From positions 1 through 64,000 of the forward strand of contig JAUCBJ010009018.1 of NCBI GenBank assembly GCA_032718475.1: a DNA stretch of 64,000 nucleotides, in the 5' to 3' direction. This document shows, piece after piece, positions 1 to 64,000 of this stretch. Numbering within the stretch: position 1 is the stretch's first letter; every line of letters starts with the position of its first letter. This DNA comes from Nemertoderma westbladi (Eukaryota > Animalia > Xenacoelomorpha). A program made the translations under genes and the position numbers. The notes beneath the pieces are model-generated. The model was given only the letters and a program-made list of their open reading frames with translations. It was not told the origin of the DNA and did no database searches.

Positions 1-1526
1 CCGGATAAATCGGGATCCCTCCTGGATCCCGTCACAAATAACATTCACACTAAAGTCTGTACTATAAGTCTGTTTGTACATCTGTTGTTGTCCGACAAAA
101 TTTGTCCGATTTCTGAAACAAAAGAGTGCAACTATTTGTATTTACACACAATGACAAAATTTCCAAGCACATACAGTATATTTTCATTTCTTTCATCTAG
201 TTCTATAATAGTTGTTCTGAAGTATGTCGATCTGTTTACTCTTCGTCTAGTTGTCTGCAAGTCTGTTTGTCTGTCCGTCGGTCTGTTTGTCTGTGCATTT
301 GTTTGTGTAGACATCAGTATTTACTGAAATTTTTGAAAATCTATGGACTGCATCTCGAATGACTCTTTGTAAAACAAGCTTACTGCACACTTTTCTGTCC
401 AGTGTGTTTTCTCGTTTGTTTGTAAGACTGATTTGAGGGTTGTCTGTTTGTCAGACAAAATTGTCAGTTATTTGAAATAATTTGTAACTTGACAACATTA
501 CAGCTACTTCCAAGCTCTTCACGATTTAGGTAACGAATCAGTAATTTATACTCTCAGTATTTATTACGATATTTATACTTAGGGTATTTATTAGGCAGTG
601 AAAACTGAATGAATATTTGTATACCACCGTTTTTATTTATTCAGTATAAGACAATTCATTGAACAAATCTGACATTAGCTTAACCACCTACAGTAGCTTA
701 CAATGCGAACTTGTCAACTGTTGTACCAGTTGTGTACCAGTTATCTACTGGATCTGGGCCTACTTATAATCTATATTTTCAAAACTTATAGAACTTTTGT
801 GTGATATTCACGGAAACATGGAACTACACATAGTGGAGCGTCACAATCCTTACAGTAATAGCGGGATTCACGGCGCACCTTTTCCCCCCTGGAGTCCTTC
901 TTCTTGGAACAAATAACACAAACTCTGGTCGGATTTTTCTTCGTTGTGGATGGTATTATATCAAGGAAATGGCGTTCGCTAAGGCGGGCAGGATTATCAG
1001 ACAAAGATGGCCGCCCCCTTGGTCTAGCAACTGGGTCAGATTTGGGTCATTTAGAAATAATATAAAATTATATTTTTAAAAAGTAATTTGGCAACGTACC
1101 GGTGCGGTAACAAAACAAATAAGGATAAAATATAAAGAATGAAGAATTGAAATAATGAAATCTCCAATATACAATAGATCTGCATGTTATTGTTGTAACT
1201 ACCCGTACCTAACTAAGTTATTATTGCTGGAACACAACCAATAAGAAATTAATCTGCAGGGCTGGAAGTTGTGTGTCTCATAGAGGCCACAAACAATCCA
1301 TTTACGTCATAAAACCAATCACAAATCAGCATCTATATCATTGTTAAAGTTTTCCACTTGGCTAAGGTAAGCTATTTTTAGATATCCAATCAAATAATTC
1401 ACGGCTATATTCGAGTTTGATTTCAGTTTTCAACAGAAAACTGTTTGCACGAGTTAACTCGGGTTAGTCTGAATTATCCATTTTCTTGAACCCGAATTTA
1501 TTCGGGATAATTCGTTAAGGGGTTAA
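1..1526 (-). mobile_element. Internally deleted piggyBac-like DNA transposon (left end probably just outside the window)
   Basis: Ends in ...AGGGG followed by TTAA (1523-1526), typical of a piggyBac end and target. The sequence at position 1 (CCGGATAAATCGGG) resembles the inverted subterminal sequence at about 1490-1510. Contains a transposase C-terminal fragment. Confidence 0.6.
786..1040 (-). pseudogene. piggyBac transposase C-terminal cysteine-rich domain fragment
   Basis: GRP..RL..RHF...RVCVIC...RESRYYCKDCDAPLCVVPCFREYH matches the piggyBac CRD pattern. The catalytic domain is absent. Confidence 0.8.
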
Positions 1527-1545
1527 AACAAAATAATTATTTATT

Positions 1546-1668
1546 ACATGGGGAAAAATAGTGGAACTTTTTTCACTATTCTCGAGGCATTTTATTTACT
1601 GAGCGCAAGCAAGGTTAATAAAGGGTCAAGAGAATATTGAAAAAAAGTTCCACGTTTTTTCCCCATAT
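1546..1668. mobile_element. Short palindromic MITE-like element
   Basis: ATGGGGAAAAA..GTGGAACTTTTTTCA.TATTCTC on the left mirrors GAGAATATTGAAAAAAAGTTCCAC.TTTTTTCCCCAT on the right. Confidence 0.5.
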
Positions 1669-2529
1669 AATACATAACCTTAAATTGGTAATTTTTGTTG
1701 CTCAATTCTTTAATATAAGATAGAGCGATAGTGTTACAAAATATATTGAACTGTATAATATTTTACTATATTGCTTCCATAGTTACTGCAATTCAAATTA
1801 CTGAAGCCTACTTTTCAACTCCTGATGCTGTGACTGTCTTACTCAATGTTAAATAATTTTGTGTTCTCGAATAATTGTTATTACGTAACTTAAGAGCCGC
1901 TTAACTACTTAAACCAATATTGGATATTGAGTTCCGTTTTGGTGTTCGCCGCACAGACACTAAAGTTGTAATAACTTTTGAGTGCGTGCACATGGATTTT
2001 GGTTAAATTACTTTCAACCATTTTCTACGTCAATGATCTTTCACCACATGTAATAAAATTTAAGAAATTCCATCAAAAATATTTTAAATTTCTTTTTTCG
2101 CCGCGAAAAAAGTAAAATCAATGCAATCCTATGGGTTACTATTTTCCATAGGGGAACAAGTGAGACGTATTATTCCAATTTTGGGGTATGTTCGAGCGAG
2201 AAAGTAACAATTTTATATTTATAAAATATAACATTTTCATGCGGATGTTATTTTAATAATATTGTAAATTTTTATTAAATTTTTTACAACTAAGTATTAA
2301 TATTTAAAACGAGTAACTATACAGTAGTATGTCTAGGCTAGTACTTTAATATAAAAGTTCGCAAAAAATTTCAATTGAACAAATATTATTGATTTAATTA
2401 TTTGAATTGAATTCTACGTTTTTTTTTAGAGAAATCCAGTTCTTAATTAATTACTGTAAGTACTCAATTCGATAGTAGTTTTAACAATATCTTTTTCCAC
2501 ATGCTATCAGTAACAATAACAACGACACT

Positions 2530-3111
2530 ATAGGATTAGGCCTCACATAGAGAAACTACTGCGTAAGAGCCAAAACGGATTTCGACCAAGTAGATCAACA
2601 ATAGCTCAGATACTTGCACTACGGAGACTGATTGAAGGAATTAAGTCGAAGAATCTCCCGCAGTCATGACTTTTGTGGACTTCAAGAAGGCATTCGACTC
2701 CATCCATAGAGGCAAGATGCTTGAAATCCTAAGAGCTTATGGAATACCAGAAGTAATTGTTGCTGGCATTGGATTGTTATATTGTGACACAGAAGCGCAT
2801 GTATTCTCACCAGATGGTGAAACTGATTTTTTCTCAATCCTGGCTGGGGTACTGCAAGGTGATACATTAGCACCATTACTATTTGTAATTGTGCTGGATT
2901 TCGCAATGAGGACAGCCACAAAGGGTGAAGATCTGGGATTCACACTTCAAGAACGCAGAAGTAGTAGATATCCGGCAACTACAGTCACAGACACCGACTT
3001 TGCGGATGACATCGCCCTGCTCTCTAATACCCTAGCAGATGCACAGCTTCTACTAAATAAAGTGGAGAGGGCTGCTAAGGAGGTTGGATTGCATATAAAT
3101 GCTACCAAGAC
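2530..3111 (+). mobile_element. Truncated RTE-like LINE reverse transcriptase fragment
   Basis: QNGFRPSRST, FVDFKKAFDS, GVLQGDTLAP and DFADDIALL motifs. Near-identical to the minus-strand copy at about 55790-56180. Confidence 0.85.
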
Positions 3112-4038
3112 TCTTGTGCACTTATATCTACAGATCTACGTTTCAGCACAGAGTTCTACCGACGAGAAACTCTCTCTGTATTACTGTCTCGGTTGTTATA
3201 AGCAACTTTTCCGATGGCCACGACTGACAGAAGTCGTTGCTGCGTTTCGCCGTTCTCCGGATTCAACCACTAAATAATGGTAATTTAAAGAAGGCCCGCC
3301 TCACCAACTCGTTCGGAGAGTGGTTGAATCCGGTTTCTGAAAATATGAGAGCCAGTTGGAGTTCTTGTCCCGTCATCTGGAACTTCATTGAGGCTCTAAA
3401 ACGTACTCCAAGTTTGACTACCTGTTGGCGATACAGGGATTCCCGAAGATGCCGTATACGATCTTGAAACTTGAAACGATTTTACCATCAGAACGAAAAA
3501 TGCGATCTCTAAAACAGGCAGGAAATAGTCGAATCTTAAAATAATGGTGTATAAACATTATTTTGGTTAACTACTGGTGTGTGAACGTACATTTATTTTA
3601 TTCATATGTGTTAATCTTAATGCGTCATTAAATAAACTTCAATCTGCCTTCAAGAAAGTACGTACACCTGTGGTAGATACTGTTTAATTTGTTTTTGTTA
3701 TACATTTATTTTTTATGGTTAATTATACTTGTTAACTGTACAGCAATTTTATTATAGGCTTTTGTAGTATGTACAGCATTACATGCAAAGTGCACTTGGC
3801 AGTATTATGAGTTAACGACTCTTGTCGGCTTCAATTATAGCACTGATTTGCTTCGCTTGTAAAACGAAGTCACTATACCACGACAAAGTTTTCAATGCCA
3901 ACTACTACTTAACACGCAATGCTGTCAATAGTTATAGCGGCTGGATTTTCCAAACCCCTCCTGTAAAAATGTATAAATGGAACATGTTTTACATTAAATG
4001 TATATAAAACATGTTCCATTCATTTAAATTAAATAAAG

Positions 4039-4268
4039 CAGATAGGGAGGGGGGGGGGGGGGGGGAGAGGGGGGGGAGGACTGGACGCAATAAAAATACA
4101 TCCCTCTCCAGGGGAAATTCAACGCAAATATAAAACTGTAACCTGTTTTATTGTGTTTAGTTTATTGTTTTGGTTAAAATAACGTACCACTGTAACATGC
4201 TCCTTTCCCTAAATTGAGAATTTAACATTGAAGCGGGATAGTAATTCGCCAAGATGGGTTTTGCGTCC

Positions 4269-4307
<39 letters not shown>

Positions 4308-4313
4308 TGTCTC
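4039..4313. mobile_element. MITE with 8-bp TSD (hAT-like), copy 1
   Basis: Termini CAGATAGGG...CCCTGTCTC with inverted ACTGGACGCAA/TTGCGTCCAGT. TSD AAATAAAG at 4031-4038 and 4314-4321. A second copy lies at 43784-44026. Confidence 0.8.
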
Positions 4314-5498
4314 AAATAAAGACCATCAATTTTATGGTCTTTATTTAATTTAAATGAAATACTTATGTTGACTTTTTGATTTCTTGTTTAATTAGTGTTA
4401 GATACTATATTTTTTATTCTGATGTCTAAATTTGCTGATATTGAGAATTATAAATTAATAGATACACTGTGTTTTATTTCATTATTCATATTGTTTTAGT
4501 GTGAAACGCAATTTGTATATATAGTAATAAATGTTAAATAATAATTGATATATTCTTTTTATTCGAAAATGAAAATTTATGAAACTCAGGCAAATCAGGA
4601 TCTAGATATAATGACGTATAGATAAGACCGGTGAGATTCAGTCCGTCCATAGAAAGCAGCATATGAGATAGGAAGGCGTTCATAAAGTAGGTCACGCAAA
4701 TTTTACAGATTTTTGACCCCCCACCCTCTGTCACAAAGTGTCATGCAAGCTCGACAAAACTAATGACCTTAAACAAAAATTAGATTCATCTTGATGTTTC
4801 ATTAAAAATTGGAAGAATATAACACCCGTATAGTCACCATATATTCCGAAGTCAATACAATATAATATTTTCAAATTACATGGTTGAGGCGTACTAATCT
4901 TTCTAAGTGCCTCTTTAAAACTTGTTATACCCTCTAAAACTAAGTAGTTGTACTTATAAATACATTCAAAGCCCTTGCTAGAAACTTTCTAAGCTTTCAA
5001 AGTATATGCATTAAACTTGCTATACTTAGTAGAACTACGTAGTTGCACTTAAAGATATGTTAAGTACTTACAACATACTTGGTCCACACCATTGCTAAAA
5101 CTTAAAAGGCTAGCTTTGCAAATATCGCAAGTTATTTAAATAGGGCTACCGCCTATTAACCCTTGCCCCTTAACCCTTATATATCCATATAATATCCCTT
5201 GCTTTTCACCAAGATAAATTATTCAGACTTTCCAGTACCTAGTATATAAAATAAAGTAGGTACTCGTGACCTCGTACCCGATCTCGTGACCCTGATCTTT
5301 TCCCTAACCTTTTGGAACTATAGCACCCAGTGCATTATGTGTAGCAGAACTACCCTCTCTAGCCTTAGATGTAGCAGAACTACAATACAGGCCGTCCTAT
5401 TGTTATTTTGACAGCTGTAGTGAATAAGCTAATACTGTAGTTTAATAGTTTAATTTAATAATAATAAGCTAAATAGCTGGGTCTATAGCGATAGTTTT

Positions 5499-5551
5499 AA
5501 CCGAAATTCCGTCCATCTTCAGGATTTTATACAGTATCTGCAAATGGATTG
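5499..5551 (+). mobile_element. LINE apurinic-endonuclease fragment, left half (split by element A)
   Basis: Joined across the GATTG TSD, and with a 5-bp insertion removed, it reads NRNSVHLQDFI-SANGL|FSAGTQFKKRTGNLWTH, a typical LINE APE segment. Confidence 0.65.
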
Positions 5552-6785
5552 TGTTCGCGCTTTTGAAGACCTTTAGCAGTTTAACCTGCCAAAATTTATA
5601 TGTCTTTTAGTTAATTAACACACCTTTAGCATACGACAATATTTTATGCTAATAAACAAAACATTAGCCGAAGCCAGCCCATGCGCGATCATTCACCCGA
5701 TGGATCTACACCCGGGAGGCTGAATTCGGATGCTTAGATTTTATTATTGCAGTGTAAGGTTGCAGTGTAAACCTATTGTATTATTCGATAGATCACTAAT
5801 ATGTAATTTCTGACAGATATTATTAACTTTCGGGAAATATTAACAGTTCCTTTAGGACGTGGCGCTCTATCTATTTAAACAGAGCTAGGACTTATACTAA
5901 ACGCAACGATAAGGCTTATGATTAAAGTATAAGTCGCATTCTTTAGGAAATGCTTTGTTACCAGTCACATCACACTCACAATCATGCACACTATTCTGCC
6001 GACCGTCAGTATATTTGATCACACATAAAGAGAACAGCAATTGACTCAGGTAGTGTCTACTAAATAACATTAGATTCAATACACACCACATTGATATAAA
6101 TCGCAATTGTTATATATAGCCCGCCTCTCTAACCTGTAGTGTATCAAGAAAATTGGGAATTTTGGGTGATTTATCCGTATTCTCCAAAGAGCAATATTTC
6201 CATCAACAAATAGATACAATTAATAACTGACGGTAAATAGCAGTACAAACAATATGATTAGTGCAGTTAAATTAAGTGAGGTAACACCGCCGGTAACAGT
6301 TATACTTTCTATAATCTAAGCAGTTTTACTAGAGTTCTTCCCAAAAAGCCGGTGTTTCTGGCTTAGACAGCAATAACAACAAAGTATCAAGTAAGGCAGT
6401 AAGACTGAACACTCTCCTTATGATCGGCTGAAAAGCTACACGTCGACAGGAAAAATCGCTCTGATTGGCTCAAGCCAAACAAAGAACTATGCGTCCAATG
6501 GCTGTTTCCATGTCAGCAACCAGCTGTTAGATGTCGTAATATGAATCATCACGGCTAAGCTGTGAAAGGTAGTTGGTGCATTACAGGTTTTTTGCCTTAC
6601 CATGTCCGCCAAAACACGTATATAGCAGAATGACTTTTATGTCCGTTAAAACACCTGTAACGGTACCTTGCGGGCGAGGGGAATATATATACAGTTAGAG
6701 AACCTTTTTAGAGTATTCCAGCGCCTGGGGGGAAACTGGATTGCGAAGCAAAAGGGGCCAGTTATATCCCACAGAAGCTTTTACA
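5552..6785 (-). repeat. 3' LTR of element A
   Basis: Direct repeat of 16446-17679 (about 6 substitutions by eye). Preceded on minus by the purine tract GGGAGCGG (6786-6793), the same as in element B. Confidence 0.95.
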
Positions 6786-6863
6786 CCGCTCCCAGAAAAT
6801 GGGATTTAAGTCTATAAAATATACAAAATCACAGTTTCTCAAATACGAAAATACTCTAAACAG

Positions 6864-8313
6864 TTAGTCTTTCATGCGCGGACGGCGTTTACGCAGTTTT
6901 TTAAAGCTAGCCAGAGTCTTTTTCTCTTTGGGGCGAGCCACTTTACAAGGAGGGCTATAACTCCTGGGTGAAGGGTGCAACATGATTGCATCAGAGGGTA
7001 TAGGATTATGGTCGGTGTATCCGCCAGTCGAAGTGCCGAGTTGATTGACATCAACGTCCGGGGAGAGGGGTCTAACGGCTTTGAGAGCTCGTTTCAAGAC
7101 AGCCGCTCTTACGGGTCCTTTACGAGTGGTCTGAACGAGGGCCGTGGGTGGACCATAGGCAGTTAGAAACTTCCTTGGTTTAATGGTTCTTTCCAACTCG
7201 CGTTCGCGGGCTCTGTACTCGTAAGGCCGTCGATATACTTCCTGTAACTCAGGGTGTGAGTTGACAAATAAGTCTCCATAGGCTGGATCTTGACGGATAA
7301 AGTTTATTAAGTTATACGAATTGATGTCACTCGGATTAATGCTCCTGAGGAATTTGCGTACATATTTGGTTGAAATACATTCTCCAACGCGCTTCAATAG
7401 TTCATAACTTGATAGGCGCGATTTCTGCTCGACGGAGGCAAACAAATATGGATGGAACGCATAAACTCCTTCGTAGGCGCGTCCAGGATAATAGCGATGG
7501 CGTGAATCACAATATAAATCAGTGTTCGCTTCCCAAGCTCTAATGTAACGTAGTGTGATCATTTCATCTACGCTTTCCAAATCGCGATTAAAAGGGCAAT
7601 CGAAACTGGCGTGTCCCTTTAGTGGACAGTGGTGACATTGAGTCATAAATTGAGGGCAAACCGCAAAAATATGCAAATTATTAAATCTGCAATACGCTCA
7701 ATAAATTTCCATCGCCGGTTGTTCGTGGAAATAGGAACAGCGGACGTTTGTGTCCATGGGCGTAACATGGTCTCTCGATGCGCATAACCGACAACGTTGC
7801 CGAGAAACATAGTTGGCATGGCGATAATCGTACGCAGTGAGACACTGTGGACCTTGATACCATTCTAGGATGTAATCGTTGTCGCTGTTCCGAGCGCGAT
7901 AGGCTGAATCTCCTCAGATTCTAGGCATATTGGTTCGTCTTCCCAGTCTGTTACGAATAGAATTTTCGTGATCTATTCTCGGTTTATCGTTACGACTCCG
8001 CTGGGTATGATATTTAAATAGAACCATTTCCCTTTAGGGTGTCTACATCGTCCGTATCATGTAAATCGATAGGATGGCCGGTAGTTAAGAAGTCCATATA
8101 CGTACCATTACGATGCGTATAGCGAGCGGTTAATTTTCGATAGTCCAATTCACGCGTAAGTTGCTCTTGGGACATCGGCGGTTCGATATAACGACCATCG
8201 TCCTCCGTAATAGTCGGATCGGCTTCACCGCGTATCAAGCTATCCACAAACGCTTGTAAAGGTAGAGTATATCGCTCTCTAATACCAAGGTCATCTTCTA
8301 TTAATTCCGTCAT
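6864..8313 (-). pseudogene. Deleted and frameshifted copy of accessory ORF3 in element A
   Basis: N-terminus MTELIEDDLG... and C-terminus ...KLRKRRPR match 33138-37391. About 2.8 kb, including the exonuclease-like region, is missing at a junction near 7945. Confidence 0.9.
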
Positions 8314-9939
8314 ATCTGCTATCTGAGTTTATTAATATTAGTATGAGTCAATATTTAGGCAAGCGGGCGTCGCTGCCTACTAGTCTTTGACCCCGGACAG
8401 TGGGTTTCTCAGCGCCGATGTACCGTTGTCGCGGTGTTTGCGCCAACATGTAGCAACAGCACGACAACGATAATCGACACAAGTCCCACCACTGTCCGTC
8501 CCAAAGGCTTGAATCCACTTGAGGTTATCTCGGTAGAGTTAGGCTACTTTACAATTGCGATTAGCTACTGTAAACACACTTTAGTAGTATCATTCACCTA
8601 TAAACGCACAAATTCCATACAATCATTACTTACTGCACACATGCAAGCCATTTTGTCCGTTAGTCATTGTCTTCCAGAATGTCACGTTATTACTATGTAT
8701 CCTTGGATACTAATAGTGCGCTATGTATTCTCTTATGCTACGCAATGGGGCAAGCTTTTTATTGTTCCTTTAACTTGTTTCTAATTCTAGCGTGGGTGTT
8801 GCCATGGTGACATTATGGAAAACTAGCGGTAGAATTAGGATAATTCTCATGCATACAGATCTGGGATGTTATTTAATAGTAATTCTTTAATTGTCAATAT
8901 CCTCTTTATGCATGATTTTATAAATTTTATCGGCTATTGACTATATGTTGGAGCTTCTCACACTCTAGTACACTCAATATGAATCTCCGCTCCCATGATC
9001 TATTAATTACTGGAATTTTGGGAATGTTGTAAATTGCACAAAATGACAATTTATGAAATTCATTCGAATATGAATTTAAATTTATTCCCGTGAATTTTAT
9101 TATTTGATGTTAAAATTGACACAATTTGATTCCAGAGCAGGTCTGGGGACATAGGATCCTGAATTCTATGAAATTTGTCTTTTTAAGAGTATCGGTAAGT
9201 GCTGCGATATCTTAATTGACTAGAAATTTTAAAGGATCGGAATTCTACAGATTTTAATAAATATTAAATTAATATTTTGGATGGGCACCGATTTATTCCA
9301 GAACTTGTCTGGGGACGTTAACCACTGATTCTAGAATTTGTCTTTCAAGTATATCGGTGGGTGCCACGATATCTTAATCGACTAGAATTACAGATGGTCA
9401 AAAAGTTTAACAGATTTATTTGCGATTTACGCTACTGTTAGAGGGACATCACGCTACTATATGTATTATTTGAAATAAGGTAGAAGAGCAATATCGCACG
9501 AAGCAATGTCAGTGTGAAGAGGCAAGTCGTTTCCAAGGTCTACCCAGAGCTTGGTTTAGCCGAGACACGAGGATCTGAACTTTGCATTCCTAATACTCTG
9601 CCTACCAATAATACTTAAATATAGTAGTGGCTTTATTGTACTTTAATAAGTACGGACATTTCATCTTACTGTAGTCACGTATTTATAATATGATACGGAC
9701 AGTAAGGAAAGAGAAAAAATAATTATTTCTCGCCGTCGCACTAAATATATATTATAAATAATTACGTACGTAATAAACACTAATATATTGCACTAATCTA
9801 CTAAATAATCCCTAAAATAACCTTCTACTAAATAAAATTAAAGAAAACGATTATAATAAAATTACATAATAATACATACATAAATATAAAATAAAAACAA
9901 ATATAAAATGATATAGTCACACGCCCACTCCACATGCTA

Positions 9940-12900
9940 TCACGTTATGGAGTCCCTAGATATTTGTCGGATTAGGGAAGTAGTCGTAGGAAGAGTATCT
10001 TGCCTTCCATAGTTTCCGGACAGTTTTCGGTCTCTTTCCAGTAAACATAAACGACTAGCTGGGCGATTGAGTTGTTGTGGTACTTTCTCCGCTCCCTTGG
10101 CCTGTCTACTCTCTGCCGTGGTAAGATGAGGAGGCCATTCTTCTTCTTCTTTACTTAAGGAGTCGGATCCACCTAACCAGCCTGGAGTATCTATCAGTTC
10201 TTGAGGAGTTGCTCCTCTGGAAGCGATGTCGGCTGGATTAATCGTCCCAAGGCAATGTCTCCATTGATCTACATTGGAGTTAATATCGTCATTATCTGAG
10301 GAGTATGGTGTTCCCTCAGTTGGGTCGTCCACATCACTGCTCTCCACTTCCCCCTTTACTTGGTATACCTGTTGTTGAGGTAATCTCTCTTTGAGAGTTC
10401 TACGGGAAGGGCCAGTGAAGTACCAACCTACTCTAGTTCTTACCGCATAGGTTTGTAGTGGCTGTGGTTGAGCAGGCCGTTTCTCTAATGGCTCGAGCGC
10501 CTCATGCGCGTTTTGGCCGATGAGTATTTGCACTCCAGGATAATCGGTTTGGAATCGAGGTATCTCAAGATGTTGGATGCACTCGTCCTCGTCCCAGTTA
10601 TAAGGTTCTGCTTGAGTAGTAGCAAAGTTCTTTATAGCCACCATTTTTACTGACCTTATACCTTGTGTTCCTAACTTATCCTGGGGGGTGGACAACACAC
10701 CTACATAGTAATCTGCCGTTAGGGTAGATTTCCAAACCTGCATAATTCCTGACATATTCAATTTAGTCCGGAACTTGGGTTGTCCAGCAAAGATATCTTC
10801 GGCTAGTTCTTGATCGATGAATGTTCCTGTGCTGCCGGAGTCAAGTAGGGCGTTCACTATGTAACTCTTGTTGGGACCATGAACTCGAACTTGCACTACA
10901 GGAAATTCTCTTATTCCTATGTTGGAAGTTGGAACTTTCCAAGATGGTTGTTTGTCAAAAGGAGTTGGAGTAAACTCGTCAGTGTCCTTTTCATCCGTAA
11001 GTGCTCGATACACTGTGGTATTTATTAGATAACAGGACTCGCCGGCATCGGAGAATTCGTCTGTATAGAATCCCTCCCACCCAGAACCCCGGTCAGTGCC
11101 GTTCACATCACTGAACTGGACATGTAGTTCGGGCTCACTTACCTGACTCGGGTTGTCTCGTTCGAACTCACTGTGTAACAAGATGTGATGTTTCGCGTCA
11201 CACTTTGCACACTTTACGTCGGAGTAACAGGTTCGCCGTTGGTGTCCTGATCTGAGGCAATTATAGCATAACCGCTTATTCCACAGGACTGTACGTCTGT
11301 CTACAGGGGATTTCTTTAGAAATTCAGCACACGCACTCAAACGGTGGGGCCCGTCGCACAGCGCACATTTTGGTTTGATGTTACTCACCTTACCTTGGGT
11401 AACGTTATGCACTCTCGTTCTTTCTTCGGGCTTTCTTCCGTGAATTCTCTTAGGAGACGTAGGAGGAGTTGTTGTTACCTGTTCTCTCCTGTCACTGATT
11501 CGAGACTTGTATTTACTTACGTCTTTATAGGTCTTGTTGTCATAGTAAGATTTTGCTGTGTCTTTCCCGCTGTCCTCTTCTTGAGAAGCTTGGCTCTCGC
11601 CGTCGTCAGTGTAACACACTGGTATTATCCTTCTCCTAGAAACGGGTTTCTCACTTACCTTATTTTCCGATGTTTTCTCTCTGGCCTGCTTGATGAGTTG
11701 TAGTTTTACCTCACCATCTAAGAAGGACATGAGATCAGCCATGGTAGGACTTCGTCGTTGTTGTTCATTCATGTACAACACTTTCTTGTCCCAGCGTGTA
11801 CATACTCCACCCTTTGGTAAAGTAGAGACTACGGCTCCAATAACCATGGAACTCTGATATTCATGCAACTTACCTAACCAGTCCAGTTGTCTACAGATCT
11901 CTTGAATTTCATCGGAAAACTCTATAATCCCGCTACTAAGGAAGTGTCGGGGGGCTACTAATTTTGCATACAAATACTTAGCTATGTTATCTTTGTTACC
12001 ATACCTGATGTTTAATGTATCCCAAACTTGTCTTAATCCATCTGGATGTCCAATAAACTTTAACGCCATTAACTTGGGAGGTCCTTCCAAGCACTTGATG
12101 AGGAATCTAAGTTTTTCTCCGTTAGATAGTACAGAGTTCTGTATGCTATCTTTGTAATATTCGTTGAAAGGTAACCATTTCATCTCATCTCCATTGAATT
12201 TGACGATCTCTCCCACTTTGACCGCTTGGCGGGCTTCTGTTCTAGCCATCTGACGCGTAAAGCTTTCTTGGGCCATCGTGTTATTTAATATCGAATTATC
12301 GGTATATAAAGTTCTCGGATCATTATCAGGTCTATAGGGAATATCATTAATAACAGGTCTATAATCACCCTTAATAGGGTTTGCTATAGGAGTTTCAACT
12401 TCACTAGCAGTATAGATGCGTGTAGGCTCCACACCTTGCGCATGTAATACTTCAGACCTAACAGGTTGACACAATGTTACAGGGGGTATTGGTATGCCCT
12501 TTTGTATATTGACTAATTTGTCGCGTTCTAGCGCGATACTTTGCTGCACTTCTTGCAACTCTGCTCTACCTTCCCTCACTGTTCCCTTAAGTTGGTGGAC
12601 AGTCTCCTGCATCTGTCCCAGCAGGAGATTCATCCCCCGCCGTCCCTCTTCCACCCACTCAACCGCCGAAGCGGGAGTCGCCAACATTGTAGCGGGCTGA
12701 CGCGGGACGACGGGAGACAAATCTTTGATTCCTCTCTCAATGCTCAGGACAGGGGTGTTTGCATGGACTGTTCCACCGGGTACAGGCAGTGTAGTACTAT
12801 GTAAAGGGAATTTAGAGTTAAGCTCTGGAAGTACAGGGGTCTCTAACACAGAAGTGACTTTGGGAACGACAGGCCTAATTATTTCAGGCTCATCAACTAT

Positions 12901-14109
12901 TGTAGGGAGTCTTGTGACCTGAATAATTTGTTCTGTGGGTTCTGTATTACCTAAGTCTGTGCTAGCTAGTTGTCTTCTGACCGCTGGGGGCAAATCAGGC
13001 AGTTTATGACGGTGAGATGTTTTTCTACGCCTGCTTAGACGAGATCTATTTCCTCCGCCTTCAGGATCGGTGGTCTCGCCTTCCTCCGAGGATGTGTATC
13101 CCTGGCGCTTGGGAGTAGATCGACTCATCATCTGCATTTGATTAGCAGTAAACTGTTTATTTATACTGTCTTGCGTCTCTTGCAGATTTTCCAACTCCAG
13201 TTGGATAGTCTCATCAGAAGCTCTCCGTTCTGCTTCTGCCACTGCTGCTTTTCTTTCTGCTTCTGCTTCTGCCGCCGCTGCTTTTCTTTCGGCTTCTGTT
13301 TCTGCCGCCGCTGCTTTTCTTTCGGCTTCTGCTTCTGCCGCCGCTGCTGCTGCCACCTTTCTTTTCTCTATCCGTTCTTTCTTTACTTGTTCTTCTCGGA
13401 CTCTAATGAGGCGGAGTTTTTCATCACATTCAGCTTGGTTTGCAGCTAACATTTCCGCATCGATTGCGTCCAACACAAGCTTGGTTCCTTCACTATTAGG
13501 GCGAAGTCCAGACAGCCGTCTCCTCAACTCTTCGTCTCCTAGGAATCGCTGATAGTCGGACAAATAAATGTCGATAGCGTCTCTAGTTCGCGGCTTCTCT
13601 GCTGATGTTAATTCGCTTTCCACTTCGCTTTCCACCTCGCTTTCCACTTCGCTTTCCACCTCACTTTCCACTTCGCTTTCCACCTCACTTTCCACTTGAG
13701 AAGAAGTGGCGTCGGTTGATTCTTCATAGGTTGGCCGCTCATCATAAACCGTATCCGCCATCTTCGCTCCGCGTTCGGGCGTCCGCTCAACAGTATCCGA
13801 ACTACTGGAGCTATCGGGCCGCTGAGAACTAGGTTCTTGGCTAGGAGGTTGCTGCTGTTTTATAGCTTCTTCTTGATCCCGCTTGACTTGGGCCCGAGTG
13901 CCTATGGCAGACCAACGGCGCTTCACTAACTTCGCAAATTGCGAAATCTTTTCTACCAACCTAGGTTCTGACACAACCACTGCAGGAGTTGCCCTTCTTA
14001 CAGTATGAGGGGTTTCAGACCTCGGTCTGGGATTCTCTACACTTTGATCTGAGAAACAGGCTGTTGTTTCTAGGAGACTATCTGACAGAGTTTGCCTTGT
14101 GTCAGCCAT
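9940..14109 (-). CDS. gag: Gag-protease polyprotein of element A with short pol remnants (1389 aa)
   Basis: Open frame. CALCDGPHRLSAC, CYNCLRSGHQRRTC and CAKCDAKHHILLH are the BEL/Pao Gag knuckles; ALLDSGS is the aspartic protease. Ends with the NPADIASRG and RLCLLE pol remnants. Confidence 0.9.
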   Translation of the reverse strand: MADTRQTLSDSLLETTACFSDQSVENPRPRSETPHTVRRATPAVVVSEPRLVEKISQFAKLVKRRWSAIGTRAQVKRDQEEAIKQQQPPSQEPSSQRPDSSSSSDTVERTPERGAKMADTVYDERPTYEESTDATSSQVESEVESEVESEVESEVESEVESEVESELTSAEKPRTRDAIDIYLSDYQRFLGDEELRRRLSGLRPNSEGTKLVLDAIDAEMLAANQAECDEKLRLIRVREEQVKKERIEKRKVAAAAAAEAEAERKAAAAETEAERKAAAAEAEAERKAAVAEAERRASDETIQLELENLQETQDSINKQFTANQMQMMSRSTPKRQGYTSSEEGETTDPEGGGNRSRLSRRRKTSHRHKLPDLPPAVRRQLASTDLGNTEPTEQIIQVTRLPTIVDEPEIIRPVVPKVTSVLETPVLPELNSKFPLHSTTLPVPGGTVHANTPVLSIERGIKDLSPVVPRQPATMLATPASAVEWVEEGRRGMNLLLGQMQETVHQLKGTVREGRAELQEVQQSIALERDKLVNIQKGIPIPPVTLCQPVRSEVLHAQGVEPTRIYTASEVETPIANPIKGDYRPVINDIPYRPDNDPRTLYTDNSILNNTMAQESFTRQMARTEARQAVKVGEIVKFNGDEMKWLPFNEYYKDSIQNSVLSNGEKLRFLIKCLEGPPKLMALKFIGHPDGLRQVWDTLNIRYGNKDNIAKYLYAKLVAPRHFLSSGIIEFSDEIQEICRQLDWLGKLHEYQSSMVIGAVVSTLPKGGVCTRWDKKVLYMNEQQRRSPTMADLMSFLDGEVKLQLIKQAREKTSENKVSEKPVSRRRIIPVCYTDDGESQASQEEDSGKDTAKSYYDNKTYKDVSKYKSRISDRREQVTTTPPTSPKRIHGRKPEERTRVHNVTQGKVSNIKPKCALCDGPHRLSACAEFLKKSPVDRRTVLWNKRLCYNCLRSGHQRRTCYSDVKCAKCDAKHHILLHSEFERDNPSQVSEPELHVQFSDVNGTDRGSGWEGFYTDEFSDAGESCYLINTTVYRALTDEKDTDEFTPTPFDKQPSWKVPTSNIGIREFPVVQVRVHGPNKSYIVNALLDSGSTGTFIDQELAEDIFAGQPKFRTKLNMSGIMQVWKSTLTADYYVGVLSTPQDKLGTQGIRSVKMVAIKNFATTQAEPYNWDEDECIQHLEIPRFQTDYPGVQILIGQNAHEALEPLEKRPAQPQPLQTYAVRTRVGWYFTGPSRRTLKERLPQQQVYQVKGEVESSDVDDPTEGTPYSSDNDDINSNVDQWRHCLGTINPADIASRGATPQELIDTPGWLGGSDSLSKEEEEWPPHLTTAESRQAKGAEKVPQQLNRPASRLCLLERDRKLSGNYGRQDTLPTTTSLIRQISRDSIT

Positions 14110-15489
14110 GTTTGATTGTACAGTCGAATGCCTACTGCTATATTACAGTTAAAGCAAGTCTAGTAATTCAGTATCACTGTTAGCCTAATAATTAATTACC
14201 GATACTGCTACTCAGTGTAGCGTGATATATATATAATATATTAGAATACCGGTATGCTTATAATATATATATAAGTATTATTACAGACTAGATTTGTCAC
14301 AGAGTACCGGTATATAATTTTAGCACAAATATATATAAATATATAATAGGCCTATCGTGAATACCGGTATACAGCCTACACTTATAGTATATAAGTATAA
14401 TTCTGGACTATAATTAATTACAGAGTACCGGTATGATTTCAGCTCAAATTTATAGAAATAAATATAATAAGCCTATGGTAAATACCGGTATGTCAATTAT
14501 TTTAGAATAATTGAATTTCTGAATATTTTAGGGTTACTTGGTTACTTTAACTTACTTTATTACCGTTATTTAAGCAGCAGTCCAACTGATATTGAGACCT
14601 AGTTGTTGTATGGCAGGCCTACTATTTATAAATCGTTTGAGTTGATTTATAATAGATATATACCCGTTTAAATGGGTTTTTGTCAATATTTGAAATAAAT
14701 GTTATTATTTCTGGGGGAGTCACTACACAGAAGCTGAACGCCTCTCAGTGAAGTGCTATTTATTTGACACTAAAACTGATAATTCTAATTTACCTAAGTT
14801 ACTTAATACTACAAATTACTTACGATATGGGTGAGATTAATTCCCTAATTAAACACAACAAAATATTACGTACGAAATTTTTAGGGTAATTTTACAGGAA
14901 GTCTACAAACCAGTCCAACAAAGGGTTAGAATTCTGGTTATTACTGTATTACAACGGACAGGGTACTACGGTATTTGAAATAATAAGTAGTAGTAAATAT
15001 ATTGTACTGTCCAGATAGGAAAATACCACCGCCTGACGACCTATAACCGTATCGCTATAGGTACTACGTTATGTATCACGGATTGTTCCTACCCAGAAGC
15101 TAATAGAGCTAACGAATGTGCCTATCAACCACTTTACAACACAAATATACTGCCTACACTAATTACTTCGGAAAGCACTGTACACTAAACCCTAAATTAG
15201 GTACAAGTACCGGTATAACAAATAATCAGTAGTTAAATATACTTGAACAGTTAAAAGAACCACGGCATCTGCTGGAGTGACCGAAGCACAAAGTCGTCAG
15301 TCTTTACCTACGCCAAGCAGCCCTGATGTAGTACCGGGGTTAGTTTAACTATAACGGTATGTGTAACAAACACAATTACTGTAGGAATAAACTTGGGGAC
15401 ATGAATGTTGCGAATAATCGCATAAACTCTGAATAATAAATATTACGCTACCCGCACAGAACACTCAAACAAATACAAACCAAAACGCT

Positions 15490-16000
15490 GGCAGACTACT
15501 ATCAAGCCTAAACAAACTACAGTATGTGCAGATTCTGAAACTGTTAGTTAGTATGCGTTCTAACACGGTAGTACGACTTACTCTTTAAGAGGGGATTGAC
15601 CTTACCGCTTATGGCTGCCCCAACTTACTAACGGCACTTGATCAGACCAACTCTACACACGCAGCAATCCCTTCAGACCTAAAAATAGCTAGACAACAAT
15701 CCAGCCTACAAATATTTGAGTAATAACTATTACGGTACCTGAACAGACCACACAAACAAACACAGGCTAAAACACTGGCAGACTACGATCAAGCCTAAAT
15801 AAACTACAGTATATGCAGACTCTGAAACTGTTAGTTAGTATGCGTTCTAACACGGTAGTACGACTTATTCTTTAAGAGGGGATTGACCTTCAGCATATGG
15901 CTGCCCCAACTTACTAACGGCACTTTATCAGACAAACTCTACACACGCCGTAATCTCTCCAAACTCAACAACAGTCAGACAGCAGCTCAGCCTACAACTA
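15490..16000 (-). repeat. Tandem direct repeat (about 285-bp period) in the 5' leader of element A
   Basis: GGCAGACTAC...GTTAGTTAGTATGCGTTCTAACACGGTAGTACGACTTA...GGCTGCCCCAACTTACTAACGGCAC occurs twice. Confidence 0.85.
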
Positions 16001-16433
16001 TCTGAACAATCTGAGCAGGGTCACACGCCTTCTGCTCAATATTAGCCTACTAGGAAATAAAACCGACAGAAATAGGTAAAATCTCAATAAAAATTCAGGG
16101 CTGCAGTCCCTGATTAAGTACTAAGACCCACCAGTATACAATAATCAAATCGAATAATACTAAATGTACTTGTACAGCAGTACCGGTACCGGTGATGACA
16201 GTTAGGCCTACTGACCTACAAAGTACCGGTTCAGTTTTACCAGTCACTACGGTATTTTGCAACCTTATTGCCTACTGCAATAAGATTATAAACTGTTACT
16301 GTTCGACAGAACAGTATTAAACTGTATTTAATGCTTACACTGCAATACAAAGTAACTGTTACTGTTCGACAGAACAGTATTAAACTGTATTTAATGCCTA
16401 CACTTGCAACCTTATTGCCTACTGCAATAAGAT

Positions 16434-16445
16434 TATAACTGTTAC
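16434..16445 (-). promoter_or_regulatory. Non-tRNA primer-binding-site position of element A (GTAACAGTTATA), complementary to LTR 17187-17198
   Basis: Lies immediately 3' of the 5' LTR on minus, has no TGG, and is a perfect 12-nt complement of an LTR-internal site. Confidence 0.75.
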
Positions 16446-17679
16446 TGTTCGCGCTTTTGAAGACCTTTAGCAGTTTAACCTGCCAAAATTTATATGTCTT
16501 TTAGTTAATTAACACACCTTTAGCATACGACAATATTTTATGCTAATACGCAAAACATTAGCCGAAGCCAGCCCATGCGCGATCATTCACCCGATGGATC
16601 TACACCCGGGAGGCTGAATTCGGATGCTTAGATTTTATTATTGCAGTGTAAGGTTGCAGTGTAAACCTATTGTATTATTCGCTAGATCATTAATATGTAA
16701 TTTCTGACAGATATTATTAACTTTCGGGAAATATTAACAGTTCCTTTAGGACGTGGCGCTCTATCTATTTAAACAGAGCTGGGACTTATACTAAACGCAA
16801 CGATAAGGCTTATGATTAAAGTATAAGTCGCATTCTTTAGGAAATGCTTTGTTACCAGTCACATCACACTCACAATCATGCACACTATTCTGCCGACTGT
16901 CAGTATATTTGATCACACATAAAGAGAACAGCAATTGACTCAGGTAGTGTCTACTAAATAACATTAGATTCAATACACACCACATTGATATAAATCGCAA
17001 TTGTTATATATAGCCCGCCTCTCTAACCTGTAGTGTATCAAGAAAATTGGGAATTTTGGGTGATTTATCCGTATTCTCCAAAGAGCAATATTTCCATCAA
17101 CAAATAGATACAATTAATAACTGACGGTAAATAGCAGTACAAACAATATGATTAGTGCAGTTAAATTAAGTGAGGTAACACCGCCGGTAACAGTTATACT
17201 TTCTATAATCTAAGCAGTTTTACTAGAGTTCTTCCCAAAAAGCCGGTGTTTCTGGCTTAGACAGCAATAACAACAAAGTATCAAGTAAGGCAGTAAGACT
17301 GAACACTCTCCTTATGATCGGCTGAAAAGCTACACGTCGACAGGAAAAATCGCTCTGATTGGCTCAAGCCAAACAAAGAACTATGCGTCCAATGGCTGTT
17401 TCCATGTCAGCAACCAGCTGTTAGATGTCGTAATATGAATCATCACGGCTAAGCTGTGAAAGGTAGTTGGTGCATTACAGGTTTTTTGCCTTACCATGTC
17501 CGCCAAAACACGTATATAGCAGAATGACTTTTATGTCCGTTAAAACACCTGTAACGGTACCTTGCGGGCGAGGGGAATATATATACAGTTAGAGAACCTT
17601 TTTAGAGTATTCCAGCGCCTGGGGGGAAACTGGATTGCGAAGCAAAAGGGGCCAGTTATATCCCACAGAAGCTTTTACA
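16446..17679 (-). repeat. 5' LTR of element A
   Basis: Direct repeat of 5552-6785 with TG...CA termini. Confidence 0.95.
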
Positions 17680-17900
17680 GATTGTTTTCGGCAGGAACCC
17701 AGTTCAAGAAGCGAACTGGAAACCTATGGACTCATAGTGGACCCAGTGGTCACATTTCCCAGATAGACCATATTCTGTTTCGTAGGAAATACAGGAACTC
17801 TATACAAGACTGTAATGATTTACACTTCGACCCTTCTCCAGTGATCACCGCCTTATTGTGGCCAAGGTAAGACTTAGTCTGCGTGCTAGCAGAACAACGA
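17680..17900 (+). mobile_element. LINE apurinic-endonuclease fragment, right half
   Basis: TQFKKRTGNLWTH...SQIDHIL...SDHRLIVAKVRLSLR are APE C-terminal motifs, with a frameshift. Confidence 0.75.
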
Positions 17901-17968
17901 AATCTGCCTTGCCGCGACATCTTGTCCTCTCTGTTGCAACAGCCAAGTGTGAGATCCAAGTGCCAAGG

Positions 17969-18837
17969 GTGCGGGTCGATTCGCCCCTTGACCTTACGCC
18001 CCACATTTTAGGGGCATATGGACCTGGGGCGAATCGACATGGACAGTCGACTGATTCGCCCCACCTTCCAAGTCCATTCGCCCCAGATGATATTATTGAA
18101 TGTTTTACTAAATATTCTTTTTAGGTACAATGATATTACATAGAAAGTGCAATATTGAAATCTTGAACACCAGAACACACATTCGATTACGCGTAATATT
18201 TTTTAGACCTTCAATCTAATAAATTACAGTATAAATCTCGTTACAAACACTTTTGGACCTCAATTGCGCGTAATATTTTCTCAAGATCTTATAATGTATA
18301 TTTTTAATCCAACATATGGAACATATTTGATTAGACTCTATAAAAACTGAATACAACAAAATAAGTAAATAAAATACAATACTGTGCACTACTTATAATG
18401 TGAAACAAATTGATAGGTAAATCAAGCAAATCTAAATGTTGTTTCTGTCTACTTTCCTTTTAAGCATCATTAAGGCGATATTGAATCACGTGACTCACAT
18501 GCAACAGTGACAACTCTCATGATAGGCAACTCTTGTGGCTCGGCAAGGGTTCGAACCCGCGGGACCTAGAAGCATACGTAATGAATTACATGTGAATGAA
18601 ATTGATATGGTGAACCTCTGAGTCATGATCTATGGTACTTCTGAACTTTCTAATATTCTACCTAAAAAGAATATTAGTAAAACATTCAATAATATCACCT
18701 GGAGCGAATTGACTTAGAAGGTGGGGCGATTCGGTCAACTGTCCAAACCGATTCGCGCCAGGTCCATATGCATGCCCCTAAAATGAAGGGCGAATCGACT
18801 TTGGGCGAAAAGGTCGAGGGGCGAATCGACCCGCAGA
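17969..18837. mobile_element. Non-autonomous DNA transposon with long TIRs
   Basis: TGCGGGTCGATTCGCCCC mirrors GGGGCGAATCGACCCGCA. The inversion continues inward to GATATTATTGAATGTTTTACTAA (about 18090) and its complement (about 18675). Confidence 0.75.
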
Positions 18838-18849
18838 TAATGAGTCTGA

Positions 18850-19380
18850 TCTCCAGAAGATGCTCGATTGACTTTGGTGTAAAACTTGATGCATGGAAAT
18901 CAACAACATTAAATCGGAGTTTGTGTACTACCGTCCTACACAGCAAACACGTACAAACAATAACTTTTCGGTTTGAAGCATGAATCTGAACGTTGTTTCT
19001 TCATACAGATATCTGAGTTTGGTTCGATGAACACTTAAAATTTGAAAAGCAACGGAGCTGCTAGCAAAGTCGGTTCTAAGGGCACTCGGGGCATTATACT
19101 TTAAATCTAGATCACCAAATGGATTTAGCATGAAACCTTTACAAGTCGACTTGATTTTTGTGTATCGCCGATACTCACCATGGATCAGCTCAGCTGTCTG
19201 GGGGATGCACGCAACAAGCACAGCACTAAACATTCTAGAACAGGTTCAACTGAAAGCGCAACGGTGGTTCCTTGGGACATCGAGTCTGTCCGAATGCAGC
19301 TGTGAGAGGAGAAATGGGATGGAAATCATAAGAAGCACCGGCAAATTTTAGAAGCCGTTCGATACTGGAATATGATTTTA
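18850..19380 (+). mobile_element. Degenerate LINE (CR1/L2-group-like) RT C-terminal fragment
   Basis: Broken frame containing YRYL, SSAVWG and LEQVQLKAQRWFLG segments. Confidence 0.4.
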
Positions 19381-19629
19381 GATATGGACAGAACTAGACT
19401 TATGTGCCCTGTGCAGTTATGGAATTGAGATTGAGGAACATTTCCTACTTATACTGTATGTCCCGCTTTACAATAATCCCGAGAATCATATTAACAGAGC
19501 GCGTTCAGCCATTGATAATAATATTTTCAACCAATAATGCCTTCAACAACAATGCTGTAGATTGAATTGAAGATCCCGCTAAAAAGGTTGTACTTTTATT
19601 ACCAGTATTATTTAGCCAATCAAAGTAAA

Positions 19630-19890
19630 GTTAGTAAGTCGTTCGCACGAGTTACTAAGTCGTTCGCACGACTTAGTAAGTCGTTCGCACGACTTACTAA
19701 GTCGTTCACACGACTTAGTAAGTCGTTCGCACGAGTTAGTTAAGTCGTTCGCATGAGTTAGTAAGTCGTTCGCACTACTTAGTATGTCGTTCGCACGAGT
19801 TAGTTAAGTCGTTCGCACGAGTTAGTTAATTCGTTCGCACGATTTAGTAAGTCGTTCGCACGACATACTAAGTCATTCGCACGAGTTAGA
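19630..19890. repeat. Minisatellite, about 12 copies of a 21-22-bp unit (AGTAAGTCGTTCGCACGACTT), probably a transposon subterminal repeat
   Basis: Contiguous units with no spacers, followed by ...GTCCCTTTAGGGGCTCCGTA, a transposon-like terminus. Confidence 0.85.
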
Positions 19891-19987
19891 GAACACTTTT
19901 TTTTCCTCATGTCCCTTTAGGGGCTCCGTACTACGGAGCCCCTAAATTTCCACATATATTTAAACATTTAACTAATAATTTACCGGA

Positions 19988-20038
19988 TCAACCTCACCAA
20001 GTCGGAACTCTTCTTTCTCGAGGAGGAATCTCCGGAGT
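19988..20038 (+). mobile_element. CRE-like non-LTR retrotransposon fragment, left half (split by element B)
   Basis: Reads in frame across the GGAGT TSD: INLTKSELFFLEEESPE|FHLSILRRFDEVCKGIKVHPLEDMKILGAPIG. Confidence 0.65.
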
Positions 20039-21214
20039 TGTAAAAGCTTTTGCGTCATTAACCGGTTATTTTCCCTTAAAGTACTCTGTAGTTGGTTTGC
20101 CAGGCATAAAAAGGCCATGTCCTTGCTTTACTGGTGTTTTAGAGGACATAAAAGTCATTTCTTCTGTATTTGTACTGTATTTGTACTTTAGAGGACATAA
20201 TCCGTAATCTCGTGACGCGATAAGCTAGATACTCTTGAAAACAGTGTCGCTACCATGACGACGGCTAACAGCTGATATTGCCACGTCGACGTTTCTTTGT
20301 TTCTTTGTTCTCTCGTTGTTCGGTTGACCAATCAGAGCGTTTTTTGTCTCTGTGTTGGAGGTGTATACAGAACTCAGTAGTTCAGTGTTTATGTTTTTGC
20401 TAGAGCCTAAGAACATCGGCCTTTGGCACCTACGTATATCAGCATTCTTTAGCTTTACATTAGTAGGCTTAATTATAGAACGTATATCTGTTATCGAAAC
20501 ATACTAACCACAAGTTAACTCATTCACTTAATAATCATTTATACATTAATATTACTGCTTTTACTGTCGGTTATTCATTATATTGGTTGATGAAATATTA
20601 TATCGGAATACTGATCAATAGTCAGACACCCCACCTTCTTGATATACTAAAGGTTAGAGAGACCGGTTACAGATAAACGATTGCGACCTATGTTGAGTGG
20701 TTTGAAGTGAATCTAATGCTATTTCATATGCCCAACATAAATTGTCTGTTGCTCTCTTTATACGTGACTAAATTTAGTGAAGGTCGGCAGATTAGTGTGC
20801 AGTATTGTGCAGCATTGTGTATGAGTGTAACTGATAACAAAGCATCTCCTAAAGAATGTGCCATATACGTTAATCTATAGCCTTTTCGTTGTGTCTAGTT
20901 TAAGTCATAACTCTGTTTACATATTTAGAGTGCCACGTCCTAAAGGAACTGTTAATATTTCCCGAAAGTGAATAATATTGGTCAGAGATTATATATTACG
21001 ATCAGTCGAATAATACGGTAGGCTTACACTATCAATCATTAAGCTCCGAACTCAGTCTCCCGGGTATATCCAACGGGTGAATGATTGCGCATAGACTGGC
21101 TTCGGCTAATGTAGTGTATCAAATACTCGTCATAAAGCTAAAGAATATATATCATCTAAAAGACATTCTAATTTTGGCAGGTTAAACTGTCAAAGGTCTT
21201 CAAAAGCGCAAACA
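20039..21214 (+). repeat. 5' LTR of element B
   Basis: TGTAAAAGC...GCAAACA. About 8 differences from the 3' LTR by eye. Confidence 0.95.
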
Positions 21215-21225
21215 ATAACAGATAT
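21215..21225 (+). promoter_or_regulatory. Non-tRNA primer-binding-site position of element B (ATAACAGATAT), complementary to LTR 20484-20494
   Basis: Abuts the LTR terminal CA, has no TGG, and is a perfect 11-nt complement of ATATCTGTTAT inside the 5' LTR. Confidence 0.75.
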
Positions 21226-21567
21226 TGCTTCTGGATTGCGGTGTAAGCAATCTAGTCGAAAGTACCGGTCGACCGGTAACCAGTAGGCCTGACTGCCTGA
21301 TCATCCGGACCGGTACTTACTTACAGTACAGGTACAGCAGTATTATTCGATTGTGGTATTGTATACCGGTAGGCTGTTTAAGAGATTAGGGACTGTACAC
21401 CCCTTGTTTCTTTTGGAGCTTATTTATTTCTGTCAGTTTTATTTATTTGTAGGCCAGTATTGAGCAGAAGGCGTGTAAGCCTGCTCAGATTGTACAGCTA
21501 ATTTGTAGGCTTGACTGTTGGCTAACTGTTGATTAGGTCTGAACGGATTGCAGTGCCTGTAGAGTGT

Positions 21568-22060
21568 ATGTCCGATAAAGAACGGTTAGGAAGTAGGGGC
21601 AGCCATAGCTGTAAGGTAAACCCCCATCTAAAGAATAAGTCGTACTACTGGGTTAGAACGCATACTACTTAACCATTTCGGAGTCTGCATGTCCTGTGGT
21701 TTATTTAGGCTTGATAGTAGTCTGCCATCGTTTGGTCTGTACTCTGTTTGTGTAGTCTGTACGGGTAGCGTATAATTTTATTTAGATAATTTGTAGGCTG
21801 GATAGTTGTCTGGCTGCTGTTGTGTTTGAGGAAATTTCGGTGTGTATAAAGCATCTGTCCGATAAAGAACGGTTAGGAAGTAGGGGCAGCCATAGCTGTA
21901 AGGTAAACCCCCATCTAAAGAATAAGTCGTACTACTGGGTTAGAACGCATACTACTTAACCATTTCGGAGTCTGCATATACCGTAGTTTGTTTAGGCTTG
22001 ATAGTAGTCTGTCAGTATTTGGTCTGCATTTTGTTTGAGTAGTTTGTACGCGTAGCGTAA
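21568..22060 (+). repeat. Tandem direct repeat (about 288-bp period) in the 5' leader of element B
   Basis: TGTCCGATAAAGAACGGTTAGGAAG...CGGAGTCTGCAT (about 120 bp) is identical at about 21568 and about 21856. Confidence 0.9.
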
Positions 22061-23399
22061 TATTTATTATTCAGAGTTTATGCTATTATTCGCAACATTC
22101 ATATCCCCAAGTTTATTCCTACAGTAATTGTGTTTGTTATACATACCGTTATAGTTAAACTAACCCCGGTACTATACGGGCTGCTTGGCGTAGGTAAAGA
22201 CTGGTGATTTTGTGCACCGGTCACTCCAGCAGATACCGTGGTTCTTTTGGCTGTTCAAGTATTTTTAACTACTAATTATTTGTTATACAAGTACTTGTAC
22301 CTAATTTAGGGTTTAGTGTACAGTGCTTTCCGAAAGCAATTAGTGTGTAGGCAGTGTATTTGTGTTGTAAAGTGGTTAATAGGCACGTTGGTTCTGGTAG
22401 ACCGCGGTAATTAACTTCTAGGTAGGGACACTCCGTGATACATAACGTAGTACCTATAGCGATACGGTTATAGGTCGTCAGGCGGTGGTATTTTCCTATC
22501 TGGACAGCGCAGTATATTTACTACTACTTATTATTTTCAAATACCGTAGTAACCTGTCCGTTGTAATAACCAGATATTCTAACCCTTTGTTAGGCTGGTT
22601 AGTAGACTTCTTGTAAAATTACCCTAAAAATTTGTATTTGTGTATTTGTAATTAAATTTTTGTGTTTATTTAGAGATTGTAATCTCAACCCGAATTGTAC
22701 GTAATTTGTAGTATTAAGTAACTTAGGTAAATTAGAATTATTTGTTTTAGTGTCCAACAAGTAGCACTCCACTGAGAGCGCACAGCTTATGTGTAGTGAC
22801 TCCCCCAGAAATAATAACATTTATTTCAAACATTGACAAAACCCATTAAACGGGTATATATATATTATAAATCAACTCAAACGATTTATAAATAGTAGGC
22901 CTGCCATATAACAATTAGGTCTCAATATCAGTTGGACTACTGCTTGAATAACGGTAATAAAGTAAGTTAAAGTAACCAAGTAACCCTTAAAATTCAGAAA
23001 TTCAATTATTTAAAATAATTGATATACCGGTATTTACGATAGGCCTATTATATATTTATATACTTGTGCTGAAATCATACCGGTATTCTGTAATTAATTC
23101 TAGTCTGTAATTATACTTATATATATACATTATAAGTGTAAACTGCATACCGGTATCCACGATAGGCCTATTATATATTTATATATATTTGTGCTAAAAT
23201 TATATACCGGTTTCTGTGAAAAACCTAGTCTGTAATAATACTTATATATACCATAAGCATACCGGTATACTAATATATTATATATCACGCTACACTGAGT
23301 AGCAGTATCGGTAATTAATTACTAGGCTAGCAGTTAATACTGAATTACTAGACTTACTTAGACTGTAATAGCAGTAGACATTCAACTGTGTAAACAAAC

Positions 23400-26300
23400 A
23401 TGTCTGATACTAAGCAGAACCTGTCAGACAGTTTATTAGATGAAACTATCTGCGACTCAGATAAGGGTGTAGAACCGTCTAGTCCTAAATTCAGTTCACC
23501 TCCCACTGTGAGGAAAGTCATCCCTCCAGTAGTAATAACAGAACCTAGGTTGGTCCAACATCGTAGGTCTATCATAGGCACTCGAGCTCAGGTCAAGCGG
23601 GACCAAGAAGCAGCGGAACAGCAACAACCCGCGAGCCAAGAACTTATTTCTCAGCGGCCCGACAGCTCCAGTAGTGAAGATACTGTAGAACTGACACCCG
23701 AGCGCGGAGCAAAGATGACGGATGCGATTTATTCGGATCCCCTTCTCATCCTTCCTGCAGCCGTACTCACTAGGTTATTGATCGCGGTGGAAGAACACCA
23801 GATCGATTGGGCGAGAAGTAAGCGATCCACTAAAGATCGTTATGAGGGATACACAAGGGAAGAGCTGAAGTCTATGGTCGAGTCGCAATGGAACTTCCCC
23901 GGACCCGGACTCCCATTTGATTTATCAGAAGCTGCCTGGGAAGACATACACCGGATGGGAGTAGCCAAGGAAACCATCGATCCAGCTGTGTGGAAGAGGT
24001 CCGCAGCCGGATACGCACAGGGATTCTTCAGCTCTATGGAGCGAGTAGAAAAACAACTGTTTCAACAACCTCAAGGACCTCAAGAGCAGGGACAACTGCT
24101 TTATCAAGTTAGAGAAAGAATTCTGCGAATCAGGCTAATATTATCAGCCTTTGAAGAGGCTTCTAAAAGAAGACAAGACACGTCGTTGCAAGTTGCCGTA
24201 AAGACTTGGTTTCAACGGGTGAGTCGCCAGGTTCAAGGAACAGCTTAGTGGAAAGCTCAGCTGGAGGAGCGCTCAACCCATGGAGAATCAACGGACGCTA
24301 CTTTTTCCCAAGTGGAAAGTGAAGCGACGGCAGAGAAACCGCATAAGAGGGATGCCATTGACATCTATCTGTCAGACTATCAGCGTTTTTTGGGAGATGA
24401 AGAGTTGAGGAGAAGGCTAGATGGACTTAGCCCTAATAGTGAAGGAGCCCAGCATGTGTTGGATGCAATTGATGTGGATAGGTTAGCGGCGAACCAAGCT
24501 AAATTCGATGAACAACTCCGCATCGCTAGAGACCAAGAAGAACAAGTAAAGAAAAAACGTATAGAAGATAGAAAGACAGCGGCAGTGGCAGCAGCAGTGG
24601 CAGAGGCCGAAGCGGAAAGAAAAGCGGCAGCAGCAGTGGCAGCGGCAGAAGCTGAAAGAAAAGCGGCAGTGGCAGCAGCAGCGGCAGCGGCAGAAGCGGA
24701 AAGAAAAGCGGCAGTGGCAGTGGCAGTGGCAGAGGCCGAAGCGGAAAGGAAAGCGGCATCGGCAGTGGCAGAGGCCGAAGCGGAAAGAAAAGCGGCACTG
24801 GCAACAGCAGAGGCAGTGGCAGAAGCAGAACGGAGGGCATCTGAAGAGGCAACCCAACTAGAGTTGGAAAATCTTCAAGAGAGGCAAGACAACTTCAATA
24901 AACAGTTAACAGCTAGTAATATGCAGATGATGAGTCGATCTACTCCCAAAAGACAGGGGTATACATCATCTGAGGAAGGCGATACTACCGATCCTGAAGG
25001 CGGAGGAAATCGATCTCGCCTAAGCAGACGTAAAAGAATGTCCCACCGTCAAAAATTGCCTGATTTGCTTCCAGCTGTTAGAAGGCAACTAAATAACACC
25101 AACTTAGGTAGTACAGAACCCACAGACCAAATAATTACAATAGAGAGACTCCCTACTATAGTAGATGAGCCTGAAATAATTAGGTCTGTTCCCGAAGCCA
25201 CCCTTTCGGTCGTAGAGACACCTGTACTCCCTGAACCTACCTCTCAATTCCCTTTGCACAGCACTAAGCTACCTGTGCCCAGCAGAACAGCCCATGAGAC
25301 AGTTCATGCCCTGGACTCCGAGCGAAATATTCATGATTTGTCGCCCGTTGTCCCTCGTCCGCCCGCTACAACGTTGGTGAATCCCGCTTCGGCGGTTGAA
25401 TGGGTGGATGAGAGACGACGGGGGATGGATCTCCTGCTCGGACAGATGCAGGAGACCGTTCAGCAATTCAAGGGCACAGTAAGGGAAAGTAGGCTAGAGT
25501 TGCAAGAGGTGCAGCAAAGTATCGCGCTAGAACGCGATAAATTAGTAAATGCACAAAAGGGTATACCACCACCCCCTGTAACTATAGGGTAATTATAGAC
25601 CTGTTGATAATGATATTCCCTATAGACCGGATCATAATCCGAGAAATTTATATACCGATAACTCGATATTAAATAACACGATGGCCCAAGAAAGTTTTAC
25701 GCGTCAAATGGCTAGAACCGAAGCCCGGCAAGCGGTAAAGGTGGGAGAGATCGTCAAGTTCAATGGAGATGAGATGAAATGGTTACCTTTTAATGAATAT
25801 TACAAAGATAACATACAGAACTCCGTGCTATCTAATGGAGAGAAACTTAGATTCCTCATCGAGTGCTTGGAAGGATCTCCCAAGTTAATGGCGTTAAAGT
25901 TTATTGGACATCCAGACGGATTAAGATAAGTTTGGGATACACTAAACATCAGGTATGGTAATAGGAATAACATAGCTGGGTATTTGTATGCAAAGTTGGT
26001 AGCGCCCCGAAAGTTTATTAGCAGCGGAATTATAGAGTTTTCCGATGAGATTCAGGAGATCTGCAGACAATTAGATTGGCTAGGTAAGTCTCATGAGTAT
26101 CAGAATGCTATGGTTATTAGAGCAGTGGCTTCTACTTTACCGAAGGGTGGAGTAGGTACACGCTGGGATAAGAAAGTGCTATATATGATGGAACAACAAC
26201 GACGAGACCCTACCATGGCTGATCTCATGTCATTCCTAGATGGAGAAGTGAAATTACAGCTCCTGAAACTGTCCAGAGAGAAGACACCGGAAAACAAGGT

Positions 26301-27751
26301 AAGTGAAAAACCCGTCGCTAGGAGAAAGGTAACCCCAGTGTGTTATACAGATGATGGCGAAAGCCAGACTTCTCAAGGAGAAGATAGCGGGAAAGACACT
26401 GATAGATCTTATTACGTAAATAAAATGCCTAAAGATCAGGTAAGTAAATTCAAGTCTCGAACAAATGACAGGAGAGAACAGGTAAGAAAAACTCCTCCTA
26501 CGTCTCCCAAGAGAATTCAGGTGAGAAAGCCCGAAGAAAAAACAAGTGTACACAATGTTACACAGAGTAAGGTAAGTAACATCAAACCGAAATGTGTGCT
26601 ATGTGATGGGACCCATCGCTTAAATATGTGTGATGAATTTCTAAAGAAATCATTAACTGAGAGACGTGAAGTCATGTGGGACAAGCGGTTGTGCTATAAT
26701 TGCCTCAGACAAGGACACCAACGGCGAACCTGTTACTCTGACACAAGATGTGCCAAGTGCGGTGCGAAACATCATATCTTGTTGCACACTGAATTCGAGC
26801 GAAATAGTCTGAGTCAGGTAAGTGATTCCGAACTACATGTCCAATTCAGTGATGTGAACGACACTGATCAATCTGAGATGGAAGGATTCTATACGGACGA
26901 GTTCTCCGACGAAAACGAATCCTGTTACATGATAAATACCACAGTGTATCGAGCACTCATCTATGAAAAAGATACAGACATTGACCTCGCTCTAACCACT
27001 TCTGATCGACAACCATTTTGGAAAGCGCCAACTTCCAATGTAGGGATTAGAGAATTTCCTGTGGTACAGGTAAGGGTCCACGGACCGAAAAGGAGTTATG
27101 TAGTGAACGCCCTCCTTGACTCCGGTAGTACAGGAACATTCATCGACAAAGAGCTAGCCAAAGACATATTCGCTGGACAACCCAAGTTCCGAACTAAGCT
27201 AAACATGTCAGGAATTATGCAAGTTTGGAAATCCACAGTAACCGCGGATTATTATGTAGGTGCGTTGTCCACCCCCCAGGACGAACTAGGAGAACATAGC
27301 ATAAGGTCAGTGAAAATTGTGGCTATAAAGAACTTCGCTACTACTCAAGCAGACCTTTATAATTGGGACGAGGATGAGAGCATCCAACATCTTAAGATAC
27401 CTCGATTCCAGACAGATTATCCTGGAGTGCAAATACTCATCGGTCAAATGCGCATGAAGCGATCGAGACGTTAGAGAAACGACCTGCTCAACCGCAACCT
27501 CTACAAGTTTATGCGGGAAGAACTAGAGTAGGTTGGTACTTTACTGGCCCTTCCCGTAGAACTCTAATGGAAAGATTACGGTACCTAAAGAGCAGGTATA
27601 CCAAGCGCGAGAATGGGAAGTTGAGAACAGTGAGTTCGACGATCCAACTGAGGGAACTCCATACTCCTCAGACAACGACGATATACATCAACTTTTTGAT
27701 GAGAAGAATGCCATCGATCTCCTTAAGGAAAGCGAGACTTGGCAAAATCAA
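23400..27751 (+). pseudogene. gag: Disrupted gag-protease region of element B
   Basis: Collinear with the ORF of element A. Lesions: stops at 24246-24248 and 25927-25929, a frameshifting deletion near 25585, a 1-bp loss near 27448 and a 5-bp insertion at 27579-27583. Knuckles and ALLDSGS are present. Confidence 0.9.
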
Positions 27752-30700
27752 GTGAACTTATGTCAACTCCTTCTCCCATCTGAGCGAGACGACTATAACG
27801 ACGAGCTTAATGACGTCATTGAACGTTATAATGCCAAGACTCGGGATGAACACGCCGTGAGATTCTTTACTCAAGAGGTCGTAGATCCCAACTCCTACGA
27901 TAAGGCCCTATCGGTGGAGGAAGAAAGAGCCAAGCAGATCCAAGCGATAACTACTCGTTTTCTTAAAGATCAAGGTAGGTATGAGATCGGACTTCCTTTC
28001 CGAAAGCGAGAACCAAAGTTCATTAACAACAGACCTTTGGCTGAGAAAAGAATTGCTCAACTACATCGACGCCTTACGGCAAATTCTTCAGCTAAAGAAA
28101 TGTATAAAACACAGTTGAAGAAGTTTATTAGCAAGGGATATGCGGAGCTAGTACCGGAAGAAACACCCATAACTGAGAGAACGTATTATTTAACTCACCA
28201 TTACGTTCCCAAACCCGGTAAACCCCATGAAGTACGAGTGGTGTTCGACGGCTCCGCCCTCTATATGGGCCAATCCCTTAATTCTGAATTGTTACCCGGA
28301 CCCAACTTACTCCAATCCTTGTTGGGAATATTATTAAGGTTAAGACAATACTCCATTGCTTTCGCCTCAGATATAGAAGGCATGTTCTTACAAGTCAAAG
28401 CGCTGGATAGGGATCGAGATAGCCTACGATTTTTGTGGTGGCCTGAAGGAGACCTCAATAAGAAACCGGTGGAGTACTGGATGACCATCCAAGCTTTTGG
28501 GATAATCTCGAGCCCTTCAAACGCCTGTTCCGTGGTGCGCACCACTGCGGATGACAACCGAGACGCCTTCTCTAAAGAAGTGATCGACAATATCAAACGA
28601 GACATCTACATGGACGATAATCTGAAGTCCCTTCCATCAGTCGAAGAAGCCATTGAGGTCGCTAAAGGAACGGTAGAATGCTTAAAGAAGGGTGGATTTC
28701 GATTAACTAAATTCACCAGCAACTCCCGTGAGTTTCTGGAGTCGATCCCGGTAGAAGATCGAGGAACAAAAGACCTAGATCTAATAAAGGATGATCTCCC
28801 AGAAACTAAGACCCTTGGTTTGAAATGGGACACAGAAATAGATATCCTGTTTTTCCAACTAAAACAGCGAGATAATCCAGTTCGGACTAAACGGATTTGT
28901 TTAAGTATCCTGAGCACTTATTTCGATCCATTGGGATTTATTAGCCCAGTTATATTAATTGCTCGGAGTTTAGTACAACAAATGTGGCTTGAAAACCACT
29001 CATGGGACGATCCACTTAAGGGAGAATTATTAAAGAAGTGGATGAAATGGGAAGATTCTCTACCAGCCATCGAAAACTTCATAATTTCCCGTTCATATTT
29101 TGGTCATGTTCTCCCTACGTATTCATATCAACTCCATGTGTTTGGAGACGCCAGCGATATGGGAATCGGTATAGTAGCCTACCTCAGGGTGGAAACTCCG
29201 GACGGAATTAAAGTCGCCTTGGTTACCTCTAAGGCATTAATAAACAACAAGTTGAAAGTTCCTCGAGCGGAGTTAAAAGCGGCTCTATACGCTACAGCCA
29301 TCAGCCGGAATGTAACAGAACAGATCGACTATCCCCTGGAGAAAATTGTCTATTGGACCGACGCTTTACTCGTGTTGGAGTATATAACCAATGAAGTCTG
29401 TCAGTTCAGCGTCTTCATTACCAACAGAGTAGCTATTATACTCAGTCGCACGACGATGGATCAATGGAGACATTGCCCCGGAACGATTAATCCAGCGGAC
29501 ATCGCTTCCAGGGGAGCAACTCCACAAGAACTGGTAGATACTCCAGACTGGTTAGGTGGACCCGACTTCCTCTACAAAGAAGAAGAAGAATGGCCTCCTC
29601 ATCTTACTACAGCAGAAATTAGACAGGCCAAGGGAGCGGAGAAAGTCAAACCTAAAACTCAGGCGAGTAAATCGAAGTTATTCAAACCCACAGTAGATCT
29701 GTCTGTACTACATACTTCCGGAGACGACGCTTTGGATCAGAAACCCACAGCCACAAATAAACTCGTTGTGGAAATCCGTGATAAGGATTGGAAATCTGGC
29801 ATACCAGACGTCTCGCAAGGACTCTCACCCCTTCTGCAGAGAGCGATACATCACTACAGTTCTTGGAATCGGCTTTGTAAGGCCGTTACATATTTAAAGA
29901 GATGTTTTCACCATCACTACTCTGGGATGAAAACAAAGGGTGATACCGCTCCAATCACATCAGTGCAGGTCCATGTTATTAAAGACCTCCCTAAATATAA
30001 GGTACCCGACAAGTTTCTGAAGGAGAAGATCAGTTATCAGGAGCATGAAGAAACCAACAAACAGTTGCTGAGACTCTTACAATGCTATGAAGATTCCGAT
30101 AAGTATTTCCTGTTGTTGAGAAATCCACAGATGCGCTTAAGGGATCGTTTCTCTAGCACAATGATAGATGGGTTGATACGTGTTGGAGGAAGGTTAACGA
30201 ATGCCCCATTATCCTTTGATACTAAGTTCCCCATACTCATTAGAAATCTTGAAATACAAGTCAAGATGATTGTAGATGTTCACAGCAAACTTTATCATGC
30301 TGGTAGAGAACGAGTTCTTAGCGAAATTCGAACTCGCTATTATTTTTATAAACCCCGTAGAGCTCTGAACCAAGTTCTTAGGAACTGTATACCCTGTAGG
30401 AAAGCATTCAGTAGGCCTTTAACACAGAGAGAGGCAGAATTACCTAGGGAACGAGTAAGCTTTTATGAACCACCCTTTACTAATACCGGCGTGGATTTAT
30501 TTGGCCCTATTGAAGTATATCGTGCTAGGACTATAGTCAAGAGATGGTGTGTAATCTTTGTTTGTATGACTTGTAGAGCCATCCATCTCGATATGGTGAA
30601 CGATTTATCTACCAACAGCTTTCTATTAAGCTTACGACGACAGATCGCTCGCTTTGGCACTAGTAACACGATGAGATCTGATAAGGGAACAAACTTCATT

Positions 30701-31492
30701 GGTGCCAACAATGAAATCAAAGCTTACGTCAAAGATTGGAACCAAAGACAGGTGGACGACCAACTACGAGTAACAGCGTCTAGTTGGACCTTCAACGCCG
30801 CCGACGCCCCTTGGTGGGGAGGAAGTTGGGAAAGATTAATAAGAAGCGTGAAGACAGCATTTCATTTTATAGTGCCTTGCCGCGCTTATCTCACCGACGA
30901 ACTTTTGCGGACGTTAATGGAAGAAATCGCCGCCTATCTCAACGAGAGACCGCTTATGCCAGTCTCATCGAGTCCCGATTCCCTGGAAGCGCTAACACCC
31001 GCGCACTTCCTACTGAAGAAACCTGTAGCCATGCTCCCACAATCGGAAATCACAGACGGAGACGAATACTGCCGACAAACTTGGCAACTCATGCAGTTGT
31101 TATCCCGTCGTTTCGCTGACCATTTCGAAAAACATTATCTGCCCACGCTACAACTTCGAACTAAGTGGTTTGCGCAGCAAGAAAACGTCAGCGCTGGAGA
31201 CATGGTGCTTATTGTGGATGTGGATCTTCCACATAAGCGGTGGCAGACAGGTCGTATAATCGAGACGCATATCTCGGATGACGGTTTGGTGCGATCGGTA
31301 GAACTCGTCGTCATGCGACGTAACTTCAAGAAACCGGGAATTGTCTTCGAGACGCAGCAGCTCAATCGCCCGGTGGGACGTTTATGTTTACTGGAAAGAG
31401 ACAGAGAACTCTCCGGAAACTATGGGAGACAAGATACTCTTCCCACGACCACCTCCCTAATCCAACAAACATCTAGGGACTCCCCAACTTAA
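27752..31492 (+). CDS. pol: Pol: reverse transcriptase, RNase H and integrase (open frame, normally the C-terminal part of Gag-Pol)
   Basis: RT: RVVFDGS, SDIEGMF, YMDD. RNase H: FGDAS, PRAELKA, WTD, NPADIASRG. Integrase: H-x4-H...CIPC, GVDLFGP, SDKGTNF, GGSWERL (DDE). Confidence 0.95.
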   Translation: MNLCQLLLPSERDDYNDELNDVIERYNAKTRDEHAVRFFTQEVVDPNSYDKALSVEEERAKQIQAITTRFLKDQGRYEIGLPFRKREPKFINNRPLAEKRIAQLHRRLTANSSAKEMYKTQLKKFISKGYAELVPEETPITERTYYLTHHYVPKPGKPHEVRVVFDGSALYMGQSLNSELLPGPNLLQSLLGILLRLRQYSIAFASDIEGMFLQVKALDRDRDSLRFLWWPEGDLNKKPVEYWMTIQAFGIISSPSNACSVVRTTADDNRDAFSKEVIDNIKRDIYMDDNLKSLPSVEEAIEVAKGTVECLKKGGFRLTKFTSNSREFLESIPVEDRGTKDLDLIKDDLPETKTLGLKWDTEIDILFFQLKQRDNPVRTKRICLSILSTYFDPLGFISPVILIARSLVQQMWLENHSWDDPLKGELLKKWMKWEDSLPAIENFIISRSYFGHVLPTYSYQLHVFGDASDMGIGIVAYLRVETPDGIKVALVTSKALINNKLKVPRAELKAALYATAISRNVTEQIDYPLEKIVYWTDALLVLEYITNEVCQFSVFITNRVAIILSRTTMDQWRHCPGTINPADIASRGATPQELVDTPDWLGGPDFLYKEEEEWPPHLTTAEIRQAKGAEKVKPKTQASKSKLFKPTVDLSVLHTSGDDALDQKPTATNKLVVEIRDKDWKSGIPDVSQGLSPLLQRAIHHYSSWNRLCKAVTYLKRCFHHHYSGMKTKGDTAPITSVQVHVIKDLPKYKVPDKFLKEKISYQEHEETNKQLLRLLQCYEDSDKYFLLLRNPQMRLRDRFSSTMIDGLIRVGGRLTNAPLSFDTKFPILIRNLEIQVKMIVDVHSKLYHAGRERVLSEIRTRYYFYKPRRALNQVLRNCIPCRKAFSRPLTQREAELPRERVSFYEPPFTNTGVDLFGPIEVYRARTIVKRWCVIFVCMTCRAIHLDMVNDLSTNSFLLSLRRQIARFGTSNTMRSDKGTNFIGANNEIKAYVKDWNQRQVDDQLRVTASSWTFNAADAPWWGGSWERLIRSVKTAFHFIVPCRAYLTDELLRTLMEEIAAYLNERPLMPVSSSPDSLEALTPAHFLLKKPVAMLPQSEITDGDEYCRQTWQLMQLLSRRFADHFEKHYLPTLQLRTKWFAQQENVSAGDMVLIVDVDLPHKRWQTGRIIETHISDDGLVRSVELVVMRRNFKKPGIVFETQQLNRPVGRLCLLERDRELSGNYGRQDTLPTTTSLIQQTSRDSPT

Positions 31493-32049
31493 AATGGCTG
31501 GAGTGGGTGTGTGACCATATTATTTTATATTTGTATTTGTTTTATTTTTATATTTATGTATGTATTATTATGTAATTTTATTTTAATCGTTTTATTTAAT
31601 TTTATTTAGTAGTATGGTATTTTAGAGATTATTTAGTAGATTAGTGCAATATATATTCGCGTTTATTATTTAATTACGTATATTATATATTTAGTGCGAC
31701 GGCGAGAAATAATTATTTTTCTCTTTCCTTACTGTCCGTATCATATTATAAATACGTGACTACAGTAAGATGAAATCTTCGTACTTATTAAAGTACAATA
31801 AAGCCACTACTATATTCAAGTATTATTGGTAGGCAGAGTATTAGGAATGCAAAGTTCAGATCCTCGTGTCTCGGCTAAACCAAGCTCTGGGTAGACCTTG
31901 GAAACGACTTGCCTCTTCACACTGACATTGCTTCGTGCGATATTGCTCTCATACCGTATATTAAATAATACATATAGTAGCGTGATGTCCCTTTAACAGT
32001 AGCGTATAACTAACGCAAAATAAATCTGTTAAACCCTTTGACCATCTGT

Positions 32050-32320
32050 AATTCTAGTCGATTAAGATATCGCGGCACCCACCGATATACTTGAAAGACA
32101 AATTTCTAGAATCAATGGTTAACGTCCCCAGACAAGTTCTGGAATAAACTGGTGCCCATCCTAAATATTAATTATTAATATTTACAAAAATCTGTCAAAT
32201 ATCAGGTCCTTTAAAATTCTAGTCGATTAAGATATCGTAGCACTTACCGATACTCTTAAAAGGACAAAATTCCTAGAATTAAGGATCCTATGTCCCCAGA
32301 CCTGCTCTGGAATCAAATTG
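32050..32320 (+). repeat. Duplicated block (about 165-bp period) in the pol-ORF3 spacer
   Basis: AATTCTAGTCGATTAAGATATCG..GCAC..ACCGATA...GTCCCCAGAC occurs twice, and is also duplicated in element A (about 9130-9390). Confidence 0.8.
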
Positions 32321-33137
32321 TGTCTATTTAACATTAAATAATCAAATTTACGGGAATAAATTTAAATTCATATATTTCAATGAATTAATAAATTGTCATT
32401 TTATACAATTTATAACATTCCCAAAATTCCATTAATTAATAGATCATGGGAGCGGAGATTCACTCTATTAAGTGTATTTGTGTGCGAGAATCTCCAATGT
32501 ATAGTCAATAGCCGATAAAATTCATAAAATCATGTATAAAGGGGATATTGACCATTAAAGAATTACTATTAAATAGCATCCCAGATCTGTATGCATGAGA
32601 ATTACCCTAATTCTACCGCTAGCTTTCCATAATGTCACCATGGCAACAACCACGCTAGAATTAGAAGTGAGTTAAAAGAACAATAGAAAGCATGCCCCAT
32701 TGAATAGCATAGGGAATAAATAGCGCACTGCTAGTACCCAAGGATACATAATAAATACAGTGACATTCTGGAAGGTACTGACTAACGGACAAATGGCCCG
32801 AATGTGTGCAGTTTGTTGCAGTTGTGTTGAATTTGTGCGTTTGTAGGTGAATGTTACTACTAAGGTGTGTTTACAGTAGCGAGTCGCAATTGTGAAAGTA
32901 ACCCTAACTCTCCAAGAAGAACCTGCAGTACATCTAAGCCTTTGGGACGGACAGTGAAGTGACTTGTGCCGGTTATCGTTGTCGTTGTGTAGCTACATCG
33001 TTGGCGAAAGCACAGCGACGACGGTACATCGGCGCTGAGGATCTTACACTGTCCGGGGGCAAAAGAGGGGTAGGCAGCGACGCCTGCTAGCCTAATATAT
33101 ATAAACTCATTATAATATTGATAAACTCATAGCAGAT

Positions 33138-36100
33138 ATGACTGAGTTGATAGAAGATGATCTTGGTATCAGGGAGCGATATACTCTACCTTTACAAGCA
33201 TTTGTCGATAGCTTGATACGCGGCGACGCTGGTCCAACTACTACGGAGGATGATGGTCGTTATATCGAACCGCCGATGTCCCCGGAGCAACTTACGCGTG
33301 AATTGGACTATAGAAAGTTCACCGCTCGCTATACGCATCGTAATGGTACGTATATGGACTTCTTAACTACCGGCCACCCTATCGATTTACACGATACGGA
33401 CGATGTGGATACCGAAAGGGAAATGGTTTTATTTAAATATCACACCCAACGGAATCGGAACGATAAGCCAAGAATAGAACACGAGAACTCTATTCGAAAC
33501 AGACTCGAAAGAGAAGACGTTGAAGAGCCGGATAAACGCAACGACTTCAACGATTATCTGGAATTCTTGAGAGAAACATACCTCAATATTGCCAGTCAAC
33601 AAAATCTCGAAACTCGATATCCTCAAGGTATACATCATGATCCTATGATAGAACTCAAGCGACTCTATTTCACTATGATGTATCTTACCGCCGATCGACC
33701 GCTACCTGTTGTCCCAGATAGCTTCGAACAGATGGAGGAATATTGTAAAACTGGAGAACGATCACCCGCGTTTCCTCTGCAGGACATGCGTCTTTGGTAT
33801 TACTGTGACGAATGCCCTAGACCCAATCAGCAAACGGAAAGACATAAACATCCGCGGAGACATTGCGCTAAACACAGTTTTACACGATATACTTACGGGA
33901 GTTTCGAGCGAAACCTGTTCGACGTGTCCCCTGCGGTCGCTCGACTCAAGCGATCCTTGAACAAACCGATGATCAGAGTTCCGGAATACTCGGTCAGACC
34001 TCCGCATTCCTCAGTTAGACCTCAAACTCTTGACCCTAATAGTATCACGGATCCTCCCGAACTGTACTCACTGTTCAAAGATCTAGTGTTACCCGAACAG
34101 TTGATCGGTGGCACTCCGGTAGTAGGCTCACGAGACATTCGCCAACCCTACCTAGCTGGATTGGGACGTGGTCATCTAATATCGCCGTTTAACCCATACA
34201 ACCGTCCCGGCTTCACCTCTATCCAACCCGCTACGGAAGTCGAAGAGAGCGTCGTACGAAACGCATTAGACGCTATTCGGCAGAAAATCGGAAAGGGAAC
34301 GTACGATTGTTTGGAGAAGCGTAAATTGCAGCAACAAGTCCAAGCGGTGAAGGAATTAGCTTTACCCCAGTTCGATAGAGAAATACAAAATCTCGAGGAG
34401 GACATCGAACGTGGACGAACCTACTCTTTACAAGAGTTTCTAGATGAGCGTCTACAACAACAAGCGGAGGAGAATCAGCTCGAGGAGAGACATATAGAAC
34501 TGGATGAGAGAGAAGAAGCGGCTTTAGCTCAACCCGAAGCGCAAATCCTTATGACGGATCTCTACTCTAAAACCATTCTTCATCCCTCGATGGTTCCCCA
34601 TTTCGGAGACAAACTTTTTGCGACGGCACAACCCCAACCGGTTGATATCAACCTAAGATCTCGCGATCTTATCGCCGACGCTCCTCTGTTGCAGCGTCCG
34701 CCCATCGAACCCGCTCGTGTCGATGGTATACTCGTTGAACCTCCGGACAATAGAGCAGATCTTGTCCGTCGCATGGTACACGATGTAAACATACGCGCTA
34801 GACCTTTACCGGACTCGTTTTATGGGATCAAAGATCACCCTTATTACGTCAATCTAAAACAATATTACATGGTAAAACCGAAAGATCCTACACATAGTCT
34901 GAAGTTTCTACCGTTAATAAATCCTCTCGATCTTGTCGAACTCGAACAACTGCAGAAACATCTGGATCAGTTAGTTAAAGTAAACTCGTTTCGAAAACCA
35001 TATAATGTTTCCAGAATAGAGAAAGAAACAATACCTCCGTATAATCTTGATGGATTCATCAAAACTCGTTTAGTGCACTGGAATCTTGATGTGTTATTCG
35101 AGGAGGAAAGAATACAACGATATGGAGATGTGGAAACATATACCACACAATGTTTAAAGTATAAAGACCTGCCTAATGCTAGCGAATGTGCTACCTTGTG
35201 GCATCCTGTGGGAATGACACTCGAAAACGCCACTAAAGAGTGGAACGAAACTCTTAACGTTATCGAGATGTATGGAGTTGTCACTTACGATAACGAAGGT
35301 AGCGTTCCGGTTGGAGAACTTGGAACTACGCGGATGATACACATACGAGGACTCGCTGGTTCTACCCACGTATTTACTCGAGCGTGTTCCGACGTTATTG
35401 ATTATTCTTTTGAAACTCTTACTGAGATACAAAAGAAACTCCGACATGGACAATTTGAACTCGCGCAGCGTTACGTCACCGACACCGAGCGCAAGCCGGC
35501 TATGGGTATCGATGGATCGATGTTACCCCAACCCGTGCTCGAGATGCTGTTTAACGAAGGAATCCTTAAAATCGGCTCAGCTGTTTATGGAGACCTACAG
35601 AACGACTTTCGGAATATGGAGAACATTCCATACCCCTTCGTTGATACTCAGCTGATTGCTCCTTGGGCAGAAGGCCGAGGTTTCTTCCGCACTACGTATG
35701 CCAATACACCCAGCGGAATTACCAAAGTACAACGAACCTCCATCGGACATCTTGCCTTTCAAGAATACGGATGGAATTTCAAGGTTGGAAATCCTATAAA
35801 TTACCAACAAGTATACGGAGATCATTATTCTCGTTTATACTTTGATGGACCATTGACCGCACCTGGCGCCGTGTATAGCTTTATGAGTGTTCCACTTCGT
35901 CCCTCCTTAGCTATATACACGATCTTTGAAAACGCAGCACTTGCCGGTTGGCTAGCCGATGTGTGCAGTCGTACCATACGCGCCCATCCCTTAGTACTTG
36001 GAACCAAACTCGCCAAGTTAGATGAACACAATAAATTCATCCGCTTTGAATGTTTCAAGCGCTTTCTGACTCCGTTCCGTAACGTTGATAGTCAGTTCAA

Positions 36101-37391
36101 GGACCGCGCTCTGACCAAACTCAGCCTGAGAGACTCAGCGGCGGAGAAACTAAACAGCGCGGGATTTGCCCTTTTTCAGGACGTTTGTATACAGAACTTG
36201 CACTCATCTGTTATACAAAGACCCCGAATACCCACGGGTTATTCTGTCGTCGAAGTTCAGACAGTGGGTCCGCTTGCGGAGACAGCCGCACCTACCTCAG
36301 CTATGCAATTGGAAGACGAACCAATATGCTTAGAAGCTGAAGCGATTCAACCTACAGCGCCCCGGAGCAGCGATAACGACTACGTCTTAGAGTGGTATCA
36401 AGGTCCACAATGTCTCACCGCATACGATTATCAACACGCTAACTATGTTTCTCGAAAACGTTGCCGATTATGCGCATCGAGAGACCATTTCACTCCTATG
36501 GACTCAGACGTACCCTGTTCCTACTTCCACGAACAACCAATGATGGAGATATATTGTGCGTATTGCAGAATTAATAACTCTCATATTTTTGCAGTCTGCC
36601 CCCAATTTATGACTCAATGCCATCACTGTCAACTTAAAGGACATGCCAGTTATAATTGCCCCTTTAATCACGATTTAGAGAGCGTAGATGAAATGATTAC
36701 CCTTCGCTACATCCGAGCTTGGGAAGCTAACGCGGATTTACACTGTGAGTCCCGTCATCGATACTACCCTGGACGCTCTTACGAGGGAGTTTACGCGTTC
36801 CATCCTTATTTATTAGCGTCTGTGGAACAAAAAACACGCATACCGAGTTACGAGCTAATGAAGCGTGTTGGTGAGTGTATTTCCACTAAATTTGTTAGAA
36901 GATACCTTAGGAACGTCAATCCTAACGATATTACTTCATACCATTTGATCAATTATATCCGTCAAGACCCGGAGTATGGCGATTTATTTATCAACTCGCA
37001 CCCTGAGTTACAGGAAGTATCTCGACGGCCCTACGAATATCGAGCCCGAGAACGCGAGCTGGAAAGAACTATCAAACCAAGGAAGTTTCTTACCACCCAC
37101 GGTCCGCCTACCGCCATTGCCCAGACAACCCGTCAAGGACCCGTAGGAGCTGCTGTCCTGAGGCGCGCCCTAAAGGCTGTTAGACCTCGCTCCACGGAAG
37201 TTGATATCGATCAACCAGGTACCTCGACCGGCGGATACACCGATCGCAATCCGAAACCTTCTGATGCAATTGTATTGCACCCTTCACCCAGGAGTTACAG
37301 CCCTCCTAGTAAAGTGGCTCGCCCCAAAGAGAAAAGGACTCTTACTAGCCTCAAAAAACTGCGTAAACGCCGTCCGCGTAAGAAAGACTAA
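33138..37391 (+). CDS. Accessory ORF3 (1417 aa): putative DEDDy 3'-5' exonuclease domain plus CCHC zinc knuckles
   Basis: Long intact ORF inside the LTRs. VVTYDNEG, LPQPVLEMLFNEGILKIGSAVYGD and FVDTQ resemble WRN/EXD/RNase D motifs. Three CxxC-H-C clusters lie near the C-terminus, followed by a basic tail. The ORF is certain; the domain call is by eye. Confidence 0.8.
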   Translation: MTELIEDDLGIRERYTLPLQAFVDSLIRGDAGPTTTEDDGRYIEPPMSPEQLTRELDYRKFTARYTHRNGTYMDFLTTGHPIDLHDTDDVDTEREMVLFKYHTQRNRNDKPRIEHENSIRNRLEREDVEEPDKRNDFNDYLEFLRETYLNIASQQNLETRYPQGIHHDPMIELKRLYFTMMYLTADRPLPVVPDSFEQMEEYCKTGERSPAFPLQDMRLWYYCDECPRPNQQTERHKHPRRHCAKHSFTRYTYGSFERNLFDVSPAVARLKRSLNKPMIRVPEYSVRPPHSSVRPQTLDPNSITDPPELYSLFKDLVLPEQLIGGTPVVGSRDIRQPYLAGLGRGHLISPFNPYNRPGFTSIQPATEVEESVVRNALDAIRQKIGKGTYDCLEKRKLQQQVQAVKELALPQFDREIQNLEEDIERGRTYSLQEFLDERLQQQAEENQLEERHIELDEREEAALAQPEAQILMTDLYSKTILHPSMVPHFGDKLFATAQPQPVDINLRSRDLIADAPLLQRPPIEPARVDGILVEPPDNRADLVRRMVHDVNIRARPLPDSFYGIKDHPYYVNLKQYYMVKPKDPTHSLKFLPLINPLDLVELEQLQKHLDQLVKVNSFRKPYNVSRIEKETIPPYNLDGFIKTRLVHWNLDVLFEEERIQRYGDVETYTTQCLKYKDLPNASECATLWHPVGMTLENATKEWNETLNVIEMYGVVTYDNEGSVPVGELGTTRMIHIRGLAGSTHVFTRACSDVIDYSFETLTEIQKKLRHGQFELAQRYVTDTERKPAMGIDGSMLPQPVLEMLFNEGILKIGSAVYGDLQNDFRNMENIPYPFVDTQLIAPWAEGRGFFRTTYANTPSGITKVQRTSIGHLAFQEYGWNFKVGNPINYQQVYGDHYSRLYFDGPLTAPGAVYSFMSVPLRPSLAIYTIFENAALAGWLADVCSRTIRAHPLVLGTKLAKLDEHNKFIRFECFKRFLTPFRNVDSQFKDRALTKLSLRDSAAEKLNSAGFALFQDVCIQNLHSSVIQRPRIPTGYSVVEVQTVGPLAETAAPTSAMQLEDEPICLEAEAIQPTAPRSSDNDYVLEWYQGPQCLTAYDYQHANYVSRKRCRLCASRDHFTPMDSDVPCSYFHEQPMMEIYCAYCRINNSHIFAVCPQFMTQCHHCQLKGHASYNCPFNHDLESVDEMITLRYIRAWEANADLHCESRHRYYPGRSYEGVYAFHPYLLASVEQKTRIPSYELMKRVGECISTKFVRRYLRNVNPNDITSYHLINYIRQDPEYGDLFINSHPELQEVSRRPYEYRARERELERTIKPRKFLTTHGPPTAIAQTTRQGPVGAAVLRRALKAVRPRSTEVDIDQPGTSTGGYTDRNPKPSDAIVLHPSPRSYSPPSKVARPKEKRTLTSLKKLRKRRPRKKD

Positions 37392-37469
37392 CTGTTTAGA
37401 GTATTTTTATATTTTAGAAACTGTGATTTGTTATATTTTATAGACTTAAATCCCATTTTCTGGGAGCGG

Positions 37470-38644
37470 TGTAAAAGCTTTTGCGTCATTAACCGGTTAT
37501 TTTCCCTTAAAGTACTCTGTAGTTGGTTTGCCAGGCATAAAAAGGCCATGTCCTTGCTTTACTGGTGTTTTAGAGGACATAAAAGTCATTTCTTCTGTAT
37601 TTGTACTGTATTTGTACTTTAGAGGACATAATCCGCAATCTCATGACGCGATAAGCTAGATACTCTTGAAAACAGTGTCGCTACCATGACGACGGCTAAC
37701 AGCTGATATTGCCACGTCGACGTTTCTTTGTTTCTTTGTTCTCTCGTTGTTCGGTTGACCAATCAGAGCGTTTTTTGTCTCTGTGTTGGAGGTGTATACA
37801 GAACTCAGTAGTTCAGTGTTTATGTTTTTGCTAAAGCCTAAGAACATCGGCCTTTGGCACCTACGTATATCAGCATTCTTTAGCTTTACATTAGTAGGCT
37901 TAATTATAGAACGTATATCTGTTAACGAAACATACTAACCACAAGTTAACTCATTCACTTAATAATCATTTATACATTAATATTACTGCTTTTACTGTCG
38001 GTTATTCATTATATTGGTTGATGAAATATTATATCGGAATACTGATCAATAGTCAGACACCCCACCTTCTTGATATACTAAAGGTTAGAGAGACCGGTTA
38101 CAGATAAACGATTGCGACCTATGTTGAGTGGTTTGAAGTGAATCTAATGCTATTTCATATGCCCAACATAAATTGTCTGTTGCTCTCTTTATACGTGACT
38201 AAATTTAGTGAAGGTCGGCAGATTAGTGTGCAGTATTGTGCAGCTTTGTGTATGAGTGTAACTGATAACAAAGCATCTCCTAAAGAATGTGCCATATACG
38301 TTAATCTATAGCCTTTTCGTTGTGTCTAGTTTAAGTCATAACTCTGTTTACATATTTAGAGCGCCACGTCCTAAAGGAACTGTTAATATTTCCCAAAGTG
38401 AATAATATTGGTCGGAGATTATATATTACGATCAGTCGAATAATACGGTAGGCTTACACTATCAATCATTAAGCTCCGAACTCAGTCTCCCGGGTATATC
38501 CAACGGGTGAATGATTGCGCATAGACTGGCTTCGGCTAATGTAGTGTATCAAATACTCGTCATAAAGCTAAAGAATATATATCATCTAAAAGACATTCTA
38601 ATTTTGGCAGGTTAAACTGTCAAAGGTCTTCAAAAGCGCAAACA
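37470..38644 (+). repeat. 3' LTR of element B
   Basis: Direct repeat of 20039-21214, preceded by the PPT and followed by the TSD. Confidence 0.95.
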
Positions 38645-39230
38645 GGAGTTCCATTTATCCATCCTACGCAGGTTCGATGAGGTCTGCAAGGGAATTAAGG
38701 TGCATCCACTAGAAGACATGAAGATCCTGGGCGCACCAATTGGAGACAACGCCATCGTCTCCTGTCTCGATAAAAAAACTCGCGGACCTCTAGACTCTCG
38801 TCTCCTGATTCCCATCGCGCCTTCTTCCTCCCTGCGGTGCTCACTCACAATCCCGCAACTAACGTACTTCCTCCGAACGGCTCTGTGTTTCGACTTCCCA
38901 GGGCTGCTGGGGGAGGACGATTCCATCCAGCGGATCACCCTGTAGGAGATCTCCAACATACCCATCTGGACGACTACGCAAGTATTAGGAACTCATGGAC
39001 CAGGGCTACCTCTTCCACCCAGTAGCCTACGAGACCTTGGGCTGTCCCGGCCCTGAAACATCCGAGTTCCTGAAGGAGATCGGGGCAAGACTTTACTCTG
39101 TTACCCAGGTTACTTCACCGTTCCCTCCTGCAAAGGCTGACAATCGCCATCCTGGACGGCCTCCATTATGGGGACCGTGGACCCCTCATTCATTAACAAC
39201 GAGGGGTTCTACGAAGTTGTCCATGGTCCC
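38645..39230 (+). mobile_element. CRE-like non-LTR retrotransposon fragment, right half (RT thumb and RLE tail, deleted)
   Basis: ILGAPIG, IPQLTYFLRT and GYLFHPVAYETLGCPGPETSEFLKEIG resemble CRE-clade proteins. Confidence 0.6.
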
Positions 39231-40491
39231 TAAGACCCCAACCCCCCCCCCCCCCCCCCCCCCCCCCCCAACCCGACGGGACAGACTAATGGGACAGACA
39301 TGAGTAACCTTCTTTGTAGATTTTCCCAATGGATTCACTGTGGAGAGCTATCAGCTGATAAGATGATACATTATAAACCAACAGTTTATGTTTGATTACT
39401 CTCTGGGAGAGAGTGATTGAGTAAACCCAGCCTTACTAAAACTTGGCAAGTAATATCTATCCAATGAAAAGCATTAATGAGGCCCTCACTATATATTTTC
39501 ATGAGCACCAGCTGGTGTTTTCATCATTGCGCCTATGGCGTTTTTTTCGTTTATGACTATTTTTCGAGCACAGAGGCTATGGACTCAGTAGGCGACCATG
39601 CCAGGGACCTTTGAATCTGGTCAGCTAGTGAGAAATTTCATCGAAATTTTAGAGTAGTTTTGGCTGTAAATCAGTCAGTCAGTTAGACAGTCAGTCAGCT
39701 TAGAGTCGGTTTCTACTAACGGATGTACTGATAGCTACTATTAATTACTTAGTCAAGCTGGAAACCCCATTATTGCTAATTAAAGTTGTTTGGTATAAGT
39801 TGTGTGGTTTAACAGATCACATGGATAATCAAAGGTCAATCACATTATTGAATTGGATTCGATTGCTTTATTAGAGTTGTTTTCATCCAAACCCAATTGC
39901 TAATAAACGGATTACATTGAATTTAGTACAAATATTAAGCACGTACTCTAGGAATATAAGTAACTGCAAACAAATATTGTACTTTCTGTTTTGGTCGGCC
40001 TCCACCATACAAGTTTCGAATTATGGTATTTTTTTTGAGGAGCCGTTCTGAAGTACAGTTGATCGTTGGATCAACTAGAAAACTAGAAAGCCAGTGGCCG
40101 AAGGCCACGGCGTTCTAGTTATTATCTAATCGTCATTATATTGAGTAATATTGTATAGTTGTGAATGTGAAGTGGGATGGTTGGGCGGGTTTTATGTTCG
40201 CCTCCCATTTTTTCCCTTTTCGCAACCTCCCCCTACAGTCGCTATCCTGCCTCAGGTTTCCGTACCAGAATTCCTCCATTATCTTACTTACACCCACCCA
40301 CACCCCCTAGCATACGCATCCCTTGTTGACATTTAAGACACGATATTGACATTAACTGGCGCATCCACCATTGTTAAAAACTCAGGGTCGAAATATACCA
40401 AGTTAGTGACTGTCCTGTGGTCAATTATAAAAATTAACAATGAAGCAAGCTAAAAGTGCCATCTTTCCACTAATGATCAGATACAAATTAC

Positions 40492-41395
40492 AAGCGACAG
40501 GATACAATACAATACGAAAACTGATTTTCGTATAGCAGTAATCTATTCGTATCGTATCATAAAAATTTACGTCGTATCGTATAATACGAATAAATATTTT
40601 TCGTATTTCGTATAGTATTTTCGTAGGCTATCTTATCATTTTGTAAATATTAATGTTTTTAACAGTCATACTAGATATCATACCATTTATTTCTTTAAAT
40701 TTTTTTCTCAAAATTGGTGTATAAATTACGTAACAGCTTACAGTTTTATTATGTAATAAAATGTGTAAGACATGAGTAACTGGAGGACAGGAGATAATTA
40801 ACTGTAGAATAATGATAAAAAGATCACTGAAATATATTCTAATTTCAGTTTGAAAAAACTTGTGAGGAGAACTCTAATCGTGCTTACAAGGCATTGATGT
40901 TATGATAAAGGCATTAGTGAAATAAATAAAACATGGTTTTCTTCTATTATTACTGTAGTTTAACTTTTATTCCATACCCATCAAATTCAAAATTATTCCA
41001 TTTATAACTGTAGTACAGTATACATAAAGTGGCATAGTAACATAGTAACACCTACTATTGCATTGGGCCGTGTTGCATAACGCCCTTGTGGATATTGTAG
41101 CCAGTAGACATACTATAGCTGCAGCAAGCATACTGGAACAATGAAATAAAAAAATTACCTATTATAAAGAGATTTACATGATTTTCTAAGTGTAATACAA
41201 ATATGCCACACATGTTTTTTTATCAACTCTTAGGTAAAATACGATACGAAAAAAATACGAAACTATTTACGTATCGTATCTTGGATTATTCGTATCGTAT
41301 CGTATTTTCTCAAAATTACATTCGAATCGTATCGTATCACGAAAAATCGGTTCGTATCGTATCATATTTTCGTATCGTATCGAATCCTGTCCCTG
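40492..41395. mobile_element. hAT-like non-autonomous element with TCGTA subterminal repeats
   Basis: Inverted ends GACAGGATAC... and ...GAATCCTGTCCCTG. Many TCGTA/TACGA repeats. Flanks CAAATTAC and CATATTAC (8 bp, 1 mismatch). Confidence 0.65.
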
Positions 41396-41552
41396 CATAT
41401 TACTGTACCGGTATGTATGAACATAGTTCATAAAAAATACAACAATTTACGAATTTGCAATATTTACAAATTAGTTACCAAAATAAAATGTATGAGCAGA
41501 GTTGATGTGGGTGTGTAATTTGCCTTGATGACTGAAATTTTCATTACAATAA

Positions 41553-43049
41553 TTACAATGTATTATATTTGACATCTTTATGGATAGAGTCGACGTGTTT
41601 TTTTAGATTGCCTTTAGTAGTAAATGATTTTCCACAATCAAAGCAGCTGTACTTGATATCTTTATGGACGTAGTTGATATGGGTCGTTAGGTAGCCTCGC
41701 TGACTGAATTCTTTATTACAATAACCGCACTTATGCTTAACATCTTTATGAATAGAGCCGATATGAATGTTTAGGTATTTTTTACTACTGAATTCTTTAT
41801 TACAATAACCGCAATTATGTTTGACATATTTATGGATAGAGTTAACATGGGTGTTTAGGCTGCCTCGCTGACTGAATTCTTTATGACAATAACCGCACTT
41901 ATGTTTGATACCAATATGAATAGAGTCGACATGTTTTTTAAGTTCGTCTTTTCTAGCAAATGATTTTCCACAATCAAAACAGCTGTATTTGATGTCTTTA
42001 TGAACGAAGTCTAAATGAGTCTGTAAGCTGCCTTTCTTACTGAATTCTTTATGACAATAACCGCACTTATGTTTGACATCTTTATGGATAGACTCGACAT
42101 GTCGTTTTAGAATGCGTTTAGTACTAAATGATTTTCCACAATCAAAGCAGCTGTACTTGATATCTTTATGGGCGCAGTTGATATGGGTGTTTAGGCTGCC
42201 TTGCTGACTGAACTCTTTATGACAATAACCGCACTTATGTTTTACATCTTTATGGATAGAGTCGACATGTAGTTTTAGAACGCCTTTTGTACAAAATGAT
42301 TTCCCGCAATGAAAGCAGCTATACTTGATAAGTTTATGGGTAGCGTCAACATGCTTTGTTATACTACCCTTGTATTTAAACAGTTTATCACAATAATCGC
42401 ATTTATACTTATTCTTTACGTCTTTATGAACGGATTCTATATGTCTCTCTAAACTTCCTTTGTCATCAAATAATGCATTGCAATAGAAGCAGTAACTGGT
42501 ACCAGGAGAAAATACCAACTCCCCAACAGTTTCATTAGAACTACCTGATTCTGTTGTTGCACAACCGATTGAGGGTTCAGAAGCGCTAAAAAGATCAATA
42601 TTGTCACGAGAGGTACCAGCAACATTAAATTGTTCTTTAATAGTTCGAGTTTCTACTAATGGCTCAATAACTAAACAACCTTCAGATTTTGCAATGATAA
42701 ACTGCAACCCAGAAGCAGAATGCTGACCATGAATGTCTGTATCTTCAGTTCCAATAGGCCCACCATACGAACAATCGGGGCTGTCGTTTTCCCGTTTTTC
42801 GACAACAAAATAATCTCCGGATGGTTCATAAGAAATATCTTTGTCATCTTGTACAGGGAGAACAACTTCATCGAACAAATTGTCGTGATCTTCGATGGGA
42901 GATGATCCGTGAACGCAGTTCTCTTGTTTAACTTTAAGATAATAAGGGGCACAGTCTGTTGGTTCTTCCTTTATAATTATACCGCTAACAGATGATTTAT
43001 CTTTCAATACATTATGCTGTTGCTCCATTATCAAATATTTAATAAACAT
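41553..43049 (-). CDS. C2H2 zinc-finger protein (about 11 tandem fingers, 498 aa, uninterrupted ORF)
   Basis: Repeated C-x2-C-x12-H-x4-H units of 28 aa with HKDVKHKC/HKDIKYSC linkers. Acidic N-terminus with IKEEP. Confidence 0.92.
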   Translation of the reverse strand: MFIKYLIMEQQHNVLKDKSSVSGIIIKEEPTDCAPYYLKVKQENCVHGSSPIEDHDNLFDEVVLPVQDDKDISYEPSGDYFVVEKRENDSPDCSYGGPIGTEDTDIHGQHSASGLQFIIAKSEGCLVIEPLVETRTIKEQFNVAGTSRDNIDLFSASEPSIGCATTESGSSNETVGELVFSPGTSYCFYCNALFDDKGSLERHIESVHKDVKNKYKCDYCDKLFKYKGSITKHVDATHKLIKYSCFHCGKSFCTKGVLKLHVDSIHKDVKHKCGYCHKEFSQQGSLNTHINCAHKDIKYSCFDCGKSFSTKRILKRHVESIHKDVKHKCGYCHKEFSKKGSLQTHLDFVHKDIKYSCFDCGKSFARKDELKKHVDSIHIGIKHKCGYCHKEFSQRGSLNTHVNSIHKYVKHNCGYCNKEFSSKKYLNIHIGSIHKDVKHKCGYCNKEFSQRGYLTTHINYVHKDIKYSCFDCGKSFTTKGNLKKHVDSIHKDVKYNTL

Positions 43050-43783
43050 TTATGAATAAATAACAATACGTATATTTATCACTCGGCCTACGCCAACAAT
43101 TGATTATAAACTGCCTGTCGTAGGTAGGATTTATAGAGTGGGAGTACGACAGTATATATCGAGATCCACTTACTGTAACAAAAATAATTTCAAAATTGAA
43201 CTCTGTCCAGCTTACATCTGTACATCGATGCAAATAAGAGCGGATTACAAGCAAAAATTAATCTTTAAACTTATGAATCAACTCAGACCTTCATGGGGTT
43301 CAAACTTCGGTTTGTACTAAAGCTTTTGATTTGGGGATAACCGTATCTTCGTAGTGCGGTAGTACCGATAGTGCAGTAGTACCGGTAATGCAGTAGTACC
43401 GGTAGTGCTTTGGCACAGCTACTTATTTGTATACATTCTTTGCATCCTCAGTAGTGGATAGACGGCCGCGGCGCTCCCAAAAATCAAAACCCAGCGTCGA
43501 TTGCCGATTTGTTGTTTACAATTACGGATGACGGAAGTGCCATAAGAATTGCATTACCAGTCTGCCAGTAGACCATAAACTGGGGTATAACTTTTCACCG
43601 TATCCGTATGTACATACGCGTATGTGCGTATGTAATGGATTCCTATGGAGAATAATCCGTATGTGATTTTAGAGATTAGGCATTGCGGACCAGTAAGAAG
43701 TGCACTGCACACATGCAGACTTCAGACAGGTAGGCCTACTTAAAGCTAAGTGATTTAAAGAGTGTTGCTGCCTCTACCTTTTG

Positions 43784-44026
43784 CAGATAGGGGGGGAAAC
43801 TGGACGCAATAAAAATTCATCCCAATCCAGGGGAAATTCGACGCAAATAACAGCTGATTACACTCAAAAATAAAACTGTAACCTGTTCTATTGTGCTTAG
43901 TTTATTGTTTTGGTTAAAATAACGTGCCACTGTAACCTGCTCCTTTCCCTAAATTGAGAATTTAACATTGAGGCGGGATATTAATTCGCCAAGGCGGGTT
44001 TTGCGTCCAGTTTCTCCCACTGTCTC
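43784..44026. mobile_element. MITE with 8-bp TSD (hAT-like), copy 2
   Basis: Same family as 4039-4313. TSD ACCTTTTG at 43776-43783 and 44027-44034. Confidence 0.85.
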
Positions 44027-45567
44027 ACCTTTTGTCAAATAAACGATGCAGGAAGGAAAGGTCCAGACTGCCAGGATGAGTGACAGCCGGTGTCCGCCAA
44101 CCCCGGGATGCGACAGCAATGCAGTACCTATTAAACAGTTAACTCTTCTTGACGCCCCTTGGAAAACTAACCAACCGTGATTTATTTTTGAACTGTTTTT
44201 TCCACCAACCTGGTTATAGAAACTAGTTGTAGACCCAATGGCGGCATCAATGTGGATAGTTGGTCTTAGAAAGTTCTCAATCTCAAGCTGAAGCAGTTGA
44301 ATAGGAAGAGTAGGAATAAGATTCCAGATTCAGCTTCTTTAATTGTTAAATTACTAGTAGTAGTAGAGTTAGTTATTAGGCGTGTGTTATTATTACGAGT
44401 TGATTGCAACAAATTACAGTATATCTTGTATCCCTTATACCCAATCCGTATACCATTATTATTATGCGGTCAGTATCATTCAGCTGCACTGTCATTCAAT
44501 CAGCTGAATTAATGCGCCAAGCTGCCAAGTAGTTATAATTGTACTGAACAGCCTAGTAAAATCAGGATACCGGTACTACAGAATTTTGGACTTGGTATGG
44601 TGGGCAGAGCTGCTATTTATGTGGCAGTAGAAATGTAAGAAGATTGATTAAGTAAAGAATAAAGCGATATATTGAAACAAACGTCAAGCCAAATAAACAA
44701 TTTTTTCTGCATAATTGAGTATGAATCCTAAACAATACTAAGTACTACTACAGTAATATGTACCGGTACAATCTATGCAAATCTTGTATGCTTTATCCTC
44801 CAATAATAAAACGTATGCTCGTGGTAAGGATTAAACTGCTACATTATATAATAAAACTAAATCCATACCGTTCGTGTAAAAACGTAATCTTTACATATAC
44901 ATATATGCATAAAGTAAAGTAAAGTATAAATAAATAATGTAAAGTATAATACACATTCGCGTAAAGATTTAAACTGCCGCAATATAAAGTCAACTCCATT
45001 CCTCGCTTATAATAAGTTAAATAACCTTGATACAAAGTACTCTCTATCTGGAATATTTGTATATTTCTCGTGCAAAGATTTTGTTCTACAGTAAATAATA
45101 TAAAGTCGAATTTGTAAAACCTTAGCAAAATCAATCCCATCAAAGCATATAGTAGGGTGCTTGAGCAAGACAACCTCACGTTAAAAAATTAATATGAACC
45201 CACATTAAAAAAAAACAAACAAACTTTCCTACCGCAATTAGCGATTATTAGATAAAACATACATTATAGGGGGGAGGGGGGGGGGGGGGGGGAGACTTCA
45301 GACACAATTGTAATCTTAAGCAATAATACTATCTTTTATATTGTGCAAGCACCCAATTATATTAGATAGAGGGAAAGACATTGTCATATAAACATAAAAA
45401 ATTTTCAATTAAAAAGATATCGTTTATTTCAGGTAGGCCTTATAATCTTTCATTAAATAATTCTCTCATTTTAATACAACAAACAGGACAAACACCAGAT
45501 CTAATATAAAAAATAAAAATATAAAGTTTAAACATAAATACTAATATAGTTTTCTGAGTCCAGGTAG

Positions 45568-46110
45568 CTATGGCTGTGGCTGAGGCTGCGGTGGTTGGTT
45601 GCGCCCAGGTGCGGCCACGAACTGAGGTTCGCGTAGTATGTGTTGTGGTGCTTCAACGGGCCTCAGTTCTATCCCGGGATTAACGATATTTACCGGCACC
45701 AGGGGATTAATTTTTGTGATGTGGAGTTTTGGGGGGACGTTAACTCGTCTCCTGCCGGATGGCCCGGTTTCAGCCAACCAACAACGTACCACCCCCCTCA
45801 ATCTGGGCCGTTCTGGCACGCCACCTGCGCAGCCACCCAAGGCCTTAACGGTACCCGTTTGAACGGACGTGACGCTTCCCTGCAGACTCGACTCCCGCAC
45901 GAACAGAGTGGTGAAAGCCCGCGAAGGGAAGGACTTCACCTCGAACTCCTGAAGTTCGTCGCAACTGATGCAGAAGTCGATCACCCAGGAGGGCGTCGAT
46001 GTCGCGGTCCAGCAGCAGCAGGTCTTCCCCTGCTGGGCCTGGGAGTCGCAGAACGGACCGTAACACACATCGTCCCCATATCCAACTCTTACGCGCAGAG
46101 TGCGCGTTGT
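45568..46110 (-). pseudogene. GC-rich coding-like fragment of unknown function
   Basis: GC-rich island with Cys-rich CYGPFCDSQ...CCC. A second frame reads GWYVVGWLKPG, suggesting frameshifts in a real protein. Confidence 0.4.
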
Positions 46111-47105
46111 TATAGACAGAAATAGTTGAATTTCGCTAAATTGAAAATCAGTGAAAAAAGCGGTGAGTTCCGCTTACTTTTTTTAACGAATAATAGTCCT
46201 TTATTATTATAAATTTTAAATAATAACAATTTTTTCCTAAAATCACACCTCCCAAAAGACATAAATTCTATATATTTAGGAACGAATATATTGGTGTATC
46301 ATTAAATTAGACACGAAATTAATAAAATTAATTAAAATTAAATGTTAAATTGTACTACAGTAATAATTTACTATTATTTTAAATAGCTTTTGCTTTTTGC
46401 TAACGTTTTCCTTTAAGCATTACATTACACTTTAAACATTTTTTTAAACACTTAAAAAATTTTTTTTTTTTTTTTTATATATAAATAATCATAATAATTT
46501 ATTATTTAATATAATATATAAAACAGACATTGTCCCACCACCAGCTGACGTAGCCTATGTAACAAGAATAACAATGCAGAACGCGCACCCCGCAGACACA
46601 TTAAACCCGCGCGGAGGAGTGCGAAACTCAATTCATGGCGGATCCAACGAATACACTCGGAGAATACACTTTAAAAATACTATGGGACACAGTGGTCTAA
46701 ATGGTGCTATATGTGAGATATACTCAAAATATTTATTGAACAGCCAGAAATTAATAAATAAATGAGGTTGTTTTATCAGTGAGATAATGTTCGGTAAATT
46801 TCTCCCAACTTGCGGGCCCCTTCCAACTTACGGGCCCACGGCAGCTACCCCTGTTGCCCCCCCCCCCCCCCCCCCCTTAATCCTTCCCTGGCTCTGCAAT
46901 ATGCAGCCGCACTCTTAAAATCATATAGCTTTTAAGTAGGCCTACCTGTCTTCAGTCTGCATGTGTGCTGTGCACTTCTTACTGGTCCGCAATGTCAATG
47001 TCTAATATTTACAATCACATACGGATTATTCTCCATAGGAATCCATTACGTGTCTGTTTGTGGTTTATGTAATATTTCTTCTGGCAGTCTGGGCCCCTAT
47101 TTAAA

Positions 47106-47478
47106 AGTCCAAGTATGACGTCAGAACTTTTGGGGGGGGGGGGGGGGAGGAAAATCTGATGACGTGCTGATGAGGGGAGGGCAGAGGGGGTCTGCCAAAA
47201 TCTGATCAAAATGTTCATTTATAGGTGCTAGAAGAGAAATAGCAGAAGAGTAAATAGCTTGCCTATTTTAATTGTTCGAAGCCCCCGAAGGCCTGTAGCA
47301 CGACCTTGTGTTTCAGTTACCAGTCACCATCTTTCAGTGATTAGGACGCGAAAATTTTTTTAATCTGATTTAGGGGAGGGGGGGGGGGGTCAACGCCTAT
47401 CTGATGACATCTGATTTAGGGGAGGGAGGGGGTCAACATTTTGGGGAAAAGTGCAGACGTCATACTTGGACGACCCCT
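47106..47478. mobile_element. MITE with GTCCAAGTATGACGTC inverted ends
   Basis: GTCCAAGTATGACGTC at about 47107 and GACGTCATACTTGGAC at about 47456, with G-rich internal repeats. Confidence 0.6.
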
Positions 47479-49723
47479 TGCACTGGGAGCTGGTGCAGAA
47501 ATGTGCTACGCCTGGCAGCCTGGCAAGGTGCTGAAAGGGCTAGCGCAGAGTATTTAATGAATACATCGGCAATGATAGAGTTGCTGCACTCGGCGAGATT
47601 TTAGAATTGAGGCATAGCTTTGGCATAACTTGGTGCCGCATTCGGCACAGAAAATAAAACTTTTCAATATTGAGTCTGGCTATTGATTGTTGTATTAGGT
47701 CTACCAGTACTGTTCCATTGTACTCTGTACTCGTACAGTGGTATATTGCAGTATTGGGGGGTCTGCCCTGTGCGCGGCCTTTTTTACAATTTTGCTTAGT
47801 TCATAGATAGACAATCTGAGTCGGCGTGCAAAGCCTTCAAAATTGCATTGGCGCAGGGTGTTACACAATTGCTTTTCAGCACGCGAATTGCTTTAAAATT
47901 TTGTTGACACGCGGTTCGCTTCAAAATGGCATCAGCGCGTGGCACATATAACAATTTTGTGGCAGATTTGGGATGGATTCTGAACAGGCTGCCTGCATCA
48001 TTTCTGGCCTTGAGCAGACTGGCCTTGGCTGTACCATTGGTCCTGTTCGGATACGGGCTTTGGTCTATGCGGATGGTGTTCTTTTGCTTGCGACATACAT
48101 CAGCTTGGGATACTGATAGTGAACATATGGTGAACAGATTGTAATTTGAGGCTTCACTTATGGGGTTGAGTTTTGAGGTCTCTAACAGTCTAAATAAGAT
48201 GGTTTATGGCGAGTCAGAATCATAGAAGACGTACCGGTATGGGCTGGGGGCAGGGGGGTGATATCTGAGGTATATTAGTATGTAACATGTTTACATGGTT
48301 GCTTAGCAATCTATATTGGATAGTCAGCTGGTGGCTGGGTATGTCAGTATGCGGTATGGCATGACAGTTGTCCTGTAACATTATATGCAATACTGCTATA
48401 CCGGTACATATAACTATATATTATATCTGTATATCTGTATATGGAAGTATTATATGACTATTATATGTGTATTATATAAATATATTGAAAGACATAACAT
48501 GGCGCAGTGTGTTTTTAGCCAATTCGGCAAACGAACCAACGAACGGTCATTCGCGCAGGTGCGCGTCCGAAGCCTGGCCACCCAGTACCGCATGATTTTT
48601 AGCGGTTATGCTCGTTGCTCTCCTCTAACTGTCTAAGTCATACCCACTTCCACGTCTGATGACGCTACTCCTGACACCTGAAAGCAAGGTTACCGTTACA
48701 TACGATATTAAAACGATATTAAAATGATAATCAATACCGGTATGGATATGGATATTAATATCTAATATGGAGTTCATTTCAAGCTGTTTTTCTCTCAAGT
48801 CCTTGTTCTCTGAGAGAATATAAACCGAACCAGTGACTACTAGCGTTGCTGTCCGGTAGTACATCATGCAGTCCAGCAGTCATGGCAGGCCATATTTCCC
48901 CCCCCCCCCCCCCCCCCCCTCCCGGACCCCAGCAATTTCAGGTTCATCCGGAATCCGGACATTGCCGGCGTACAGGCCAGGCAGATAGGCGTAGCACATT
49001 TGCCAGTTCCCGGAAGCCTGCCACCTGCTGACCTGCGGGGCAAGTTGAAATGATGCACCGAATGTGTTCGCTGTCTCCTCCGTCTGGCTATTCGCAGTTC
49101 GGCGTGCATGTAAAACTTGTCAGTCAGTCAGTACCGGTAGCAAGCTGAAAGCTGAAGAGGACTTAGCACCATACGGTAGGCAGTAGGCTATCCAGTATCC
49201 AGTATCGGTCAGCCGGTAGGCCTACCTCTGTACCTGTCTGCTTACCGACAGAACGGCAGGCAGGCAGGCTGGCAGCGGCAGGCCTACAGCTACCGACAGT
49301 CTGGTGACACAGCATATTTTGCCTTCTGGCCCCCTGAAGGGCCTTTCCACTAGATTTTATGTCAGACGCTGCATTCGAGATTCGAATAGGTACAGTCAGA
49401 CAGTAGGGCAGTAGGCCTACTGTAGATACCGGTAGCTAACTGCATTCTACTGTTCTACTACATCAGTACATACCGGTATATGGTAACATACTAACATACA
49501 TAGGCCTACTGCTGTACTGCAGTACTGAATAACAACATTCTGACATGAGTTTTACTTAGGCCTACCACTTACTGTAGGTTAGTTAGACAGTAAAACTATA
49601 GCACCCATCATACTGTCATATCATAGTACTGTATGCTGTAGTAGGCCTACAGTCAGAGGAGTCCAGCAGTCTGACAATTGTTGACAGTCTTCATGCATGG
49701 CCTACCTTCAGGCTGTCAGGTAT

Positions 49724-50617
49724 GTACTAAAAGGTAGAAAGATCTATACTGCTATAACAGTATAACCAGATAACGGGCTATAACCAGAACAATCTATAAC
49801 GATAACGGGCTATAACTTATTCCTATAAACAAGCTATAACCACCTATAACGAGCTATAATATGAAAATTTACATTAAAAAAACGCCCCTTCTAGCCTTGG
49901 GTGTGTTTAACTTTTGGATTAACACGGTGGTCTGAAAAATACCGCAGGTTAAATGTTAGGGTAGGCCTAAGCCTATGCCTAATTGATACTGGTAAGGTTT
50001 TTTTTTATTTGGCTATATTGCTCACTATATTCCTGTATTCTATATCGACCAGAAGCTGACAGCGGATAGCAGAATGGAGGATAGACAGAGAGATGGGAAC
50101 CTCTCCACTGCGCTGCACTGTCTGATAGTCAGATCAGGGGTGTAAACGCTACGCCGACAGCCGACAACCACTGCCGACAACAGCAAAAATGAAAATGTAA
50201 CTTGAGTTCGTGACTCTCGTTTATTGTTTTGGTTTAGAATAACCTTACACTGTAACCTGTTCCCTTCCCTAAATTAATAATTAACATTAATTAGCTTTAA
50301 TAATGGTTGTCTGCGTTGGTTGTCGGCTGTCGGTTGTCGGCGTAGCGTTTACACTCGATAATCAGTAGTGGGATGCTGACTAATGCAGTAATGACTATGA
50401 TTTCGTGATACCACAAAGATGAAAAACATTATGGACTAAAAAACCAAATTGTGTAATTAAATTACTGACTAGGAAAATAAATCCATTCTAAAATAGGTTT
50501 TTTTTATTGTAAATTTTCAGATTATAGCTCGTTATAGGTGGTTATAACTTGTTAAAGGAAGTTATAGCCCGTTATAGATCGTTATATCCCGTTATAGATC
50601 GTTCTATCTTTTAGTAC
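49724..50617. mobile_element. MITE with CTATAAC subterminal repeats and a nested MITE at 50139-50353
   Basis: GTACTAAAAG.TAGAA.GATCTATA mirrors TATAGATCGTTCTATCTTTTAGTAC. The nested element has GTGTAAACGCTACGCCGACA and TGTCGGCGTAGCGTTTACAC. Confidence 0.7.
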
Positions 50618-51099
50618 GTCCTACCTTCATATCTTGAGTGCTTGAAATTGAGATTTTATTACATTACGGTACCGTACAGTATTGCAGTACAACAGTAGGA
50701 TATTATACTAGAGTGTACTACCATTATCATCAGACCATACAATAACAATACCCAGTATATTACCGGACTACTAGCTAATGCGCTAACCAACAATATCGTT
50801 TATTGTTTTGGTTAAGAATAGCCTCCCTCTGTAAACTGTTCCCTTCCTTTCAAGCAGATTGGTAACTTAATTTTCCCATGATCAATATTGCCAACCTTCT
50901 ATCTATCTATAGTTATTTTTGTCTGTAGGCTTTTGTCTGTTTCAGTCGGGCACTTTGTAAATATTGAAATATGTCAATATTGACATATGTACAGTGTGAA
51001 ATTCTCCAGGACGGGGAATGTCAAAATTGACATGGACATGTCAATATTAAAATTTTTTTACCTGGCGTGTTCAAATTTTTACAGACGTGTTTTTTAGCG

Positions 51100-51230
51100 G
51101 AATGCTTAGCGGAGCATGCACCAATTACTCTCCTTCTAGAACACATGCTATGTGTTTGATACAACCCTCACATTTGAAGAACACTTAAAATCAACTCCTC
51201 CAAACGTGTCCAACAGGGGGACCCAATGTT
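51100..51230 (+). mobile_element. Small non-LTR RT fragment (CRE-like)
   Basis: INSSKRVQQGDPM motif. Confidence 0.4.
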
Positions 51231-51309
51231 TTTTGTTGCCCCTACGGAAAAACAAAATCAAAAAGTCAATTAATGTTCCACCTGAACAGTGGTAGCTAGT
51301 CATAATTAC

Positions 51310-52010
51310 TTTTCGCGCTTTTAGACCTTTAACAGTTGTTTAACCTGCTAATTTATGTGTCTTATGGTGTCTGACAGCCCGTACAAAATATGACCACAGC
51401 AGAAGCCAGTCTAGCGCGGCTTATGACCCACCGTGTATGTGGGAGACTGAATTCTATGGCCGAGAATGGGGTAGGCTACTTTGTATTATTCGATATACAG
51501 TATAATCTCCAAAAACTATGTTTACTTTCAGGGCAATATCAACAGTTACTTTAGATGCTGCGCTTTAAATACAGTATCAGACAGAGTTATGACTTATACT
51601 AATTACAACTGAGGGTTATGAAACGTCACAGTGTTTACATTCTTTAGGAATGTATAATTATTCGCTCGCACTCACTTTACTGACAATAGTACTGAAATAC
51701 GCTAATTTGCCGACTGTTACCAATTTTACTCATATATACGCTAATTTGCCGACTGTTACCAATTTTACTCATATATAAGGATAAATTTAGCTCACTTACG
51801 GTGGGGTTATGAAATAGCACAAAATTCATACAGACCACTGTAATTTGAGCCAAGCAATTGCTACTAATGTTCCCTTCTGCTTTCCTCAATAATAAAGAAA
51901 GTTAGGGGGAATTATCGATTATTCGTAAGTATTCTCCAAATATAAACATCCATTAAATATGTTACCAAACAACAATGAATAACAGTACAAAACAGTATAA
52001 AATTATGTGG
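51310..52010 (-). repeat. Diverged partial LTR (R/U5 side) of a third related element, C
   Basis: TTCGCGCTTTTAGACCTTTAACAG, GAAGCCAG, TGTATTATTCGATA, AATATCAACAGTTACTTTAG and GTATTCTCCAAA are collinear with LTR A 5552-6260. The inner boundary is approximate. Confidence 0.8.
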
Positions 52011-52177
52011 TGGCGGCAGTTAATCAACAGTCAGATGTGCCATTATAACAGTCTGAGTTTTGGATGTCAGTACAGTATGTGTTTACGAGAGGTAATTGAC
52101 TGTGCTTGATAGCCATCTGGCCGCTGATGGTTTTGGGCAGAAGTTAGAATGAATGATTTTGTTGCACTGCGGCATAT

Positions 52178-53203
52178 TCATGATACAAGTAAACAAGGCC
52201 TCAAGAAATCGTAAAGTGAAAATTTAAATTGTTCTTTAATAGTTCGAGTTTCTACTAGTGGATCAATAACTAAACAACCTTCAGATTTTGCAATGATAAA
52301 CTGCAACCCAGAAGCAGTATGCTGACCATGAATGTCTGTATCTTCAGTTCCAATAGGCCTACCACCATACGAATAGTCGGGGCTGTCGTTTTCCCGTTTT
52401 TCGACAACAAAATAATCTCCAGATGGTTCATAAGAATTATCTTTGTCATCTTGTACAGAGAGAACAACTTCATGTTGCCTTTCTAATGCTTGCCGTTGTT
52501 GCTGATTTTGTTCACTCACTATCTCCCTTTGACTATTTAATCGATCTAATACAAAATCGATATTATTTAATTGTTTCATTTTATTGTTTACAGCTTCATG
52601 CATGGCTTGCAGATTTAAAGAGGACTCGTTTAATCTTTCCCTGTAAAGGGAGTCCTCGTTCGCCCGGGAGACTTTCCCTTTCACCCCCATGGGCCCCATG
52701 TCCCTCACCAACTCAACCGAACCGATGGACACGGCCGGCCATGAGGCGGCAGGGTGTCCATCAAGAGAGTTGATGATGGGAGACAAACTGGGGCCCAGAG
52801 TATGAATGTTATGTGGGTGGGCGAAGGCAGTGCTGTACATTATGTCTGCCAGCAAAGGGGTTGGTCGCACCTGTTTAGGTCGAACAGTGGGCGTAATTAT
52901 TCTGTCCCTATATACTGTAGAAGTTTTAAGATGTAGACTCGCTGTTTGGCTATTCGCTACAGTAGTTGTCGTAATGCCAAAGGGTGTCAATTTGGTTTGG
53001 GTCACATTAGCCGCTGATGTCACGTTCGGCTTGGAAGGATTTATTAATAAACCAGTACGGGGAACCATGTTTGGCGCTTCTAGAGGTGTATTAATAGGTC
53101 TAAAAAAGTCAGAGTCAGTTCTGGGTCCTTGGGGATTTTTAATGGAATTAGCGGGATGTTGAGGTGGCAGTTCTGGCAGGTGGTGGCGTTCAGCTCGTTC
53201 CAA
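52178..53203 (-). CDS. Chimeric ORF: Gag-like segment fused in frame to a zinc-finger-gene-derived segment
   Basis: RHHLPELPP resembles Gag RHKLPDLPP. 52224-52473 is a close copy of 42625-42871. Expression is unknown and the annotated start is non-ATG. Confidence 0.55.
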   Translation of the reverse strand: MERAERHHLPELPPQHPANSIKNPQGPRTDSDFFRPINTPLEAPNMVPRTGLLINPSKPNVTSAANVTQTKLTPFGITTTTVANSQTASLHLKTSTVYRDRIITPTVRPKQVRPTPLLADIMYSTAFAHPHNIHTLGPSLSPIINSLDGHPAASWPAVSIGSVELVRDMGPMGVKGKVSRANEDSLYRERLNESSLNLQAMHEAVNNKMKQLNNIDFVLDRLNSQREIVSEQNQQQRQALERQHEVVLSVQDDKDNSYEPSGDYFVVEKRENDSPDYSYGGRPIGTEDTDIHGQHTASGLQFIIAKSEGCLVIDPLVETRTIKEQFKFSLYDFLRPCLLVS

Positions 53204-53711
53204 GCGTCTTCCTCTTCTGGAAGTTCTGGAGGTAAAAAGTGATTAGGCGAAATCTGCTTAAAATTTGCTAATACAGTAATACTTTCGAATTAGTACTTAA
53301 ATTAAATTTAAGTCACGTGCTGCGCGAAGGCCCCACTTCGTGTATTGTAATACAGTAACAAAGATAATATTGACACAAATACAATCTTGGCGAATTTATA
53401 TTAGTAATTGTTAAATATCTATTACAGATAGCAGCAGAGGTTACAATGGCATGTCATTATATAATCAAAACAATAAACGAAATCAATATAGCAGGTTAAC
53501 GTATAAATTGGTCGTAAATACCGGTATATCAATTATTTTAAAATAACTGAATTTCTGAATTTCAAGGGTTACTTGGTTACTTTACTTACTTTATTACCGT
53601 TATTTGAGCAGTAATCCAACTGATATTGAGACCTAATGGTTGTATGGTAGGTCTACTATTTATAAATCGTTAGATTTGATTTATAATATATATATACCCG
53701 TTTTAATGGGT

Positions 53712-56247
53712 TCCACCAGTTCTGGAAGAGGTATAGCACTCGAATTGTTTGGTCCTGTTTTCCTTTGACTGAGTGTCCGACTGTTGTTTTTCTATGGATT
53801 CGATTTCTTTTAATATGATTTCTCGTTCCATTTCAGTTTGTCTTCTTTGCTGTTCCGCTAAGAACTGATTCTCGCGCCTTTGTTCCTCCGCTTCCAGTTT
53901 GCGTTCTTGTTCCTCCGCTTCCAGTTTGCGTTTTCGTTCTTGTTCCTCCGCTTCCAGCTGGCGTTTTCTTTTCTCAGCCTCATACCCATGCCGTAATCAT
54001 TCATCTTCTACCTGATTGATTGTCTAATTGTTTTAATTTATTTTGTTTTTCCTCTTTGATCCGATCCATATTCGCCTTTCGTTGGCTTTCTGAATCCATT
54101 TCTTGGTCGATATCCCTTAGAATCTTCTTGGTTGTGGGACTAGTCAGGAGGTGCCCACGTAATCTCCTTATGAGCTCTTCTTCCCCCACTCTCTTTATAT
54201 AATTTTGCGGATAGTGTTTGCGGATTGTGTCTTCTTGTGCTGCTTGAGTTTCGGGTTCAGTCTGTGAATACCCTTCAACGTCACAGACACCAATTATGGA
54301 CGGATGATTGGAATTCAAAACTACGGGTTGAGAAGGTTCCTCTTGGAAGGAGAGGCAAGTATGTGATGAGATGGCGAATTTTCTTATATTCTCACTGGAT
54401 GTGGTCTCTATCACTGCAGCTCCTGTCCGAACGGCGGATTGGTGGAAGGCGGAAAGGATTATTCGTATACGTATGATTCTCTCCTTGATGTCATAGAAGA
54501 GAGACGGGGTGTTATCTATGTTTGGGTCCCATAAGATGGTTTCAAAGCCGGAGATTTGTTTGGCAAATCCGGCTTGAAATCCTCTCAGGGTCCTTCCCAC
54601 CTTTGTAATGTCTGTGGGATCCGCTGGTACCTTCAATGCCGTCAGTTCATCAGAGGTGGCAGAATGTAGTGGAAAAACTTATCCAGCGAAGGATAATCGT
54701 AATCCCGCAATACAGCGTGTTGCATCTCTGTGACGGACATGGAAAGTATCTGAACTTTCAATCCCCTTTCGGTGGCTCGATAGTTGTCAATGGCCCTTAG
54801 TAGGCCGATTAATAAACCTGGGGAAGGGGCCATAAGAGGGTCCGTTCCTGTTGGCAGGTTCAATCCTGTGTCTGTGTTGACTTCCATCTGGTCTAGGTTG
54901 GAAGTCGCAGTCACTCGCGGTCGGTCTGGTTCTGTCTCGAGGCCAGTAGTGGATTGGTTAGTTCTGGTGACAGGGGGTGGTCAATTTAATTTTGAGGGCA
55001 TAATGGGGTTGCCTAACTGATTCGAATTGGAATACTCCGGCTCGGACAATTCTCCAGTCGGAGATCTGTCCGGGTCGGAATGTATCGGTATCGCAGTCAC
55101 ATCAAGATTAGCGGCTTGTTCACTAAGGGAACTGTCTGAAGCGCTCTTGTTGATACTACTACTACTAGGTCAAGCGAACTCGGAAGGTGGAAATGAGATC
55201 CATCCAGGCTTCCAGATTCTCCATAGTTGTCGCAATTTCATTTCTCCCAAGTTCAGTATCCCTTTCAAGTTGATCTATATATGTTATGGCTGGTCGTCCA
55301 CGACTACGCTTTCCATGAGTTGGTTGCCAGAAAAGTAGATCTGGTATGACCTCGTCTTTACTTCGCCAGCAGTGCCTACTGAATCTTAATCTGCGTTCAC
55401 GGAAGGTGGTTGATACAGGTGGTATTGTACCATAAAGCTCGGCGTTTGTCATGTGTTGTCTCCAGCTGATGTTTAGGGCTGCCCTTAGTAGTCTTGTGTA
55501 GCAACCATCAATTCGTTGTTCAAGTGATTTAGTCAGTGTCCAGGTCTCACCCCCGTATAAAAATACACTTTCCACTGTGGCTCGAAAGAACTTCAGGTGC
55601 CTGGAGAGATCTGATTTCCAGATGGTATCCATTTTTGATAGAGCTACCCAAGCCTTTGCTTTCCTAACTTCTATGTCGTTTTTGCTACTCTCTATCCATG
55701 ATCCAAGGTACTGGAAATCATCGACCTTCCTTAGTTGATTATTATCAATGCTTGTCAAGTTTCCATCAACATTAAAGGTCATGAATTCGGTCTTTGTAGC
55801 ATTTATATGCAATCCAACCTCCTTAGCAGCCCTCTCCACTTTATTTAGTAGAAGCTGTGCATCTGCTAGCGTATTAGAGAGCAGGGCGATGTCATCCGCA
55901 AAGTCGGTGTCTGTGACTGTATTCGCCGGATATCTACTACTTCTGCGTTCTTGAAGTGTGAATCCCAGATCTTCACCCTTTGTGGCCGTCCTCATTGCGT
56001 AATCCAGCACAATTACAAATAGTAATGGTGCTAATGTGTCACCTTGCAGTACGCCGGCCAGGATTGATAAAAACTCAGTTTCACCATCTGGTGAGAGTAC
56101 CTACGCTTCTGTGTCACAATATAACAATCCAATGCCAGCAACAATTACTTCTGGTATTCCATAAGCTCTTAGGATATCAAGCGTTTCAAGCAAGGGAACT
56201 GTCTGATACTTGTTGTTGTTGTTGTTGATACTTGAATGATAAGACAT
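53712..56247 (-). pseudogene. gag: Decayed gag N-terminal region of element C (interrupted by a LINE)
   Basis: IKERIIRIRIILSAF and GEEELIRRLRG align with element B VRERILRIRLILSAF and GDEELRRRLDG. Repeated EAEEQERK coil. Candidate ATG at 56247. Confidence 0.75.
55156..56182 (-). mobile_element. 5'-truncated RTE-like LINE with (TAG)n tail
   Basis: DFADDIALL, FQYLGSWI, LYGGETWTLT, RRLRF..HCWR and RGRP. The stop codon runs straight into TAGTAGTAG. TTGTTGATACT flanks both sides. Confidence 0.9.
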
Positions 56248-57187
56248 TTTTACTTAATTTTATTCAATTTAATTTTATTTTATTAACCCTTTAAGTGGTT
56301 ATTATGCCTTAGCTTTATTATCGACTATTTATTGTAACAACAATAATATATTACAAATAATTATTACAATCGCACCCAAAATAAATTACACGGGATTAGA
56401 ATAATTAGTTTTTAGTTCACAAATTAACAATCACCGGTAAATAATAAATATAGGACCGGTAAATTATTTGTCAAGAGTAATGAATGCTGTGATAAATATT
56501 CTGTTCCACCACTTGGTGGGGAAAATTATCAGGTTTAACTCTCCACAAGCAAGGATGTCACCACAAGGCAATGAATTACCTCCTATTGGTTTAAAGGTTA
56601 GAACAACTCAACAGTAAGGAAGGTAAGGCTACTGTACCTAGGTAGTATACCACTATTTATTTGCAGTGAAGGCGTGCAATTGTATTGCAGAAGGCAAGGT
56701 GTGCAATTATTGCTGAAGGAATTGCGTGCAATTATTATACCTACTAGGTAGAGTTGCGGCTGTCTGAAAGCGATGCAACAATAAAAAAATACAGAAACAT
56801 AAAAACACGTAAAAAAATTATTAATTTAAAATAATTTAGAGTTAAAATACAAAAAAACCGATTAAATTATCAGAGTTTAATATTTATTATTATAGTTTAG
56901 TTACAGCCGTATAATTATTTTTAGATTCTTAAAGATTTATCTATTATAACAAAGATTCTTCTTGACAACCGAAACTTTATTAATCATCTTCTTTACCAGT
57001 TCCGCGTTATTACCTATCCATTGTCTTGTATAATGGCTCGGTTAACATCGATATCATTTTATTGAAATCCGAGTGCCAAATATGCAAAATGGTCGCGGCA
57101 ATTATTATTGGTGATAGTAAAGGTAAATGTGAAGGTTTATATCGCAGCAGAAACGTTGTTGGAATGTCGTTACGTGTCGCTCACAGA

Positions 57188-60100
57188 TTAAACTTGGCAA
57201 CTGAATACCGGATGAGAGAGGATTCTTCTTGCCTTCGGTCTGTCCGCTGGATTTATTCTCAAACATTGGCGGATTAAGTCCTTGAGACTGTCCGATAGTC
57301 TATCTGCTATGTCTGGGTGGCTTTTAGAGTTGGCGATCTGCAAAAAAAAGGATGAATAAGTTATTACATTACCTATGGGTGGGGTAGCGATACTTCAATA
57401 ATTTTTAAACTTCTTTTATTTCATCTAGAGCAGATTTTTAACAAGATTCCAATTTTGAAAACCGGTTAGCAAGATCTGTCTTACTTAACTCGAGATATGG
57501 CTGTCTGTCCGTTTTACTGTCGGTTTGTCGGACAGTATGTCTGTCCATCAATAAAAAGCTTACTATCTGTCTAAAAAATTACCTGTATGGGTTTTCGGGG
57601 TCTGTGACTTCATTTCTGATTTCATTAATCAAATTTGGCTTTGTCGGTTCTGTCTGTATGCCTGTCACTCACTCTGACTGTCAAAATATAACCGACAGTC
57701 TGACAGCCAAACAGACAACTTGGAAGTCATCAAATGTTAAAATTGACACTCAAAATGAATTCTGCGACCAGGATAACCCATATAGCTTAACTATTAGCTC
57801 AATGGTGTGCCTTTTTCTTATATTTGACAGACAGATAGTCGGATAGTTAGAAAGACCGACAGACAGACATACAGAGAAACTAGATTTCATTAAAATTAAA
57901 ATCTGACCTCAGAAATGAAATATGCTTTCTTGTTGATAGATATATATTGACAGACATTCTCACATATTAAAAGACAATTTTTGCGCGGGAAGGTTAAAAT
58001 TTTAAAGACAATTACTGTATCTTGGAATGGTATTTATTCATTTCAACGAAATTTAAAATTTAATAATTTTTATTTATTAAATTATTATTATTATTAAATA
58101 AATTTAATAATAATAATAAAATTTAAAGAAAAAAATAGAAAAATAATTAACTACTTTGATAATAAAATTGGAAATAATCAATATACAAAAACTTTTGACC
58201 AATACTTTTATTCAACCATATATCCTAATTATAAATTCGAAATAACTAGTTATATAACTGATGTTTGTTCGAAGAGTAGTGTTTTTTAGTAATAGTAATA
58301 ATTTTATGCTACTAATTAGGACTAAATTATTATAACTATATTATTTAAAAAAAAAAATTTTAAAACAACCTTCAGTTATCGATTGACCTTTATACCAAAA
58401 ATTATTCAATGGGGTTCACGACTCAAATTCAAAACCAGATTAATTAGATGCAATAATATCACAGAAACACAATGGAGTTTACAGAATTCAATAAGATGCT
58501 AAAATAGCCGAGATATTGGTGTTTTCAGTTTAAAAATTATTCAAAATATGAAAACGATATGTGATTGGTCGTGACGTCACTATACGCCTCCGAATCCCAT
58601 TTATATCAACATTCAGATACCAAATACAATCTTTGTATAAATTGGGGCAGTTGGTTACTGCAGGGACTGCTACATTAGTACTGTAGTACAGCAGTACAGT
58701 GCAGCATGACAAAGCCTTGCCCTACTAATCAGTATTGGGGACTGCACTTACTACTGTATTGTACTGCTGTGCAGTTGTTAACGTTATAGCTAACCTCTAC
58801 CGGTAGGCGGTATCCCAACTGACAACTACAGAACTACGGCTGTAGGGTTCTCGCAGCAGTTCGGTTTCGGTCTAACGTTTGGTAGGCCTATGGTAGGTTA
58901 CTAGTGCCTGGTACCGTAGGCCCTATGTATGTAGTAAAATTTCTTCAAATTTCAAAATTGTTAATGAAAAAATTTATAATTTTCACCCCTCTTTCTATTT
59001 TCGATTCAGATTGGGTTTAGATTTGGTATAATTCTCGAGAGTGGGTCCAGATTGGGTTCAGATATGACTTAAGTACTATCCTTAAGTACTATCCTATAAT
59101 ACTGTATGTTAACTTAATGACGAGTAAAAAAATATTACTTCAGTATAACTATTTCTTTTATAAAAAGAACGTACTATTTTATTTGTCCGACGTTTTTATC
59201 CGCATTTTCGAGGAATAGCATTCTACTATTTCGAGGAAATGCGGATTATAAAGATGCCAAAAAAATAATTTATTTTTGTAGAAGATGTTGTTTTCTTTTA
59301 AAAATTCACCTTTTCTCCGCAAAAATGCGGATACAACTACTTTTTGCCCAAAATCAACCCACATTTAGTGTGACGGAATCCACTGGAGTTGGCAGTGGTG
59401 AATCCCGACCGGTGTGTGGATTGTACGCGTCGCTGCGTCCGTGGGCTGCTGAGCTGGTACTGGATATATTAGGCCGAAGGCCGTTGGAAATGACAGAGTT
59501 AGGTTGTCAGTATTAATAATCACAGTAATCGATAATAGCACAGTCTGAATATAATAGTATACAATACAGCGATTAGTGACGACGGTCAAAACTATTCCGG
59601 GCTCACAACTGTAAGGAAACCAACTAAACTAATAATCAACAATCACAACGGTTTATATCATTGACACATATTACATTAGCCCTACACTACAGGGTGGCCT
59701 TAATATCCAATAGATGCGCTCTATTCACCCTCAATGTGCTTTCCCGCTCACTATTGGCTTAACCTGATTAATTGTCACCTCACCACTCCCTGTTGCCGTT
59801 ATCCCTTCGTGCTAGCCTTACTAGCTTGTTTGTCCCTCCGAGGTGGTTTGACCTCCCTCTCTGTGGCTTACGGCGTATGCCCCCCCCCCCCCCCCCCCCC
59901 TGTTGGTTATGAGGTGAGATTATTATTGGTAATCTCACCTCACCAACTATATTGGTAAAATGCCAAAATCTCATTTTCGGTGGGTAATGAACGGAATTGA
60001 ATCCGCTTACATTTAGAATTATAATATTAATTATGAATAATATATTAAATACAATTATTGGAAGTTGAAGGTACATTGAGCACACCAGTAGCTACTGTAC

Positions 60101-63100
60101 CACTTAATCTTTCTTTAAAATATTCCTTTCTGAATTAGAAGTAATAAAGTTATCGCAAATTTGATGTGAATTCTATTAAATAATACTAGCTACTATTAAT
60201 TAGCTATACTGTGTTATTGAAGGTGATATTCCAGAATCTTAATCAAATAATCTTACCAAAAATTTGATTAAACTAGCTAATTGTTCAAAAGATCCTACAA
60301 CTAAACATTTTATTTATAAATTTATTAATAATTACCAACGCAATTACTTATCTAGAATAAATAATGCGAAATCAACAGAAAAATAATCCAGATCGTTGAT
60401 TGGATAAATATTTTATTACCGCATTTTTGGAATTTTGATTGGATAATTACTTTTTTGTCGGCATACGCGTACAAAAAAGTCTTTTATGTCCGCATACGCG
60501 GACAAAAAAAGCCTTTTATGTCCGCATTTTTACGGATAAAAAAGTGAATTTTTAAAAGAAAAAATATTTATGATTAAGAATTAATTACGGACTATAATAA
60601 AAATTAAATAAGCACAAGCTATATCAATCACAACCAGCCGATCTCTTTGTGCAGTAGGCCTGCATGGGGGTCTACGGTATGTGTGTAAGCAGTCCCTTCC
60701 TTACCTTAAACATCAGGGCAAAGTGATTGTCCAGCTCCATAGCTTGCCATGGTGGATGCCCATTGGCCATCTCTATGACGACACAACCCGTCGACCATAC
60801 GTCACAACTTCGTCCATAATCCTCCCCTCGCAGGACCTAAAATTTAGAGTTTAAATTTTGTTTGGAAATAAAAGGATTTCACAGATGAATTAAATACATA
60901 AATAAATAAAATTGACTTTATTATAATTTTGATAAATTAAAGTTATTAATATTAAAATGTTACCAACAAATTTTCTAATAACATTTGTTATTAAAATCTA
61001 ATCTTCAATAAATCTACGAATACTACTGAATTCACTACAACTTACTTCTGGAGCCATAAATGCGATGGTGCCCAATAGTTGACCCTGGAATTCCCCACCG
61101 AACGTTTGTTGCGACTGCAGACGGGCTGCCGTACCAAAGTCAGACAGTTTCAGCTTCTGGCCGGTCGAGTCTACCAGAAGATTAGCGCCTAAAATAATTG
61201 AACAAATAATGAAAAATAACTGTAAATATAATCTAAGAAAATATCTACCTATAGTTTATAAAATATCGAATGATGTCATTACAGAGACAGATATTCAATA
61301 TTTGTAAGGCGCGGGGCGGGGTGGTGTTCTTGCGATAAATGATCTCACCTTTAATATCGCGGTGGATAATGTGATGGTGGTGGATGTAAGTCAGCGCCCT
61401 CAAGAGTTGTTTGAGGTAATTGATTATGGTTGGTTCTTGGAACGGACCATAAACTGATAACAATGAATTAATGCTTCCTCCAGCCATCCATTCAACGAAC
61501 AGATTAAAATGAACACCCTAGAAAAAATAAGTACCGTAGCTCAAGAACTTTCAGTTAGGTCATAAAGTCTGTCCACCCACCTCTCACATTGCTACGGGCT
61601 AGGACTATAAGCTTAATTAAACACGTATAGAGTTAAAAAGAAGACTTAAAGTTAAAAAGACTTAGACTAAAATGTTTCAAACGTACCTGTTGCGTTGCCC
61701 CTAACAACCGAGGAATATTTGGATGGTCTAATTTCCTCATCAACTCGATCTCCTTGGTAACAGAGGCTACAACCTTAACCTGTTCCTCCTCCGTGTTGCG
61801 GCAAAACGAAATCTGCAATTCGAAATCAAATAATTAAATTTATTTAACCTAAAATAAAATCACAAATAAAATGTATAGACTGTATACTGCTACACAACAT
61901 TTTTATGCCTAACCCAGTACAATATATTATATATATATACCGGTACAATATATACAAGTTGTACAAAAATGCAGCTGTCTGGATAACTAATTATTAATTA
62001 ATTAAATTACTATCATTATCAACATAAATTACTGAACATCAATAAGAGTAATAGAGGTTGTTAGGCCTGCACTAAATATCGCAAAATAAATAAGTTGATA
62101 AATTAAAAAATCAGGCATTTATGTTGCAGATAAATTCAACACTTCTGGATGTAAAGAATATATATTTTATTTATTTATGAAATGCGCTCCATCTCCCCCC
62201 TCTATCAATCAACACTCCATACGAAACTCTAATATAACAATTATTTACTACTACATTTACATTTATATGACGCTAAATTTATCGTCAGTGGGGAATTTAT
62301 ATTGGAGTAAATTAAAATATGATATACAAATAAATAATTAGTATCGTGTCTACGACAGCTATTCCCCTGACTGACCTGTTTGACTGCCATTAGCGACCCG
62401 GACTGTTTATCAACCGCCTGGAAACAGCTGGAGAAGGCCCCTGTCCCGATCAGCTGACCCTTAGACCACCCCGTACCGAGTAGCTGTCCCTCCACGTAAT
62501 CCCCACTGCTCCCATCCGCCGTATCCGACAGGTAGTGGATTATTGTCGTATCAGCGCCATCTACTGTTAATCCCGGGATGCGGGGCACAGTTGATTCCGC
62601 AACCGCACGCAAGAGGGCGTCATCCTCCTCAATTGTTTTGGATTTCAACAGAATGGAAGCTTTTGATTGAAAAACCTGGAAATTTAAAAATAATTAATAT
62701 TATCCAATACAAATTAATCGTCCAATCAGAAACCTCATGATCAACCTTCAACCAGACTCCGTGTTCCTTTCCACAATATAGTTTCACAATGACCTGTTTC
62801 ACAATAGTATTTGCCGGCGCAGTTTTAAAGTTCGCAGTTTCGGGTTACCTTGGGAGAGGTAACACGTTTACCGATAACTTAACTAAACGATATTTTTAGA
62901 CTCCCTTACAATGTACCTCCCCAATTGGTTGGTTGACTCACAACACAGTATACATAATTACCGCCTCCGCTTTGCAGGACATTACTTTCGCCGCGAGGAG
63001 CAGCCAGTGCATAATCTTGTACTTTGGCAGCCTCATGGAGTGAATAAGCATGGTGGACAGCCCCTGACTTTCTTGAGACGCATCTTAAAGGACACTGGCC

Positions 63101-64000
63101 TTGAAGATGCGGATGATCTAGCAAATGTCATGGGTGATAGGGAGTTGTGGCGGCGCAATTTTGTCGACAAGCCGGCATAGCATTCTTAATATACATGTAA
63201 AGTATATATAATGCAGCATGCCGATCGTAGTAGTAATAGTAGTAGTATATACACAATTACTTTTCGTTGGTTGAATTAGCGAAATGGTTATAAAACTAAC
63301 CGGAAGTCCCAATTCTTTTCGAAACGAGACGAACTGATGCGAAGGCTGGGTTTCATCGAACGCCGAATTTGGTGACGTCATTGTGGTTGCTATGGAATCC
63401 TGGCGTAAAGTCGAATCCGTGGATTGGCTGCTGGACGATGTTGTGGTTGTATGTGATCGGATAGTTGATGAGGTGGTGGTCAATACGCCGAAAAACTGGA
63501 AATATAAAACATTGTAATTTTTATACATTTAAATTATTTAATAACATAAAAAGGCACTGAACATTAATTAATAAGGTAGCTTAACATTTATAGCTTCTGT
63601 TCTAGATTCCAGGACAAACGCCTGACTTTATTATAAGGTATGTGACGATCAATATTCTTCCCAATATTAAATATTAAAGACCCATATAATACTGTAGCTC
63701 TACTCCTATACTCTACTGTAAAAGAGATTAAAGCCCTCTTTACTGTGGATAAACACCGAGTTTATCAAGATATCTCTGTACTGTATAATAATCTTTCTAT
63801 CTCACCTGGGGATCCAACCCATTGCTAAGGCAACCCTGTAACCCTGAGTCGTCTGAAACCTCGCGTGCACCGCTAGCGCCGACTGCGGTAAGGATTCTCT
63901 CCTTCATCTTCCAGCCGTCAGACACCCCGTCGAGTCGGTCTAGAAGGCGGCCATAGCAAGCCGGGAAGTCCCTGGCAGAGAGTTTTCCACAACGCAGAAT
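57188..64000 (-). CDS. MAP3K1: MAP3K1/MEKK1-like kinase, 3' part; exons 63806->64000, 63301-63495, 62376-62675, 61687-61812, 61349-61517, 61046-61188, 60705-60836, 57188-57337
   Basis: All introns are GT-AG with consistent phases. Spliced protein: [17 protein letters not shown]|[55 protein letters not shown]|[23 protein letters not shown]|IA...DRP...LSHPVF then stop. These are MEKK1-specific sequences. Confidence 0.92.
57380..57997. mobile_element. piggyBac-like non-autonomous remnant in the last kinase intron
   Basis: Ends GCGCGGGAAGG followed by TTAA. Rich in TGTC/GACA motifs like region 50-460. The left boundary is uncertain. Confidence 0.35.
62905..63180 (+). mobile_element. RTE-like LINE 3' fragment in a kinase intron
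   Basis: [10 protein letters not shown]...LVLWQP.G...DTGL...MGDRELWR is the same C-terminal motif class as 55165-55400. Confidence 0.75.

Follow-up and report, generated by a model that had tools for sequence, protein, structure and literature searches.

A candidate self-priming signature in two BEL/Pao LTR elements

Two LTR elements and their surroundings

The 64-kb window, which is the whole stretch of DNA analyzed, was found to contain two related LTR elements, A and B, lying back to back. Element B spans 18.6 kb of the plus strand (20039-38644) and is flanked by the 5-bp target duplication GGAGT. Its 5' LTR (20039..21214, 1176 bp, TG...CA) and 3' LTR (37470..38644) show 8 differences, and a purine-rich tract lies directly upstream of the latter. 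Element A runs along the minus strand from 17679 to 5552, with a 1234-bp 5' LTR at 16446..17679, a 3' LTR at 5552..6785, 6 differences between the two, and a target duplication of CAATC. The features by which BEL/Pao LTRs are recognized, namely TG...CA termini, a target-site duplication, and a polypurine tract, were found in these elements. A 21-bp near-palindromic minisatellite occupies 19592-19889, between A and B.

The assignment to BEL/Pao, made previously in the first-pass annotation, was borne out by the encoded proteins. The pol region of B (27560..31492, +) is open for 1310 aa and was identified from Pfam and homologues as RT, RNase H, and integrase of the BEL/Pao type. Along this frame, Pfam matches were obtained in the order PF05380 (1e-36), PF18701 (2.2e-19), and PF17921 (4.8e-07), corresponding to the Pao peptidase, DUF5641, and the integrase zinc-binding domain, with the integrase downstream of RT/RNase H. 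Among the matches listed, the nearest database relatives of B pol were BEL/Pao polyproteins at 40-44% identity, and the gag of A matched PF03564 (DUF1759). On the basis of their proteins, both elements are assigned to BEL/Pao. Membership of the Tf1/sushi group was ruled out by the BEL/Pao Pfam domains together with the absence of a chromodomain match.

Upstream of pol, the gag-protease region of B (23394..27474, +) is broken into three frames (23394-24248, 24249-25592, and 25930-27474). Element A retains a gag-protease ORF of 1400 aa (9940..14142, -), has lost the greater part of both pol and the extra ORF described below, and is a deletion derivative. The likeness between A and B is uneven, the LTRs being about 74% identical where aligned and internal stretches reaching 97% (7938-10077 versus 31355-33512); this suggests mosaic exchange.

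After pol, B carries an extra ORF of 1428 aa (33105..37391, +). Residues ~700 to 965 were found to resemble 3'-5' exonucleases in a feature search (score 0.92, with 24 of 30 matches in PF01612 clusters) and in a two-sequence alignment, and CCHC knuckles follow this region. No Pfam match was obtained at E 0.001, a PDB sequence search returned 0 matches, and a search with the best relative of the ORF returned only that relative itself. The structure models were of low confidence (pLDDT 32 and 36) and too poor for a structure search. Two distant relatives (P0121 and P0122) have a similar layout. The ORF likely carries a 3'-5' exonuclease-like domain.

A degraded third LTR-like copy with gag-like fragments and a piece of the family leader (53512-53712) was observed at 51300-54700 (-). 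The same region holds a piece 96% identical to positions 42625-42871 of a C2H2 zinc-finger gene (41553-43049, -), possibly the result of gene capture. The window also contains a protein-kinase exon (62241-62693, -) and two related non-LTR RT fragments (2645-3277, +, and 55165-56100, -).

Complementarity between the PBS position and the LTR

Among the LTR groups of animals, BEL/Pao is a major one. Its members are described in the ICTV profile as tRNA primed, as the first-pass annotation had stated, with a 4.2-10 kb genome and an 18-nt PBS that pairs with tRNA-Arg or tRNA-Gly; the replication cycle is termed poorly understood there and is taken to be primed by host tRNA (PMC8742986). Elements A and B resemble Belpaoviridae (Semotivirus) in the Pao peptidase, DUF1759, DUF5641, an integrase after RT, LTRs near 1.2 kb, a 5-bp duplication, and an extra ORF at the position of env. 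They differ from the profile in the length of B and in the PBS. The 18-nt complement of a tRNA-Arg or tRNA-Gly 3' end was not found in either element, TGG being absent from the first 17 bases after the 5' LTR in both, which agrees with the earlier statement that a tRNA-type PBS is missing.

The 11 nt abutting the 5' LTR of B, ATAACAGATAT (21215..21225, +), were instead found to be the exact complement of ATATCTGTTAT at 20484..20494 (+), LTR position 446. Likewise, the 12 nt abutting the 5' LTR of A, GTAACAGTTATA (16434..16445, -), are the exact complement of TATAACTGTTAC at 17187..17198 (-), LTR position 482. Each complement occurs once within its LTR, and the pairing ends exactly at the terminal CA (offset 0 in both elements). 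The two LTR sites are homologous; they differ at 2 of 11 aligned positions, and each difference is mirrored in the PBS position. Apart from the single occurrence within each LTR, these observations had been made in the first-pass annotation and were reproduced here, as was a single mismatch in the 3' LTR of B. The site there (37915-37925) reads ATATCTGTTAA, in which the base facing PBS position 1 is A instead of T, so that the terminal pair is lost and 10 pairs remain at offset 1. The 3' LTR of A retains all 12 pairs (6304-6293). The covariation within the A/B lineage amounts to two elements and two positions, one of them broken in the 3' LTR of B.

Perfect complements in the B LTR were found for 88 of 180,379 random 11-mers from the window, and in the A LTR for 26 of 180,272 random 12-mers. 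Shuffled PBS sequences did not reach the observed match length in any of 200 trials for A or in any of 200 for B. The cognate duplexes had energies of -13.0 and -10.5 kcal/mol, and the cross-pairs were weaker, at -7.8 and -5.8 kcal/mol. It was concluded that the complementarity is real and well beyond chance. Such pairing is absent from the third, degraded LTR copy (near 51300-52100), which may be a 3' or solo LTR. Contigs from four sequencing runs indicated a high-copy and diverse family, as judged from the best-supported differences (at least 224 more were present). Among the matches listed, these contigs followed the sequence up to 20495 and diverged after it. A joint between 20489 and 21181 did not appear among the differences listed, which speaks neither for nor against splicing there.

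Self-priming has been described for Tf1/sushi elements, and Tcn1 and the TAR lineage of copia are predicted to use it, according to the available portions of PMC6317226, 10.1101/2022.12.06.519325, and PMC4600332. In the Tf1 case, the primer is formed by the first 11 bases, RNase H cleaves between bases 11 and 12 (accessible part of PMC7175516), and priming takes place inside a three-duplex pretzel (accessible part of 10.1101/2022.12.06.519325). Like A and B, the Tf1/sushi elements (Ty3/gypsy chromoviruses, including Tf1 and Tf2 of Schizosaccharomyces pombe and Tj1) lack a tRNA site, have ~11 nt after the 5' LTR that complement the LTR, and have structured RNA flanking the PBS. They differ in that the RT of A and B is of the BEL/Pao type. 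Furthermore, the loop in A and B is 720-741 nt and the primer may be internal, whereas the Tf1 primer begins the transcript, and the flanking stems found in A and B are local hairpins rather than the duplexes of the pretzel. In the plant and fungal elements TAR (Houba, Osr-1) and Tcn1, self-priming was deduced where a complement of 10 bp or more begins 0-5 bp past the 5' LTR (available portion of PMC6317226). Both A and B have such a complement to their own LTR, 11 nt long in B and 12 nt in A, at offset 0. The TAR and Tcn1 elements belong to other superfamilies and hosts, and splice-built primers are not described in the part of that source available. As in Tf1, the primer of A and B is probably the element's own RNA.

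The terms primer, PBS, and tRNA are absent from the main text of the BEL/Pao survey PMC3118150, and BEL/Pao self-priming is absent from the accessible portions of PMC5445492, PMC3601003, PMC8220671, PMC5443660, PMC5006619, and PMC5408684. No report of BEL/Pao self-priming, or of splice-built primers, was found in the literature searched, most subscription papers and the Repbase notes lying outside the search.

Survey of BEL/Pao relatives

The pol alignment consisted of the query and 26 of the 120 listed homologues and yielded 80 metagenome loci and 19 genome-bin loci. A direct repeat around pol was detected in 39 of these 99 loci; 26 were tested and 13 were left out. The latter were L069 and L070, which repeat the L067 family, and loci whose LTR end could not be fixed (L031, L032, L033, L052, L058, L062, L068, L075, L081, L085, and L086). 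No tRNA genes were found in the window or in the 39 loci scanned.

A self-complementary site of 10-15 nt at the PBS position was found in 22 of the 26 testable loci, 19 of them across a GT-AG splice junction in the LTR and 3 contiguously. These 22 loci represent about 15 lineages, several being near-identical copies. The matches were mostly 10-12 nt long, similar to the 11-nt primer of Tf1 (accessible part of PMC7175516), and the pairing ended 0-3 nt from the LTR end. Where the LTR ends were known from both sides (15 loci), 10 sites were of the junction type (10-15 nt, 0/200 shuffles each) and 2 were contiguous (10-11 nt, 0/200 and 1/200 shuffles); among the rest, one locus reached 8 nt, one gave nothing, and one had TGG. 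The LTR end of L050 was uncertain. For the 11 loci in which only the LTR start was known, every ACA was tried as the LTR end, which gave 9 junction sites (10-11 nt), 1 contiguous site (13 nt), and 1 locus with nothing, with at most 1/30 shuffles matching each.

The junction-type loci were L002, L004, L015, L017, L022, L029, L030, L036, L039, L040, L059, L064, L065, L067, L074, L082, L083, L088, and L092, and the acceptor was frequently followed by a poly(A)-like signal in the loci inspected. No self-complementary site was found in L037, and none was detected in the scan of L097, whose LTR end reads CT. In L087, the complement was only 8 nt, a length reached by 7/200 shuffles. The sole TGG-type PBS among the 26 tested relatives was that of L061, located 5 nt after the LTR (LTR end at 55) and presumably resembling the complement of a tRNA-Tyr 3' end.

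A tree was built from 23 rows, without references for the named BEL/Pao clades (Pao, BEL, Sinbad, Suzu, Tas, Dan, and Flow); L087, L092, and L097 were too short, L038 and L088 were left out, and the junction labels of ten loci were set by eye. Since B formed a long branch (1.95) outside all of the relatives tested, these are only distant kin of A and B. They display a general habit of the group and are not close kin of the two elements. The contiguous L057, with a 177-bp LTR, was sister to the junction-type L022 (support 100/99), which suggests a switch between the two forms, possibly by intron loss. The exact LTR-end pattern was found in 0 stretches of the metagenome contigs, and no relative was found among the viral contigs. 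The loci L081-L099 are BEL/Pao elements with LTRs in contigs labeled as bacterial genome bins; these contigs are most likely animal host DNA.

Proposed priming and competing interpretations

The position of the RNA start bears on how a primer could arise. The CCAATCAGAGCG box (20328..20339, +; identical in A from 17362), a candidate promoter element, and the initiator-like motif TCAGT (20382..20386, +; kept in A at 17302-17298) are conserved between A and B within an otherwise poorly conserved region. Together, they suggest a start near 20384 in B and 17300 in A, from which the distance to the primer 3' end would be 111 nt and 114 nt, respectively. Of 15 relatives scanned, 3 had a TATA box 217-242 nt before the junction, 5 had TCAGT 88-112 nt before it, and 6 had neither a TATA nor an initiator-like motif. 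As cautioned in the original proposal, a TATA-like TATAGAA (20474..20480, +; kept in A at 17207) lies only 10 nt upstream of the site, a distance too short for it to be the TATA box of a start at 20484. If it is a TATA box, the usual TATA-to-start spacing would place the start at about 20499-20505, downstream of the site, which would rule out priming by the 5' LTR copy.

The first-pass annotation had further taken the primer to be the first 11 nt of a transcript starting at 20484. Folding of B favors this start, while the conserved motifs suggest one ~110 nt upstream. The mean probability of the B helix was 0.94-0.95 for RNA beginning at 20484 and 0.00-0.05 for RNA from three upstream starts. 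For A, the helix probability was 0.78-0.99 in six of eight windows, 0.02-0.13 in the other two, and 0.03-0.05 in two further windows. As the global folding depends on the chosen ends, it was not taken as proof. A Tf1-style primer formed by the first 11 nt of the A and B transcripts is considered doubtful, and an RNA start upstream of the segment, making the primer internal, is somewhat favored over one that coincides with the segment.

Compensated RNA stems are retained in three copies of the LTR downstream of the site. The comparison of A, B, and the degraded third copy revealed a common stem-loop with compensatory pairs at approximately 21044..21106 (+). A hairpin in U5 (21172..21195, +) has a stem of G-C, G-U, or A-U pairs across the three copies and overlaps the acceptor-like sequence TTTTGGCAG/GTTA. 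Folding also placed a hairpin directly 3' of the PBS (21231..21255, +), whose counterpart in A shares an ATTGC/GCAAT core. Local hairpins flank the PBS in both A and B; a shared long-range flanking duplex was not found, and Rfam gave no match over the LTRs.

We propose that A and B prime minus-strand synthesis from their own RNA, through an LTR segment of 11-12 nt, and not from a tRNA, a reading that we consider fairly probable; self-priming in some form, with all models taken together, is judged highly probable. This assessment follows from the exact complement, the matched changes, the chance rates, and the self-complementary sites of the relatives. The earlier claim that this BEL/Pao lineage self-primes is likely and is supported by the geometry, the matched changes, the chance rates, and the 22 of 26 relatives. 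The RNA would begin before the segment is reached, the surroundings of the TCAGT ~110 nt upstream being the likeliest place. The segment would then fold back onto the PBS, closing a loop that measures 720 nt in B and 741 nt in A, with two conserved hairpins flanking the PBS. Cleavage at the 3' edge of the duplex, analogous to that by RNase H in Tf1, would free a 3'-OH opposite the terminal CA of the LTR. RT would copy U5 from this end and then jump to the 3' LTR. Finally, the PBS would be rewritten when the primer is copied into plus strand, and because of this the PBS and the LTR site would stay matched without selection on each change. As B is broken and RT is missing from A, an intact relative would have had to serve both.

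The pairing is contiguous in A and B, and in most of the distant relatives it is present only after removal of an LTR intron. A broader picture is put forward tentatively, with slightly less than even confidence: self-priming may be usual across a large part of aquatic BEL/Pao, with an internal LTR primer assembled mostly by host splicing of an LTR intron, and A and B may represent a splicing-independent form, possibly with its own 3'-5' exonuclease finishing the primer end. If true, self-priming of A and B would add an independent origin of tRNA-free priming to those of Tf1/sushi and of the plant copia elements for which it is predicted. Reverse transcription would be tied to host RNA processing by an internal primer and, in the relatives, by one made through splicing. 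Such elements would presumably stand outside control by tRNA supply or tRNA fragments, and annotation that expects a tRNA PBS would misjudge them.

Alternatively, the helix could be structural or regulatory, occluding the PBS or aiding packaging, with a host RNA such as a tRNA fragment as the true primer. The LTR is rich in conserved structure, and the core CTGTTA shared by the sites presumably resembles the tRNA-Asn anticodon loop. Half-tRNA primers are also known in some copia lineages (available portion of PMC6317226). However, a single RNA cannot pair perfectly with both PBS variants. The PBS sequences of about a dozen relative lineages are unrelated, each matched by its own LTR, and the pairing stops 0-3 nt from the LTR end, as required of a primer terminus. 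A host RNA primer was rated unlikely.

A primer made by splicing in A and B themselves was also weighed, given the junction-built sites of 19 of 26 testable relatives. An intron at 20490-21180 would join ATATCT to GTTA, giving 10 pairs in B or 11 in A at offset 1, with a loop of ~30 nt. The acceptor-like TTTTGGCAG/GTTA stands 34 nt from the LTR end in both elements (ending at 21180 in B), and the third copy reads TTAGCAG/GTTA; the mismatch in the 3' LTR of B would also be irrelevant to a primer of this kind. The would-be donor (GTTATC, GTTAAC, or GTTACC), however, lacks G at +5 in the three full copies read, whereas the donors of all 19 relatives carry it, the test having demanded a consensus-like donor; the sole putative host donor read in the window is CAG/GTCAGT. 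When a consensus donor was required, the best match in A and B was contiguous, and a junction match was obtained only via the weak GTTA donor. In addition, splicing does not account for the pair at offset 0, which is G-C in A and A-U in B; the acceptor-like sequence doubles as the stem of the compensated hairpin in three LTR copies; and U3 is less well conserved than the would-be intron. A splice-made primer in A and B was deemed improbable and ranked below the contiguous model.

The internal segment might instead act through its 3' LTR copy. That copy would pair with the PBS and circularize the genome, and a 3'-5' exonuclease, possibly the extra ORF product, would trim the tail to the duplex without an endonucleolytic cut. 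If the RNA starts upstream of the site, its 3' end would carry a second copy, and the extra ORF resembles the required enzymes. DEDDy ORF3s, likewise exonuclease-like ORFs after pol, are known in the bdelloid rotifer LTR elements Juno and Vesta, which belong to other LTR clades (accessible part of PMC5408684); the exonuclease domain of B is a tentative lead. Against this, the 3' LTR copy of the site in B is mismatched at its terminal base, several relatives with self-complementary sites have no space for such an ORF, and trimming might have to remove ~700 nt. The exonuclease call itself came from the feature search and the two-sequence alignment, Pfam, the PDB sequence search, and both folds having given nothing usable. 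We regard priming by exonucleolytic trimming as quite improbable. Finally, chance complementarity, for which the short and AT-rich sites could be cited, was excluded by the k-mer rates (given per element alone, before homologous position and matched changes are required), the shuffles, and the homologous position with matched changes.

In the leader of A (16270-16460, -), the LTR end together with the PBS was found to be partially repeated twice more in tandem, from 16367 and 16304.

Follow-up and report, generated by a model that had tools for sequence, protein, structure and literature searches.

The LTR retrotransposons Juno and Vesta are gypsy-type elements. In bdelloid rotifers, both of these, as well as Athena/Terminon elements, carry third open reading frames (ORF3s) of the DEDDy type (Rodriguez et al., 2017, PMC5408684). 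Dada DNA transposons are also transposable elements with a DEDDy exonuclease; in contrast to the gene presented here, theirs lies inside the DDE transposase, has the four DEDD residues conserved, and has been proposed to act on DNA ends (PMC3706591). Among host enzymes, TbRND of Trypanosoma brucei combines an RNase D exonuclease domain with four CCHC fingers and trims guide RNAs; the available part of its description presents an enzyme of the mitochondrion whose linker is short and whose DEDD set is canonical (PMC7797062). RNase D-related folds are likewise found in the RNA-pathway proteins EXD1 and Egalitarian, host gene products in which binding can outweigh cutting and in which, in the available portions of both reports, the accessory domains are Lsm or helical, not knuckles (PMC4712191, 10.1101/2025.08.03.668247).

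The locus compared with these systems lies in Nemertoderma westbladi, in a window that is the whole 64,000-nucleotide stretch of contig JAUCBJ010009018.1 that was analyzed. It contains two related elements, A and B, of which B carries an intact ORF3:

5552..17679, minus strand: element A, non-autonomous relative, with LTRs at 5552-6785 and 16446-17679
20039..21214, plus strand: 5' LTR of element B, 1176 nt, TG...CA ends
21215..23399, plus strand: long 5' untranslated region of element B, containing a tandem repeat of ~287 nt
23394..27474, plus strand: gag-protease region, three open frames in the B copy
27560..31492, plus strand: pol, with reverse transcriptase (YMDD), RNase H region and integrase
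31493..33137, plus strand: non-coding spacer between pol and ORF3, 1645 nt
32948..33055, plus strand: long G-U-rich stem-loop ending 82 nt upstream of the ORF3 start codon, also in A
33138..37391, plus strand: ORF3, intact accessory gene, 1417 aa
33138..35207, plus strand: ORF3 residues 1-690, with an acidic start, a Cys/His cluster (223-246) and a probable coiled coil near 381-470
35208..35972, plus strand: RNase D/DEDDy-like domain, ORF3 residues ~691-945
36462..36900, plus strand: three CCHC knuckles and a conserved E..R..G.[FY].F segment of ORF3
37038..37388, plus strand: basic tail of ORF3, its final K/R run NLS-like, kept in element A
37458..38644, plus strand: short purine-rich tract, then 3' LTR (37470-38644)

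By its PR-RT-RH-IN order and its Pao-type Pfam domains, the carrier of ORF3 is a BEL/Pao element, as a sequence-only reading of this DNA had proposed. Its pol, which forms a frame separate from those of gag-protease in the B copy (23394-24248, 24249-25592, and 25930-27474), matches Peptidase_A17 (Pfam's own name for which is Pao; E 1e-36), DUF5641 (E 2e-19), and Integrase_H2C2 (E 5e-7). In the gag-protease region, Pfam returned Asp_protease_2 (E 1.5e-3) and, for gag, DUF1759 (E 1e-3, under the cut-off; 9e-12 in element A gag). We take DUF1759 and DUF5641 to be BEL/Pao markers. The LTRs of element B are 99.3% identical, which makes it a recent insertion, and a 5-bp target-site duplication, GGAGT, is found at 20034-20038 and 38645-38649.

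ORF3 runs from an ATG at 33138 to a TAA ending at 37391 with zero internal stops; it begins 1645 nt past the stop of pol (31492), and 78 nt separate its end from the 3' LTR (37470). In 200 shuffles of 31493-37469, stop-free runs reached at most 182 aa. The intact 1417-aa sense frame reported between pol and the 3' LTR was thus borne out, and the motifs quoted from it all lie where they had been placed (VVTYDNEG at 35277, LPQPV..YGD at 35523, FVDTQ at 35637, SIGHLA at 35739, PLT at 35850, CRLC at 36462, CAYC at 36555, and CHHC at 36618). The additional Cys/His cluster reported at about 33800 is present (CDEC, 33804), but as a loose pattern that fits no CCHC knuckle. The coiled coil is predicted by a crude heptad and composition score only. 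The tail is K/R-rich as described (26% over residues 1301-1417), and the run that ends it is presumably an NLS-like pattern. Because 19-residue Kyte-Doolittle means are low (maximum 1.19 overall and 0.46 for windows starting within residues 1-30), this crude test agrees with the earlier view that ORF3 has neither a signal peptide nor a transmembrane helix. With no fusion-protein match either, the reading as an envelope glycoprotein is rejected, and ORF3 differs in these three respects from the BEL/Pao env genes that, in the available part of their description, occupy the same element position (PMC3118150).

This ORF3 and the bdelloid DEDDy ORF3s are alike in being RNase D-like, separate non-env genes located between pol and the 3' LTR, with one D-to-E change and no transmembrane helix (PMC5408684). 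The novelty that had been implied for a DEDDy accessory gene was therefore overstated, since such third ORFs in LTR retrotransposons are already published. However, the carrier here is BEL/Pao, and the word BEL is absent from that study; compared by description, the present ORF3 is set apart by its 1417 aa and triple knuckle module; and the acid change, DEED in bdelloids, here apparently concerns the fourth acid (DEDE). A BEL/Pao carrier of a DEDDy ORF fused to knuckles was not found in the literature searched.

Several comparisons relate the ORF3 domain, with moderate support, to RNase D/DEDDy exonucleases. HHalign gave 92% against RNase D, vs. at most 1.5% for column shuffles (n = 60), and a profile of 30 RNase D sequences scored 10.4 bits on ORF3 and 14.4 bits on its distant homologue P0002; of 600 shuffles, 177 scored, with a maximum of 3.3 bits. 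In NCBIfam, the domain had two matches in all, both to RNase D (E 0.013 and 0.035, below curated cut-offs), while P0002 matched PF01612 at E 0.037. In the ESM Atlas, 25 of the 30 ORF3 matches were within a PF01612 set (best 0.92), the match sharing 166 features, below the guide value of 170 of a tool whose calibration excludes partial proteins. The HHalign/HMM signal comes from ~48 columns at and near ExoII. When another profile was built from 40 stand-alone PF01612 proteins, it gave 7-12%, nothing above shuffles, and a two-sequence profile reached E 1.2 against E. coli RNase D (rank 4 among 6 matches). Pfam and PDB sequence searches with ORF3 and its domain left the nuclease part unmatched, and zf-CCHC_3 was matched below cut-off (E 9.5e-4).

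Within this domain, the ExoII Asp is assigned to D819: ungapped scans rank its window first among 1404 in ORF3, and the P0002 counterpart first among 635, and the residue is also aligned by HHalign. The ExoI candidates D718 and E720 align to the D-T-E of RNase D via P0002 and in one of the two extended HHalign runs in which ORF3 was the master; in ungapped scans, ExoI and ExoIII fall outside the top four ORF3 windows and have rank 2 in P0002. As for ExoIII, no candidate register of ORF3 offers the Asp of Y-x3-D. The extended HHalign alignment puts RNase D ExoIII at ~886-897, with the acid missing at the catalytic position, and in the Y913-x3-S917 register PLT905..Y913 is followed by Ser917, not by an acid. 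Because of this Ser, and because P0002 points elsewhere, PLT..Y is rejected as ExoIII and had probably been misplaced in the sequence-only reading. A PL-x3-Q-x2-Y-x3-E motif of P0002 pairs with ORF3 residues 919-931, so that the ORF3 ExoIII is probably Y927/E931. The candidate site would then be D718-E720-D819-Y927-E931, with Glu instead of Asp as fourth acid; D-x-E, D, and Y-x3-E follow in the same order in P0002. Of the DEDDy exonuclease-like domain first proposed, a moderate RNase D kinship and the ExoII residue stand.

The three knuckles at ~36460-36665 have the spacings originally given: one is a canonical C-x2-C-x4-H-x4-C, one an x5 variant, and one an x9 variant. Their profile finds its best PDB matches in Air2 (E 3e-5), HIV nucleocapsid (7e-5), and Lin28, which supports their assignment as predicted CCHC zinc knuckles of the nucleocapsid/Air2/Lin28 type. 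A HMMER search with ORF3 residues 560-1290 against 1.84 billion representatives retrieved two proteins at E <= 1e-3, and these distant homologues, P0002 and P0003, share a layout of nuclease-like domain followed by triple CCHC knuckle module. The knuckles with the E..R..G.[FY].F segment occur once in P0002 and twice in P0003, which has D-x-K at ExoI and unrecognizable ExoII/III acids; its predicted site is lost. For P0002, the Atlas ranks highest a PF01612 plus zf-CCHC cluster that is mostly euglenozoan (0.86; a lead only). Three word-indexed protein searches yielded no further ORF3 relative (the last returned P0002 alone), and a scan of a plasmid collection gave one chance match (E 4). Scans of metagenome, viral, bacterial genome, and phage DNA collections were empty, which does not show absence, because these libraries were not designed for animal transposon ORFs. 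In TbRND, too, an exonuclease domain precedes C-terminal CCHC knuckles, according to the available part of its description (PMC7797062), whereas in ORF3, which is element-borne, the linker spans ~160 residues and the N-terminal region is long. Since phmmer with ORF3 against PDB returned no TbRND-type entry, the common layout may be convergent.

Element A is also a recent insertion (LTRs 99.5% identical; target duplication GATTG), and it is non-autonomous. Most of pol is missing from it, as are ORF3 residues 126-1075, while residues 1-125 and 1076-1417 remain, with 83-95% amino-acid identity, which confirms that ORF3 is present there in deleted form. In this remnant, the frame shifts near residue 93, and a stop occurs at the position corresponding to residue 1140. 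The joints of its two deletions were found at the same places in public runs. The open frame that closes L001 showed no similarity to element A gag.

Between B and A, ORF3 has a dN/dS of 0.078 (95% CI 0.051-0.116; 341 codons), and residues 1-92 a value of 0.059 over 92 codons; gag is in a similar range (0.10), and two non-coding controls gave 1.8-2.0 with wide intervals. In the nuclease-like region, 32 of the 40 variants listed, out of 177, are synonymous, vs. 11.7 expected (p 5e-11). Among those listed, the five candidate residues are unchanged, the D819 codon varies synonymously, and there are no indels. ORF3 is under purifying selection: instead of the dN/dS near 1 that the sequence-only reading had named as refuting it, values of 0.06-0.08 were found, and these, with the synonymous excess, exclude a neutral passenger. 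In bdelloids, by contrast, a variation test on env-like and GDSL ORF3s looked neutral (PMC5408684).

Upstream of ORF3, the spacer differs from that of element A by 2-17% substitutions per 150-nt window. Its stem-loop folds at -62.9 kcal/mol, with z -7.7 in sense and z -3.1 in antisense, in a 116-nt window picked after the fold was known; the counterpart in A has z -6.3. The two copies have 42 pairs in common, with one side changed in 4 and both sides in 2. A 150-nt sliding scan split the stem-loop (z -1.7) and reached z -3.8 elsewhere. The spacer blocks 31690-32010 and 32460-32720 folded no better than shuffles, and Rfam had zero matches over 19900-38800. No splice-like joint into ORF3 is among the joints listed (15 of 133), which is no evidence either way on expression. 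X5, guessed to be RNA, covers 30/30 bins, non-coding parts included, and is equally uninformative on expression.

What ORF3 does can be approached from these data in several ways. Our preferred, tentative reading is that it would be a trans-acting RNA 3'-end enzyme that blunts the small-RNA silencing, or the RNA surveillance, that the host directs at the element. The zinc knuckles would grip single-stranded RNA, and the RNase D-type domain would trim it, the substrate presumably being RNA and not DNA. Such trimming would take place in the nucleus, as the basic tail suggests, and in trans, given that element A moved recently without the nuclease domain; silencing or surveillance would be its probable target, and a role against piRNA/siRNA silencing, as proposed earlier, is pure inference. 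DEDDy domains have been acquired by mechanistically unrelated elements, namely bdelloid LTR and Penelope-like elements (PMC5408684) and Dada transposons (PMC3706591), for which a general host-facing benefit would fit better than one replication step. Somewhat unlikely, but next in weight, is a non-catalytic RNA adaptor with an exonuclease fold, which would bind, and then route, protect, or translate, structured RNA of the element, with the stem-loop at 32948-33055 as a possible target. The Glu at the fourth acid, the loss of the site with a doubled knuckle module in P0003, and the retention of a strand-biased stem-loop in the non-autonomous element A are consistent with it. In the available parts of the respective reports, EXD1 is a precedent as an inactive DEDD-fold RNA adaptor (PMC4712191), and Egalitarian, with an EXO domain structurally nearest RNase D, binds stem-loop signals, counts the I factor retrotransposon among its cargoes, and keeps all DEDDy residues, yet these are dispensable for RNA binding or function (10.1101/2025.08.03.668247). 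EXD1 lacks acids that ORF3 appears to retain (PMC4712191, as available in part). However, P0002, at about 30% identity, has counterparts for all five candidate residues, which metal binding explains more easily, and the stem-loop, a putative target, might simply be an ordinary signal for translation or splicing.

An active nuclease serving the element's own replication, by trimming the primer, the 3' end of the genomic RNA, or the ends of the cDNA, is distinctly unlikely. Priming may well be unusual, because at the 5' LTR edge both A and B have a hairpin and no TGG-type primer-binding site; the knuckles are nucleocapsid-like; and bdelloid ORF3 was proposed to process 3' ends of element RNA (PMC5408684). 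Nevertheless, ORF3 stands apart as a gene of its own, 1645 nt past pol, with no evident way into the particle. Few BEL/Pao elements carry a third gene of any kind, and core replication in the family therefore needs none. Least probable of all is that the domain is no DEDDy derivative, its motifs having arisen by chance, or that ORF3 is the neutral passenger excluded above: the nuclease domain reaches no curated cut-off in any library searched, and AlphaFold models of ORF3 have a pLDDT of 30.7 and 30.0, but several methods agree on RNase D/PF01612.

A bolder version of the preferred reading, an RNA 3'-end enzyme acting against host silencing or surveillance, is improbable as a whole. ORF3 would then be the first case of a retrotransposon encoding a mimic of the machinery for nuclear RNA surveillance or small-RNA trimming, joining an RNase D/Rrp6-type exonuclease, Air2-like knuckles, and a nuclear signal. 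The element-borne family to which it belongs would be undescribed and widespread, would include both active and dead members, and would disarm host silencing in trans, and the stem-loop would be a cis target or control signal. To our knowledge, counter-defence proteins encoded by animal LTR retrotransposons are poorly documented, and, among the counter-defence papers listed, titles and abstract openings describe no such element-borne nuclease. The bdelloid study left the usefulness of DEDDy third ORFs undecided (PMC5408684); the evidence contributed here is purifying selection that matches that on gag, in a second LTR superfamily. As a compact, expressible exonuclease-plus-knuckle unit for which a candidate site is named and an RNA partner proposed, ORF3 would make the function of captured nucleases directly testable.

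The accessory gene of element B, ORF3, lies between pol and the 3' LTR of the retrotransposon and is a real and intact reading frame, as the sequence-only reading had claimed: stop-free runs in 200 shuffles of the pol-to-LTR interval reached at most 182 codons. The motifs quoted in that reading all proved to be in place. Its observation is confirmed, and its interpretation is supported in part. The features concerned, and others in the window, are as follows.

33138 (ATG) to 37391 (TAA), plus strand: ORF3, 1417 aa
20039-21214 and 37470-38644, plus strand: LTRs of element B, 99.3% identical
5552-17679, minus strand: element A, a non-autonomous derivative
32948-33055, plus strand: long G-U-rich stem-loop upstream of the ORF3 start codon
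about 8395-8498, minus strand: stem-loop counterpart in element A, fold retained
21215-21264 (element B) and 16396-16445, minus strand (element A): 5' LTR edges, TGG-type primer-binding site sought, none found
19592-19889: tandem repeat with a 21-nt unit, about 150 nt before the element B 5' LTR
41553-43049, minus strand: C2H2 zinc-finger array gene, 84-nt period
2645-3277 and 55165-56100, opposite orientation: two fragments of reverse transcriptase, non-LTR type, identical at 96% over 393 nt

The pol stop codon precedes ORF3 by 1645 nt and the 3' LTR follows it by 78 nt; gag-pol is broken into four open frames in this copy (23394-27560), and ORF3 is whole. The near-identity of the LTRs and the flanking target duplication GGAGT indicate a young insertion. 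The pol domains, Peptidase_A17 (E 1e-36), DUF5641 and an H2C2 integrase finger, place the carrier in BEL/Pao on domain content, a group described as metazoan (PMC3118150). No 19-residue window of ORF3 exceeds a Kyte-Doolittle mean of 1.19. The gag of element B has an N-terminal segment of ~190 residues that is absent from A, followed by an Ala/Glu tandem repeat.

ORF3 is a gene of the element family and is under selection. Element A, whose LTRs are 99.5% identical and flanked by the duplication GATTG, has lost most of pol and retains ORF3 residues 1-125 and 1076-1417, with one frameshift and one stop; the claim that ORF3 belongs to the family is borne out by this remnant. Between A and B, 341 C-terminal codons gave a pairwise Nei-Gojobori dN/dS of 0.078 (CI 0.051-0.116) and the first 92 codons gave 0.059, well below the 1.8-2.0 obtained from two non-coding controls in an arbitrarily chosen frame; gag and the protease region gave 0.10 each and a short pol piece 0.22, all values being rough because dS is locally 1.0-1.5, and conservative owing to the decay of A. 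Since A lacks the nuclease region, this was judged from variants in four public sequencing runs mapped to 35200-36000. Among the best-supported 40 of 177 variants, each classed singly, 32 were synonymous, where the same mutation spectrum predicts 11.7 (p 5e-11), and none was an indel; residues 718, 720, 819, 927 and 931 are spared by the eight replacements, and there is synonymous variation in the D819 codon.

Summed depth covered all 30 bins of element B in each of the four runs, and variant contigs were very many in two of them (X1, X3), which fits a multi-copy family and is not a copy number. The joint of A's pol deletion (29646>31363 on B) was present in 4/4 runs and that of its ORF3 deletion (33506>36311) in 2/4; the deleted form is therefore not unique to A's locus. 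Run X5, labelled as a second organism (organism B), also holds both joints, together with contigs across all 30 bins, mostly 85-99% alike, a pattern that fits a related species, a mixture of DNA or a transfer alike.

An RNase D-type ancestry of the ORF3 domain is, on sequence comparison, very probable. Only two NCBIfam models matched it, both RNase D (E 0.013, 0.035). When residues 560-1290 were compared by HMMER with 1.84 billion representatives, two homologues were recovered, each of them an unnamed singleton: P0002 (648 aa) at E 1.5e-6 and P0003 (633 aa) at E 9.5e-5. Word-indexed protein searches added no further relatives. P0002 itself matches PF01612 (E 0.037), and in the ESM Atlas the PF01612 set accounts for 25 of the 30 matches listed (best 0.92; family on 50% of members). 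In a targeted rather than blind test, with reference profiles made from bacterial PF01612 matches, a 30-sequence RNase D profile gave 10.4 bits for ORF3 and 14.4 for P0002; of 600 shuffles 177 obtained a score, none of them above 3.3. HHalign of ORF3 plus P0002 with RNase D reached 92% (at most 1.5% in 60 column shuffles) over 48 columns around ExoII, or 95 columns including ExoI with P0002 as master; a 40-sequence stand-alone PF01612 profile gave only 7-12%. Pfam and PDB searches with ORF3 returned nothing for the nuclease domain, and two AlphaFold runs gave a pLDDT of about 30 each.

The candidate active site is best read as DEDE(y), as it would appear through a single homologue. ExoII D819 lies in the top-ranked window of an ungapped scan in both ORF3 and P0002. 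ExoI D718/E720 pairs with the D-V-E of P0002 only given a ~29-residue insertion in ORF3, recovered by E-INS-i and not by L-INS-i or G-INS-i; of two extended HHalign runs, one matched it to D-T-E of RNase D. The PLT..Y of the sequence-only reading is probably not ExoIII, Ser917 occupying the acid position. The candidate Y927/E931 comes instead from aligning ORF3 919-931 with PL-x3-Q-x2-Y-x3-E of P0002, which ranks second among 631 windows in the ExoIII scan and is spaced like its E. coli RNase D counterpart (PL-x3-Q-x2-Y-x3-D); in ORF3 the 919-931 window is outside the top four, and HHalign favours an acid-free segment near 886-897. In P0003, ExoI reads D-x-K and the acids of ExoII/III are not clearly present; some members are thus degenerate.

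Both homologues share the layout of ORF3, a nuclease-like domain (N-terminal in the homologues), a linker and three Cys/His clusters, after which comes a conserved E..R..G.[FY].F segment, present twice in P0003. The knuckle module, as a profile of five sequences, matches Air2 (E 3e-5), HIV nucleocapsid (7e-5) and Lin28 (1e-3); as these scores are close together, the likeness is at knuckle level and not Air2 orthology. Element A keeps 11 of the 12 knuckle ligands, the twelfth being its stop. The ORF3 tail is basic and presumably resembles an NLS. The P0003 gene is intronless, on a 3685-nt contig (L001) in which no pol was found, and linkage to BEL pol is accordingly demonstrated for the window's family only. 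About 40 nt past the P0003 stop, a purine run plus TG (L001:2025-2075) is seen; its resemblance to the ORF3-PPT-LTR junction of element B is suggestive only.

The stem-loop upstream of ORF3 folds at -62.9 kcal/mol (z -7.7, antisense z -3.1; window chosen after seeing the fold), that of A at z -6.3 versus antisense z -4.5, and the former had no match in Rfam. Of 42 pairs common to A and B, four are altered on one side and two on both, two sequences being too few for covariation. A translation, localisation or packaging signal is possible. TAGCAG immediately precedes the ORF3 start (33120-33140), likewise in A, with a CTAAT-like motif ~40 nt upstream; it could be a splice acceptor, albeit one with the polypyrimidine tract absent. 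The 5' LTR edges of A and B both begin RTAACAG and fold as hairpins of differing sequence. Two non-coding blocks, 31805-31954 and 22081-23280, differ between A and B by only 2-9% substitutions, against synonymous dS of 0.3-1.0; they may hold conserved cis signals, or subfamilies may have recombined. Elsewhere, a minus-strand fragment (53512-54678) is akin, at 93% over 202 nt, to the element 5' untranslated region; an open frame beside it is gag N-terminus-like by eye, with no tblastn match at E 1e-4. A partial copy of the C2H2 gene's upstream part occurs near 52224-52473 (window 52178-53242).

DEDDy ORF3s in LTR retrotransposons were already reported by Rodriguez et al. 2017, who weigh RNA processing and silencing roles (PMC5408684), and the concept is thus known. 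DEDDy domains are carried by LTR and Penelope-like elements of bdelloids (PMC5408684), and Dada DNA transposons have them as well (PMC3706591). In the literature outside subscription journals, Repbase, GyDB and supplements, neither a DEDDy ORF3 in BEL/Pao nor an exo-plus-knuckle ORF3 was found, and the word 'exonuclease' is absent from PMC3118150. TbRND shares the layout of ORF3; its fingers touch U-rich RNA, and it trims guide RNAs (PMC7797062).

From its anatomy, ORF3 is predicted to be a knuckle-guided RNA 3'-end enzyme. It is somewhat unlikely that ORF3 is a non-catalytic adaptor, EXD1- or Egalitarian-like. That it processes the primer or the ends of its own element is unlikely. That the domain is not DEDDy, or ORF3 neutral, is very improbable. 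The reuse of DEDDy domains across unlike replication chemistries would favour a host-facing role. As element A has neither RT nor the nuclease domain and yet inserted recently, any requirement for ORF3 would be met in trans. Given the TbRND layout, this supply in trans and the reuse of DEDDy domains, ORF3 is tentatively predicted, ahead of these alternatives and at somewhat less than an even chance, to interfere with the host's small-RNA silencing or surveillance. A bolder reading, in which the element would encode a mimic of the machinery for RNA surveillance or trimming and so disarm silencing, is distinctly less probable.
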